This document shows positions 1 to 64,000 of a DNA stretch of 64,000 nucleotides, one piece after another. How positions within the stretch are numbered: position 1 is the first letter of the stretch; each line of letters begins with the position of its first letter. The notes under the pieces were generated by a model that made no database searches, was not told where the DNA came from, and saw only the letters and a list, made by a program, of their open reading frames with translations. The position numbers and the translations under genes were made by a program. Source of the DNA: Gracilinanus agilis (Eukaryota); the NCBI RefSeq assembly GCF_016433145.1, contig NC_058133.1:172480514-172544513 (forward strand), given 5' to 3'.

Positions 1-899
1 AGTCCATGGTTCCCCTTTCTGAGTGTTCTACCCACTAGGAACTTTCGTGAGGTTGGTGGACATCTTCCTATTGGCACCCAACATGGGGCAAGATAAGAGG
101 TATTCAAGTTAGTTAGAAGGAAAGGCAGGTTGGACCAAAGAATCCTGTATGGTTTCTGCCTCTAATGCTGTTCTCACTGTATTCCAAGTTAGCCAGACCA
201 CTGGTGCGACTTTTAAATCCCTTTTCTTAAAGACTGTCCCATTAGGTCTCATTGCTGTACATTGAGTACCCCTACTTCTGGGACCCCAGGATAACATTGC
301 AAGATTACCTTAATTAATGCCTGAAAGTTTAGCTTCTGTCACTCTATATCCTTGTCTCTGTATTAAAGATTTTACATATGTTACATATGTTAATTGATTG
401 TTATTGGTAAAATAAGGAGACTGAGCTCAGGTAAGGGCTAGGAATTTGAGGTTAAGGTTCAATTTAACTCAAGGTTACAGAAACCAATCATAAGAAATAT
501 CATAAGAGTCAGTTTTTTGAGCACCCCCTAAAATATCAAGATTAATATATGCCTGGACTCCTACACTCCTCAAAGGAAATCTTCCTGACTGAGTGCTATA
601 TAAGTTGTGTCCCTCTAGTAGGATGTAACTCCTTGAGGTCAGGGACTTTGGAGGTATATCCCCCAGCACCTAGCAGAGTGCTTTGCATGTGCTAATAATT
701 GCCTTAGCAAATTATGGAGTTGAATTGAGAAGGGAAGGAGAAAGGAATTGGGGTATGTTTGAGCAGAAAATCTCCAGCTTGTCTCAGATATCCATTCCAG
801 GGACTCTGAAACCATAAAATCATAAAGGTGCCCTTATTGTCTGTTCCACATAAGTCCTGCTATATTTGGTTCAAAGCTTCTTGCTCTATTATGCCACAC

Positions 900-1083
900 A
901 TTGTGACCCTTATTAGTATGAGAATCATACCAGTTGCATTCTGCCTCATCCTTTTTTGGGCTCTGTCTTTTCTGAATGAGTATCTGGAAACTTCCCCTGA
1001 GGTTATCAGGGCCAGAGGGGGGCCTAGTGATGAATAGGTAATCCTTAAAACCAACATACTATTAGAGCTAGAAGGGACCTTTG
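900..1083 (+). repeat. Donor copy of 184-bp local direct duplication
   Basis: Matches 5340-5522 with about 4 differences; continues into an intact MIR. Confidence 0.92.
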
Positions 1084-3153
1084 AAAGCATCCTATCCTTT
1101 TACAGAGGAGGAAACTGAGACCAAGAAGGAAGGGAAATTACTTACCCAAGGTCACTCAGGTAGTAAGTTTGAGGGCTAGGGCCAAACTCAGATTACCTTA
1201 CTCCTAATTCTTTATTCTTTACAATAGTCCACAGTGTCACTTCTAATGAGCAACAATCAAAAAGGGCCCTACCTTCCCTGGAAGAGCTGCAGAAATGAAA
1301 ACAGAAAACTTCCTTTTCCTTTTTCTTAATATAAAATAAAGTCTTCCACAAGTAACCTTGAGACCTGAAGGGCTTTGCCAGTTGCCAAGAGAGCTGGATT
1401 GGGTCTGTGTGACTCAATGTGTTGTCTTAGGCAATTCAGGCATCCTTCTTTGCTTTCTTCTCTGTGGCATCTTTAATAGTCCCTGCCCCATTTGTCCCCA
1501 AGTTTGAGGCACAACTGCACAATAGAGGACTCGGGTTGCTAAGGAAGAGAACATTCTGTGGCTGACCTAGGTGTGACATACATCTCCATCCAGCTCCTTA
1601 CTTTCACTCTCCATCTGTTTTGATTTGAAATGTGTTCAGTTGTAGAGCAGGCTGAGAAAGATTCTTTTTGGACTATGAGAAAGGTGCTCTCTTCTGATTT
1701 AGGAGCAGCCCTGGCAGGCTTCATGTAGGTTTAGGAGTTTACCACCATTTTGGTGCAAAGTTCATAGTGGTCCATAGTGGATCCAAAGGTGTAGTGACTA
1801 AATATCAGTATTCAAAACAAAACAATAAAAATGCTGGTCAAGGAAGCATCTTCAGAAGGTAAATCTTAAGGCCAAGCTTTATTTCAAAAGGTTGATTAGG
1901 CTTCCAGCTCATGTTAGATGACAGTGGTGAGGGATTTAGGGAATAAAGTAAACAGCAAAAGTAAAAGAAGAGTGCCAGCAGTTTGTGGTAATTTCATTTT
2001 AACTGGCGGAATAATAATATGAGGTGATGAGATAAGGCCATCAAGGCAGGGTGGCACCATTTTGCAGAGGTCCTCAAGTGCTGGGGAAAAGAGATTGGGC
2101 TTTATTTGGTAGACAATAGGGAGCCACCAAAGGATTTTGAGCAAAGCAGTGACATGATTAAAGATGTGCTATAGGAATGTTGTTCTCAGCTGGTATAGAG
2201 TTTAAATTGGATTGGGGTGGTAAAGAGTAGTTATTTCTATTGCTGTTGTTATAACTTCTTTTGGTGATTGATCCACTTGCCAAGTTCCTCTCCATGGTGC
2301 TCTGATGTGGGGCAGTCTTTTGGTTTTCACTTGGATTGGGTCATAGTGAATGAATGAATTTATGAATGAAGCAGTTATTAAGCACTTAGTACGTGTCAAG
2401 CACTGTAGTAAGTCTTGTTGTTTGGTCATTTTGGTCATACCTGACTCTTCCTGACCCCATTTGGTGTTTTCTTGGCAGAGATACTGGAGAGGTTTCTCAT
2501 TTCCTTCTCCAGCTCATTTGACAGACAAGATGCTGATGCATACAGGGTTAAGTGACTTGCCCAGGGTCACATGGCTAGTTAATATTTGACCTCAGGAAGG
2601 TGAGTCATCTTGACTCCAGGCCCAGTGCTCCATTCATTGGGCAACTTTAGCTGCTTTAGTAAGATCTAAGGATACAAATAGAAAAAAATGAGATAGTCCT
2701 TGTCCTGTAGGAATTTACATTCTAATATAGAGGAAATGTGGTAACCTTGAGAGATTTTGGTTCGGAATGTTCCTGCCCTGGTTCTGGAAGCCTTAGGGAA
2801 GTAAATTGACTCTCAAACCCTTTTTAGGAGGAATGACATAGTAGATTTGATTGTGGTTCCAGAACTGAAGGGAGTTGGGAGTGATTACACTGGGTGACAG
2901 CAAGGTGGTTGTCAAGGAGGTAGAACATTAAGCATGACTGGAGTGTGAAGAACTGTATGCAGTGGACAATTGAAGCCACTTCCATTCAGGAGAGGTGAAA
3001 GGGTGATTATGTCCACCCACAGTGGGCAGGCACTGCCTTTATCTGGGAAGCAGCACTTCCATAAAGGAGAAGACAAGTAGAGACTACACTATATGCACCC
3101 ATGTGTATCTGGCTTCCAAGAAGCCCAGCATTGCAAGTTCAGGTTTATTCCAG

Positions 3154-3176
3154 ATATGGACTCAGGAAAACACCAA
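3154..3176 (+). CDS. MYO19: Candidate ATG-bearing micro-exon of MYO19 (MDSGKHQ)
   Basis: ttattccag| acceptor, ATG at 3156, 21 coding nt, strong phase-0 donor |gtgagt compatible with exon 6384; little similarity to eutherian MLQQ. Confidence 0.3.
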
Positions 3177-3505
3177 GTGAGTCCTGGACAAGTCTTATTT
3201 GCTGGACAGGACCCAGCCTGGCCATGTGTCTAGTTGGTCTGTGTATAGCTCCACTCCCTTCAGAACAAGAACCATTACAGGCCAGGGGAACAAGGCCAGC
3301 ATTGTCTTCTGAGAGCCATGGGGCTCCTCTACCCTTTTTCAGGGTGACATTCACTGCTGGGCCTAGGAAGGAAACACCACATTGTGGAGAGAAAGAGGAG
3401 AAAGGGTAGGGAGTATCCTCCTTAGCTCACCAAACAGGAGGGGCCAGCATTGAGGAGGGGGAAGTCTGCGTTAACTGGACAGGTTCTGGGGGAAAGAAAA
3501 TTTTA

Positions 3506-3734
3506 CTTTATTATTATTATTTTATTATCTTAAATCCTCACCTTCCATCTTAGAATCAATACTGTATATTAGTTGTAAGGCAGAAGAGTGGTAAGGGTTA
3601 GGCAATGGGGTTCAAGTGTCTTGACCAGGGTCACAAAGCCAGGAAGTATCTGGGGCCAGATTTGCACCTAGAACTCCCCCCCCCCCTTCTCTAGGGTTCC
3701 TGGCTCTTGGTCTACTGAGCCACCCAGTTGCCCC
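3506..3734 (-). mobile_element. SINE1-type element
   Basis: Same consensus as 12985-13217; agaaaa(a)tttta flanking duplication. Confidence 0.85.
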
Positions 3735-3867
3735 AGAAAAATTTTAAAGTATCAGAAAGTAGGCTGTCCAAACTACAGGGCTCTCAGACATCTGTTTGAA
3801 ACCCACCCCCCACCCTTCTCTCTCTCTCTCCCTCCCTCCCTCCCCCCCAATCCCTTAATTAAAAAAA

Positions 3868-4084
3868 AATTTTTTTTAACCCATTACCTTCTGTCTTAGA
3901 ATTAGTAGTGTGTATTGGTTCCAAGGCAGAAGAGCAGTAAGAGCTAGGCAATGGGGATTAAATGACTTACCCAGGGTCACACATCTAAGCAGTGTCTGAG
4001 GACTAATTTGAACTCAGAACCTCCCTTCTCTAGGGCTTCTTCCATTTAGGTACCTCCAATCCACCAAGCCACCTAGTTGCCCCC
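3868..4084 (-). mobile_element. SINE1-type element
   Basis: ccaaggcagaagagcagtaagagctaggcaatggg consensus, gcccc head. Confidence 0.85.
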
Positions 4085-4109
4085 TCCCTACCTTTAACTC
4101 TTTTTTTTT

Positions 4110-4690
4110 TATTTAGAATATTTTTCTGTGATTCATGAATCTACTCTTTCCTCCCCCCTCCCTAAGCTGACAAGCAGTTCCACGGGGTTATACATGTGTC
4201 ATCGTTCAAAAGCTATTTCCATGTTATTCATATTTGCAGTAGAGTGCTCTTTTAACATCAAAACCCTAATAATATCCATATTGAGCTACATGACCAATCA
4301 TATGTTTTTCTTCTGTGTTTCTGTTCCCACAATTTTTTCTGGATTTGGATAGCGTTCTTTCTCATAAATTCTTCTGGATTGTCCCGTATCATTGTATTGC
4401 TGCTAGTAGAGAAGTCTATTACATTTGATTGTGCCACAGTGTATCAGTCTCTGTGTACAATGTTCTCCTGGTTCTGCTCCTTTCACTCCGCATCAATTCC
4501 TGGAGGTCCTTCCAGTTCACATGGAATTCCTCCAGTTCATTATTCCTTTCAGTGCAACAGATACCACAATTTATTCAGCCATTCCCCAATCGAAGGACAC
4601 GCCCTCATTTTCTAATTTTTTGCTGCTACAAAGAGTGAGGCTATAAATATTTTTGTACAAGTCTTTTTCCTTATTATTTCTTTGGGATAC
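4110..4690 (-). mobile_element. L1 3' end fragment
   Basis: Antisense ORF2 C-terminus (IPLLGLYPKE, CTKIFIASLFVAAKN) plus 3' UTR and poly-T. Confidence 0.88.
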
Positions 4691-5339
4691 AAACCCAACA
4701 GTGGTATCCCACCCTTAACTCTTGAAGTGATGAAGATAAGAGAGGGAGGGAGGAAATAATTAGATTTTGTCAATTGGGCAGGAAATTGACCTCTGTACAA
4801 AAATCATTGGTTGCAGAGTCATCCCTAGACTTAAAACAATCACTCTTAGGTTGTTACCTAAGAATACCTAGGAATGGGAAGAGATGTGCCCTGTTCAGTC
4901 CATGCTTTTACAGGCCAGGTCCTTGGTCCTTGTGACTAAGCTTACAGAATTGATAGCAGAGCTAAATGTCAGCAACCTGCCCTCCAGTAAGGCAGAGGAG
5001 CCTTTTATTGTCTTGGCCTCTTGAACTTAAGGGCTTAAAACAGCTGACCAACCCCCAAGTTTCCATACTTGTAGAGGTGGTATAGCCTGCACTCATTTTG
5101 ACTTTCAACATCATCTTCAGATCTGAGTACCTTAATTTCTAACTATTTCAATTCCACAAACATTTATTGAGCACCTATTCTAAGGCAGTCACTCTCTAGG
5201 CTCTGGGGATACAAAGACAAAAAGGAAATAGAGCCTGTCCTCAAGAAGCTTATATTCTACTGGAAGGGAGCCACATGGACACAGATTTTTTAGATTACAA
5301 AGTAACTTTTGGAGCTTTTTTTAGGAGGGGAGAAATACA

Positions 5340-5676
5340 ATTGTGACCCTTATTAGTATGAGAATCAAACCAGTTGCATTCTGCCTCATCCTTTTTTGGG
5401 CTCTGTCTTTTCTGAATGAGTATCTGGAAACTTCCCCTGAGATTATCAGGGCCAGAGGGGGCCTAGTGATGAATAGGTAATCCTTAAAACCAACATACTA
5501 TTAGAGCTGGAAGGGACCTTTGCCTATTCATGTCTCTTGCCCATTTATCAATTGGGGAATGGCTTGATTTTTTTATACAATTGATTTAACTCCTTGTATA
5601 TTTGAGTAATTAGACCCCTGTCAGAGTTTTTTGTTATAAAGATTTTTTCCCAATTTGTTGTTTCCTTTCTGATTTT
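5340..5676. repeat. Duplicate copy (5340-5522) fused to antisense L1 ORF2 fragment (5523-5676)
   Basis: Direct sequence match; L1 piece cccatttatcaattgggg is the reverse of the ORF2 region at ~31100-31210. Confidence 0.85.
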
Positions 5677-6325
5677 GTAGGAAGGGATCTAGGGTTCCAG
5701 GAGGTCAAGAGGAGGAGAACATGCCAAACTTCTGGGAAGACAATTATTCCCTTCTTTTTCACTCCTGTGATTCAAGATGAAGGGAAGGGAGAGGGAAGGC
5801 TATGAACTGGTGTGGATGAGATTGACTAGTAGAAGGGGAGATGGAAACATGAAGAATGTCAGCAACCAAATTAGGGCAAGAAAGGAACTTTGCTCCAACT
5901 AGATAATGGATCTGTGTCTCCATGAACTGATGTTCTAAAGAACAATTTCTTTAGAAAAATCTTGGAGGGAAGACATGGGTTTTAATTTATAACCTTTTTA
6001 TTTTATAATATTTTAACCTTGTAATTTATATCCTTTTCAGAGTTTATACTTTTGCCCTCCCTTGGTTCCTTCCCTTCCTTCCTCTCCTCTCTTCTCCCTG
6101 GTCTGTTTGCTGGCCAGCCTTACTTACTTACTAATGAGGACAGAAAGGCTCCCAGACCCCTGGCTGGTTTGGGGTTTTACACAAATAGCTGTTAGTGGCA
6201 GCTTACCTGTGTGTTTGTTTGCGAATCAAGTCCAGGCACAGTCTGCATATTCAAGGATTTGAACTGGTCAGGGATTTTTAGCAATGCCTTGAACTTTTCT
6301 CTACTAGTTAGAGGAAAAGTAAGGG

Positions 6326-6345
6326 TATATATATATATATATATA
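6326..6345. repeat. (TA)n microsatellite just upstream of the first located MYO19 exon
   Basis: Directly visible. Confidence 0.9.
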
Positions 6346-6383
6346 ATCCAGCACCCATTTGCCCTCTCATTTCCACTTCACAG

Positions 6384-6519
6384 GTCAATGGCCAAAAAAC
6401 AGACTCCCTTTCTGGCAGTGACCCTCTCAGGGAAGATCTACAAGTTTTCCTGGAGAGCGAGGTCCAGTTGGCTGAGTTGGATGATCTCACAAAGGTGAAT
6501 CCTGTGACTCCAGCAACAG
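6384..6519 (+). CDS. MYO19: Myosin XIX coding exon (first securely located; VNGQKTDSLSGSDPLREDLQVFLESEVQLAELDDLTKVNPVTPAT)
   Basis: cag| acceptor, |gtaggg donor; translation matches recalled MYO19 N-terminus (VNG...LREDLQEFL...LDDLTRVNPVT); 136 nt, phase 0->1. Confidence 0.93.
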
Positions 6520-6875
6520 GTAGGGAGCAAGCCTCTGACAAGGTGGGAGGACTTGGGGGTAATGGGTCCATTTTCCTTAGAAGGACCCAAAGCCAAGTTG
6601 GTGGGACCTGGAATTCCAAGCTAGGACTGCCGATTCAGATCTCATCAGTCATCAGAGAACTTCCTCAGGTTGGGTCTCAGAGCTAGGGCCATTCCTAAGA
6701 GGGCTTCATTTTAATTAGATCTGAGCAGAATCTGCAGAAAAACGTACATAAAATGGCATCTGACTAATTATAAGAGAGGAGGATCAGTTAGAGTGGTGGC
6801 TGGGTGGTTATGTGGGTGTGTATGCTGTATTCATTTACTCTAGCACTTCTTCAATTAATGGTGCATTTGTCTCAG

Positions 6876-7024
6876 TCCTGAAGTGTCTGCAGGAGAGGTA
6901 CCACATGGATGTGTTCTACACCAATGCCGGCTGCACTCTTGTGGCTCTGAACCCCTTTAAACCTGTCCCTTACCTCTATTGCCCTGAGCTGATGAAGGAC
7001 TACCACGTAGCACCTCAACTCCAG
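6876..7024 (+). CDS. MYO19: MYO19 exon (VLKCLQERYHMDVFYTNAGCTLVALNPFKPVPYLYCPELMKDYHVAPQLQ)
   Basis: ctcag| acceptor; myosin N-terminal YT..G..LVALNPFK motif; phase-0 end at CAG|GCAAGC (GC donor). Confidence 0.93.
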
Positions 7025-7502
7025 GCAAGCTTTGCTCACTCCTTCCCTCCTTTTCCTTTTTGGGTCAAGTAGCAACAAGCATCAGCCCAAATACTGTGCT
7101 TAGTCCAGGGGGAGAATCACCTGAGAGGTCCCTCATCCTAGAGTTGCTGACTTTCTTAAGTCCAATGCAACTCCTGGAGGGGGCAGGTAGAGAAAGCAGA
7201 GTGAAATCTTTTGTTAAATCAACATACAGAAGGCTGGAAAAATGTTCTCTTGGTCAGGTTGTGTGTCTGAGGTAGAAAGCAGGAAAAGGGGCAGGGAGAG
7301 AAGTGAGAGGCATTCCATTTCCAGATTGGGAAGGCTCGGACACAATCTCTGATCTATCCGGGAAGTCTTCCTGCCATGCTGGGGTGGGGGTGGGGAGAGA
7401 GAGGAATGCTTTGCCTATCTTAGCATTCACCCAGTGGTTTTTGTTTCAGAGGAGAGTTCCTTTGCGTGTCCCTTAATGTGCTGGTTTCCTTGGGTTTTTC
7501 AG

Positions 7503-7616
7503 AAACTAAAGCCTCACATCTTCACCGTGGGCGAACAGACCTACAGGAATGTCAAGAGCTTGCTAGAACCTGTCAACCAGTCCATCATTGTTAGTGGGGA
7601 GAGTGGAGCAGGGAAG
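7503..7616 (+). CDS. MYO19: MYO19 exon with P-loop (KLKPHIF...NQSIIVSGESGAGK)
   Basis: ttttcag| and |gtaaag; 114 nt; GESGAGK P-loop. Confidence 0.97.
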
Positions 7617-8829
7617 GTAAAGAAACATGCTTTGTCTTTGTCAGATTGTCTACCCAGATTAGAAACCCCAGCTCTTTTTTAGGAGCGTATTTGATTGCTT
7701 TCTCAGTTCCTTGATCAGTCAACCCTGTAGTAGGAGAGGCAGGAAGGGAAGGGAATAGGCATTAAATGCTTACTGTGTGCTAGGTGCCTTTCAAGTGTTA
7801 TCTCATTTGATTTTCACAATAACCTAGGGAGGGAGGTGCTATAATTATCCCTCATTTACAGTTGAAGAAACTGAAGTAAACAAGTGAAATGACTTTCCCA
7901 GGGTCACATAGCTAGGAAATATCTGCAGCTAGATTTGAACTCGGGCCTTCCTAACTCCAGGCCCAAGGCTCTATCTACTGGACTACCCACCACCCTAGAA
8001 AGAACAGGTAGTCAGGAGACACCTATGTCCTAGGCCTGGCCCTGCTACTCACTTGGTGAATAAGTTTTTGCAAGTTAGGGTCCCACTTTGTGCCTCAGTT
8101 TCCCTATCTGTGCAATATCAGAATTGATCTAGATGAGCACCCTTTTTATTCTAACATTCTGTGATTTCATGCTCTATCTGATTTTGGATTTTTGTCCTTG
8201 GGGCCTTGCTGGGTCCCCTCCTCCTCCAAGCCTCCAAGGTTATGGGAAGGGCTCCATGCTGGCTGATGGAGATGGGAGGGAACCACCAAGAAGGTGTTAC
8301 TTTCAAGACGGAGGCTCCTGGCTGGCATACCAGGGAAGATTTCACAAGGCTGAAAGCCAGAGTGGCATAACCAGTCCAAGCAGGCCTACCTCAGAACTCC
8401 GCCAGGGACAGGCTGACTGCTACGCTCCCTGCCCTCACCTCAACTTGCTTGCCTTCTCAGCAATTTAAAATTCCCTTTCAGTCTGTGATCTCATTTGATC
8501 CCCACACTCTCCACATTCCTGAGAAGTGGGCAGGGCAGGCCTCCTCCTGGGGAGAAAACAGGCCTGCTTGGAGAAAGTCGATAACCTGAGGGGGGCCTCC
8601 CAGCAACCTCTACGAGAAAATGGCCCTCCTGGGGCCAATTTCATCAGGTCATCCCTGATCTGATGAAATTGGCCCCAGAAGGGCCTCTCCAGGGCACGCC
8701 ATTGTGGCAGACCTTGCCTGTTTCCCTGTCCTGGCTGTCTTTCCTACTGATGTGTTCTGCCTCAGCACCTCTTTTTCTTTGTTTCATGGCTTCAGCTCAT
8801 ATTGCTCCTTCTGCAGAAGGCCTTTTCTG

Positions 8830-8855
8830 TCACACACACACACACACACACACAC

Positions 8856-8894
<39 letters not shown>
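8830..8894. repeat. Compound (CA)n(CT)n microsatellite
   Basis: Directly visible. Confidence 0.95.
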
Positions 8895-8897
<3 letters not shown>

Positions 8898-8974
8898 AAT
8901 AACTGCATATAGCTTGTGTGTACCTAGTCATTTACATGTTGTCTGTTCAAGACCATACGTTCCTTCAGGGCATA

Positions 8975-9370
8975 TAGCATACAGCAACAGAAATATTGTT
9001 CGATGATCAGTCTTGAAGACTAAACTATTATCAGCAAAAACAAGGTTCTAAGATAACCCCAAGAGACTCATGATTTTTTAAAAAAGTGCTAACCCCATCC
9101 AAAGAAGGAACTGTTGGAGTTTGATTGCTGATCAAAGCATGTCATCTCCTATTTTATTTCCTTGATGAGTTTTCTATTGTATGTGTGATATGTACCTTTA
9201 GTCATAACATGGGGAACATGAAAATACGTATTGCATGAAAGTGCTGATGTAACTTATATCAGACTCTAGTGCCTTGGGGAGACCCAGAGGGCAGAGGAAA
9301 AATCTGAATCAAGAAATTTCAGGAAAAAATTGTCAAAAATTGTTTCTACATGTAATTGAAAAAAGAATAA
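8975..9370 (+). mobile_element. Old L1 3'-UTR fragment
   Basis: Resembles 3' UTR at 31790-32390 (ccatccaaagaaggaactgttggagt). Confidence 0.6.
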
Positions 9371-9519
9371 ATGTTCCTTGAGGTCCAGGATGATATTTTT
9401 ACCTTTTTTTTTTTATTCCCAGTGCCTGGCACAGTAAAAGACTTATTAACTGACAGACCTATGACAGGGTCTGGGAAAGTTCTTGGACATAACTTCCATA
9501 AGGCTGTCTTCCTCTGCAG

Positions 9520-9652
9520 ACTTGGACATCTCGGTGCCTGATGAAGTTTTATGCCACAGTCGCTAATCCCTCTGCCTCTCAAGAGAGCCACGAGACAGTG
9601 GAGAGAATTGAGAAGAGAGTCCTGGATTCTAATCCAGTCATGGAGGCTTTTG
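9520..9652 (+). CDS. MYO19: MYO19 exon (TWTSRCLMKFYATVANPSASQESHETVERIEERVLDSNPVMEAF)
   Basis: ctgcag| and |gtaatc; 133 nt; GKTWTS junction characteristic of MYO19; NPVMEAFG motif. Confidence 0.97.
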
Positions 9653-10252
9653 GTAATCCCCCCCACCCCCCACCCCGGGCCCTCCTTAGCTGACTGAGGA
9701 CACAGCCTTCCATCTGTCCTCTCCAGCACCCTGTGATCCAGGGGCTCCCTCGACTTAGACAAACACAGGCAACAATGCTATCTCTGTAAGTTGGCTACAT
9801 TAACAGCACCACAGGTCAGGAAAAAGACATTGGGGAGGAACCTTGGCTGTTCTTTGGACACCAGACTACAACCATTGAACCAATCCTATGTTTAAAGACT
9901 ATGTTTCCCCACTTTAAGAGAGGGGACCTTCTTGCCTCCCCTAGTTGTCCATTTCAATACTGCAGATTTCTTCTTGCCAGGAAATCCTAACTTTTATCTA
10001 GCCTGAATCCCCCTTTTTTCAGCCTGTACCCTTCCCCCCAACCTGTCCCTTATGACTAGAGGACAGGTAGCCCCTCTCTCCAAATGGGAACCTATCTTGA
10101 TGGAGACCTTGTTGGGAGGGGAAGGGCCTAAAGAGATCTCCCACTGACTTCATCCTGGGGTGTGGTAGCTAAAAGGTCTGGCCTCTGAGAAGGAAGGCAG
10201 GACCCTGTGACAGAGGGGAGAGGAGAATATGGTGACTTTCTTTCTTTTCCAG

Positions 10253-10322
10253 GAAATGCTTGTACTCTCCGCAATAGCAACAGCAGCCGTTTTGGAAAGT
10301 ACATCCAGCTTCAGCTGAACAG
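10253..10322 (+). CDS. MYO19: MYO19 exon with switch I (GNACTLRNSNSSRFGKYIQLQLNR)
   Basis: ttttccag| and |gtaaaa; 70 nt; NSSRFGK switch I. Confidence 0.97.
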
Positions 10323-11055
10323 GTAAAAAAAAAAAAAAAACAGGTTTTGGGCCACTGCTTTGGGTCACCTCTGGGAGGGATCCAGAGCAAGACTACTGAA
10401 GAAAGGTGTGACCTGGCCACTGTGACCCCTCTGGCCCTTATTTTGCAGAGAGTAGACTGGCCAGGACATAGCAGTTTGAGTTGGACTGGTGTCCCTATAA
10501 ATGAGGAGCTCCACTGGCATGACAGGGCACAAGAATAGGAGTCTGGAGGAAGGGAGGACCAGCAGAACTTCTACAGGAAAGCAGAGCTTCTCTTCTCAGA
10601 ACTTTGCTTATTCACAAGCTCCTCTTTCTGTCCTTATTTGCCTAACAGCTGTGGGTTCCCCAGCCCTGGTCTCCCCTTGCTTCCAGCCATTGACTTTGAG
10701 TTTTGGGCCTTATGGCTTATAGGACATTTATGCTCCCTGGACAGATTCAGGCAACTGCTGTCCCCTGGAGGCCTCGGGCCTTCACTAGAAATTTACAACC
10801 TGATCCATCCCAAAAAGAGAGATCACTGTGTCAGGGAGAATAGGATTCTCTGGCACTAAAATATATGTATTTATAAATTCACATGGGAAAAGTGGTCCTC
10901 CTTATACTCTCTTTGCATGCAGCATGGTGAGGAGGACCCCTAGACCTAGCAGTGGACCCCATCCTATCCACAGGCTTGGAGGGATCATGGTAAGACTATT
11001 AGTAACTAGCAGTCCTTGGGCTTTGCCATCCATATATTCACCTTTTATTCCTTAG

Positions 11056-11158
11056 AGCTCAGCAGATGACTGGAGCCTCTATCCAGACATACCTCCTGGA
11101 GAAAACTCGAGTTGCCTACCAAGCCCCACTGGAGAGGAATTTTCATATTTTCTATCAG
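11056..11158 (+). CDS. MYO19: MYO19 exon (AQQMTGASIQTYLLEKTRVAYQAPLERNFHIFYQ)
   Basis: cttag| and |gtctgt; 103 nt; YLLEKTRV and ERNFHIFYQ myosin motifs. Confidence 0.97.
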
Positions 11159-11909
11159 GTCTGTATGAGGCATTGAGTTCCAGAGTCCTGTCATGGGACT
11201 GTAAGTTATGATGCTCTTTCCTATAGATTTTAGAACTATTTATTTTTACAGCCCTCCAAGGGATCTACTACTCTCCTCACTACCCTTTTTTTTAGTCACC
11301 TCTTTTAGGATATTTTCCTAGACAAATTCCAACTGATTCTGTCCTCTTCTGTTATCCCATTGTTATTCCTAACACTTGTTTGTATATAGATCTATGCCTA
11401 ATTAACTGTCATATTTTTAAATAATAATGATAGCTAACATTAAATTACATGTTACAGTTAATAGAGTTCTCTTTACATTTGATCCTTAGGATTAGACCTA
11501 TGTTGTTGGAAAGACAAATATTATTCCTGTTTTGCAAATGAGATTACTAAAACTTAGAGTAAAGAATTTGCATAGTCATGTAGATGATAAGTAACAAACT
11601 CATGCTAGATATAGATCTTTTAATTGTGAATTCTGGAGTATCTACTGTCCAGATTGCAAGTATATGCCCCACCAGATTCCCATCAGATGGAAAAAGCTAG
11701 GGGAAAAATGAGGCAGTGTCCTGAAATATATACATTGTGGGGGAGGGACAGTTCAGAGCAAATCACCTCTGACTATGGGATTCTGATTGCTAAAGACTTA
11801 TTAACTAAGGAAGAATTTTTTATTGGAAAGTTTCATTCACATTTATTAGGTACCTGCCTGGTATAGAACACTGTGCTAAGTAATATGGGTCTAGCCCCTT
11901 ATCTTTATT

Positions 11910-14200
11910 CTGTGTGTGTCTCCCTGCCTCAATTATGTTTTTTGTAAACAACATATTGTAGGATTCTGGTTTTTAATTCATTCTGTTATCTGTTTCCATT
12001 TTAAGAGTGAGTTCAGCCTATTCACATTCACAGTTATGATTATTGTGTATTCTCTGCCATCTTATTTACCCCTTTTGATCTCGCTCTTTCTCCTTTCAAC
12101 TTTGTTCCTCCTCACAAGTGTTTTGCTTTTACTCACTATCCCTCAATTTCCCCTCCCTTATATCCCCAACACCATTTCTTATTCTTCTCCTATTTCTCTA
12201 TAGGGTAAGATAAGATTCTATACCCAAATGAATATGCTTATTATTCCCTCTCAGAAACAGTTCCAATGACAGTAAGGTTTAAGTATTGCCTGTCACCACC
12301 CTCATCCTCCCCTCTACTGTAATTTTCATGCTTCTTTAGGTGAGATAATTTACTCCATTCCACCTCTACCTTCCCTTTTCTCTCAGTGCAGTCCTCTTTT
12401 TCACCCCCTGATTTTTTTTTTGCATATCATGTCATCCTAATCAGCTTACTCCCACATCCTCTGTCTTATATTCCTTCTAACTGCTCTCAAAACTGATAAG
12501 AATTTTAAGTTGCAAATATCATCTTTCCCTGTAGGAATATAAACAGTTTGATCTTATTGAATCCTTTAAATTTTCTCTTCCTTTACCTTTTTATGCTTCT
12601 CTTGAGTCTTGCATTTGAACATCATACTTTCTGTTTCAATCTGGTCTTCTCATCAGGAACACCTGGAAGTCTTCTATTTTATTAAATGACCATTTTTTCC
12701 CCCTGAAAAAATATACTCAGTTTTACTGGGTAGGTGATTTTGGTTTGTAAACCTAGTTCTGTTGCCTTCTCAAATATCATTCCAAGCCTTTCTATCCTAA
12801 TGTGGAAGCTGCTGTGTCCTGGGTAATCCTGGCTGCTGTTCCATGGTATTTGAATTCTTTTTTTCTGGATGCTTTAAGTATTTTCTCCTTGACCTGGGAG
12901 CTCTTAAATTTAGATATAAAATTCCTGGGAGTTGTCATTTGGGGATTTATTTCAGGAAATGATCTGTGAATTCTTTCAATTTCTTTTTTTTTTTTAATTA
13001 AAAAAATTTTTTAGCCCTTTCCATCTTGGAATCAATACTGAATATTGGCTCCAAGGCAGAAGAGTTACTACTTACTCCAAGGTAAGGGTAGGCAATGGGG
13101 GTCAAGTGACTTGCCCCAGGGTCACACAGCTGGGAAGTGTCTGAGGTCAGATTTGAACCTAGGACCTCCCGTCTCTAGACCTGGCTCTCAATCCACTGAG
13201 CTACCCAGCTGCCCCCGATTCTTTCAATTTCTATTTGATCCTCTTGTTGAAGAATACCAGGACACTTTTCTTTGATAATTTCTTGTAATGTGACATCTAG
13301 GCTTTTTTTTTTTTTTAATCATGACTTTCAGGTAGTCCAGTAACACTTAAGTCATCTCTTCTGGATCTATTTTCCAGGCTAGTTGTTTTTGAGATAGTTC
13401 ATGGTTTTTTCTATTTTTTCCCTTCTTTTTATTTTGTTTTACTGTTTCTTAATGTCTCATGAAGTCATTAGCTCCTCCTTGCTCAATTCTAATTTTTTAA
13501 GAAATTATTTTCTTCCATGAACTTTTGGATCTCCTTTTCCATTAGGTCAATTCTAATTTTTTAAAGCATTTATTAATATTTGCTTTTAACATGGTTACAT
13601 GTCATCCCCTAAGACTGCTTTTGGCTTGCAGAGCTCAGAACACTATGAGCTACCTTGTGCTGGGGCTCAGGGCCTAACCTCAGGCTTGGGCAAGGGGCTT
13701 TGGACCTCATTCTGGCATTATACACTCCAAGTGCACTGAGGACTTGCTTTGTGCCTGGGGTTCAGGTCCAAACTGCAGGCTTGGGCTTGGGGCCTCAGTC
13801 TGGGACCTGCACCAGGCAGGCACTCCGTAGATGGTCCTGCACTAGGTAGGACTTGGGGATATGCATGAGAGCAGTGATCTCCTATTGGCTTAGGCAAGGT
13901 CTCAGGGCCTCATAGTTGTTTGGCTTAGGCCCAGGTTCAGAACCTGAAACAATAGGTGTGGGGTGGCAGAGTTTGTTGGCTTATACTGGTACTTCTTAGT
14001 GCCTCTTTGCTGCAAGCTTCACCCTTCTCACACCAATGAACCAGACCCTCTCTGTCTCCCTTTTGAGTTATTTTCTGCAGGAAAGTTGCTTTACTCTGTC
14101 CTCTTGTTGGTTTTTTCAGTCTAGTAGTCATTTTGAAGCAATATTTTAAGATTGATTGGCGAGAATGCTCAGAATAGTTTGAGCTTTCCCTGCTTCTGCT
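11910..14200 (-). mobile_element. Older L1 5' portion (5'UTR, ORF1, start of ORF2), antisense
   Basis: Reverse-complement similarity to ORF1 at ~16810-17500 (ctggatctattttccag) and ORF2 start (ttcacattcacagttatgatt); boundaries approximate. Confidence 0.75.
12985..13217 (-). mobile_element. SINE1-type element inserted in antisense L1
   Basis: 15-bp perfect TSD attctttcaatttct (12970-12984, 13218-13232); poly-T tail. Confidence 0.92.
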
Positions 14201-15329
14201 CTGTCAACTTCCATACAAAGTTTAGATTGGACCATGTCCCTGACATCAGGAGCTTATAGACTTACCAGTAGGAAGATAGGCTACAAACACAAATGCCTAG
14301 ACTACCTAATATTATGTCATAAGTGAGAGAAGTATAAAACAAAGGACTTTGTGAAGACTTGAGGAAAAAGCAACATTTTGGCTGTTACAGACCAGAGGCA
14401 ACAGGAAGAACTTCCAAGAGGAGGTAACATCTTAGGTGGATTTTAAAGATAGGAATACCCGAGGCAAAGAAAAAGAGAGAATTGGGGCATTTCAGGCATA
14501 GGGGATTGGGTTGAGCAAAGACATGGAGATATGAGAGTATGGTGCACACTCTAGCAAGGAATTATTAAGTTTGACTAGAATGCAGAATATAGGAATAGGA
14601 TAAAAGTCATTTGTTGACAAAAAGTCCCTACTATGTACCAAGCATTGTGCTAACTAAGCTCTGAGGATACAAATTTTTTAAAAGATATCCTCTGCCCTAA
14701 AAGAGCTCCAAATCTATGAGGGAAGACAGTACAGACCTGAAAAATGGGGTAGTAGGCAGCACCAGAGTGTACAGGACAAGAAACATAATGTTGTTCATAG
14801 ATTCAAAACCAAGTAATGTAGCTGGTGATAAAAATTAATAAGATTTTTTTTGCCAAATTTTGGGATTCTTTTATTATATTCAATTTTTATAGCCAGCCAG
14901 TGTTTATTAAGATAAATGCAAGCAAAAAAAAACCATCCTTACCCTCAAGGAGCTCACAATCTTTTTAAATTTGTATTTTTATTACCTTTAATTGTAGAAA
15001 CAATTTTTTACAATTGTTTTCTGACATTTTGCAATTTAGTAATGTGAAATTCAAAATAAAGGATAACTGATTCATATTCCACCTCAAACACTCACTATGC
15101 AATCCTGGACAAGTCACTAAATCTCTTAGTGCCTCAGTTTCCTCATATTTAAAAAGATGTAATTGAACTAAGGGCCCTTTCAGCTTTAAATATACGATCC
15201 TATAAATAGGAAAGTTTTGAGAGGCCCTGAACACTGAGCAAAGATGTGGAAACTTTATTCCATAGAGAGTTGGAGAACATGGAAGATGTTTTTGAGCAAA
15301 ATGATATAAGAAGCCACAACTCTTCTTAA

Positions 15330-15796
15330 ATAAGAGCATTATCGTGGTCATGTGAAGGATTGCTTGAAGGGGAATAAGGATTGAGTCAGGAAGACCTGTT
15401 AAAGAGGCTGTTATAGTAGTCCAGGTAGGTGGAAATGAAGGCCTATGCTAGGCTGTTTAGGAGTTAGTGGGGGGAAAAAGAAGAAAATAAATGCAGGTAC
15501 AGAAGTGAGAGAAGCAAGACTTGAAAATTGAACGAGAAAGAGCTAAAGATAACCCCAAGGTTTAAAAAATGGGTAAAGAGGAAGGGCAAAATTTTTGGAA
15601 AAGATGAGCTCAGTTTCGAACATCCTGATTTTGAGAAGTCATCTGCACAGCCAGGTGAACAGTCCTGTAGCCCATTGGAGATGTAGATGTGGAATTTATG
15701 AGAAAGTTGAAATCCATATGTAGAGATGTGTGAGTAATCTCCACAGAGGTGGCAGTTGAAGCTGCACAAATAAAATTATCAAGAGAGCAAAATGAG
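15330..15796 (+). mobile_element. L2 fragment (host of the full-length L1; continues at 32398-32790)
   Basis: ctgttatagtagtccagg, gagctcagtttcgaacatcctgattttgag motifs typical of L2 3' region; resumes after TSD. Confidence 0.65.
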
Positions 15797-16334
15797 CATG
15801 GGAGCCAAGATGGTGGTTTAATAACAGTGAAAGCTGAAACTGCTTTGAGAATCCTTCCAAACCAATCTTTAAAAAGTGTCTCAAAAAGACAGGAGTCAAA
15901 AACCAAAAGCGAGACAGGTTGAAGGGGCTCTCCTTCTGAACACAGCTTGAAAGGTAGTCATAGAATCAATTTTCTCAGGATAAGGAGGAACAGGAGGCAA
16001 AACTACATACAGAGAAGTGCTAGCTAGCCACCCCCCTCCTACTTCTCTAGGTTCTAAACCTGGGGATAGGACAACTTGGATCTCAGAACCCAGCCTACAT
16101 CAACAACAGAACATGGCACACCCCACACTACCCCCTTGACGTCCCAAGCCCTGGCACCAACCATAGTGGGGCCTGGAAGGTATAATACTTAGCCCTTTCA
16201 AGCCTGCTCTGTTGTGAAGTCCTTAGCTCCTGAGCAAAATAGCTCAGAATGCTGAGTTCTCCACGTCATAAATAGGAGACAGAATCGGCAGCTTTCAGAA
16301 CTCCCAGTCCACAGACACAAACAAAGCTGGGAAA

Positions 16335-17553
16335 ATGAGCAAACAGCAAAAGAAACATCTAACCATAGAAAAAAATTTTGGAGACAACAAGGTACAGAGT
16401 CAATAGGGTACAGTGAGATCTACACAACCACATGCAAAACTTCAAAGAAAAATTGTAATTGGTCTCAGGCACTTGGAAGAACTCAAAAAGGAATTCAAAA
16501 ATCAAATAAGACAGATTGGAGAAAAATGAGAAAAAGAAAATTAAAGTAATGTAAAAAGAAAATGACAGCTTAAGAATCAAAATTGGTCAAGTGGAAAAAG
16601 AGGCACAAAAATCCAATGAAGAAAAGAGTTCCATGAAAAATATAATGGACCAAAAGGAAAAGGAAGATCAAAAGGTCCTGGAAGAAATTTATTTTTTAAA
16701 ATTAGAATTGTGCAAATAGAAGGTAATGACTTCATGAGACATCAAAAACAATAAAATCAAATCAAAAGAATGAAAAAATAGAAGAAAAATATTTCTGAAA
16801 AAAACAACTAATCTGGAAAATAGATCCAGGAGAGACAATTTAAAAATTATTGGACTAGGGGGCAGTTAAGGTAGCTCAGTGGTTTGAGAACCAGGCCCAG
16901 AAATGGGAGGTCCTAAGTTCAAATCTGGCCTCAGACACTTCCTAGCTGTGTGACCCTGGGCAAGTCACTTAACCCTAATTCCCTAGCCCTTACCACACTT
17001 TTAACTTAGAACCAATACATAGTATTGATTCTGAAGCAGAAGGTAAGGATTAAAAAAAAAAAAGAATTATTAGACTACCTGAAAGTCATGATTTAAAAAA
17101 ATGCCTAGACATCATATTACAAGAAATTATCCAAGAAAACTGCCCTGATATTCTTGAACAAGACAATATAGAATTTGAAAGAATCCACAGATCACCTTCT
17201 GCAATAAATCCCCAAATGACAACTCCCAGGAATATTATAGCCAAGTTCAAGAGCTCCCGGGTCAAGGAGAAAATACTGAAAGCATCCAGAAAGAAAGGAT
17301 TCAAATATGAAGCTCCAGTCAGAGGATTACACAGGATCTGGCAGCTTCCACATTGAAGGATCAGAAAGTTTGCAGTGATAATCTAGAAGACAAGGAAATT
17401 GGGTTTACAACCAAGAATTACCTACCTGTCAAAACTGTATTCTCTCAGGGAAAAATAAGGTATTTTAATAGAATGGATCCAAGCATTCCTGAAGAAAAGA
17501 CTATACTTAATAGAAAATTTGATGTCTGAATACAAAATTCAAGAGAAGCATAA
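16335..17553 (+). pseudogene. L1 ORF1 remnant
   Basis: ATG AGC AAA CAG..., K/E-rich coiled-coil coding sequence, SRRDNLKIIGL-PE motif split by a SINE; frameshifts. Confidence 0.8.
16858..17064 (+). mobile_element. tRNA-derived marsupial SINE (SINE1-type) inserted in L1 ORF1
   Basis: ggggcagttaaggtagctcagtgg head, box B gttcaaatc, A-tail; TSD aattatt(g/a)gacta 16845-16857 / 17065-17077. Confidence 0.9.
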
Positions 17554-18098
17554 AAAAGTAAATAAGAGAAAGAACTTAAGGAGTTCAATAAGGTCAGACT
17601 TCATATTCCTACATGGAAAGACGATATTTGTAACTATTAGTTTTTTATCATTATCATAGTAGTTAGAAGTATACATAGACAGAGAGTGTGGTAGTAAGCT
17701 GTTTAGAATGATAAGCCAAAAAAAAAATCTAGGGGTGAATAAAAGGATTTGCACCAAGAAATAGGAAGAGAGAAGTAAAATTATATAAATTATATCAAAT
17801 AAAGACGGGGGTGGGGAGCGAGGGGAAAACAATTACAGTGAAGGGGAGAATGAGGGTAGGGATGGATAATACTTACCTTACTCTCATTAGAATTAGCTCA
17901 GAGAGAGAACAGCCAGATTCTTTGGAATATAAAATCCTATTTTACCCTATAGAGAAGTAGAAGAGGAATAAGAAAAAAGGGGGGGTGAAGGGTTGGGAAG
18001 GGAGTGCTTAAAAGCAAAACACTGGTTTAGAGGGAAAAAGAGTGAAAGTAGAAAGGGCAGGATTAAAAGAGGAAATCAAGATAGAGGAGAATACACAG

Positions 18099-19767
18099 AT
18101 GGTAATCATGACTGTGATTGTAAATGCAATAAACTCACCCAGAAAAGGGAAGCAGCAGAGTGAATTAAAAAAAAAAAAACAACAACAATCTTAACATATG
18201 TTGTTTACAAGAAACACATTTGAGGCAAGGAGATACACACAAAGTATGGAGCAGAATCTATTGGACTTCAACTAAGATTAAAACAAAAATCAGGAGTAGC
18301 AATCATGATCTCAAACAAAGCTAAAGCAAAAATAGATCTGATTAAAATAGATGAGGAGGGCAATTACATCTTGATAAAATGGTAGTATAAGCAATGAAGT
18401 AATATCAGTACTTAACATTATATACACCAAATGATACAGCATCCATATTTTTAAAGGAGAAACTAAAGCTTAAGGAGGAAATAATAAAATCAAACTAATG
18501 GGGGGAACCTCAGCCTTCCTCTATCTGAACTAGGTTAATCTAACCAAAAAATAAATAAGAAGTGAATGAAATTTTAGAAGAGTTAAATTTAATAGCTATC
18601 TGGAGAAAATTGAATAGGGATAAAAAGGAATATACCTTCTTTTCAGCTGCACATGGTAATTATATAAAAATTCACCTTGTACCAGGGCATAAAAACTTTA
18701 CAACAAAATGCAAAAAAGCAGAAATAATAAATATAACTTTTTCAGATCATAATGCAATAGAAATTATAGTCAAGGTGTTATGGAAAGGCAAATTAAAGTT
18801 AATTTGAAACTTTTATCTAATTCTTCAAAATAGGTGGGTCAAAGAACATATCGAAACAATCATGGATTTTATTGAAGAGAATGGTAATGAGGATACAACA
18901 TATCAAACTTTATGGGATACAACCAAAGCAGTACTCAGGGGAAAGAAAAGGCAGATTGATGAATTGGGCATGCAACTAGAAAAAGAACAACTTAGAAATC
19001 CCCAATTAAAGACTAAATTGAAAATCCTGAAATATAAAGGAGAAATTAATAAAATTTTAAGTAAAAGAATTATTGAACTAGTAAGAATAGGAGTTGGTTC
19101 TATGAAAAGAAAAAAAATAGAGCATCAGTTAATTTGATTAAAAGGAAGAAGACAATCAAATTGCCAATATAAAAAATGAAAAGGGTTATTTTACCTCCAA
19201 TGAAGAAAAAATTAAAGCAATCATTTGGAGCTATATGACAATAAATCTGATAATCTAGGTGAAATAGATGAATAATTGCCTAGATTAGCAAAAGAAGAAA
19301 TAGAATACTTAATCCAATTTCAGAAAAATTGAGTAAACCTTCAATAAACTCCTCAAGAAAAAGTCCCAAGGGCCGGATGGATTCACAAGTGAACCCTATC
19401 AAACATTTAAAGAGCAATTAATCTCATTTGACAAAATAAAGTAGGAATTCTGCCAAATTATTTTTATGAGAACAAATATGATGCTGATAGGAAGACCAAA
19501 AACAGAGAAAGAAAATTGCAGACCAGTTTCCTTAATGAACATTGTTGCAAAAATCTTAAATAAAATACTAGCAAAGAGACAGCAATATATATATCACAAG
19601 GATTATTTACTTGACCATGTGGGAGTTATATCAGGCATGCAAAGTTGGTTTAATATTAGGAAAACTGTCAATATAATTGACCATATCAATAATCAAACAA
19701 ACAGAAATCACATGATTATCTCAGATAGGTGCAGAAAAAGGCTTTGACAAAATACAACACCCATTCC
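18099..19767 (+). pseudogene. L1 ORF2 5' part (endonuclease, Z domain, RT start)
   Basis: ORF-track fragments 18562, 18862, 19466 are L1-like (YTFFSAAHG, NYRPVSLMN, WFNIRK). Confidence 0.9.
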
Positions 19768-20478
19768 ATACACACATACACACATACAAGGTTTTGTATG
19801 TGATGTCTTAACTAAAGAGAGTAAGGTAAGTACTGTTTGACCTATCAAGGAACACAGGTTCTCTTGTTTTAACATGGCCAAGGTACTCTTTACTCATAAC
19901 TATATACATTATTTACACTATGTACATATGAAATAGTTTTAATGTGTCTGTGTATTGGACTTATGACCTAGCATGTTCTGCCTGGTTCATACTCAGCCTC
20001 TTCTTTAGAATCCTTCTTATCTATCAGCTAATGTTCTGATGCATGCATTCTAATGTGTGAATGTGCTTACTTATGCCTTTGATTTGTGTCTGAAAGTGTA
20101 AACCTTGTACCATTCAAACTTAAATCTTGCACAGCCAATCTTGTTGCCGTTGTGATTCTTCTGGTGAAGTTGTCCAAGTCACATAGGTGTTACAATAGTT
20201 CAGGTCGTTATGTAGTCCTTGTGCAGTGTCTCTTGTGTTGTCCTGATGTCCTTACGTTCTCTGGGATTTCATCTAGTCTTCATCTGTGTTGGATACCCAT
20301 TTTGACAGATGTCGATTTGATTGTAGAGTTGCCTTGGATCAGGAACCAGTGTGTGATTGTGTAACACTGTGTTGTAAAATTTTTGTGTTGCCACAAAATT
20401 TTCTTTGTTTTCCCCTTTTTTTCCTTTATGAAAGTCTTTAGAGTTTGGTATTGTCATTGATGTTATTTGGCTTTGTGT

Positions 20479-22890
20479 TTATTCATCATTGTTGCTGCTG
20501 AGGTCTTGTATGTATAAGTTTACAGATTGCTGGTGTCCATGTATGCTTTGAGTTTCTAACTGGTCTTTGGCTATGATCTGGCTGTCTGGCTGTTGCTGTA
20601 TGTTTATGCTTTGGCCTTCTGGCTGCTGCTGTTTGTCTATGGTTAGGTCTTTCTCTTGAGGCTTTTCTTTTGAGGACTTTATGTGTGTGAAGTGGTACCA
20701 TGCTTCTTTGCCATTGACTTTTGCTGCTGTGGGAGTTACTAGAATTATTTCATGAGGTCCAAACCATTTTGGTTCTAATGCTGATTTTTTGGTAAAGTTT
20801 CTAATGTATATGATGTCTCTAGGTTTGAAATTGTGCTAGCTATAGTCTGATGGGATTCTTTGTTGGATTAAGGCTAATCTGTGTAACTCATCTAGCCTTT
20901 CCTTTAATAGAGTGATATACTCATAGATCTTGTATTCTATACCAAAGTGTGACAGATAATTGGTGTCTTGTGGAGCTTTTCCATGCCATGGTAGTTGCCC
21001 ATACAGTAACTCGAATGGAGATAGAGGAGTTGAACTATTTGGCTGGCTACGGATATGGAAAAGTGCCATCAGCAGTGCATTTGGCCATTTGAGATGACTT
21101 TCTGAACACAGCTTTCCCAGCATTGTTTTAAGATGTTTGTTGATCCTTTCAATGTGCCTGGAAGACTGAGGTCTGTATATAGAGCATAAATGTCTTTTGA
21201 TCCCGAGCACCTGGTAAACTTGGTGTAGAATGGAATTAGCGAAATGACTACCAGAATCAGATGGAATTTTTGCAGGTATATAGAATCTGGGTGTTACTTC
21301 TCTTAGTAGGATCTGGGCTACAAATGCTATATTATTCCGCCTGGCTGGGAATGCTTCTGGCTATTTTGTTAATCTGTCCACTATGACTAATATGTACCTA
21401 TACCCTTGGCATCTGGGCATTGTGACATAATCAATCTGCAAGCATTCAGAGGAGTGTATGCTAGTTGTTTCCCTCCCATAGCTTTGACTCTGGTGATGGA
21501 TTGGTTATATTGCATGCAGACTTTGCAGTTGTCACACACTCTTTTAGTTTCTGTTGTGATGCCCATTGCGATCCAGTGTTTTCTTATAATGTCCACTAGA
21601 GCTAATATCCCATAATGACCCTTTCTGTGAATTGCTGTGCACAAGGGTGTGGTGCAGTAATTTCGGCAAAAAATGGTTTACCATAGCTGGACATCCACAC
21701 TCCATTTACTAGATCTGCCCCAAGATGATCTTGCCAATATTTCACTTCCTTTTGAGAGTATGCTTCTAGTAGTTGGTCTCTCCCTACTAAGGATAAATGT
21801 AATATTTTCAAAGGTCCAAATCTAGCTCCAAACTTTGTGATGATGTCCCCCTGGTGATTGCCTAACTATACTGGCCCCATGAGTCTTTGATGTGCACGAC
21901 AGTGCATCACAGAAACTTTGGATGGTAACTGGATAGCTTGTAACAATTCATTGATCAGTTTCCCATAGGCTATTGCTTTCCTGTTTGATGTTATGAATCC
22001 TCTATGTTTCCAGATTTCCCCTGATGCATAAACTACCCCAAAAGCATATTTTGAGTCTGTATATATGTTAACAGATTTTTCCTGTGCAATTTGGAGAGCT
22101 CTTGTCAAGGCTAAGATTTCTGCCCCTTAAGCAGAGATCTTTGGCTCAAGTGCTGTGAACCATAGAGTTTCTTCTTGAGTGGTAACTGAAGCCCCTGTAA
22201 AATGTTTGCCATCAACCCTATAACTGGAACCATCACAGAACAAAGTCAGATCTGCATTGACCAGGGGTATGTCTTATAAGTCCTCTCTGGTCTTCTGCAC
22301 AATCTCTAAGGTGTCACTGCAACTGTGAAGGCTATCCCTTTCCAATGGCAAATCAGGGATAAGTGTTGCAGGATTGATGTTCTTGCAATGATGGAAAGTC
22401 AGGTTCTTGTTGGTTAGTAATATCACTTGGCACTGGGAAAGACGTTGTGAGGTAAAAGCTTGGAGATTTGCATTCTGCACTGTGGTTTCGACTTGATGCG
22501 GGGAATACGATCTCGGCTCCCCTCCCAGAACTAGCTTTGAACTCTTCCTAACCATTAGAGCTGCAGTTGCGATTATCTTCAAACAGGAAACCATGCCTTG
22601 GATTACATGATCCAATGTGGAGTCTGAGGTCGTTACCAAGATATTGCATGAGAACACCACAGGCGTTCATGAATGAATAGGTGGAACAGCAGCTTATCAT
22701 GATCAGGAATGCCTAAAGCTGGAGATGATAGTATAGCAGCTTTTAATTTTTCTACTGCATGTATATGTTCTCTGTTGAGCTTCAGTGGCTCTGTGACAGT
22801 GTTCCTGGTTAATTCTGTCAAAGGTTTTCTATGAGTGAATAACCTGGTATCCACTGCCTACAGAAACTGGTCATGCCTATCATTGCCCGT
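20479..22890 (-). pseudogene. ERV pol 3' part: RT thumb/connection, RNase H, integrase
   Basis: AMIGMTSFCRQWIPGY; SSPALGIPD; AEILALTRAL..YTDSKYAF; HRKGH..CDNC zinc finger; PFELLYG; KWFGPHEI; stop at 20481-20479. Confidence 0.92.
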
Positions 22891-24969
22891 TGTTACAATA
22901 AAAAATGATAAAGACTGATAAAATGAGGGAAGTTCGTAGTTTAATTAAAGCCATGGCCATGTCAATAAAATATATAATTTGACTTCCAGTACGAGATGAG
23001 AAAAAAATCAATTGCTCTAATTAAAAAAAAGAGAATGTTTTAAAAATAAAAAATATATATATATAGCTAGAATTAGTGAAGGGTTTTTTTTACCCAAAAA
23101 TGAGATTCATTTTCTGTGAGTGTAAATGCATTTTACAAAATAGCAGATTCACAATGCACATTCAAATAGAGTACCATAATTTCTAATAACACATTTTAAA
23201 ACAATAAACAATGATGTTTAAAAATCATATACTTGTTACAAATTTTAAATCTTGGCTAAGAGTTTCTCAACAAACTCTGTAACTGCCTCCATATCAAAAT
23301 CTGATATTAAAAAAAACCTTCTAGTCTAAATTATCCTCAGGAATTGTAGATCCTTCTGATAGAAGTATACAGGAGCTCTTTCAGCTTCCTGTTTTTAAAA
23401 ATATCCCAGGTAGGAAATTTTCATGCTTCTACCCATTTAAGGCAATAATTTTTTTAATAATAAATTATTTTTTATAATAAAATATATAAAAATATATAAA
23501 AGTCCTTTAAGACAACAATTAGGATTTAAAGTAAAATTTAAAAAACCTCATAAAATTACAATTTAAATCTCAAGACATCGAAACCTCCAAGGTTTTATAC
23601 AATTACCAATATAGAATAAAACTTAAAAGACATGTACTCCTATAAGATGTTCATAGATGGTACATATAACAGCATTGTTTTGATACAGTAAAACCTTAAA
23701 TAAATTAGGAAATATAATAAAATCATAAGCAGAAACTTCATTAGCTTAAAATGATTTCAGTGCAACAGGAAAATCAACGAAATAAGCAAGATTAATTCAT
23801 AAAATTAATCAGCAAAATACAGTAAGATACAGAATCTTTTTAAAACCCATTTAGTTATGAGGTTTTAAAATCCACCTTTGGTCCAATTCAGAGTTCAAAT
23901 TCAGGGTCCTTATAATCAGTCTCTGCTCTTAGTTCAAAGTTCTGAGCAGGTATGGGGTGAATTTCTTCCCCTGAGTTTCAGTTTAATAATCACAAGAAAG
24001 TTTGAATAGGCCATGTGCCCGATGAACAGTAAACGCTAGTTCCAGGTGGAGGCGTGGAGTAGGGGCTAGAGAAAAGCTTAGGTCAGTTTTTAGAAAATCC
24101 CACGTGTAGAGATTGTGGGTGGGGGTTGGGAGGCTGCCTAGATCAGGCTTTAGAGAAAACACGTGGAGGGCTAGAATGGATTAAAAGCAAGAGTAGGGGT
24201 AATACTTTACAAATCTTTAGAGGCAGAGGCTGAAGCTGAAACGGCGGCACTCAGCAAGTCAGGGCTGGGGTCGCTCCTTGGAAATCTCAGGATTCGGTAG
24301 GCAGGAACGGAGGCCAGGTTGGTAGTTAGGGAAATCCACGGAGACGACAGCAGGAAACCCAGCATTCGATTACTGTCAGTAGGGGCCACCAGGCAAAAGA
24401 ATTTGCAGCCCAGCGGCAATTAAAACCATTGTCCCTCTTCCCTGTAAAGCAGCCTTGAGGCTGGGGAAAATAGGGAGAGGAACAAGAGCGGAAAAAGATC
24501 GTTTCTGAGACTCCAGGTCCCAGAGCCACATGGCAAGCAAAGCCGCTCTCCCCTTTCCCTCTGGAGAGGATTTTAAATACTCTCAGACTATCTAAAAAAT
24601 TTAGAGTCCGAATTTTCAACCTTCTGGTTGCCATCAATGTTACGATTAAAAATGATAAAGACTGATAAAATGAGGGAAATTAGTAGTTTAATTAAAGCCA
24701 TAGCCATGTCGATAAAATATATAATTTGACCACGCGTCTGATAAAATCTCTTCAAAGATACCGCCAGTGCCGCCCATCCTCGCTACGTAGCCAAGGAAGA
24801 GATCCTCTCAAGCCCAAATTTTAAGCTGCCCTATACGTGGGGACGTCTGACATCCCCACGTCCAAAACCGGAAACCAGAAACCCATTGGATCATGGGGAA
24901 TGTAGTCTCAAAGTCCCCGCGTGTCCACAGGAAGTTTTAAATGGCACCTCCCTGAATTCCAAACACACA
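22891..24969 (-). mobile_element. Non-coding LTR element nested in the ERV RT
   Basis: TG...CA ends; 4-bp TSD CCGT (22887-22890, 24970-24973); removal restores PLR-AMIGMTSFCRQW; ~95-bp direct repeat 22891-22985 vs 24638-24732. Confidence 0.88.
24638..24969 (-). repeat. Complete 332-bp LTR of the nested element
   Basis: TG...CA termini, CpG-rich U3, ATTAAA near 3' end on - strand. Confidence 0.75.
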
Positions 24970-25800
24970 CCGTAGTGGTTTCTTTGTCTTGGGCAGGCTC
25001 AACTTTTGTATGTCTGCAACTCTTCTTTGGGATATGCTTCTGGTACCATTCTCTAGTATGAATCCCAAATACTCAACCCTGGTCTTAACCCACTGTACTT
25101 TATTTCTTGCAATTTTATGCCTTCTCTTACACAGCTCTTCTGACAAGTGAATGCTGTCCCTTTGGCAAATATCTCCCATTGGTGACAGTAGTATGTCATC
25201 TACATAATGTACCATCTTGCTGTCAGTGAAAGAAATGAATTCTAAGTCCTTTTGCAAGATTTGGCAAAATATGTTGGCACTATTGACATACCCTTGTGGC
25301 AAACGACTCCATAACAGGCTCTTTCTTTCCTATGTGAAAGCAAAAAGCTTCTGGCTGTCTTTGTACACAGGCACTGAGAAGTAGGCTGAACTGAGATCTA
25401 AAATGGTGTACCACCTAGCTGAAGCTGGAATTTCAACTATGATTTCAGATGGACAAGGTACAACTGCATGAGTCTTTTCCACATAGTTGTTGATAGCCCT
25501 CAGGTCTTGAACCATTATCCACTGGGTGTTTCCTTCAGCATCTAGCTTTGCCTTTTTTATTGGCATAATGGGAGTATTGAATTCTGAAAAGCCATGGACT
25601 AGTATTCCTTGTTCTAGGAGACTCTGGATTATTGGTCTGATACCGGCCACTGCCTCTTTGCTAAGCTTGAATTGAGGTATCCTAGGTGGTACTCCTCCTT
25701 TCACTCTGATCTTTACAGGTTTAGCTGATAGGATTCTTCCTACATCTGGTAGGAAGATTTGGTAGCCCAGATGTCTTTAGGGATTGTATCAGGAATCTTG
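24970..25800 (-). pseudogene. ERV reverse transcriptase, 5' part
   Basis: PQFKLSKEA, NTPIMPIKK, VQDLRAIN, LDLSSAYF, LPQGYVNS, YVDDILL, PKTKKPLR. Confidence 0.93.
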
Positions 25801-25899
25801 TAGATGTTATCTTATTCTATTGTTAGTGCATCAGATTCCCTTTCCAATCTGTCCAAACAGAGGATTGGATGGTGTTTTAATGACTGCTTGGAAAAATGC

Positions 25900-26232
25900 A
25901 AATAGATTTCACCATTTGATTCACAATAAATGGTTGCAGTTAATTTGCATAGGATGTCCCTCCCTATTAGATTGTTTGGACATGATGGAAGCAAGAGGAA
26001 TGAGTGATCAAACTGGATGGGTCCCAATTTCACCATTTTGGGTTTAAATTTTGGTGCTTAATTGTGAGATTCTAGCAGCTCCTCTCACTTGTACATTCCC
26101 TTGCGTTTCACAATCCCTTGGCAAATGTTGGCGTATGCTGCACTCTGCCCCCATGTCTACCAAACCCTGAATTATTTTCCCATTAATTTCAATATAAATT
26201 ATTGGTTTACTAATGGTATTATTTTTGTGCAA
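25900..26232 (-). pseudogene. ERV aspartic protease remnant
   Basis: IYIEINGKIIQGLVDMGAECS (DTG-like) and CPNNLIGRDILCKL motifs; frameshifted. Confidence 0.88.
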
Positions 26233-27483
26233 AGGAAAGCAACTGGTTTAGTTGTCTTTGTGGCTTAAGATCAGTGTTATCAGATTCCAATGTCAGTATA
26301 TTAGACGGTTTACAGTAATACAATATGTCTGCCTCCATGAACAGATCACTTGAACATTCTGACCCTGTCTCTTCCCCCAGCTCATTTGTCTCCCTAGCAA
26401 CTGTGCCTGGCTTAGAATTTTCAGGGACTGCTCTGCTTGGGCAAAATGGCTGACTTGAAAAGTCAGTTACAACCTGATCTTTTATTTTCAAAGCTAGAGG
26501 TTTATAAGAGTTCCCTGTTACAGCTTCAGGGTGAGAGTTTGATGTGCTATCTTTTCATTTCACTATGCCAGGGTATCTCTCCTCTAACTTTGGGTTTATT
26601 TGATGGTAAACTTTGTCCCAAGTGAACTTAGTTTTCTCCCTTGGTCCCTCAGAATTCTCAAGCAAGCTAGTGGGATCTGATGTTAGAGCATTTACGTTTG
26701 GAAACTGTTTGGCTTCATTATGATTTTCAGGTTGAAATTTCCTAGCCTCAGGATTAAGAATTGATCTTTTGTTACAGTTACTGGCTGGGGTGGGTAAAAA
26801 GTCTGCCATTTTTGGCTACATTGTACTTTGAGTGGAGTGAATTGAAAAAATGTTTCTTTTCCCTCTTTTATAGAACACTGCCCCCTGGACTGGGATATAT
26901 ATGACTTTTCTCTTTTGCCAATATGTTCCCCTCTTTGTTTTTCTTTATTCGGTATGGGCTTTTGACTCCTATATGATATAAAGTCTTTTTCCCAACACAG
27001 GTATTTCTATTTGGCAGGCTGGTTTTAAGCTTTCCTTGCTTCTGACCAGACCCTCCGTGTCTTTGTCTTCTCACATCCCCATCTTATAATGAAGCATGTG
27101 CTGATTCAGTGTTCCCTACAAGAGTGTGTCCATCCCCAACATCTTCATTTGAGCTATTTCTTTGTACATTTCTAATTCCTCAGCAGTCTTTTGTCTGTTT
27201 ATGTTTTCAAATACTATGTATTGATTATCATTATTGGTACCTAACCATAGTACTTCAGCCTAATTCTCTGTTTTGCCTCTATCTTCATTGAGCTCAGTGC
27301 TTTCTCTCTTTATAGCACCCATCTGTGAATTGGATAAATTAGTGTCCTGGCTTCATTGGTGTCTCTGTCTCTCTCCCATCTTGAGGTACCTTTGCATATC
27401 CTCAAGTGAGGGAGTTTTTGAATTTTCTTTGCAATCATGTTTACAACATTGATGTTCTTTGTCGTCTTCTTTTTTGTTGTGAC

Positions 27484-28807
27484 TTATTTTCCCATTGCCT
27501 TGCTGTTTGTAAATTCAATTTGCTTCTTAAATTTATATTGCCGGGTCAGATGACCTGGCATAGGTAGCACTGTGGTACCTTGCTATAGGTTTTCTTAGGC
27601 CTGGAATAGGACTCTGTCTGCTTGTAGGTTTGACTTCTTGCTGTCTTCAAAGCTAAATTTTTAATCTCTCTTTCTTTGTCCTTTTTCATCTCTTTCAACT
27701 GCCTTTGCCAACTGCCTTTTCAGCTCAGCTATTAAGCTGTCCTCTGAATCTGACTCAGTTCTTGCTTTTAGTTCTTTGTTCTTAGAGTCATGTGTGTATA
27801 TATATGTTGCATGCTGCCTTAGTTCTTCCACTATTAGGGTTTCCCACTAAGGACAGCTCTGTTTAAAGTAGATTTGAATGGGTAAGGTGATCCCTTTTAT
27901 GAACTGCTTCCTTATGTGTGGTAGGGATTCTGCAGCCTGATCTTTGTGGAAACTCCAAAAATTCTCCACTCTCAATAAGCCTGTCCAGAAAAAGACTGGG
28001 GTGTTTGTCCTTGGCCTGCCTCAGTTTCTTATACTTATTCCATGCATTGGGTTATTTTGCATGGATTTTGAGTACTTCTAGGAGGTCTGTTCTACACCGA
28101 AGCAGGTATCTCATGTTGGTTTAAGAGGAAATATCGAGGTCTTGGTGATTTAATGGCCAGGAAGTGAGATTCTCATTGCTTCTAGTTTCTTCTAGGAATC
28201 TAGCTTTCTCAGAGGGGGTATAAAATTCATCCAGAAGAAATTCAACGTCACTAAAACTGGGGTTAAACAAATCAAAGGTCCTTTTTAATTCTTTTGCAGA
28301 CTTGTATGGGGACAGGAAGTATTTGGGGAATCTTCTCCTAAGGACTTCCAGGTCCTGGGCCATGGAAAGCTTTGTAAGTTTTCATCCATACCAATTCTCC
28401 ATCTGGTCTAAACTGAGCCTGATTGATAATGGGGTATAAAGATACTGTGTTAGGACCTACTGCTCCTGTCTCAGTCTGATTGCTGGCCTGTTTGTCATTG
28501 TTGGGTTGGGTAGGATTTCCTGTAGTCGAAGGCTTAGCTGCACTTGTGGCAATTGGGCTGTGTGTGCCTTTTCTATTGTCTCAAGCTGTAATATTGTATG
28601 GGAGTCTAAAGTTTGTCCCTCTCTTATTTTCCTATTGATCTCAATCATTTGTTTCATTTGCTCCTTCATAACCTACAGCAGCTCCTCATTTGTGTTCTTT
28701 CTAGTCCCCCATAACAGTTCTGTTGCCTTTTTGAGACCCCAAATTCCCTGAATCATTGTGATTATCATAGCCAATATTGTAGGCAGGTATGATATTAATT
28801 CTGCCAT
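27484..28807 (-). pseudogene. ERV gag (hydrophobic N-terminus, capsid, broken CCHC knuckle)
   Basis: ATG at 28807 in ACCATGG context; same frame through 28669 and 28363 ORFs; WNKYKKLRQAKDKHPSLFLDRL MHR-like; CYLC and GHLTRQY separated by a frameshift; TAA at 27486-27484. Confidence 0.8.
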
Positions 28808-28990
28808 GGTCAAAGCTAAATATTTATATAGGAATCATATATTGTCAGGAGTTTCGGGCAGTATTCAGGAATTATGTAGAACCAAAGGTTGAAAATTCCC
28901 TGCATTGCTGAATAGATAAACAGGGATAAAGTGGTAAAGATAAAGGTGACTCTTGCTATCCTCATGGTTCCTATACCCTCAGGTATCAGT

Positions 28991-29008
28991 TCCCTTATGG
29001 CTCAGCCA
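28991..29008 (-). other. Primer-binding-site-like sequence TGGCTGAGCCATAAGGGA
   Basis: TGG start 5 nt after LTR-terminal CA; partial resemblance to tRNA-Arg PBS (TGGCGAGCCAG...). Confidence 0.5.
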
Positions 29009-29013
29009 AAAAC

Positions 29014-29856
29014 TGTTAAAAAAAGGGTGGTGAAGAAACACAGATCTTTGTTGTATTGATAATAGAAGGGCTATGCCTCTCCCAGACTGACAGGCTCTAC
29101 TGGACTGAGTCTGCCTGGCTGTCTCCTTTTAATAGTTGCCCAAGCAAGTAACCAATGAGGAGTTGTGTGTGTTATCAACTTCTCTAGTTCCTTAGCCTGG
29201 GGTTGGTTTGGTTATTGATGTGGGCTAATACTAGTATGCTGGTTGGATAATGCTATGAATCTGTGTGAATAAATTTCCCTTCCTAATGGCTTTAGATGTT
29301 TTACCAATCAGGAAGGCACTCCAAACATTGACTTGAACTTAAACAACAGTATTTAATTCTTGCTCAACAAGGGGTTAGGAACAAGGGAAAGGGAAGAAGT
29401 TTGGGGGATGCTTTTGCTAACTAATTCAAGGAGATGATCAGAAACTATGGACGTTGTTGGATCAAATATAGGCTGGAGATTCTTCACCCTCTCGCTAACT
29501 CTGGCTTGACTTGACCGGAGCTAAGCCAAAGAATAGGGAAGGCTATTGATGTTTCCTTGATGTCAATATTACTGCTCTCTCACAGCTCTATTGTTTGTAG
29601 GTATGATACTTTCCTAAAGCTCTCAACAAGGATGCTAGATTGCAGGTATGGGCCTACCCATACTCCCAGATCCACCCTCCACCCAGCAATACTCAAAATT
29701 GAGTTCCTTTTGTGCTGTGCATCATGGGTATTTATAGGGGTGGGTCCAGCTGCCTTTTAGCCCTGGCTCAGGCCACCTGGGTACATTCCCAGGTCTCAGC
29801 CTACAATACTGTCACTCAAGGTGTCCTCTATCTTGTCCCAGAAGTTCCTTATTATA
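29014..29856 (-). repeat. 5' LTR region of the ERV (possibly composite of two LTRs)
   Basis: Ends ...TTAACA immediately before a TGG-starting PBS-like site; TATAAATA at ~29729-29736 and TATTAAAA at ~29126-29134 on - strand. Confidence 0.6.
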
Positions 29857-31794
29857 GCAAGTATCTGCAGTGGGGATAAGTTAGAAGCCTTCCCAATAAG
29901 ATCAGGAGTGAAGCAAGGATGCCCATTATCGCCACTATTATTTAATGTTGTGCTAGAAATGGTAACTTTAATAATTAGAGAAGAAACTGAAGGAATTAAA
30001 ATAGGCAATAAGGAAACTAGACTATCACTCTTTACAGATGATATGATGGTATAATTAGAAAATCAACTAAAAACTATTTAAAATAATAACTTTAGCAAAG
30101 TTGCAGGATACAAAATAAACCCACATAAATCATCAGCATTTCTACATATTTCCAACAAAGTCCAGGAGCAAATCATTCTAGACAATATAATATACTTGGA
30201 GATCTATTTGAAAATACAAACGCAGGAATTATATGAACACAGTTACAAAACACTTCACACAAATAAAGTTAAGTCTAAACAATTGGAAAAACATTAATTG
30301 CTCATGGGCAGGCTGAGATAATAGAATAAAAATGACAATCCTACCTAAATTAATTTACTTGTTCAGTGCCATACCAATCAAACTTCCAAAAAGCTTTTAT
30401 AGAATTAGAAGAAATAATAACAAAATTCATCTGGAAGAACAAAAAATCAAGAATATCAAAGGAACAAATGAAAAAAAATGTGAAGAATGGTGGCCTAATA
30501 GTACCAGATATTAAGTTGTATTATAAAGCAGTGATCATCAAAACAATCTGGTACTGGCTAAGAAATATAAGGGTAGATCAGTGGAACAGAATAGGAATAA
30601 ATGGCCTCAGCAATCTAGCGTTTGATAAACCAAAAGATCCCAGCTTTGGGGATAAGAACTTACTATTTGACAAACTGTTGGGAAAATTGGAAAACAGTAT
30701 GGTAAAAATTAGGTTTGGATCAATATATCTCACACCCTATTCCAAGATAAGATCAAAATGCATGTATGATTTAAATATAAAGAGTGATATAAGTAAATTA
30801 GAACATAGGTAGATTTTATGACCAAACAAGAGATAGAAAATATTACAAGATATAAAATGAATAATTTTGATTATATTAAATTAAAAAATGTTTTGGACTA
30901 ACAAAACAAATGCGATCACCCTAGAGCAAATATCAATAATATGGAAATAGATCTTGATCAATGACACATGTAAAACTCAGTGGAATTGCACATTGGCCGT
31001 GGGAGGGGCCTGGGAGGAGGGGAGGGGAAGAACATGAATCATGTAAATATGGAAAATTTTTCTTAATTAAAAAAATGCAACCAAGATTAGAAGGGGAACA
31101 ACAAAGTGGGGAAAAAATTTTATGACAGCTTTCTTTGATAAAGGTCTCATTTCTCAGATATATAAAGTACAAAGTCAAATTTATAAGAATATAAGTTACA
31201 CTCCAATTGATAAATGGTCAAAGGATATGAAGAGGTAGTTTTCAGATGAAGAAGTCAAATATCAATAATCATATGAAAAAATGTTCTAAATCCCTCTTGA
31301 TTAGAGAAATGCAAATTATAAGAACTCTGAAGGACCACCTTATACCTATCAGATTGGCAAATATGACAGTAAAGGAAAATAATAAATGTTGGAGGGGATG
31401 TGGCAAAATTGGGACACTAATACATTGCTGGTAGAGTTGTGAATTGATCCAACCATTCTGGAGGGCAATTTGGAATTATGCCCAAAGGACTATAAAACTA
31501 GGTCAATGTGCTAGAGATTTTTTTAAATGGGAAAGGACCTGTTTGTACAAAAATATTTATAGCTGCTCTTTTTGTGGTGGCCAAGAATTGGAAACTAAAG
31601 CAATGCCCCTCAATTGGGGAATGGATGAACAAACTGGGGTATATGATGCTGATGGAATACTCTTGTGCTATAAGGAATGATGAACAGGATGATTTCAGAG
31701 CAGGAAAGACCTACATGAAGTGATGCAGAGTGAGATAAGAATCAAGAGAACATTATACACAATAATTGAAACATTATGGAACAATCAACTGTGA
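29857..31794 (+). pseudogene. L1 ORF2 3' part (RT and C-terminal domain)
   Basis: [60 protein letters not shown]. Confidence 0.92.
30914..31072 (+). mobile_element. 5'-truncated L1 3'-UTR insertion inside L1 ORF2
   Basis: G-rich 3' UTR tract, A-tail, aaatgc duplication at both ends. Confidence 0.75.
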
Positions 31795-31871
31795 TAGATT
31801 TGCTATCAACAGTAATACAGTGATCCAGGACAATTCTGAGGGACTTATGAAAAAGAATGCTATCCACCTTC

Positions 31872-32107
31872 AATTTTTCTAACATTTCATTCACTTCCCT
31901 TCTTTATTATTTATTTTTTGGTTCAATTTGTCTAGTTCTAATAGAGGAAGATTAAGGTACCACTCTAGTATTGTTTTACTATCTATTTCCTCCTTAAGCT
32001 CCTTTAGTTTCTTCTTTAGAAATCTGGATGCTATACCATTTGGTGCATATATGTTGAGTATTGATATTTCTTCATTATTTATACTCTTTCATCAAGATTT
32101 ACATTAC
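31872..32107 (-). mobile_element. Inverted internal L1 endonuclease fragment inside L1 3' UTR
   Basis: Reverse complement encodes ISILNIYAPNGIASRFLKKKLKEL; flanked by CCACCT duplication. Confidence 0.75.
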
Positions 32108-32794
32108 CCACCTCCAGAGAAAGAACTGTTGGAGTATAGAAATGCAGATGAAAATATATGATTTATCACTTGTTCATTTGGGTATATGTTTTGGATTTTT
32201 GGTTTTGTAAGATTATCCATTTACAAAAATGAATAATATGGAAATATATTTTGAGTAGTAATACATGTACAACCTAGATTGAATTACTTGTTAGCTCCAG
32301 GAGGGAGGAGGAAAGGAGGGAGGAAGACAATCTGGATCATATAACTTTTGAAAACTTATGTGGAAATTCCTTATTAAAATTAAGATAATTTTTAAAAAGC
32401 AAAGTGAGAGAGAGGGCCCTGGGTAATATCCATATCATGCATTCAGCAGGAGAACAAAGAGAATATGGATCCTGAAGCTAAGGGAAAAGAAAGCATCTAG
32501 AAGGGAGAAAAGAAGGAGGTCCTTTGTATCAAAAGCTTGCAGAGAAGGCAGAGAGGATGAGGACTGAAAAAAAGGCTAAGAGATTTGGGAATTAGGAGTC
32601 CTAAATGACCTTTGAGAAAGGATTCTAATAGCCTGGTGGGAGTACCAAAGCCATATCACAGGAAGCATGGAGGCGACCCTGGGCCTTTTAAGAAAATGGA
32701 AACATTGGGTCCAGATAAAAAAGTTTGGCAGTAAAAAGGGGGAGAAGTGGGGAGAAATGGAACTGTAGCTGCTAGAATGGTCAAGGGCACTTTT

Positions 32795-33335
32795 TTTTTT
32801 TTATTAATTAAGAATATTTTTCCATGGTTACATAATTCATGTTCATTCCCTCCTCTCTTCCCCCACTGGGTTTTACATGTATCATTGTTCATTTAAAGTC
32901 AAAACCCCCAATCATATCCCCATCAACCCATGTGTTCAAGCAGTTGTTTTACCTTCTGCATTTCTGCTCCCCCGGTTCTTTCTCTGGATGTGGGTAGCAT
33001 TCTTTCTCATAAGTCCCTCAGAATTGTCCTGATCATTGCATTGTTGCTAGTACAGAAGTCCATTACATTCGATTATGCCACAATGTATCCATCTCTGTGT
33101 ACAATGTTCTCCTGGTTCTGCTCCTTTTCACTCTGCATCAGTTCCTGGAGATCTTTCCAGTTCACATGGAATTCCTCCAGTTCATTATTCCTTTGAGCAC
33201 AATAGTATTCCATCACCATCAGATACCACAATTTATTCAACCATTCCCCAACTGAGAGACACCCCCTCGTTTTCCAATTTTTTGCTACTACAAAGAGCAC
33301 AACTATAATATTTTTATACAAGTATTTTTCCCTAT
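32795..33335 (-). mobile_element. L1 3' end fragment
   Basis: Antisense ORF (LFVVAKNWKTRGCLSVGEWLNKLWY), poly-T tail; similar to 4110-4690. Confidence 0.88.
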
Positions 33336-33670
33336 TGAAGGACAAGGTGTTTTTTTTTTTTTTTTAAGATTGAGGAGACCCTTTGTGTTTAGAGACAGAT
33401 AGGAAGAAACTAGTGGGAGAAAAAAGAGACAGACTGTATTTGGAAGAGGGGAGGGGATTACCCTCAGATTATTTATAAAGCTATTGCATACCGTATCAAG
33501 AATAGGAATGGAACAGAAGTTCTCTTGGTGTGCTATTGGGAGCTCCTCTGGGGCTTTCTCTTCTGTTGTCTCATACAGCAGGTGGAAGATAGTGTTCAGC
33601 CTCCTGTCTCCACCATGTCTATTGGGGTTATCTTTCTAAGCATTTCATCGGATCATTTCTGGTTCCCCAG

Positions 33671-33767
33671 ATTGCCAAAGGAGCCAGTTCAAGTGAGAGG
33701 CTAGAGTGGCACCTGCCTGAGGGAGCAGCTTTCTACTGGCTCCCCAATTCTGAGAGGACCTTGGAAG
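33671..33767 (+). CDS. MYO19: MYO19 exon (IAKGASSSERLEWHLPEGAAFYWLPNSERTLE)
   Basis: ccccag| and |gtaggg; 97 nt; continues the frame across the 22.5-kb intron. Confidence 0.95.
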
Positions 33768-33988
33768 GTAGGGAGAGCTCTGGGCTTCTGCTTCCTTGGG
33801 CTGGCAACAAGCATGTGAAATGAGCCCCATACCCCAAAGCTCCAGAGGGCAATTTATCTCCTACTCTTTGCTTTTCAGGCCTCAGACCTACCTCCTCAAG
33901 TCTGAGACCCAGGAGTCCCAGAGGCATCAGACTCTTCTGGGATACTGAGGTGGCTGTCTGTGACTTGGGTGTTTTGTTTTGTTTCCAG

Positions 33989-34065
33989 AGGATTGCTTTG
34001 AAGTGACCAGAGATGCCATGCTCCACCTGGGCATTGATCACTCCATTCAAAACAACATCTTTAAG
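33989..34065 (+). CDS. MYO19: MYO19 exon (EDCFEVTRDAMLHLGIDHSIQNNIFK)
   Basis: tttccag| and |gtcagg; 77 nt. Confidence 0.96.
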
Positions 34066-34975
34066 GTCAGGAGAGAAAAATGAGTCATGTCATTGGGGAA
34101 GGGGATCAGCCATCGCCTGGGCCAGGAGATTCTACAACTGGCAACACCTCCTTTCTTGATGCAGTGACTAGGCCTTATCTCCTCCAGAGGTGGCAAGATC
34201 AACCAGTGAGCTGGGGTGACTGAGCTCCGGGGAGCTGCTCTGGGTGCACCAGGGGCTACAATGAGGCCTAGAGCCTTGGGGCCGGCCCTTGAAGATGTCG
34301 CTCAGGAAGCCCCAGGCTTTTCAGTCAACCAGGAAAGACCAGGCCTGAGCACTATGAGGAAAGAATAGTTGAGAAATTGCTGAAGTGAACAGATGTGTGA
34401 TTGGGAAGCAGCAGTCCAGGGCCGGGCAGGAATCTGCTTACTGTGGGCCCAGGACAAAAAGGCTGGCACAGGGAAGAGCAGGTCGGGGCAGTTTCAGTGC
34501 TGTAGTGATCAGGGCCTGGCACTTGGCCTTGGTCAGAGAAGCTGTGCCCTCTGAATTGTTTTGAATGCTGCCCGCTGGGTGTGGATGGCCCTTGGAGAGC
34601 TTCATCAAGGAAGGAAGGTCCGTGCCCCTGGGAATAGCTAGGTGGGGCCTGGGCACTCTGACACCAGGGATCTAGGGGGCTTCTTATAGGTGTCACCCAG
34701 GCCTGCAGGGCCATCACACTTAGCTGGCTGAGGAGAGCAGGAAGAGAAGAAAGTATCTCTCCAGAGGCAGGGATTCCCCTTAGCTCTGCAACTACAGAAA
34801 TGAGGCACAGAAAAGAATGACTGCTGAGGATGAAGCTCCTTCCTTCCCCTCCTCCAAGCCTATTGCCCTACCACCAAGGGGTGAAAGTGGGGAGTGGTCA
34901 CCCAAAAAGCCTTTGGAAGTGGGTGCCTCCTCTCAGGTCCAGGCCTCTGAGTGCACTGTCCCGCTGTTCCTACAG

Positions 34976-35066
34976 GTCTTGGCAGGCTTGCTGCATCTTG
35001 GCAATGTCCGCTTTGCTGACTCGGAGGATGAATCCCAGGTTTGCCAGCCACAGGAAGATGCTAAAT
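34976..35066 (+). CDS. MYO19: MYO19 exon (VLAGLLHLGNVRFADSEDESQVCQPQEDAK)
   Basis: ctacag| and |gtaaga; 91 nt; LAGLLHLGN motif. Confidence 0.96.
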
Positions 35067-35470
35067 GTAAGAGGGAAGGAGCTCACCACCCCTGCCTGGG
35101 AACCCTGAGGACCCAGGGGGGCTCCCAGGAACCAGGTTACAGGCTGATAAGAGGGCAGGCTGGCGCCCCGCAGGCTGGGGAAGGAGACTTGTGTCCGGGG
35201 AAGAGCCTGAATCTGGGACAAGGGGGGTGGGGAGAGCCTGGCGAAGATGCCGAAAGCACCCTCTCTGGCCCTTTGTGGTGCCGCGGCCGGCAGCAGCCTA
35301 GTGATGTGGGGCAGCCAGAGCGGGCCTTCTGTCCAGGGCCAGGCCGCAGGCGTGTCTGAGCTCCTTCCCCCAATTCCTCCAGGACCCGCACGGCCGGCAG
35401 GGGCCCAGGGGCTTTGCCGCCTCACTGGCCCGCCACCGGCATGTAACTGTCGCTGTGGTCCCCACGCCAG

Positions 35471-35642
35471 GTTGTGTAGCGACGGTAGCCTCTCTGCTCC
35501 AGATCCCCTGTGAGGAGCTGCTGGACACGCTCCAGGTCCGGAGGATCAGCGCCGGGAAGCAGCAGCAGGTCTTCAGGAAGCCATGCTCCCGGGCCGAATG
35601 TGAGACCAGGAGAGACTGTCTGGCCAAAGCCATCTACGGCCG
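35471..35642 (+). CDS. MYO19: MYO19 exon (CVATVASLLQIPCEELLDTLQVRRISAGKQQQVFRKPCSRAECETRRDCLAKAIYGR)
   Basis: cgccag| and |gtgagt; 172 nt; RDCLAK.IY.RLF motif. Confidence 0.95.
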
Positions 35643-35725
35643 GTGAGTGAGCCCAGCTGCTCTGTGGGGGTCTCCGCAGGGGGCCCCGGGCCCCAGGGCT
35701 CACCACCCTCCCTGACCCTCCACAG

Positions 35726-35799
35726 GTTGTTCGAATGGTTAGTGTTTGTCATCAATGGGAGCATCTGTGCAGAGCCCTCCTCTTGGAGCACCTTCATCG
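35726..35799 (+). CDS. MYO19: MYO19 exon (LFEWLVFVINGSICAEPSSWSTFI)
   Basis: ccacag| and |gtacgt; 74 nt. Confidence 0.95.
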
Positions 35800-37903
35800 G
35801 TACGTGTTCTTCGGCCTCCTCGCCTTTCTGACCCCTGGCCCAGGTCCTCCCTGGACCCCTTGGGCAGCTCCTTTCCCTCATTTCCTCCTTTGGAAAATGA
35901 GGGGATTAGACTAGATGATGGCAGCCCCAAGCATTTACTTTGCGTGTTCCCTCCCTGTATGAGGTGCGAGGGTGCAGGCAGAAACACTGTCCCTCCTCCC
36001 AAGGAGCTCCCATTCCGGTGGAGGAGGCAACATAAAAAAGTGACCCATAGAGAAGGTGAGGCAGAGCTGCTGGGGAGGCCTGGGAAGAGCCTCCTGTTGT
36101 ACCATCAGGGACGGGGCTATCCATTGGAGGGGAGGAGGGGAGGGCATTCCAAACGCTGCAAAGGTGTGGAGGTCAGAGATGGAGCAGTTTTGTGTGGCAG
36201 GAGAACCCTGGGGGCTGGGGGTTGGGGTCAAGCCTGCAGAGGGCTCCAGGGGTCTCTCTCCATAGCATCCAGAAGGGCCCATCCGCCTCCTGTGTGGGAG
36301 GAACTAATGGCTCTGTTGCTGATCTTGGCGGCTCCATCTGCTCAGCATTCCCCCCCACGCCAGTGTGCCCAGTCACCCTCTCCCCTGAAGCCGCCCTGGC
36401 TCCCTGGCCCTCCTAGGGTGCAGAGCTCGGAACACACATAAGCCCTTCATGGCCTGACCTCCATGGCTCTCCCCAGCTAATGAGACGCTGTTCCAGTCAC
36501 ATGCTCTGGGCTTGCGCCTCAATGTCTATTGGATGTTCCCTGTGAATACCTTCCCATATTCCTGCTCTCATGCCTTCGCGTGTCCCCAGCCTTACCTCCA
36601 CTTCCCAAACATGAGCCTCTCTCGAAGGGTCAGCTTGTGTGCCACCTCCTCTAAGTTTAATCATTACAAAACCTTCCTTGATTTCTCCAAGTTCTGGTCC
36701 CTTGGTTTATATTTGCTCATTTATGTACCTTTGTTCGGGCAGGTAGGTGGCACAGGGAATAGAGTACTCCTGAGTTCAAATCTGGCCTCAGCCATGTAGT
36801 GGCTAGGAGACCCTGGGCAAGCCACTTAAGCCTGTGGGCCTCAGTTTCCTCATTTGTAAAAATGAGCCAGAGAAGGCAATGGCAAGCCACTTCCCCAGAA
36901 GGAGAATCACGGAGACTCAGACGTGACTGAACAACAATCACAAACTCATGTTCTCTCACTGATGGGATCTGAGCTCCTCAAGGGTGGAGTTTCTGTTCTT
37001 TCCTCTTACCTCTGGAAGTGCCTGGTAAAATGGAAACGTAATCATTAAAACTTATTGAAGTGAAAGGGGAACCAAAGAAAAAGAGAGGGATGAGTTGAAT
37101 TAATTGAATGTCAGGCTTCTCCACACCCACAGGAAAGGGGGTGGCCAGGCATGAGCCCTCCCCTGGAATCCTGAGCCACCAGGTGGTCTGGTCCAACCCC
37201 TCATTTTACAGATGAGGAAAGGCGAGTATGGACCCCTAGTTCATAGCAGAGCCAGAACTGGATCTCAGGTTCTCAGGCTCCAAGTCCAGAGCTATTTCCT
37301 CTACACCACAACTTTGAAGTGTTAATCAAGTGCCTCCCCCTCCCCCGCCATGAACTTGGTTTCAGGGTGAGAGTATTTTTAAAACTGCATTTCATTATAA
37401 TGGATTTCCTTTGTAATCCCATGCACTTTATTTATTTTAAGCCCTTACCTTTCATTTAAAACATTATTCTGAAAAGGAGTCCATGGTAAGTTAAAAGTTA
37501 AGAATCCCTACATTAGGTCCTGGTTCTTTGGGCAGTGTGGGCACAGCACTAGCTACCATCATGGCAGAATGAGAGCTCCAAAGAGAAGCCCGAGTGTCAA
37601 GTTTCTGCCCCGTCTGCCACAGATAAAGAGAGGGCATGGAGAGAACCCAGGTGCTTCCCCTGGGGAAGGAAGGTTTGCTTTACACGTCCTAGAACAGACG
37701 CTCTCCTCACCTCGGCTTTCCGATAGACATCGTGCCAGGCTTGTGCCAGAGAGGGGCCCTGGGGACTCCTGGATCCAGTGTCGGCCTCTAGCTGGAGTCA
37801 GACTGCAGATTCAGACAGGTGGGGGGCAGCCAGCCGCCCCCCCCCTCCATAATAACTGTGCTTTCTCCCCCACTCCTTCCTTCTGCACCTTCCTGTGGCC
37901 CAG

Positions 37904-38025
37904 GGCTCCTGGATGTGTACGGGTTTGAATGTTTCCCCAACAACAACCTGGAGCAGCTATGCATTAACTATGCCAATGAGAAGCTGCAGCAACACTTTGT
38001 GGCTCACTACCTGCGAGCCCAGCAA
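37904..38025 (+). CDS. MYO19: MYO19 exon with switch II ([41 protein letters not shown])
   Basis: cccag| and |gtacgg; 122 nt; DVYGFE and [13 protein letters not shown]. Confidence 0.97.
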
Positions 38026-38326
38026 GTACGGAGCGAGGGGCAGGGTGGGCAGGGAAAGCGGGGAATGGGCTGTATGGCTCAGTGGCCACAGAACTGTGGC
38101 TAGGGCTGGGTGGTGCGGGGAAGATGACTAGCCTCTTTGGTGCTCCTGAGTGCACCTTCTGGTGCAGGGCCTTAGGAACAAGGCAGGGTTTCATCCCAAA
38201 CTGCTGCCTCCTTAAATGCCCATATTTGATTTGGCCTGACCTCTAGAGGCCAGAATGTCCAGGAGCTCAGGTCACTCCTGCCCCTTCCCCCTGCTCACCC
38301 TCAACCCTGCTTTTCTATGGCTCCAG

Positions 38327-38440
38327 GAGGAATATGCTGCAGAGGGCTTGGAGTGGTCTTTCATCAGCTACCAGGACAATCAGAGCTGCCTGGACCTGAT
38401 TGAAGGAAATCCTGTGAGCATCTGTTCCCTCATAAATGAG
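38327..38440 (+). CDS. MYO19: MYO19 exon (EEYAAEGLEWSFISYQDNQSCLDLIEGNPVSICSLINE)
   Basis: ctccag| and |gtgaga; 114 nt. Confidence 0.97.
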
Positions 38441-38762
38441 GTGAGAAGGAAAGGGGGTGGGGGGCACTGGGCTGATGAGTCACTTGAGTACAGAAGGTTT
38501 GAGCCTCAGTGGGCATCCACACTAAATCCAATATTGTGAGGGCCCCCCTCCCCCAAGTGGAGAAGACAGTGAGAGCTACTTAAGGAGGAGAGAACGGTGG
38601 CTTGGCCCATGACTAGCCACTGCATTGCCAGGAGGGGGAGGGAGGAAGGAAGGAAGGGTAGGGAATAGCCTGAGTTTTAAAACCACAGGAATAATCAGAA
38701 CAGTGTAAATGTAGTTTCTTTGTTCTTGCTCTCATCTTCATTCTCGTGTTGTTTCTATGCAG

Positions 38763-38939
38763 GAGTGTCGCCTCAATAGATTGTCCAACAGCATCCAGCT
38801 CCAGACTCGAATTGAGAAGGCCCTGTCCAGCAATGCCAGCCTGAGCCGAAACAAGCTTAGCAAGGAGCCCAATTTTATCATCTCTCACTATGCTGGTCCC
38901 GTGCAGTATCAGATCGAGGGCATGGTTGAGAAAAATAAG
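38763..38939 (+). CDS. MYO19: MYO19 exon (ECRLNRLSNSIQLQTRIEKALSSNASLSRNKLSKEPNFIISHYAGPVQYQIEGMVEKNK)
   Basis: tatgcag| and |gtcagc; 177 nt; HYAG.V.Y...G.VEKNKD motif. Confidence 0.96.
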
Positions 38940-41039
38940 GTCAGCAGAAAGCAAGGGAAGCCTGGATCCTTAGTTACGATAACAGTGCTCAGTGACCTTT
39001 AAAGAACTTCCTACAGAGGGCTTTTACCAGATACTCAGAGGTGGAAAGGGAGGGTCTGTTCTATCAGATCCCCAAGGGGTGGTCTTTCAGCCTCCTTGAT
39101 GTGAAGATGTTTAGAGAGAGTGAACCTCCAGCCTTCCTTGGCAGCTTGTTCTGCCAAGGAACTCCCATTTGTGAGAACTCCCTACAGGTTCCATCCACTC
39201 CCCATGGTCCTGTCCTCTGCTTTGTGTCAGACACTGCCCTGGGCTCCAGGGACCAAAATGAAACAGGCTCAAGGTACTTACCTAAGACAATAATATGTAC
39301 ACATGGAGAGAGTTATGGTTTAATTTTGGGAGGGTCACAAAAAACTTAATGGATATGATGGTGCTTGGGCTGATTCTTACAGGAAGCAAGGATTCTCTGG
39401 GGTAGAAGTAAGAAGGGAACAATGCAAGTCTAGAAAAGCATGGAGCAGGATATTGGAATGATACATTCGAGGGACATCAAGAAGGGCAGGATAGTTTGAA
39501 TGGACCAGAGGGTACAAAGAGAATAATATCAAATAGGGTTGGGGGTCAGATCATCAAGGGCTTTAAATGCCAGAGGAGGAATGTGTGTTTGATCCCAGAA
39601 GGCACTAACCTCTGTAGTATATTGAATTTGGAGAGTGGCCTGGTAAGATCTTAGGACAGTCACCTTGGCAGTTGTGTAGACAGACTTGAAGGAACACCAA
39701 ATGAGGAGCTTAATTCAGTGGTCCAGTGAGAGGTGAACCAGGGTAATGGTCATTGGGTAGAGAATGGGATAGGTTCAAGAGATGTTGTGGAAGTAGAAGT
39801 GGCAGAATTTGGCAAATGATCAGATAAGTGGAGTGATGGAGAGTGAAGAGTGGAGGATACTACCAGGTTGCAAACCCTGAAAGATGAGTGTCCACAACAG
39901 ACATAGGGAAGGTCAGAAGAGGGATGAATTTCATTTTATAGATAATGAGTTTGAGATGTCTATGAGACAGCCAGCTTGAAATATCCAGGAAGTAGTTAGT
40001 AATGTAGGACTTGGAACTGGGCATATAGACCTAAGAATCATATCCAAGTTATAGTTAAACCCCCAGGGAGGATCCAGGGATTGAAATGGAATGGTTAGAC
40101 AGATTAGGCAGAAGGAAGGCCAGGAGAGAGCAGCAGCCAAAAAAGAAAAGAGAATGTATCCAAGAGGAAAAGTGTGGTCAGCAGCATGCAAAACAGAAAG
40201 GTTGAGATGATGAAAATTTAGACACAGAAGTAAATTCCTCTGCCTGGTCCAGAAGTGCACAAAAAGATGGCCAGAAGTTGGTAGAGGCTGGAAAAAAGGG
40301 ATTAGACCTGGGAAGCCAGCATATGTGCAAGTGTCCAGTCTACAACTCACAGGGAGAGGAGCCATACTAGGGAAGGTACAGCATGGAAGCCAGCCAGTGT
40401 GAGCTACACTAACTTCCAAGTTCCAGTATTGCCTGTCGGAACCAGGATAACTCTGTGCCTGATGCCAGTGTGGTCCCCATGAGGGCCTAACAAAAACCAG
40501 AGGATGGAACCTGCTCCTGATCAGGGATTGTGTAAGGAGACAACAAATGCTTGTCAAGGCTGGAATCCAAAGTGACCAGGAGATTTAGAACTAAACCAGG
40601 GATTGAAGGTAGAGAACAGCCATCCTCACCCCCATCAGCAGCAGGGAAAGGAGCAAACAAAGCCTACCTTAACCCATCTATGAGGGTAGGAGGGGACTGC
40701 CTGAGCACAATATTTTATGGCTAGAAGTATGAGTAAACAGAAGAAAACAAACATGAAAAAATATCCCAAAGGTAAACTCCAAAGACAGCAGCCCCCTGCA
40801 ATAAGAAATTCAGAGGAAAAGAATGACTTGGTCACAAGAACTACAAAAGTGACCAGAAGAAATGAAGTAGGGGATTTAAAAATGAAAGAGAGAAAACCTA
40901 GATCTACCAATTAAGAGATCATTGGTATATTTGGAGAAAGCAATTATTGTTGAGTGGGATGGCAGGTAGATCGCAGAGGGTTGAGGAGTGAGAAGAGAGG
41001 AAGTAAGTGGGGACAGTGAGTACAAATGGCCCTTTTTTT

Positions 41040-41228
41040 CTTTTCTTTTTAAAAAAGCTGTCTTAGAATCAAGTCTTAAGTATTTGGTTCCAAAGCAGAG
41101 GAGTGGTAAGAGCTAGGCAATAATAAATAAAATGACTTGCCCAGGGTCACACACCTAGGAAGTGTCTGAGGCTAGAAGACCTTCCATCTCCAGGCCTAGC
41201 TCTCACACTGAGCCACCTTGATGTTCCT
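41040..41228 (-). mobile_element. SINE1-type element
   Basis: Consensus body and poly-T tail. Confidence 0.75.
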
Positions 41229-41291
41229 AGATGACTTGTTCTAAAAGTTTGATTGAGAAAGGGAAGAGAGATATAGGGAGACAGTTTAAGG

Positions 41292-41350
41292 CAGTGATGG
41301 GCAAACTATTTCCCATAGGCCACATCCAGGCTGTAGTTTGCCCATCACTG
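41292..41350. mobile_element. 59-bp miniature hAT MITE
   Basis: Perfect TIRs CAGTGATGGGCAAACTA, same family termini as 52654-52858. Confidence 0.8.
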
Positions 41351-42111
41351 CCTTAAGCAATTCCTGGTTTAAGGGGATGGTAGGACATTTTTTAAAAAAG
41401 GATGAGGGAGACTTGAACATTTGGTAAGCAGTAAGGAAGGAAAGAGTAGACAGGAAGATAGTGAAGCTGAGGGAGGGATGATTGAGATTGAGAGTATAGT
41501 CTGAAGAAAGAGAAAATCAAATCAAGGATGGGCCTTGGCAAGGAGAAAGGGCCACCTCGTGGCAAAGGACTTTGACATGAAAAGAGAGGGAAAGAAGGGA
41601 GCTCACATCAGTCTCCATTTTTTCAGTAAGAGGCAGGGGGGCCTCAGCTGGGAAAGTGGAGTGAGGGGAAAGTGAGGTACACTGGGGGAGAGAAATGAGT
41701 AATAGTTTTTGTGGTGAGTGAACTAGGGAATCAATTAGAGAGAAATAAAAGGACCACCTTGTTGCAGTGAAGACCTTGTTGGAGCTTGGTGATGTGAATC
41801 TTTGAGTACCCAGTTAGCATGGTTGTGTGATGTCTTCCAGTCCCATTCCGCAGCACATGAGTTTAGGAGTGAGTAAGGTAGGAGTAATTCAAGGTTGGGT
41901 TTGGGGAAACAGGATTATCAAGAGGACAAGGAGGCAAAGGATTAGAGACTAGAGGATAGTGTGGAGTTCAGTTGGTTAACCGTAGGCTCCAAACTGGGAG
42001 GGGGGAAGGAAAGGAAAGTCAGAGTATGAGTGATAGTTGAGGAAGTGTTTCTGGCAGGTGGAGGGATTGAAGGAAAAAATGAAATGGAAGATAGGTTTTT
42101 AGGGATAATTT

Positions 42112-42292
42112 AGGTAGCCAAGTGGCTGGAGAGCCAGGCCTAGACTAGATTCTGGGTTCAAATCTGGCCTCAGATGCTTAAGTTGTGTGATCCTGGGTGA
42201 GTCACTAAACCTCGACTGCCCCTTCCTGTTCTGCCTTGGAACCAATACTTCATATCAATTCTAAGACCGAAGGTAAGGGTTAAGAAAAAAGG
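42112..42292 (+). mobile_element. SINE1-type element
   Basis: ggtagccaagtgg head, gttcaaatctggcctcag box B, A-rich tail. Confidence 0.75.
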
Positions 42293-42844
42293 AATAGGTT
42301 TAGAAGGAGGCACAGGGAGGACTGAAGTGATAGGTTATGGTCCGATAAAAGAATTAAGAGTTTGATGATAAAAGTAGAACTCTTGTAGGTGATGATGACC
42401 TTTAACCATCCCTGTATGTGTGGCTGAGATGCAGGAATAGGTCATGGAACCTTATTGAGATTAAGGAAATGGACATTAGGAAGTTTAAGAGAGCATCAGC
42501 ATGAAGATTTGTCTGACTGCACATAGGCCTTGGATCTGGCTAAACAGTGTGAAGTGGACTCTTTTTCTATGTAGTTAGTACCTGTGTCCAGAGTGGATGG
42601 AGCTCGGGGAGACTGTGAGGTAGAGAAAAGGGTTCTGGAACCCAAGGACCCCGAGTTCAAATCCCACCTCTACCAGTTTACTTTCTGTGTGGCCTTAGGC
42701 AAGTGACTTTACCTCGTTGGGGTTCAAATTCCTGGAATTGGATTAGATGGCCTCTGAGGTGCCTATGATCCCCAGCCCTGTTCAGAAGGGTAGGGGAATG
42801 GGTAGTGGTCATCCTTGGCCATCTGTTCCATGCTGCCCCCACAG

Positions 42845-42991
42845 GATCCAGTTCCCCCAGAGCTGACTAAGCTCCTGCAGCATTCCCAGGACTCTCTGCT
42901 TCAGCAACTGTTTCCTTCCCAAGAAAAGGAACAGAATGACCCTTCAAACCAGAGCAGAGCCCCTGTAGTTACTGTGGTATCCAAATTCAAG
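42845..42991 (+). CDS. MYO19: MYO19 exon (DPVPPELTKLLQHSQDSLLQQLFPSQEKEQNDPSNQSRAPVVTVVSKFK)
   Basis: cccacag| and |gtaggt; 147 nt; loop 2 region. Confidence 0.96.
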
Positions 42992-43474
42992 GTAGGTCTG
43001 ATAAAGTTGTCTGATAAAGAGTCTTCCCCCACCTCTCCTGGGGACACCTAGATCTTGGAGCATTTCTAGTACTCCTGTCTTAAATCCCCCCTTCCCAGAT
43101 ATTCCAGGAAGACCAATTATTTACTGAGCAGAGCCAGTAGTGTCCTAGCCCCTGGGTAGGAATTGGGAAGAATAGAAGGGAAGAGAAAACCCTTCTCTTG
43201 GAGAATTAATGACCTCCTTAGAAGAGGAAGGACCAGACGATTCTGGTACTGAAACAAAGTATTCCATGGCCCCTGCTTCAAAGCTCTCAGGGAATTTGGG
43301 GGGGGGGGGAGGGAATAAGTGCTGGCACCTTAGGGTTTTTGAGGGATCAGGCTGACTCTTGTCCTGATCCCTATCTAAAGAGAAGCTCCAAGTAACCAAA
43401 AGGCAAATGAGGACAGCCACTAATTCCCTGACCATCCTGGCTCTTTTTTCTCCTCTCATCTGGCACCTCCACAG

Positions 43475-43582
43475 GGTTCCCTGGAGCAACTCATGCAGGT
43501 CCTGCACAGCACGACACCCCATTATATTCGTTGCATCAAACCCAATAGCCAAGGCCAGGCTAAGAAGTTCCAGGCAAAAGAG
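43475..43582 (+). CDS. MYO19: MYO19 exon (GSLEQLMQVLHSTTPHYIRCIKPNSQGQAKKFQAKE)
   Basis: ccacag| and |gtgatt; 108 nt; PHYIRCIKPN motif. Confidence 0.97.
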
Positions 43583-43693
43583 GTGATTGACTGTAGCGAC
43601 CCCCCTCCTTCTCCATCACTTCTTCTCCCTCATCCTCTCTCCTTCCCCCCCCCCCCAGTGTCTTCAGCCCCCATCTGACTTAAACCTTGCCAG

Positions 43694-43764
43694 GTCCTGA
43701 GCCAGCTTGAAGCCTGTGGCATAGTGGAGACTGTTCACATCAGTGCTGCTGGTTTTCCCATCAG
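43694..43764 (+). CDS. MYO19: MYO19 exon (VLSQLEACGIVETVHISAAGFPIR)
   Basis: ttgccag| and |gtgagt; 71 nt; SH1/SH2 helix region. Confidence 0.96.
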
Positions 43765-44251
43765 GTGAGTTCAAGCCAACCCCAAATACTTAGTAAGTGT
43801 CCCATACGCTGTAGAAGGTCCATAGATGACTTATTCCCTTTTTCATTGTCCAGTTGGGTATGTGTCATGTACCCAGATGAATGCAATGCCAGGTTGTGTG
43901 ACTGAGCAGGAGATGATGTTGAGGGTGGCTTTAGGAAAACTGGAGTTGGGAGAGGACACTTTTACTTCATGGGGTTGCATCACCTGAATTAAGCCCCAAG
44001 GAAGTTCTGTGAGATACCTAGTCTTGATAAACTGTTACCACCTCCATTTTCAAGTGAGGAGACTGAAGCTCTTAAGACAGTGATGTTTTCAATTGTGCAC
44101 TGTAGTCAAAAGTCCTCAAGCCATATACCCTCCCCCCAAATATATGTGTACTTGTAAATTACAATAGTTTTACTACTGCATTTATAATTACCTGCATTCT
44201 AAAATCTATACAAATTCTAGAAATCAAAAAAGAATAGTAAAGATGAAAACA

Positions 44252-44413
44252 TTGGCTCCAAGGCAGAAGAGTGGTAAGGGTAGGCAATGGGAGTCAAGAG
44301 ACTTGCCTTGCCCAGGGTCACACAGCTGGGAAGTGTCTGAAGCCAGATTTGAACCTAGGACCTCCCGTCTCTAGACCTGGCTCTCAATCCACTTGAGCCA
44401 CCCAGCTGCCCCC
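44252..44413 (-). mobile_element. SINE1-type element (tail missing)
   Basis: Near-identical to 13045-13217. Confidence 0.85.
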
Positions 44414-45196
44414 TAATTTTAATATTTTTAACATGGATTGAAGACCCACTCTGACTTCATTTGGAAGATTTTTAAAACATAAGAAAAAATGTTCTTTCAG
44501 AGTTTGTATGAAGATAGATACTTTTATAGGTTCTCCGCCAGGAGAAAAGGGTGATGGATAGTGTCAGAGGCTGCCAAAAGGCCAAGGAGGATGAGAATTG
44601 AAAGACCATTAGATCTTAGGTAAATTAAGAGATCATTGGTCCCTTTGGAGAGAGCTATTTTAGTTGAATGTAAGACCTCAAGGATTAAGAAGGTTAAGAG
44701 TTTAGGATATTGGAAGACTAGTGGTGCCCTTAAGGGAAATTGTGATATTAGTAAGTGTTGTAGTGGAAAAAGATTATGTAACAAACTGAGATTTCATCCA
44801 TACCTACTCATTCTATGAAGCTCACTTCTATTGAAAAACTGACTGTTGGGTGCAATGCAGGGGATTGCCTGACTGTCAGAGCCCCAGAGCACATAACCCA
44901 CCTCCTGAGGTGCCTGGGGCAGCCACAAGGTGGACTGGGGCATGGGAGAGGTAGAAGCTAGCAAAATGAATGCTGGGAAGTATTGAATTATAATATCGGA
45001 TTATGTAATAATATAGTATTGGAGTCAAGACCATGATTAGCTGAGAGGGTACTGGCCTGAGAAGGATATTTTCACACTTACTTGGTCACACTCTAGGGGC
45101 ACATAACTACTAAGTTTCTGAAGGGTGGATTGTAAACTTGGCTCAGGTATCCTGACTCCATGGCCAGTGCCTCCTGACATTATTTTGGCAGCTCTG

Positions 45197-45260
45197 GGAT
45201 GGATGGATGGATGGATGGATGGATGGATGGATGGATGGATGGATGGATGGATGGATGGAT
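45197..45260. repeat. (GGAT)n microsatellite
   Basis: Directly visible. Confidence 0.95.
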
Positions 45261-45413
45261 TGAAGAGGGAAGAAGCTAGAGGCAAGGGAAATGAGTTAAG
45301 AAGCTATTGCAGTAGTTTAGGAGAGGAGTGATGAGGGCCTAATACTTAGGTGTTGAGCAGGCAAGCGACAAGGATGTTGTGGGGGGGGGGGTACAGACAT
45401 TAAGACTTGGCAG

Positions 45414-45758
45414 NNNNNNNNNNNNNNNNNNNNNNNNNNNNNNNNNNNNNNNNNNNNNNNNNNNNNNNNNNNNNNNNNNNNNNNNNNNNNNNNNNNNNNN
45501 NNNNNNNNNNNNNNNNNNNNNNNNNNNNNNNNNNNNNNNNNNNNNNNNNNNNNNNNNNNNNNNNNNNNNNNNNNNNNNNNNNNNNNNNNNNNNNNNNNNN
45601 NNNNNNNNNNNNNNNNNNNNNNNNNNNNNNNNNNNNNNNNNNNNNNNNNNNNNNNNNNNNNNNNNNNNNNNNNNNNNNNNNNNNNNNNNNNNNNNNNNNN
45701 NNNNNNNNNNNNNNNNNNNNNNNNNNNNNNNNNNNNNNNNNNNNNNNNNNNNNNNNNN
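45414..45758. other. Assembly gap (345 N)
   Basis: Run of N; flanking MYO19 exons join in frame, so no coding exon is required in the gap. Confidence 0.98.
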
Positions 45759-47054
45759 GAAGACAGAGTTAAGAGATGAAGCTGCAGTTTCAAACTTAAC
45801 TCCAATCCCACCTAAAACTTAGCCCCAACCTCTTCTACAAACACCTGTTTGAAAGGATTCGAGGCAATTCACAGAATTAAACATGATGGCAAGGAATCAG
45901 GGAATACCAAATTCAAACTGCCCTTTTATCTAATTCCTCTCCCCACCCCCACCACATCCTTTCTAAGACCTCTTTTGTAGCACTCTAGACCCATCTTTTC
46001 CCATGGGTTTAATTGAGAGGGAGGGTTAGGGAATGACAGCAACATTATTTCTAAAAGCTTCTTGTTGCTGAGATAGAACTCTGGGAATTCAGGGCTGCCC
46101 AAAGAGAGGGAGAGGGAACAGGATAGAGATGGGAGGCCCCTGGCTGATGAGCAGGTCACCTAGGCAGGAAAAGGACTCTGGGGAGTGCCAAGGGCAGCCT
46201 GGATCACGTAAACTCCATGACCAGTCAGCGTCCTTAAGAGCAGATGTTCAGTCACTTCATTGCAGGAAGCCATCAAAGCCCGTGACGTTTAGCACAGCTC
46301 GTCACCAGCTCTGATGAACCTGCAAAGCAGGTTGTCAGGAGGATGGAAATTTCTCACTCGGTTTCCCCTATGTGACTCTTTTCTCAATAGCATTCACTTG
46401 TATGGCAATCAGTATCCTTATTTAGCCCCAAGGGAGACACCAGAAAACAATGCAGGTTCATGGCAAGAACAACCACAGTCACAGATTACTCACTATCCCT
46501 AAATAAACTCCCATAATACAGAAACTTCCCCTAGAATCATCCCTGCAATAAACCAGCAGTTAGTGAGTTAATGCAAGTTTCTAAATTCCCCAGCAAGAAT
46601 GTACCTGGCCTGGGTTTGTTCCCAAACTCCCACAGACCAAGGAAACAGTGAAATACAAGGAAAACAGGAATGACAAATTAGCACAAAATCACTCATCCAG
46701 AACTGCATTCTTATTAACCCCATAACAGAAAGAACAGCAAACATACTTTTTAAAAATAGTGAAAAATGAAAGAATATAATGGGAACAAAATTTGGACCAG
46801 GCTGATATTATTGTATCTTTTTTGATGTAATCAACTACCATAACCATAACGGATGGCTGAAAATAATAAAGTTCCAACTAAGTCATTCCGTAATGAATAA
46901 TTTTTGACAAGCTTGCTTCTTTGTTTAACCACAGTAAGATAATTAGTAAATGCCAATCATATGATATTTCAAAAGTTAATATGTGATAGTGAATGTATGG
47001 GAAAATCAAAACCTGTATGAGATCAAAAAGAAAAAAAGGGTATAAAAATAAAAA

Positions 47055-47070
47055 TCAGCAGATGGCACCA
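47055..47070 (+). promoter_or_regulatory. CTCF-like motif TCAGCAGATGGCACCA
   Basis: Close match to CTCF core consensus CCAGCAGRKGGCRS; motif only. Confidence 0.4.
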
Positions 47071-47585
47071 GAGAGAACAGCCACTGCAATTCCACTTGCA
47101 TTCTGGCTCATTTTCATTCCATTTTTGCCACGCCATCCCACCTCCAGAGACGACACCCCCACCCCGAGCGAAGATCTGGGGTAGTTATACCCCTAAGTGC
47201 TCAAGTGAGGGCAAGAACAATGTGAAGGTTAAATGAAGAACCTGGGGGGAGACAGGCCTTTACTAAAGGCCAGGAAGAGCTGTTTATTTCCACAGTAAGC
47301 AGGCCTAGCAGTAGTAGTGTCTGATTTTGCCTGCATCCTTTCTTCCTCAGCTTTTACTCCTGTGGTTCCCTCTGTTCCTATAGGGGAAATTGTTTAAGCA
47401 AAGACTGAATGAATGACTCCCAGGGGTGGTCTAGAGAAGATTCACAATCTGGATTGGGGCTGGATTAGCTACTCTTCATAGTCCCTTTGATACTTGTAGG
47501 GGTAGAATCCTCATTAATAAAAAAAAAATCTCAAAATAAAGGGCCAGCATCAGTGATGAGTTGATGGTTTCCCTTGGGTTCTCAG

Positions 47586-47698
47586 AGTCTCTTTCCAGAG
47601 TTTCCTTGAACGGTATGCCCTGCTAAGAAAGTCTTGTCCACCCCAGCCAAGCCTCTCTGCCAGACTACCCAGCTCTTCTCCCACAAGGAAGCCCTCTG
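47586..47698 (+). CDS. MYO19: MYO19 exon (VSFQSFLERYALLRKSCPPQPSLSARLPSSSPTRKPS)
   Basis: ttctcag| and |gtgagt; 113 nt; phase 2 matches previous exon (FPIR-VS). Confidence 0.92.
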
Positions 47699-48767
47699 GT
47701 GAGTTTGGGGGAACCTGGGGGGGGACAATCCCATTCCAGTCTCCACAATACCCTGAGTCCAGCTGTAGCCCTAGCACTGAGACAGCATCTCTCTCAGGAC
47801 TTTTTGAGAGCCACCCCATCCCCACCTCCAGGCTCAGTGCCTCTTCTGAGACTGTTGAGCCCTCTTTTTGCCAGAGGTCAGTGTCACAAAACTGAGGGTT
47901 TTTCTTGTTATCTTCCAGAGGTTTGTTACTTTCCTTGCTTTTTCCCCCACCTCCCTCTCTCTCCTTTCCTGTCTCCATAGTCTGCCTTCCTGTTCTGTCT
48001 CTCTTGCCAAAACCATTCTGGTCACTAATCTTAAAGGATCTTCCTGCTGCCACCTCTGCCTCTCCTCCACAGCTTCTCTCTTTGCCAATCTGTCTCCAAA
48101 GAGGCGATGGTGTTAAGTGCGGTAAGACCAATCAGGTAATTAACCTCTATGTCCTTCTGAGTCAATCTTGGGGAAATTAGGCCAGTCAGGCCCTCCTAAG
48201 AGTACTATAATTTTTGAGCATCCACTTTCCAATTTGTACAGAGGGTGGAGAAGCTGTAGGGGCAGAAATGATGGGCTTGCTCAGCTCCTGTTCTGTCTGA
48301 GGTATGTGGGCCAAGAGGACTCAGCTCCAAGTTGGCTGGGGTTCTTGGGTAGTAAGATGGCACTGTTCAGAGGGACAGCAAGCTTTGGTGAGGCCAGCAG
48401 GGCCCTGGCAGTCTTGGGTCAGCATCCAAACACTCTGCAAATCTGACTGTTGGCATGGTTGTGGCTGGAGGTTGCCTGGCACCCTGGGGCACACCAACAA
48501 AGAGTGAGGTCATTGGAATGTCTGCAGAGACAGCTGTGGTTGGACTCACCTAGAACAGCTGGGGCCCTTTTCAGTCCCCCACCCTGCTGCCTTCCCGCCT
48601 TCCTTTCTATTCAGAAAGGTAACCAGTGGTCAGAGAGTATGACAATGATAGGGCCTGTGTGGGTGCTCTCCAAAACCCAATACTCTTAACCTTACAGACA
48701 TTCATGGGGCTCTGTTGTCTGCTAGACAAGGCTGGACTCATCTGGGCCTCTGTCTCTTGACCTTCAG

Positions 48768-48943
48768 GACAGCAGCTGACCTCTGAGGAGGATGCCATGC
48801 CTCAGTCCCTCATCAGGGACATTCTTCTGACTCTACCCCACTCAGTTCACACAGCAACTGTTCTCAGAGATCACCCAGAGGCCAGGCTGGCTCCCGGCCT
48901 AATTCACTGTGGAAGAACCAAGGTGTTCATGACTGACCCTATG
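48768..48943 (+). CDS. MYO19: MYO19 converter exon (GQQLTSEEDAMPQSLIRDILLTLPHSVHTATVLRDHPEARLAPGLIHCGRTKVFMTDPM)
   Basis: ccttcag| and |gtaagt; 176 nt; HCGRTKVFM motif. Confidence 0.94.
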
Positions 48944-49749
48944 GTAAGTGCTCTTCTTTGCAGTCATATAGGCCAGGGATCAGGGGCACCTGCAAAAATG
49001 AGGAATAAAAAGGAACCTGGGAAGAAAGCAAGTGAGAACAAGGAGAGCTCCAGAAACTCCTCCAGGGAAAAGGAAGAGCAGTTTTTAAAAAATGAGGCCT
49101 TTTCCCTCAAGCAACAAGACAGAGCTTCCTTGCCATTCCCCCCCCCCCTTTTTACTCTCATATACACCTATGACTCTAGCACCAAGAGGATTACACATAT
49201 GCATGCATGTATACATACACTCTCAAATGTTTTCATCATCCATCATAAAGCTATCAACAAGTCAGTCCAGTAGTGTTGAAGAACCTGCCACATGCCCTCA
49301 TAATAGAAGGAGCGTCTGTTCTCTAGGAGCTTCTAGTCTAATTAGGTTGGTGGGGGGCATAATTTATTTCCATGCAGCAATGAAAACAATACAAGACAAC
49401 ATGAAATCAAACACCAGTTGTGTGGTAGGCTCAAAACTGTAGGAATTCCAAGAAGGAATAATTCCATATAGTTTGGAGTGACTCAGGAAAACTTCCTGAA
49501 GGAGGTGGGACTTGAACAGAACCTTGAAAGATGTTAGGATATGTCATCCTTCATCCACTAAATATCAGTCTCACAAGATAAAATACCATCTATTATCTTA
49601 TTTTGTTGCTTTTTGAGATGATGAGAAACTAGCTGTGAAGATGAATTAGAAGGTTGGTCCTAAAGAAGAGAGATGCCACCAACTTTATTTTGTTGAAAGA
49701 GTTGGGGGTCTCTCTGGCAGCTGATGTCTCTAGGATCCCATCTCTCTCT

Positions 49750-49948
49750 CTCTTTTTTGAAACACTTTATGTCTTACAATCAATATTATGTACTGGTTCC
49801 AAGGCAGAAACGCAGTAAGGGCTAGGCAATGGGGGTTTAAGTGACTTGCCCAGGGTCACACAGCTAGGAAGTGTCTAAGGCCAGATTTGAACCTAGGACC
49901 TCCTGTCTCTAGGTCTGGCTCTCAATCCACTAAGCCACCCAGCTGCCC
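49750..49948 (-). mobile_element. SINE1-type element
   Basis: Consensus body, ends gctgcccc. Confidence 0.85.
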
Positions 49949-50319
49949 CATCCCACCTCTTTTTGATTTAAACTGGTAGTCGTAGGCTGGCCATATCATT
50001 CATATATATGTAGGTCTCAACCAAAAAAGCCCTTAGAAGATGACATTATAAACAAATTGGAGAAAGCATGGAAGAAATTATTGTTTAAATCACTTTGTGA
50101 CCCATTTAGGGTTTTCTTGGCAAAGGTACTGGAGTGGTTTGCCATTTCCTTCTCCAGCTTATTTTACAGATGAGGAAACTGAAGCAAACAGGGTTAAGTG
50201 ACATGCTCAGGATCACATAGTAAGTTTCTGAGGCTGGATTTGAACCTGGGTCTTTCCTGACTTCCAGATTCCCAGGCCTGGTGCTCTATCCACGGCACCA
50301 CTTAGCCTGCCCAATGAGA

Positions 50320-50520
50320 GATCACATGATAAAATGGGCAATTTTGACTACATAAAACTAAAAGGTTTTGCACAAACAAAACCATAGCAGATTTGAGAGG
50401 AAAAATCTGTTGCCAGTTTTTGACTGGGTCTCGTTTCCTAGATATATAAGGAACTGAGTCAGATTTATGAGAATAATAACCATTGCTCAATTGATGTGGT
50501 CAGAGGATATGAAAGTCAGT
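50320..50520 (+). mobile_element. L1 ORF2 internal fragment
   Basis: Similar to 30850-31250 (gattatattaaattaaaa, tgataaaggtctcatttc). Confidence 0.7.
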
Positions 50521-50634
50521 TTTCTAAAACGAAAGAGCCCTTGGATATCTTGTCTGACCATGAGCTCTACTCCATCTGATTAGAATGGAAATCTTGGCCT
50601 TCCTTCCCCTGTCACCCTCCTCCTGTCTCTATAG

Positions 50635-50764
50635 CTGGAGCTGCTAGAACACTGGCGAGTACAGACCCTGAATAAGTGTGCTCGAAGCATCCAGTTCTGC
50701 TGGCGGCGGCATCAACACAGAAAGCTGGAGAAGCAGAGATGGGCAGCCACTCTTCTCCAAGCAG
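50635..50764 (+). CDS. MYO19: MYO19 IQ-region exon (LELLEHWRVQTLNKCARSIQFCWRRHQHRKLEKQRWAATLLQA)
   Basis: ctatag| and |gtaaga; 130 nt; IQ-like motif. Confidence 0.95.
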
Positions 50765-51553
50765 GTAAGAAGCCCCAGCAGCTAAGAAAGAAGCCAATCC
50801 CCTGTCTCAGCATACCCTAAACCAGCTTCCCTGGCGGTCTTTAGCCAAAGCACCTGTCAGTGTGTATAGGTAAAAGCCAGATATTCCTCTGGCACCAAGT
50901 CTCCTTATGATGCATTTAACTAACTAGACTTCATCTACAGACTCTTGGCAAAAAACCTCTGCTGTAAGTAATTTGTAAGTGCTTCTCATTCATTCATTCT
51001 CCACCCAAACAATAATCACTGGATCATCAGCAGTACACAAAGAGATTAAGAACTCCTGATTTAAAGGGGAGAGATTCCCACTGAAGAAATTCTGAGCAAC
51101 CTGGCTCCATAGACACAGTCCCTTGATTCCATGGCAGAGGCTGGTAGTGTGCTCTTTTGGTTATTGATACCAATCAGGTTAGACAGCTTCAGAGGGACTT
51201 AATATGGAGGGAAAAGGGGAGACGACTCCCCAGTCCACAAGCCAGATCTTCCAGAAGCTCTTTCCCTTTGTGGATCATAGGCCAACCCTCACACACACAT
51301 TTTACAGATAGAAACCAAGTCTCAAGAGAGTTGGTGATTTACCCAGTCACACAGATAGGTATCAAAGATGGGATTTGAACCTAGGACCTTTTACTCCAGA
51401 GCCACTGCACCCGCTCTTTGCCTCCCCTAGATAACCCTTGGTTAGGTGCTCAAGCCATCAGGTACTCTCACAACAGAGGCAAGCCTTGGCAAATAAGTTC
51501 AGGTCTTGAATGGCCCTTTATTCCTTTCCTCTGATCTGTGATAAATCCACCAG

Positions 51554-51639
51554 CAACTCGATCCTGGTTAACACGGAAACGGATCCAAAGGCTACATGCT
51601 GCTGCAACCTCTATCAAGCGTGCCTGGAGGAAATGGAGG
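51554..51639 (+). CDS. MYO19: MYO19 IQ-region exon (ATRSWLTRKRIQRLHAAATSIKRAWRKWR)
   Basis: caccag| and |gtgagt; 86 nt. Confidence 0.96.
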
Positions 51640-52112
51640 GTGAGTACCTTCTTCCCAAGTTTGCCCTTTCTCTCTGGAAAGGGAGATAGCCATAAATGCA
51701 TAGCCGACCTGTTGAGACAGGAAGGAGAGAAAAAGAGTCCTGGGTGCTTCCTCTAGCCTTTCATTCATAAAATTATGTTCATCATTCACAGTGTTTTCCT
51801 CCAAGGCCATCAGAGGAAAACCTGTTTTTAGAGATGGAATAGGACTTGCCCCATTTCACTCTCCCTTATTTTATCAAGGAGAAAAGGAAGGCCCAAAGTG
51901 GAGAAGGCCAGGCTCTTTAGGAGTGGCAGACGTGGGCCTGGCATACAGGCTCCACCACCCTGTCACCCTACCACCCTTTGGGAGTGGCTTCACTTTCTAT
52001 TTCCCTAACACTACCCACAGAGATTTCATAGTGGCTATTAGGAATGATTTGCCAAGTGCCAGGGCAAAGGTTTGTGATAATAAAAGGCTTCTCATGTGAG
52101 TGTTCTTTGAAG

Positions 52113-52403
52113 GCCAAAATGGATTCCCTAGTATCCATAGAACTGGATAATGTGGAAGAAAGCTGCTTCAGCAGAGTGCCTGGGCCTCCACTGTCCACCA
52201 CACTGCCATGGCCTCCACGTTCCACGGTCCAGCTTTGGCCCCTGGGCCTTGTACTGTCAAACTCACCTGTGGGTGTAATCGGGATGCGGAGGAACCTGTC
52301 CCTGCAGGCCTGTCTACAGATTCCTTGTCACAGCAACACCTACAAGATAGAGGCCACCCAGCATGACCAGGCTGGCATCACCTCCATCAGAGCAGTGCCC
52401 CAG
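52113..52403 (+). CDS. MYO19: MYO19 tail exon, MyMOMA (mitochondrial outer membrane association) region (AKMDSL...QLWPLGLVLSN...QAGITSIRAVPQ)
   Basis: tttgaag| and |gtaagg; 291 nt; LWPLGLVL and QAG.TSIRA.PQ match recalled MYO19 tail. Confidence 0.93.
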
Positions 52404-52653
52404 GTAAGGAAGAGCTTCTAGCAGGGGCTACTACTGCTAATGTTAATAACAATAATAATAATATTTATATAGCCCTCTGCTCTTATTATCCCCATTATTA
52501 CAGATGAGCAAACTGGAACTGAGGTCAAGTGACTTGCCTGGGGTCACTCTAGTAAGGGTTTGATACAGGATTCAAACTCAGTTCTTGACTCCAAGACCAG
52601 CACTCCAGCCCCAGAGACATAGTGCTTCTAATAGGCTCACTGACCGTCTAGCC

Positions 52654-52858
52654 CAGTGATGGGCAAACTACGGCCTGTGGGCCAAATGTGGCCCCCTGAA
52701 ATGTTCTATCCGGCTGCACAACATCATTCCTAATCTGACGAATACAATGAGTAGGACACAATGCAATGAAACTTCGAAAGAGTTTGCCTTAGAAACAGAC
52801 TGACAGATGAGCATTTCCTTTCCTTTGGCCCCCTCTTTGAAACGTTTGCCCATTATTG
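52654..52858. mobile_element. hAT-type MITE
   Basis: TIRs CAGTGATGGGCAAAC / GTTTGCCCATTATTG; xTCTAxxx target-like flanks. Confidence 0.85.
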
Positions 52859-53589
52859 TTCTACAGCATAAAACAAATGTCAGGAACCCACTGGGATACA
52901 TCAGGACAAGGGATTTTTTCTTTAAATGGCAAACAGGCATTAATAGCATTGTCTAGTTCCTTTTCAGAGCTACAGCTGAGAATGTACCTAGTCTCTTTTA
53001 CTACTTCTGTGGCTTTCTGAAAACTCTTGTTTAATCCTCCCCTAATACCTTGATTCATAGCCCCAGTGTTTAATAAGTATTACCAATGTGCCTACTATGA
53101 AAAGAAAAATAAACCCTGTACTCAGGGAGCTGAAATTTGATAAATGTGTAAAAAATACAGTTTCTGCAAGGTTCAGGAAAGCCCCCACGTAGAAGGTAGG
53201 TAGTGCTGACCTGGCTCCCCCACCAACGTCACCCTATTAAGAGTTGTGGAAAACACAAATACAGTTTTCAATTAACAAGGCAAAAATTAACTTCCTTTAA
53301 ATATTAGCTCCCTTTTCCCCTCTTTTACTTCTTCTCCCCAGCCAAAAAAAGTTAGTATTAAAATATATAGAAGCACAACTTGGGAATCCCAACTGTCCTT
53401 CCCAGGTGGTTGGAATACAGCCCTTACTAGTTAACGAGATTAGCTAGTTAACCAAATGAATCTGTTTTCATTTACTAGTTAAGATGAATAAGCTAAATAG
53501 GAGAGAATGCTAATTTAATTCAACCTACTACTCTGACTAGAGAATAGACTGGTTATATTTACATGGCTGTAAAAAATAGATCTTGGCTA

Positions 53590-53815
53590 GCACACTGGGC
53601 CTGGAGTCAGGAAGAATTATCTTTCTAGGTTCAAATCTGACCTTATTGGTTAGCAAGTGTGAGATGACCCTGGACAAGTTACTTAAACCCCATTTTCTTC
53701 AGTTTCCTCATCTATAAATGAGCTGCAAAAGGAAATGGCCACCATCTAGTATCTCTGCTAAGAAAACCCCAAATGGGGTCACAAAGAATGAGATGCAACT
53801 GAAAAATGAATAGAA
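53590..53815 (+). mobile_element. CORE-SINE (MAR1/WSINE-like)
   Basis: cctggagtcaggaag head, cagtttcctcatctataaaatgagc core, aagaaaaccccaaatggggtcac tail; related copies at ~2470-2655 and ~50095-50310. Confidence 0.7.
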
Positions 53816-53942
53816 GAAAATATGAGTGTCCTTTAAATATTCTCTGGAATATATTATTAGAAGGTTTAGGGTGTAATGTGGGTGTTTGGGGCCTGTGTTC
53901 TCCCAGGGAATAAAGCCAAGAGCCATTTTATTGTCTCTCTAG

Positions 53943-54071
53943 GGTTCCATCAGGTTTCACTGCAAGAAGTCACCCTTGCTCTATGCCAACATCAGCCCTG
54001 AGCCACAGAACTGTGACATCACTGGTTTTAATCAAATCCTCCTGGACAGACACAGACTGATTGAAGTGTGA
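53943..54071 (+). CDS. MYO19: MYO19 last coding exon ([42 protein letters not shown])
   Basis: ctctctag| acceptor; TGA at 54069-54071; matches recalled GSIKFHCRKSPL...ITGFNQILL. Confidence 0.95.
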
Positions 54072-54578
54072 TTTTTCTCTGGTTGTTGGCCCCCACCCCC
54101 GGCCCCTGTATTGGGGGTGAGTCTCTGCACTTTTGCTAGGCCTCCAGATGCCTTTGTGAGTTGCACAATATATTCCTGACACCCAGTCACCTTCCCCCAG
54201 GGACTTGGATTATACCTGAGAGACCAAATCTCCCTGTGTGCCCTGAGCCCAGCTTTGCTTTTAGAAACACTGACTTCGACCACATTTAGCAGCTAGCTCT
54301 AATGGGGAGGGCCTTCAGGCACATGCTCCCTCCCCAGCCACAGTGTAGCTCCTTTCAGATAGGAAAAGAAAAAAAGGGTCAATGCAGATTTTTTACAGAA
54401 GAACTAGGACTATCCCTACCCTTGTGCCTACTGCTCTGTTGAGTAAAGCTAAAACTTAGCCACTCAGTTCTGTACATTGTCCTGGGGGAAGGAGTGGGAA
54501 TGTGGCCCAAATCAAACTATTTAAAGTTACTTCAAATGATTAGCTTATTCTGTATCAAAGATGAATCAGCAATTCCAT

Positions 54579-54584
54579 TTTATT
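54579..54584 (-). terminator. Putative ZNHIT3 polyadenylation signal AATAAA
   Basis: First TTTATT on + when moving downstream of the ZNHIT3 stop. Confidence 0.55.
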
Positions 54585-54721
54585 TAAATGTTATTACAAG
54601 TCACATCCAGGAACAGGCTGAGCCAAGCTGAGGATGTTTTAATTCAGATGCATATGAGAGGGAGACAAACTCTGCCAAATAAGCCCCTCTCCTAGGCTTG
54701 TCTTGATATGTACTATGAACA

Positions 54722-54727
54722 AATAAA
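54722..54727 (+). terminator. Putative MYO19 polyadenylation signal AATAAA
   Basis: First AATAAA on + after the MYO19 stop. Confidence 0.55.
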
Positions 54728-55010
54728 ATGTTTTTAAAAACCAGTCCATGTTGCCAACCAATACTTTTCTTATCACAAGATAAGCTATCTCTGTTGGATT
54801 TGAGCACACTGCTCACTGGTGGGGTAAAAAGCAGAGGCTGGAAAGTCTCAAGCCTTCCTGCTCCACTACAGCCAGCCTCTCAGGCTGAGCTCCTACTCTA
54901 GGGAATATTCCCTTGCTTAGGGCTCTATTCAAAATTCCAGAGTAGGGAGACAACCTCCAGTTTCCTCTTTCCAAGAGGCTGCCCAGTTCCTTCTCTGTGC
55001 TGGCAGGAAT

Positions 55011-55207
55011 TCATCCCTCTACATCCAAAGTGTTTTCTTTCTCAGGAGGGTCAACAATTCTCAGACAGCAGTCGGCAAACTCCACAAACAAGGGCTCTCG
55101 CATGTGGCTTTTCATAAGTGTCTCTTTGTCTTCTGCCTGGTCAATGCTGACCAGCAACTGTTGGAGGTGGGGATTGGTCAATAAGTTTCTTAATTCCTTC
55201 GAGTCCC
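55011..55207 (-). CDS. ZNHIT3: ZNHIT3 exon 5 ([65 protein letters not shown])
   Basis: ttttcaag| acceptor; NPHL and [12 protein letters not shown] (PAC domain) motifs; CDS total 474 nt = 157 aa + stop. Confidence 0.96.
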
Positions 55208-56324
55208 CTTGAAAAATAGACAAGAATTCGAGGGGTGAGTATGGCAGAACTAAAGGCAATGACCCATTGATTGTGGGGGTGGGGGGGCACAGGGTCTCTG
55301 GAAGTCAAATGTAAGAGAGGAAGCAGCTTTTACTAGGCTAAAGCTTCAACCACACCTAGCTACTTTATTACCTGCCCTATCATCTATTGCATCATTCACA
55401 CAGAAGTTGAAATTATCAGCATCAGAAGTAAATCCAAGATACAAAACCAACAATGCTAGACTACTAGGATAATTTTAGAGTAAGGATCTTGTTTTCAGAG
55501 TGTTTTTAAGAAAAAAAAAAAGTAACTTTTTTTTAAAGCCACCTGGGTTTCAAGAGAGGAAAAATGTTCTGTCACAAATTCTACCATTTCAGGAACCAGT
55601 TCTTACCAGGTACTTCACAAATAAAGAATTGCTTGTATGCATATTCCCCCCCCCCCCTTACCCCAAGAGAGGACATAACATTCCATCAGTACTAAGGTGA
55701 GTGGGCCCCAGAGCAAGCTTAATGATAAGACCAGACCATACACATGTTATACTTCATTTCTGAGGTCTTGCTGCTATGAGGCTAAATAAGGCAGTTGCTC
55801 TGGAGTAAAGGTACTTAAGTGAAGGAGTTAAGCCTCCAACATTACCTACTGCTTCGGCAAACCCACACAGGCCAAGTTTGAATAGAAGAAACTTGTCATC
55901 CTTATCTTGTCATCACTAGCTCATGATCATACAGAACTTTAAGCCACAGCACCACATGGAGAAAGGCCTAAATTTACAATGATGCTTATTTGGAATTTAC
56001 TGCTGTAGCCTAGTATTCCATGTTAAAAATAAACTTGGTGAGTTCTGATTTAACTCAAAGCACACACACATGCGTAAGTGGGACAAGGTAGTATCCTAAC
56101 AATAAAACTACAGGTGCTTGAAATACATGTAGGCATTATAATTTATTATTCATTAAACAGTATTCAAGCTTTTTCACTTTTTGCATAATTTGTTTAATAA
56201 TAAACTAGTCTCCTTCCCTTTAGTCATAATAGAAATTCAGCAAGAAATGTGCTTTGAATATCCCAAAGACAGCATTATAAGATCATTGATCAGAAGCAGC
56301 AGGGCCTTCAGAGATCATCTAGCT

Positions 56325-56514
56325 CAGTGGTTCCCAAACTATTTTGGCCTACCACCCCTTTTCCAGAAAAAAATATTTAGCCCCCTGGAAATTAATTTTT
56401 TTTTAATTTACTAGCAATTAATAGAAAAGATAAATGCACCTGTGGCCATCACCACCTCCCTGGATCGCTGCAGCACCCACCAAGGGGCAGTAGCACCCAT
56501 TTTGGGAATCACTG
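56325..56514. mobile_element. hAT (Charlie-type) MITE inserted in a MIR
   Basis: TIRs CAGTGGTTCCCAAA / TTTGGGAATCACTG; 8-bp TSD atctagct / atctagtc. Confidence 0.88.
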
Positions 56515-56891
56515 ATCTAGTCCAACTCCCTCATTTTACAGGTTAAGGAAGGGAACTGAGGAGGTTCAGAAAGTTGCTGAAGTGACTCATCCAATGCCCC
56601 AGCAATAAGCAGTGTCCTTTTCAATGCATTATGGAAAAATAATTCCTTACAGGGAGTTATTACTATGACAATATTTTTTGGAAATTTCTTGGGAAACCAG
56701 AGTCTGCATGTAATGATCTATAAACAGTTCCCTTACACAAGAGAGCTATAAAGATCCTCTTAATCTGTCAAGAATTGTTACATGATTATAGATTTTAGTT
56801 AAGTTTTAGCCTAATAAATACAAATATTTTCCATGCTATGTGCTGATTAAACCACATACAAGATTAGATGCAATAAATGACATTGGCTTAC

Positions 56892-56972
56892 CCAGATCCT
56901 TCAGTTTCCGAATAGACACTCTATCCTTTTCGTCATCACTGTCTAAGATATCAGCTACAGACCAATCATTAC
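56892..56972 (-). CDS. ZNHIT3: ZNHIT3 exon 4 (GNDWSVADILDSDDEKDRVSIRKLKDL)
   Basis: cttcttag| and |gtaagc; 81 nt; matches recalled SIADFLNSDEEEDRVS. Confidence 0.93.
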
Positions 56973-57215
56973 CTAAGAAGAAAAATGTTATTTGCTAACT
57001 TCCCTTCTTTTTATCTCCCCCTCCCCCCCAAGTAAGAAGGAAAGTCCTTTAATGCCATTAAGATGGTCACAAGAAGAGTTTTGCAAATAGTGCAACCCAC
57101 AGAGGGCATAGGTTCAAATCTCCTTCTGGCATAGCTATTATGAAGATAATCTCACAGTTCACTGCCTGGGTCTGAGTTTCCTCATCAGCAAATTAAAGGG
57201 TATTTAAGAGAAGTT

Positions 57216-57388
57216 TAGGTTGCTAAGTGTTTAGAGAACCAGACCTGGAGATGAAGGTCCTAGGTTCAAATTTGGCCTCAGACACTTCCTAGTTGTGTCA
57301 CCCTGGGCAAGTCACTTAATTCCAACTGCCTAGGCCTTACTGCTCTGCCTACTACTGATTCTAAGAAGGTATGGGTTTAAAAAAAAGA
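57216..57388 (+). mobile_element. SINE1-type element
   Basis: ggttcaaatttggcctcagacacttcc, A-tail. Confidence 0.75.
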
Positions 57389-58217
57389 GCATTAAGATTA
57401 GATGGCCTATAAGGTCCATTCCAGCTCTAACTCTATGATCTTTGATTCTCCAGGGCTCCACTGCCTAACAAGTAAAGGGAAGTGAACAACATTACAAATC
57501 TGTGATTCCAAAATACTTGATTTTCATAAAGTTTTCTGGGTGGAAGTCACCTAGGGAGGAAATAGTGAAACCAGTTCCATCCCCACCAACACTCATTATT
57601 TTGGACACTATTCATGGAACACTAAAAAAGAGGAAGAAGAAAAATGTTATGCTAGTATTCCTGTGTTCATCAACAATATCAGGCTATTTGTTAATGAAAC
57701 ATCAACAGGCTCAGCAAAAAAGCAGTTCTTAATTATGAGCACAAGTCACTGTGCTAGGAGCTGGAGAGCTGAGAAAACAAGGCTTTGTCTTCGAGGAGCT
57801 CACCTTCTACAAGAGAGGATGGGACAAATCAGTGAATGCAAAGTAGAGTGTGAAAAGAGCAAAGGAGGGATGCAGATGGCATGCCCCTCCAAGAAATTCT
57901 GAGGAGGAAGAGAGAACACTCAGAAGATCAGGTTAAACTTCCCAAAGGGATAACCTAGCAAGAGTTCCTACTGGACCCATTCTGCCACCTTCCTCAGAGA
58001 GGCTTACATTTTATGCATCCCCCTACAGCACTTAGCATAGCTTCAAACATGTAGTTTTGTAGGTGCTAAATAAAATACTTAATTGAACTCTCCATCCTTA
58101 GATCTGCCACCCTTTCTTTTGAGTGTGGGGCCTCTCATACGGTTGGTACTTGTCAATCTCTAAACTGAAAAAGCAGAAAGACATCAGCCAACCTTCACTC
58201 TCAGGAGCACCTTTTCC

Positions 58218-58360
58218 CCCCTTTAAACCCTTACCTTCTACTTTAAGGGCTAGCTAATGGGGGGTTAAGTAACTTGCCCAGGGTCACACAGCTAGCAAGT
58301 GTTTGAGACCAGAGTTCTCTAGATCTGGTTCTCAATCAGCTGAGTTGCCCAACTGCCCCC
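58218..58360 (-). mobile_element. SINE1-type element (internally deleted)
   Basis: cccttaccttct...gggtcacacagctag...ctgcccc. Confidence 0.7.
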
Positions 58361-59249
58361 TCAGTAGCACCAATACCACCTAGGACTTTTGGCCAAACTC
58401 CATTCATTTACCAATTTGAACCCTGGAGATTCCCTCTTGATGGCTTTCTCCAAACCCAAACAGCTGAATAATCAAAATCCATAACTGGGCCATCATATTT
58501 CCACTACAAATCAATACTTTATATCCTGCTCCAACTATCACTCCCTCACTATCAAACTGTTTTCCTCAAACATTGGCCCATTATATCCCCTTAGTCCTTT
58601 CTTTCCTAGCAAATGACCCCATCCTACTATTAAGAACATCACATGTGAGCTACCTCAACTTTCCTCCTCTGAATATTACCTACTCTTTCCTCCTTCCACC
58701 ATGTTTCAGAAGGGTTTTCACTTTTACTTTTCAAAATTGTCGACTCGTAGTCCTGCTCCCATCCCACCCTATGGCCTTGTTTCAGTTTTCTGTTCTGCCT
58801 TTTCCCTCTGCCTAAAAGCAAGTTCAGGTCTCCCTTACTCCATTGCTAAAGCTACTATTGGTCTCCCTGCATCACATCTCAACCCCATTCTAATCCATCC
58901 TCCACCAAAGTAGTTTTCATAAAATACAGGATTAGCTATATCACCACCTCCCTCCCCACTCAGTGACCCCTAGTACCTGGATCAGTTTCTCTGGCTGGAA
59001 TTAAAGTTCTTCACAATCTGGCTCCTTTAATTTTTTAAATACATTATTCAAATCCTCTTAAGGCCTAGATAACCAGGATGCTTCAGATCCCATCCCTATG
59101 CATGCCTGAGATGTAACCACCCACACAAAGATGTGGCACAATTTTGTCATGTAAATGTTTGGTTTTATCTCCCCTCCTTACTCTTCACCTTTCTTCAGGT
59201 CAGTTTCCCTAATCTACTCCTTAAGCCTTGATTCCAAAAAGTCACTTAC

Positions 59250-59330
59250 CTTTGTCCTCCAAAAACTTTGTTTTCACAAAACGATTGTCCGAATCTTTCT
59301 TAACAGGTGAGGGGTTGGAGATGCATTGCT
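59250..59330 (-). CDS. ZNHIT3: ZNHIT3 exon 3 (EQCISNPSPVKKDSDNRFVKTKFLEDK)
   Basis: tttttccag| and |gtaagt; 81 nt; phase 1->1; starts EQC as in eutherian ZNHIT3. Confidence 0.9.
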
Positions 59331-60004
59331 CTGGAAAAATTAAAAATCAAGGTCTCTATAGAATACAGGCCAACCCCAAGCAAGCATGAGCCTGGAGGAA
59401 TTTAAGAAGAAAAGCAGGGGCATGCACTATCAACCTTCACCCATTTACAGTTCAAAATACAGGAAGAAGTAAAAGATACCATTCTTCAGTGGTTCTGAGA
59501 CAATCTGGAAAGGACCAGGACAGAGATAAGGAAGGGGAAAAAAGAAATGAAAGAAAAAACTGGGGGGCGGGTGTGGGGGAGTCAAATGGGTCCGAAGTGC
59601 ATGGGGAAGACAGGACAGGAAGAAGTAAAGGGATCCGGGATAAGGGCAGGAGAGGATGGAGAAAAGACAGACTATATAGCAGAAGATAGTGGGATTAGAG
59701 AACAGGAGAGGACAGAGCGGAAGGATAGAATGGTGAGAGGAGAAAGCTGACAGAAGGGAAGAGTGGGGGAAAGAGGATCGAAGACGAAAGATAAAAGACA
59801 ACGGGGAGACGGCATGGGGCAGAGAGGGGAAGAGCGAAAGGATGGGTAAGAATTAAGGAAGAACAGAGACAGGAGATGATGGGGAAGTAAGAGAGGAACA
59901 GAGCTGGATGGAAGAAAGTAGGGAGCTCTCCGAGGCTTCAGGGTTGGCCGGGAGAAGTCACAGGGGCTTTGCTGGAGATCTGGGGGTGCCGAGACCCTAC
60001 CTAC

Positions 60005-60036
60005 CTTTGTGCTTCTTGTAGCAGGGGACGGAGCAG
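60005..60036 (-). CDS. ZNHIT3: ZNHIT3 exon 2 (CSVPCYKKHK)
   Basis: cttgcag| and |gtaggt; 32 nt; completes YCS..C..KH of zf-HIT. Confidence 0.95.
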
Positions 60037-60217
60037 CTGCAAGAGAACCAGGGATGGACGGATTAGGGCAGGAGAGCGGGCTCCTTCGGAGACGGGACCC
60101 GAAACTGCTGCAGTCTCCCCCCCGCCCGGCCTCCTGCGACCCCCACCCAAGTCCTGGCTTGGAGCGCATACGGACCAACCCGCTATCCCATCCCTTCCCT
60201 GCCGAAGTCGTACGTAC

Positions 60218-60300
60218 TACGGGACGCGGCAGGCGGGGCAGCGGTACTTCGGCCTCTCTTCGCACACGCCGCACACCGACACCAGACCTAGCGAAGACAT
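60218..60300 (-). CDS. ZNHIT3: ZNHIT3 exon 1 (MSSLGLVSVCGVCEERPKYRCPACRVPY), zf-HIT
   Basis: ATG at 60300; CxxC...YRCPAC zf-HIT motif; |gtacgt donor; 83 nt. Confidence 0.95.
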
Positions 60301-62989
60301 TTCCGCCACTGCACCTTTTGCACAATCGTAGATAGGACTTCCTGCCACGCCCCTTTAAATGAGTGTATCGCGAGAGAACTGGGAAGACCCTGTGATCCGC
60401 CTCCTCCGGACCCGCGACTTCCGGACTAACCAAACCTAAAAATCAGACCAAACGAATCGATCCGCGTCCTTTCCGCCTACAGGAATCAGAAAGTACAGCC
60501 CGAGAATTTGATCGTCTACTGGGTGAGCAACCTGGTTGGAAAGACCACGACGTTCGCTAGAGGTAGGCAAGACTCTGGAGCTGTGTGAGCCGGAAAGGTA
60601 CTTAGTAGTTCTCGGAGGCTGTTGAAATGGAAGATAATCAATAATCTTTAAGGTCTAAGTCCTACTCCGTACCAGGATCTATGCTAAGAGTTGGAGATAC
60701 AAAGAAAGCAAAAGGCAATCCCTGCCCCCGAGGAGTTCACAATCTAATCGGGGACGACAGCACATAAAAAGAAGCTGAAGAGGAGGAAGCATGGGTACCT
60801 GGCACAGCAAGGGCCTGAAGAAGTCCTGCGGTCAATGTGGAAAATGATGAGTGACTGCCTCGGATTCCCTCCTTAAATGGAAGTTCGGGGAGAAGCTCTC
60901 CTATGTTCACCTTTCACTTCCAATTAGAGGAAAAGGTGCCCCCAAAATCAGTGGTACTGAGGAGATGTGTTTCAGAGTTGATGTCATCTTGCTAGAGGAT
61001 GAATTTCTGGACATCATGATTGAGGGAGATTATTTTTAAAATGAGGGAATTGACTAATTTCTAAAGCTCCTTCTATCTCTAAATTCTATGATGTAGATTT
61101 CTCCAAGGTCATAGCCAAGGGTTCAAAGCAATCCTAAGCTTCCTCTCCCAGTCTTCAGGGAAGGGTGTCCTTGGATCAGGTTCCAAGATGATTTACATTC
61201 TTGTTTACATATGACTTTACATAAAACTGAGTTTCACCCCACCCCCTCCAATTAATCAATGAACATTTATTAAATGTCTACTATGTGCCAAAAACTGTAC
61301 ATAGGATATAAAAAAGCTAAAGATTGTCCCTGCCTTCAAGGAGCTTAAAATTTAAGGCATGCAAAAAATATATACAAAGCAAGCTAAATACAGGTTGAAT
61401 ATGAAATAATTAACAGAAGGAAGGCAAGACTTCTAGTAAAAAGTGAGATTTTCACAGGTGGGGGGGTTGGGGGGGTGAAGGGGAAAGTAGGAGCATGAAT
61501 CATGTAACCATGTTAAAAATGAATATTAATAAATGTTTTTAAAAAATGTGAAATTTTCTTTGGGACTTAAAGGAAACCAGGGAAGTCTGTAGTTGGATCA
61601 GAAGAGAGAGAGCATTCCAGGTATAGGGACAGCCAGAGAGAATAACTGGGGCTGAAATATGGACTGTCTTGTTTGTGGAACAGCCAGGAGGCTAGAATCA
61701 CTGAATGGAAGAATACTTATCCTGGAGTAAAATGTAAGAAGAATGGAAAGTTGGAAGGAGCTAGGATAAAAAAGGCTTTGAATGCCAAACAGAGCATTGC
61801 TTTTGGAGGCAATTGGAAGCCACTGGAGTTTACTAAGTATGGAGATGGTAATGGGGAGTGACCTGTGCTTTAAGAAAATAATTTAGGGATTTTAGTGGCT
61901 GAATGGAACATAGGTTAGAATGGGGAAAGATTTGAGGAAGGCAAACTGGAAGCCAAGCAATAATCAAGGTGAGGTGAGGAGGACTAGTGTTATCAAGAAG
62001 TAAGGTAAGGTAATCTGAGTGGGTCAACAAGGCAATTTGGGTGTGAGGAAGGATAAAGGGGATATTAGGTGATTATAAGGTGATTGGAGGAGGAATGAAG
62101 GTAAAGGAAGGTATATAGGAGATAAAGGAAATGGGGTATGTAGGAGAGGGCAGCTCAAACAGGTTTGTTCCCAGAGGCTTGAGACAGAATACAGGGAGGA
62201 AACTAAGGCCAGTAAGAAATGTTTAGGTTTCGGCTGGAGGGTTTCTCTTGTTAGTTTCTAAAGTCTCTTGAGGGAGGAGTCGAGAGGGCCCCTCCCTGCC
62301 AGTCAAACTGATGGCTGGAGGAAGTCTGGGGTAGGTACTTCCTGCCAAGCTGGATGCCCCCAGTTCTCTCAAGAAATAAAAAGAAAATGATTCCTTCCCT
62401 CTTTAGCCCTTGTCTCAATTTTCGATACAATGATTCACCAGAGGCTTTGAGTAGGTAACAAGGGTTGAGTGTCTACTTTTTGTTCTGCTGTTAGGTCTGT
62501 TCCCATGAAGTGCTCAAGCAACTCAACCCTAATGCTCCACCCATCCCTCCTGACCCCTAATTTGCTCCTCCTCCAAACCTTTTAGGTGACACTACTTTGT
62601 CTTGCTCTGACTATGGCTCAAATTCTGACCTGAGCCTTCAGTGGAATAGAACAAATGGGGGTCATTGCCTCCCCAACCTGTTTTCACTGTGTATATCCCC
62701 AACCTCCTAGAATTTGGAAGAATATCAGAGAGAGCAAGAGATGGGAAAGAATGAGGTGAAGGCTTCCACTATCTGTTTTAAAAACAAACAAAGGAAACCT
62801 ATCACTTAAGACCTAAAAGAAAGACTCCTTTTATTGTGAAAAGCACAATGACTTTGGCAGACTGAAGACCAGGGTCTAAACCCTGGTTCAGCTATTTACT
62901 GCCTGAGAACTTTAATGTGGTACTTAGAGTCTCACTCAGAGTCATTGTAAGCTTTGGACAATACTAATTTTGTTCTTTTTTAATTGGAT

Positions 62990-63320
62990 AAATTAAAATT
63001 TTCACTTCTAATTCCTTTTCTCTTTTTCAATTACTTGTGATAAGGCCAATTTTTTTAAAAAAAGGTCCTCAGTAGGACTTGTATAAATGGAGATTTTGTG
63101 CTTTGAACTATGTACCCCAGAATTCCTTTCTGTATATCCAGAATGCTTTTCCCTTTGTCTACCTTTGCATCTTCATGTAATTGTTTATAAATTCTGAAAC
63201 TCTGCCTCTTCTCTCTCTTCTTTCATGACCAGGGCTGGATTAGCTAGTTTTTTATGTTATTATTAATAAATCTTCTTAAATATAATACATAGAATATTGG
63301 ATATTAATTTTTAATCTTTA
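62990..63320 (+). repeat. Possible LTR fragment (R-U5 end)
   Basis: TATA-like tttataaa, AATAAA, AT-rich terminal attaatttttaatcttta; no partner or TSD found. Confidence 0.35.
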
Positions 63321-64000
63321 AAATTTGGCTTTTCATGAAGGATTAGAATTCTCAAATATTTTTTAAGATAGATTTTCAGTTAAGTTAGTAAGTTTGCCCA
63401 ATCTCCACCTGCCTGTCTGTTTTCATGCCAGCCCACTGCCTGTGCTCCTGCCAATTCAGCCTGAGTGCTACCTGTCCATCCTACAGCCTCTGCTTGCTTC
63501 GACTAGACCCACCACAAGAGCCTGCCATTCTGAGCTGCTTTTTTTTTCCACAGAGGATGATGTATAAAAATCCTTCCACCCCAATCCCTTCCCCCAGCCC
63601 ACATGGGTTTTCCAGTCTGTCCTAGCCATTTTCAGAAGGGGAATACAGTGTAGAGGAGAAGAAATCATGCTATTGAGCCACACCCCCTTCTAGCTTCTAA
63701 GCTGAATTCTTAAGCTGACCCTAGGTTCCTGGCTGAGAGAGAGGCCTGCAACTAAGGATTTTTTTTCATGGGAAGGGGGCTCCTCTGCCTTTTTTTTTTT
63801 TTTTTTTTTTTTTGAGGGCACATAGCCCAAATCAGTTGAGATTCTCCTTCTCTCTCCTGACTCAAAACATCTGGGGTAGCCAGTCCTTCATATGCAAATA
63901 CACTATTGTTCTCTTTCTCAGTTTTGCCCTTAGGGAAAAGAGCACTGAAGAATAGCTCTTAAAAGCCCTTTAGCAAAAACCTGAAAAAGATCTTTTCACC

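Follow-up and report, generated by a model that had tools for sequence, protein, structure and literature searches.

A long stop-poor segment between nucleocapsid and protease in a decayed class I endogenous retrovirus

The window (the whole 64,000-nucleotide stretch of DNA analyzed here) contains, on its minus strand from about 29855 to 19800, a decayed provirus whose nucleocapsid (NC) and protease are separated by a stop-poor segment of some 430 codons. The reading that we prefer, and hold tentatively, is that this segment is native and was once translated, within the Gag-Pro-Pol precursor, as a long leader, predicted to be unfolded, ahead of the protease. A preliminary description of this DNA had proposed a large extra domain at the front of Pro-Pol; the formerly coding character of the region, its likely native origin and its class I flanks stood up to analysis, and an accessory or captured folded domain found no support.

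The provirus and its stop-poor segment

Judged by its sequence, the provirus is a class I (gamma/epsilon-like) endogenous retrovirus (ERV). Pfam domains were found in the expected order (Gag_p30, RVP in two halves, RVT_1, RNase_H, rve and MLVIN_C; Table 1), and a p30-type capsid and a GPY/F-type integrase C terminus are both present (Gag_p30: E = 1.2e-6; MLVIN_C: E = 1.2e-16). The top PDB matches of its reverse transcriptase (RT) were RT/RNase H p80 and MMLV RT chains, and bit scores were 157.7 for 4hkq, 88.7 for Pr125Pol chains (which we take to be foamy virus), 66.1 for 7sr6 (presumably HERV-K) and 57.4 for HIV-2 RT. A database search with the RT returned 8 matches from 383 candidates at 38 to 52% identity, including skate, crane, finch and WEHV1 proteins, and identity to WEHV1 was 36% over 268 aligned residues. 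By these sequence comparisons the provirus is without a close relative in the collections searched. Going by short repeats in the window, its host is likely a marsupial. Directly after the likely 5′ LTR, near 29010, lies a stretch beginning with TGG that we take to resemble a primer-binding site. No second LTR copy was found within the 64-kb window and no env match to Pfam in the 680 nt beyond the integrase; the 3′ end of the provirus appears to have been lost.

The gag 5′ region (28966-28740, minus strand) begins about 30 nt past the primer-binding-site-like stretch. Its two hydrophobic 19-mers have hydropathies of 1.56 and 1.84, and no matrix domain was matched there above the Pfam cut-off. 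By analogy with glyco-Gag, this hydrophobic Gag N terminus could be a signal-anchor, for which the Gag of the ER-budding IAP is a comparison case. A Bhikhari-like membrane Gag was also considered and found no support: the available portion of the source describes a coiled-coil N terminus and contains neither “transmembrane” nor “signal peptide” (PMC12067270). The zinc knuckle of NC was called by eye, Pfam giving no zinc-finger match in that region.

Several other features of the locus were recorded. The RT is split by a 2.08-kb TG...CA element (22891-24968, minus strand) with an ACGG target duplication, a CpG-rich first half and an internal 93-nt repeat (94%), which is likely a solo LTR left by another, younger ERV. 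On the minus strand at 20670-20070, the integrase closes with about 65 Q-rich residues, among which loose 11-residue repeats can be made out by eye; some 400 A-rich nt follow this tail, in which the frames contain 4, 5 and 7 stops and Pfam matches nothing. The provirus itself appears nested in ORF2 of an element that we assume to be LINE-1-like (about 18560-19700 and about 29860-30810, plus strand; RVT_1 at 29761-30051). Farther away, positions 34000-39000 are GC-rich (50 to 63%) and may be a CpG island or promoter of the host, and a sequence of roughly 180 nt is directly repeated at 98% identity at 900-1083 and 5340-5522, 4.4 kb apart.

Table 1. Features of the provirus, from its 5′ to its 3′ side
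Feature	Positions	Strand	Basis and remarks
Likely 5′ LTR	29015..29855, ends approximate	-	Very high contig depth over 29010-29800
gag 5′ region, broken	28440..28966	-	Two hydrophobic 19-mers, likely coiled stretch, P/T/N-rich linker
Capsid (Gag p30), stops and frame breaks	27800..28435	-	Pfam Gag_p30, E 1.2e-6; PDB 6hwx/6hww, E 1e-4
Nucleocapsid, one damaged zinc knuckle (CYLC 27569, GHL 27555)	27484..27665	-	Knuckle by eye
Segment, block A	27149..27502	-	118 codons, 2 stops; K/E/D/N/Q-rich, predicted disordered
Segment, middle	26816..27148	-	111 codons, 5 stops in the frame first described
Segment, block B	26219..26815	-	198 codons, 1 internal stop; S/T/P/E/N/K-rich, predicted disordered; ATG at 26809
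Aspartyl protease, frame break	25812..26246	-	DMG at 26157; both halves match Pfam RVP
Reverse transcriptase and connection region, split by insert 22891-24968	22663..25776	-	Pfam RVT_1; tblastn; PDB 4hkq, 157.7 bits
RNase H and integrase, Q-rich C-terminal tail	20479..22615	-	Pfam RNase_H, rve, MLVIN_C

Between NC and protease, the minus-strand frame 27502-26222 comprises 427 codons and ends in a terminal TAA (26221-26219). As first described, it contains exactly 8 internal stops, mostly TAG or TGA (4 TAG, 3 TGA and 1 TAA), and all of the sequence assigned to it lies within it (open reading frames 26555-26809 and 26219-26491, and the peptide HQCCKHDC). The competing frames hold 24 and 42 stops on the minus strand and 21, 21 and 17 on the plus strand. 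Base shuffles (n = 5,000; 15,000 frames) gave a mean of 29.3 stops and dinucleotide shuffles (n = 3,000; 9,000 frames) a mean of 26.5, and no frame in either set had 8 or fewer, which bears out the claim that stops are rarer than in random DNA. From the knuckle GHL (27555) to the protease DMG (26157) the distance is 1,398 nt, in keeping with the gap of about 1.3 kb noted earlier; the protease thus does not lie directly behind NC. The accompanying premise that the two adjoin in gamma- and epsilonretroviruses agrees with MoMLV and WDSV, whose gag stops lie at the NC-protease boundary according to the part of PMC13517186 consulted.

Coding signal and other copies of the segment

The coding signal is uneven along the segment, and the single clean frame of about 430 codons originally envisaged was not borne out: the middle 110 or so codons hold 5 of the 8 stops and show no coding signal in the frame first described. 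With block limits (A, middle and B) that were chosen after the stop positions had been seen, the observed stop counts were matched in 44 of 2,000 shuffles for block A (any frame), in 79% for the middle and in none of 2,000 for block B. The outer blocks, with 3 stops in 316 codons, have decayed at the same rate as homology-anchored gag and pol (8 in 1,036 codons); the middle has 5 in 111. A codon-phase model trained on the gag and pol of this provirus scored the frame first described at +4.6 over the whole segment, against -26.2 and -34.9, and picked that frame in most outer-block windows and another frame at four windows starting at 27125-26900. Measured against random sequence equally poor in stops, the margin of the model gave P = 0.058 for block A, P = 0.075 for block B and P = 0.87 for the middle, and positional base bias in the segment was P = 0.087; beyond stop depletion, the coding evidence is borderline. 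We are nonetheless highly confident that the segment was formerly coding.

The middle stretch is stop-poor in all three minus frames (5, 4 and 2 stops). Since the pro-pol of this provirus has undergone at least 6 frame changes over about 3.7 kb, about 2 would be expected in 1.3 kb by decay alone. The simplest reading of 27148-26816 is that it is out of register in this copy, the alternative being a non-coding gap. A gap of that kind would suit an arrangement in two pieces, with block A a Gag tail, the middle non-coding and block B the start, at ATG 26809, of a Pro-Pol message of its own that arose by separate initiation or by splicing. Foamy viruses do make Pol apart from Gag, the ATG has an A at -3 and a G at +4 and is preceded by a pyrimidine-rich run, and among the listed length differences one other copy has 11 gaps over 287 nt in the middle, where coding signal is lacking. 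We nevertheless regard two pieces as quite improbable, given the frame changes expected from decay alone, the scarcity of middle stops in three frames together with the length variation of copies there, and an RT far nearer the MLV type than the Pr125Pol chains (157.7 versus 88.7 bits). RNA folding gave 5 of 30 windows at z of -2 or lower across the segment; the two lowest adjacent windows (z = -3.1 and -2.3; 25 shuffles each) cover 27100-26951 on the minus strand, inside the non-coding-looking middle.

To survey other copies, contigs of a public genomic run (X1), which may be the window's own sample and contains 69% of sampled window words, were placed on 24960-29800 at 80% likeness. The 1,969 pieces placed comprised 149 at ≥99%, 298 at 95 to 99%, 585 at 90 to 95% and 937 below 90% identity, and many copies lying along the segment were 80 to 95% similar to the window. 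Summed depth, which is not copy number, was 242 to 600 in segment bins, 304 to 792 in gag (one bin 2,300), 904 to 5,311 in RT and the second half of the protease and up to 14,006 in the LTR, and the contig identical to the window locus had a depth of 30. Among the 40 of 956 variant sites listed, letters differing from the window were carried by 8 to 25 contigs at 10 segment sites and by 3 to 11 contigs at 4 gag sites. No joint among the 15 of 32 listed skips the whole segment, the largest skip inside it being 344 nt in one contig, and no single listed contig spans knuckle to protease. Length differences are given below for the 12 of 77 listed. From two runs of another organism (X2 and X3), only 3 and 4 short pieces could be placed.

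Because depth and contig counts of the segment match those of gag and not those of the LTR, the segment travels with gag and a private insertion is unlikely; that it is a family-wide trait seems to us very likely indeed. The preliminary description had named sister copies without the segment as the sign of a secondary insertion, and what was found is sister contigs covering the segment as they cover gag. It had also suggested seeking an inserted element with its own termini and target site duplication; among duplications of at least 6 bp, the segment ends have in common only A-rich 6- and 7-mers. Later insertion of unrelated DNA does have a parallel within this provirus in the 2.08-kb TG...CA element of the RT, which is bordered by a target duplication of 4 bp, and a non-coding RNA element would fit the low-z folding windows, the stop-poor frame being incidental in either case. 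Both ideas are very improbable: base composition and CpG loss of the segment match those of gag and pol, the stop depletion of block B was reached in 0 of 2,000 shuffles, and the sole Rfam match in the provirus lies outside the segment and below threshold. Within the segment no tandem array was found, nor any DNA-level repeat of it elsewhere in the window.

The encoded product

For homology and fold searches the segment was translated with X at its 8 stops. This read-through peptide gave no match in a word search of 1,540 candidates (of lengths 234 to 748 only), none by phmmer among 1.84 billion representatives and no family in NCBIfam; a PDB sequence search of the segment returned nothing at E = 1. 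Whichever of the six frames was searched, no Pfam family passed the cut-off; one match below it came from the five frames other than that first described, and no dUTPase was matched in the segment. Of 49 matches to a segment pattern in metagenome contigs and 7 in viral contigs, none was confirmed. Searches for relatives of the provirus itself were likewise blank (RT: 0 of 5 in viral contigs; integrase: 0 of 311 in metagenomes; capsid: 0 of 492 longer proteins), so close kin of the family are poorly represented in these collections, and missing homologs of the segment are little evidence of novelty.

The product was said to be hydrophilic, and this agrees with the frame first described, which has no membrane segment and a highest 19-residue hydropathy of 0.72. 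Late-domain motifs (PTAP, PPxY and YPxL) are absent from the same frame, no CCHC occurs in the segment, and HQCCKHDC fits no zinc-binding pattern tested. FoldIndex values of the three parts were -0.25, -0.02 and -0.04, only block A being clearly on the unfolded side, and the best AlphaFold model (single sequence, X at the 8 stops) had a mean pLDDT of 34.7 with no residue at or above 70. By its composition the protein of the segment is predicted to be unfolded, the AlphaFold score being weak evidence of disorder. A 19-residue motif occurs twice (27331-27275 and 26419-26363, minus strand), with 9 of 19 residues identical (P = 0.009 to 0.061 depending on the scoring scheme), a weak hint that the segment may have grown by an old internal duplication.

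The proposal of an accessory or captured folded domain found no support in family, homolog or confident fold, and the profile and structure-prediction searches, suggested earlier for a consensus peptide and run here on the peptide of this copy, came out as given above (no family match; mean pLDDT 34.7). We think it probable that no folded captured domain is present. Capture of a host or viral domain, or of an envelope-like protein, by in-frame fusion between Gag and protease would have precedents at or near this position in the betaretroviral dUTPase, per the part of PMC1224870 seen, and in crocodilian ERVs that took up host mRNA, between pol and env or replacing env in the accessible text of PMC4299795. 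For this segment, capture is a distant prospect: Pfam in six frames, NCBIfam, PDB, the 1.84 billion representatives and the 1,540 candidates gave no match, no residue reached a pLDDT of 70, and the hydropathy maximum of 0.72 in the frame first described leaves no signal, fusion or transmembrane hydrophobic segment for an envelope-like protein.

Junctions, expression and known systems

The frame that contains the knuckle His stops at 27486, 23 codons past GHL and directly behind a GGGAAAA heptamer (27493) whose phase would let a -1 slip enter the frame of the segment. Such heptamers number 8 in 1,600 nt. Two X1 contigs have a few dozen additional bases immediately 5′ of this heptamer, so the Gag junction of the window copy is likely damaged and heptamer and stop may be there by chance; as a slip site, GGGAAAA may serve as a lead only. 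At the protease end of this copy, the frame of the segment does not run on into that of the protease and has no heptamer nearby, and among the listed length differences 4 X1 contigs, which make up about a quarter of the depth, depart in length from the window copy; decay is the likely cause of this frame break. Both junctions are therefore broken in the window copy and variable in length among copies, and the earlier placement of the segment at the front of Pro-Pol is plausible, with that variability attached to it.

Class I viruses usually use readthrough at gag-pro, and 67% of class I ERVs keep gag and pro in one frame, in the portion of PMC1224870 available; the corresponding portion of PMC13517186 puts the gag stop of MoMLV at the fifth residue of the protease and that of WDSV at the end of NC. 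The one-frame arrangement, with the MoMLV stop, would suit a long unfolded C-terminal Gag tail (NC plus about 430 residues) with a readthrough stop at the protease end, as would the likely damage to the NC junction. Since both junctions are damaged in this copy, such a tail is the main rival of the leader; if true, the segment would have been produced in the same amounts as Gag and enclosed in the capsid. It is an unlikely reading all the same, in view of the WDSV stop, the Gag-frame stop right behind NC in this copy and the lack of PTAP, PPxY and YPxL in the frame first described. The position of the Gag-frame stop just past the knuckle, behind an in-phase heptamer, and the lack of a segment-frame heptamer at the protease junction favor the leader placement, so that, granted the rest of the reading, a Pro-Pol leader is somewhat more probable than a Gag tail.

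As a leader, the segment would have been expressed as follows. Gag would have ended shortly past the knuckle, and a minority of ribosomes would have gone on by recoding (readthrough, or a -1 slip at the heptamer of this copy), translating some 430 residues before they reached the protease. At maturation the spacer would then have been cut off by the viral protease; by likeness to MLV sites, we presume candidate cuts at Tyr-Pro near 26575 and Leu-Thr near 26295. Among the options named in the preliminary description, “spacer” fits best. Its job would probably have been mechanical or regulatory and not catalytic: it may have been a flexible tether keeping the enzymes away from the capsid lattice, and it could have delayed protease dimerization, by analogy with lentiviral transframe peptides. 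It would likely have grown within the lineage. A more ambitious scenario, which we consider improbable, is that an undescribed marsupial class I lineage rebuilt its polyprotein for intracellular life, with a membrane-anchoring hydrophobic Gag N terminus replacing matrix, an orphan accessory protein of about 430 residues between NC and protease and a long integrase tail; in that scenario the orphan would be a new accessory protein of retroviruses, freed by the viral protease and under selection family-wide.

Marsupial ERV1 families are catalogued in Repbase and Dfam, and the family of this provirus may already be on record there. A literature search, mostly at the level of titles and abstracts, found nothing naming this layout, and a spacer of this kind is not described in the portions consulted of PMC11334065, PMC12067270, PMC4299795, PMC1224870, PMC13517186 and bioRxiv 2024.07.05.601823. 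The gag-pro junction serves as a taxonomic marker (PMC1224870, in part). A family that spread with some 430 additional codons there would mean that so large an addition, with no known domain in it, can be accommodated at this junction. If true, this would make the junction a new place to seek accessory proteins of retroviruses, and annotation of ERVs that presupposes fixed distances between motifs could overlook such elements or break them up. Since the element is dead here and its function inferred, interest will lie mainly with ERV specialists.

Lentiviruses provide one comparison, their transframe peptide p6* and the Gag p6 tail being hydrophilic and unfolded, lying between NC and protease and being removed by protease. 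These are about 50 to 70 residues long; the segment differs in having about 430 residues, no sequence match and no late-domain motif. In the literature examined, as far as the text of PMC1224870 at hand goes, the betaretroviral dUTPase is the one known addition at this position: dUTPase-Pro likewise has additional coding sequence between NC and protease. That dUTPase is a folded enzyme of class II, whereas the segment has no dUTPase match and the RT of the provirus is class I. The marsupial MEGrv 1-3 are likewise class I, branching between gamma- and epsilonretroviruses, but differ in measuring 7.8 to 8.5 kb with short LTRs of 281 to 486 nt; compared by description, they come with no mention of an extra pre-protease region in the accessible part of PMC11334065. 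MoMLV and XMRV (gamma) and WDSV and WEHV1 (epsilon) have the same order of Gag_p30, RVP, RVT_1, RNase H, rve and MLVIN_C. The provirus differs from these viruses in its hydrophobic Gag N terminus without a matrix match, and from MoMLV and WDSV in the about 430 codons that lead from its knuckle to its protease, where their gag stops at the NC-protease boundary (PMC13517186, in part).

What the first reader, a model, noticed from the sequence alone, without database searches (positions are those of the whole stretch)
28350..28807. ERV Gag begins with a signal-anchor-like hydrophobic helix, not a myristoylated matrix
Seen: a strong-context ATG (ACCATGG) about 200 nt after the PBS opens MAELISYLPTILAMIITMIQGIWGLKKA..., about 20 apolar residues followed by KK. 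A coiled-coil-like segment follows (MKEQMKQMIEINRKIRE), and the frame runs into the capsid with only isolated stops. There is no Gly at position 2. Established: class I retroviral Gags normally carry an N-myristoylated Gly2 for plasma-membrane budding, whereas env-less mouse IAPs use an N-terminal hydrophobic sequence to bud into the ER. Inference: this may be a class I marsupial ERV lineage that convergently became an intracellular, ER-targeted retrotransposon.
Basis: partly seen in the sequence, partly recalled or inferred. Interest (0 to 1): 0.75.

Follow-up and report, generated by a model that had tools for sequence, protein, structure and literature searches.

The report
Marsupial retrovirus Gag with membrane hairpin
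A broken endogenous retrovirus in a marsupial genome, like its opossum relatives, encodes a structural (Gag) protein that opens with hydrophobic stretches instead of the usual fatty-acid attachment site, so it likely anchors itself in cell membranes and may assemble particles on the endoplasmic reticulum, though neither that nor loss of the envelope gene has been shown.

Summary
A homologue aligns from its residue 1 to an ATG at 28965, 43 nt from the PBS, and crosses a frame break near 28828. The family Gag therefore opens with two apolar segments, then basic residues, a coiled-coil-like helix, a spacer, a p30-type capsid and one zinc knuckle. Five of seven homologues tested have such segments; none has Gly2. 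In other genomic copies, 11 of 12 differences in the second segment are silent or stay apolar (P about 0.005). RT and capsid place it in a deep class I marsupial lineage. Flanking charges fit an integral anchor that leaves the capsid in the cytosol (inferred). ER budding, env loss and convergence with IAP remain untested: this copy has lost its 3' end, though about 690 nt after pol show no env. I found no description in ten literature searches of an open-access library. Verdict: a new variant of a known kind; interest 0.62.

The parts
29014..29854 (-). 5' LTR, about 840 bp
   Evidence: heterogeneous loose ends at 29854 and much higher summed contig depth than the internal part; ends in CA before the PBS
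28991..29008 (-). PBS-like site (starts TGG); tRNA identity not tested
   Evidence: sequence
28828..28965 (-). likely true Gag start: ATG, hydrophobic segment H1 and a loop of about 25-30 residues; out of frame with the rest in this copy
   Evidence: P0014 residues 1-46 align at 39% identity from the ATG; KD19 1.56; 50 of 5000 shuffles as good
28560..28726 (-). helical, coiled-coil-like segment; one stop codon that most covering contigs do not share
27690..28420 (-). capsid, p30 type, with major homology region; broken by stops and frameshifts
   Evidence: 42-47% identity to opossum P0012/P0013; these hit Pfam Gag_p30 below its curated cutoff for P0012 and above it for P0013
27510..27600 (-). 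single, decayed CCHC zinc knuckle
   Evidence: tblastn of P0012; zf-CCHC in P0012
26200..27500 (-). unexplained A-rich stretch of about 430 codons between knuckle and protease
   Evidence: no Pfam hit beyond a weak chance-level one
24968..26200 (-). protease and RT
   Evidence: Pfam RVP, RVT_1
20479..22889 (-). RT connection, RNase H, integrase with a C-terminal tail of about 65 residues
   Evidence: tblastn with WEHV1 Pol; MLVIN_C E 2.9e-15
19790..20478 (-). about 690 nt after the pol stop with no env-like signal; ends at a deletion junction with the flanking L1, no 3' LTR

Best explanation
This is a decayed provirus of a deep class I marsupial ERV lineage whose Gag has two N-terminal hydrophobic segments and no Gly2, and which likely used them as an integral membrane anchor in place of a myristoylated matrix. 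Shown: the anatomy, its conservation and the lineage. Inferred: translation starts at 28965; H1 acts as a signal or signal-anchor at the ER translocon; the short loop faces the lumen; H2 stops transfer; the basic residues after it keep the coiled coil, capsid and knuckle in the cytosol, where they can multimerise and package RNA. Gag would thus first meet a membrane at the ER. The simplest outcome is assembly on, and budding into, the ER or another internal membrane, as for IAP (about 0.4 overall); onward traffic to the plasma membrane is not excluded. The conserved internal ATG at 28807 could give a shorter one-helix form by leaky scanning (inferred).
For: P0014 spans both segments in one frame from the equivalent of 28965. 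5 of 7 homologues tested have 19-residue windows with KD 1.5-2.55 in their first 75 residues and none elsewhere in the three scanned whole; 0 of 7 has Gly2. Charges: 1-2 basic and no acidic residues before H1, and 4-5 basic in the 15 residues after H2 in the window, P0012 and P0013 (2 basic, 2 acidic in P0014). The one-helix relatives P0023/P0031 have an acidic N-terminus and 5 basic (4 acidic) residues after the helix. Both layouts leave the capsid cytosolic by the positive-inside rule (established knowledge). Other copies: 11 of 12 listed differences in codons 3-16 of H2 are silent or apolar-to-apolar, P 0.004-0.005 against single-substitution nulls; no indel row there and no row at the ATG or codon 2. 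No matrix match in Pfam or PDB. No env in about 690 nt after pol.
Against: No experiment on topology or localisation. H2 in the window is strongly amphipathic (moment 1.57, against 0.35-0.77 in homologues), so it could lie in the membrane plane. Upstream segment H1 is less clean among copies: 5 single-contig indel rows, 2 of them away from the break, and 6 of 18 differences that are neither silent nor apolar. The 28965 start leaves only 43 nt from the PBS, a very short leader. Only P0014 shows clear sequence homology over H1; P0012 and P0013 share the layout, not the letters. P0018 and the bird control P0025 have no hydrophobic segment, and P0025 lacks Gly2 as well, so Gly2 absence in gene models is weak evidence. 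The 3' end is deleted here, so env may have lain further on. Summed depth suggests only tens of internal copies at 80% likeness, not a megafamily (the tool warns depth is no copy number).
Confidence: 0.6

Rival explanations
1. Integral anchor, but an ordinary infectious virus: Gag travels the secretory path and buds with Env at the plasma membrane; H1 may double as the Env signal peptide through splicing, as I recall being predicted for snakehead retrovirus.
For: H1 looks like a signal peptide and lies just after the PBS. SnRV has a non-myristoylated Gag with a coiled coil (PMC2717909 passages). Env cannot be excluded since the 3' end is deleted. Dasyurid class I clades MEGrv 1-3 carry env (PMC11334065 passages).
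Against: No donor-like GT variant was listed just after H1 among other copies (low cover); the post-pol stretch has no Pfam env hit; RT groups with WEHV1 and a skate ERV among the 10 rows tested, SnRV not among them. The SnRV leader claim is recalled; the paper is not held.
Confidence: 0.2
2. The segments are in-plane amphipathic helices on a coiled-coil matrix substitute, an old trait like Bik-1, foamy or OVEX1 Gag, binding membranes peripherally.
For: High hydrophobic moment of window H2; Bik-1 Gag reaches the membrane fraction through its N-terminal coiled coil (PMC12067270 passages); AlphaFold draws long helices 2-42, 50-82, 88-130 for P0012 (low confidence).
Against: P0013 and P0031 have KD19 of 2.1-2.55 with uncharged runs, typical of true spans; the Atlas feature search on P0012 residues 1-135 gave no usable hit.
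Confidence: 0.12
3. Glyco-Gag-like: the upstream start makes an accessory membrane form with a luminal capsid, and the structural Gag starts internally.
For: Upstream in-frame hydrophobic leaders are known in gammaretroviruses including KoRV (PMC4528783 passages); an internal Met precedes H2 in the window copies and P0012; gPr80 was the second Atlas feature hit, score 0.85, a lead only.
Against: No MG follows the leader in any homologue; P0014 has no Met between H1 and H2; basic residues lie after, not only before, the last span.
Confidence: 0.06
4. Chance hydrophobicity of a T-rich leader in a decayed copy.
For: The 28808-28965 stretch is 35% T.
Against: Protein-level homology, shuffles and the pattern of differences.
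Confidence: 0.02

Closest known systems
Mouse IAP (class II)
   Same: Gag alone forms particles that accumulate in the ER (preprint 10.64898/2025.12.19.695612, passages); a hydrophobic, non-myristoylated N-terminus (recalled, in no call).
   Different: Class I pol and p30 capsid here; two segments plus a coiled coil; ER budding and env loss not shown here.
Snakehead retrovirus and chicken OVEX1
   Same: Presumed non-myristoylated Gag with an N-terminal coiled coil (PMC2717909 passages).
   Different: No transmembrane Gag segment appears in the passages seen; those elements branch near class III or in an intermediate position; this capsid hits Gag_p30.
Zebrafish Bik-1 (lokiretrovirus)
   Same: N-terminal coiled coil as the membrane-targeting part (PMC12067270, section 5 and passages).
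   Different: The words hydrophobic, transmembrane and myrist do not occur in that main text; no zinc knuckle; non-autonomous; another clade.
Glyco-Gag of MLV and KoRV
   Same: Upstream in-frame start adding a hydrophobic stretch before Gag (PMC4528783 passages).
   Different: There it is a CUG-initiated extra form on top of a normal myristoylated Gag; here no matrix follows.
Opossum gene models XP_007499152, XP_056674145, XP_056675163, XP_056658484
   Same: Same Gag type; the first two form one clade with the window (98/96).
   Different: Annotated only as uncharacterized or PFC0760c-like proteins; the last two have one helix and form a separate branch.
MEBrv 3 of dasyurids
   Same: A marsupial ERV that lost env and spread intracellularly (PMC11334065 passages).
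   Different: Class II; Gag N-terminus not addressed in the passages seen.

Membership tests
Class I (gamma/epsilon-like) ERV | RT groups with gamma/epsilon retroviruses | tested here: met
   Best hits skate ERV, WEHV1 and bird class I Pol, 38-52%; YVDD motif; tree of 10 rows with no class II or III row included
Class I (gamma/epsilon-like) ERV | p30-type capsid, single zinc knuckle, MLV-type integrase C-terminus | tested here: met
Class I (gamma/epsilon-like) ERV | Myristoylated Gly2 matrix (typical, not defining) | tested here: not met
   No Gly2 at either ATG or in 7 of 7 homologues; no Gag_MA hit
Epsilonretrovirus proper | RT inside the WDSV/WEHV clade; cyclin-type accessory genes | tested here: inconclusive
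   Path distance 2.03 to WEHV1 against 2.31 to bird class I; accessory genes not seen, 3' end missing
IAP-like intracellular retrotransposon (works-like) | Hydrophobic non-myristoylated Gag N-terminus | tested here: met
IAP-like intracellular retrotransposon (works-like) | env lost across the family | tested here: inconclusive
   No env in about 690 nt after pol, but the 3' LTR is deleted; no complete copy could be fetched
IAP-like intracellular retrotransposon (works-like) | Budding into ER cisternae | not testable with these tools
   needs cell biology or EM
IAP family (membership) | Class II (beta-like) pol | tested here: not met
Glyco-Gag | Leader upstream of a normal MG-matrix Gag | tested here: not met
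   No MG or matrix after the leader
SnRV-like | Env signal peptide upstream of gag and Arg PBS (recalled) | not tested
   Paper not held; no tRNA set or spliced reads available

The most novel reading that the evidence does not exclude
A marsupial class I retroviral lineage replaced its matrix domain with a translocon-inserted transmembrane hairpin, making Gag a true integral membrane protein that buds into the ER and spreads without env: an independent, class I route to the IAP way of life, reached in two layouts (one and two helices), with intact Gag genes still present in the opossum.
Probability: 0.35. Interest if true: 0.82.

Novelty: new variant of a known kind. Interest (0 to 1): 0.62.

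Why it matters
Membrane targeting by Gag decides whether a retroelement leaves the cell. The known solutions are a myristate, basic patches, Env-dependence (foamy) and the short IAP leader. A structural Gag with membrane-spanning helices would be another one, and would allow a test of whether retargeting Gag to the ER repeatedly goes with env loss outside class II. ERVs make up about 10% of the opossum genome (PMC13709493 passage), and one opossum placental ERV family has 77 gag-bearing loci (preprint table; family name not seen), so the lineage may bear on an abundant, expressed class of elements.

Tried and rejected
No whole genome was held, so no copy census. Related-locus scans found nothing: viral contigs with RT, metagenome contigs with the Gag alignment and with integrase. 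Word-index protein searches were insensitive: none for the capsid, only P0012 for the alignment. Of the 14 hits, P0022 (a repeat) and P0016 (a chimeric model) were set aside, and P0015, P0017, P0019, P0020, P0021 and P0024 begin at or near the capsid and say nothing on the N-terminus. The AlphaFold model of P0012 was too poor for a fold search (pLDDT 48, pTM 0.25). Late-domain motifs were absent from 4 of 4 marsupial Gags but also from the bird control: uninformative. No RNA holder listed. Earlier scan findings: nothing in 5 look-ups. Literature searches showed no description of a transmembrane Gag in marsupial class I ERVs; the library lacks most subscription papers, Repbase notes, the SnRV paper and the env-less superspreader paper. 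I considered OVEX1/class III identity and rejected it on RT hits and Gag_p30. I considered the upstream ORF as a separate FAST-like small protein (PMC11952523 passages) and rejected it since P0014 reads through into Gag. The supplements of the placenta preprint, not seen, may name the opossum family.

Full report
Setting. The finding lies on the minus strand in a decayed provirus: LTR 29854-29014, PBS-like TGG at 29008, gag, an unexplained 430-codon stretch, protease, RT, RNase H and integrase down to 20479. A second LTR element is nested in pol (22890-24967). The provirus sits inside an L1 ORF2: L1 protein runs up to about 19780 and resumes at about 29855, with roughly 25 codons missing by my recall of L1 ORF2, and no second LTR exists in the window. 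A deletion has thus removed the 3' end. Myosin-head exons lie at 35300-39000 on the plus strand. The host is a marsupial by homology; the species was not determined.

Observation. The ATG at 28807, its context, the peptide and the 201-nt distance from the PBS are as stated. The apolar run has a 19-residue Kyte-Doolittle mean of 1.84, and 0 of 5000 base shuffles were open and as hydrophobic. The frame is more broken than stated: besides stops, it leaves the gag register between about 28560 and 28365, and other copies differ in length at both places.

The start is upstream. A full HMMER scan with the frame read through at its stops gave 14 hits at E 0.001 or better; of the 10 looked up, 6 are Monodelphis domestica gene models, 1 pheasant and 3 unnamed. 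The window copy is therefore frame-broken near 28828; indel rows and loose ends of other contigs cluster at 28828-28834. None of the three upstream ATGs is followed by Gly. The family N-terminus is H1, a loop, H2, basic residues, then a helical segment.

Conservation. I ran hydropathy on 7 homologues with sequence before the capsid. P0012, P0013 and P0014 have two apolar segments, P0023 and P0031 (one 90% cluster) have one, and P0018 and the pheasant P0025 have none; none has Gly2. Capsid tree of 10 rows: window, P0012 and P0013 form one branch (98/96); P0031, P0017, P0018 and P0015 a second (92/94); the bird-type rows are apart (99/98); the tree neither shows nor excludes a single origin of the hydrophobic N-terminus. 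In the one public run that holds the element well (X1, possibly the source sample), 41 contigs lay on 28726-28975 and gave 33 difference rows. Twelve fall in codons 3-16 of H2: 4 silent, 7 apolar-to-apolar, 1 apolar-to-polar, P 0.004-0.005 against single-substitution nulls (sites are not independent and only contigs of 80% likeness or more are laid). No row falls on the ATG or codon 2, so no Gly2 form reaches 10%. Eighteen rows fall in the upstream segment: 7 silent, 5 apolar, 6 other, no stop; there are also 5 single-contig indel rows. Three rows between the segments were left unclassed. H1 is thus supported by homology but less cleanly by copies. Summed depth is about 500-1000 over the gag start and up to 27000 over the LTR against about 30 for single contigs, which suggests tens of internal copies and many solo LTRs; depth is no true copy number.

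Lineage. RT hits are a skate ERV (52%), WEHV1 (44%) and bird class I Pol (38-45%). In a 10-row tree the window pairs with opossum P0017 (93/90) and lies about as far from WEHV1 as from the bird group. The homologues hit Pfam Gag_p30 and zf-CCHC but not Gag_MA; their profile hits p30-type capsid structures at 9e-19 and nothing over positions 1-170. It is a deep class I lineage. Whether it equals MEGrv 2 or a Repbase opossum ERV1 family was not testable.

Mechanism. Basic residues precede H1 and follow H2; the one-helix relatives have an acidic N-terminus and basic residues after the helix. By the positive-inside rule both layouts put the capsid in the cytosol, as assembly requires, unlike glyco-Gag. 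I infer translocon insertion at the ER, multimerisation through coiled coil and capsid, and release of the capsid by the protease. I give an integral anchor about 0.8, and ER or internal budding with env loss about 0.35-0.4. For env loss: about 690 nt follow the pol stop with no Pfam env hit and no early signal-like start, whereas class I env usually begins at the end of pol (established knowledge). Against: the deletion hides the rest, and if H1 doubled as a spliced Env signal, as I recall for SnRV, no signal would be expected there.

Comparison and novelty. Papers, as seen: PMC2717909 (passages; SnRV and OVEX1 Gag unmyristoylated with coiled coil), PMC12067270 (passages and section 5; Bik-1), PMC4528783 (passages; glyco-Gag), PMC11334065 (passages; marsupial clades), the IAP placenta preprint (passages, figure legends, table), PMC11952523, PMC2774666, PMC3758190, PMC4299795 and PMC13709493 (passages). 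The IAP hydrophobic leader and the SnRV Env leader are recalled. Ten searches showed no report of membrane-spanning Gag N-termini in marsupial class I ERVs; coverage is open-access only. Lack of myristoylation is not new; a hairpin anchor replacing the matrix appears to be.

Verdict. Real, conserved and corrected in detail. New variant of a known kind, interest 0.62; 0.82 if ER budding and env loss hold.

Noticed in passing
window 22890-24967 (-): Nested LTR element inside pol, with a 93-bp terminal repeat match at 94%, a 4-bp target-duplication-like flank and no Pfam hit; probably non-autonomous.
   Followed up: partly
window 26200-27500 (-): About 430 A-rich codons with long stop-poor frames between zinc knuckle and protease, far longer than the usual junction; no family match.
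   Followed up: partly
window 19790-20480 (-): A-rich stretch after the pol stop with further stop-poor frames; neither env nor LTR.
   Followed up: partly
window 17900-19790 and 29855-32000 (+): One L1 ORF2 interrupted by the provirus; the 3' LTR and a short piece of L1 are deleted at a (CA)n-like junction.
   Followed up: yes
window 34975-39000 (+): Myosin-head exons; class XIX myosin by my recall, not tested.
   Followed up: partly
P0012 (XP_007499152) and P0031 (XP_056658484): Uninterrupted 520- and 570-residue opossum Gag ORFs annotated as uncharacterized genes; young copies or co-opted genes.
   Followed up: no
window 28965-29008 (-): Only 43 nt separate the PBS start from the likely gag ATG, so the packaging signal would overlap the coding region.
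   Followed up: no
run X3 on window 27800-29860: A second organism of the same study shows almost no cover of the element at 80% likeness while covering the L1 edge; contigs cannot prove absence.
   Followed up: no
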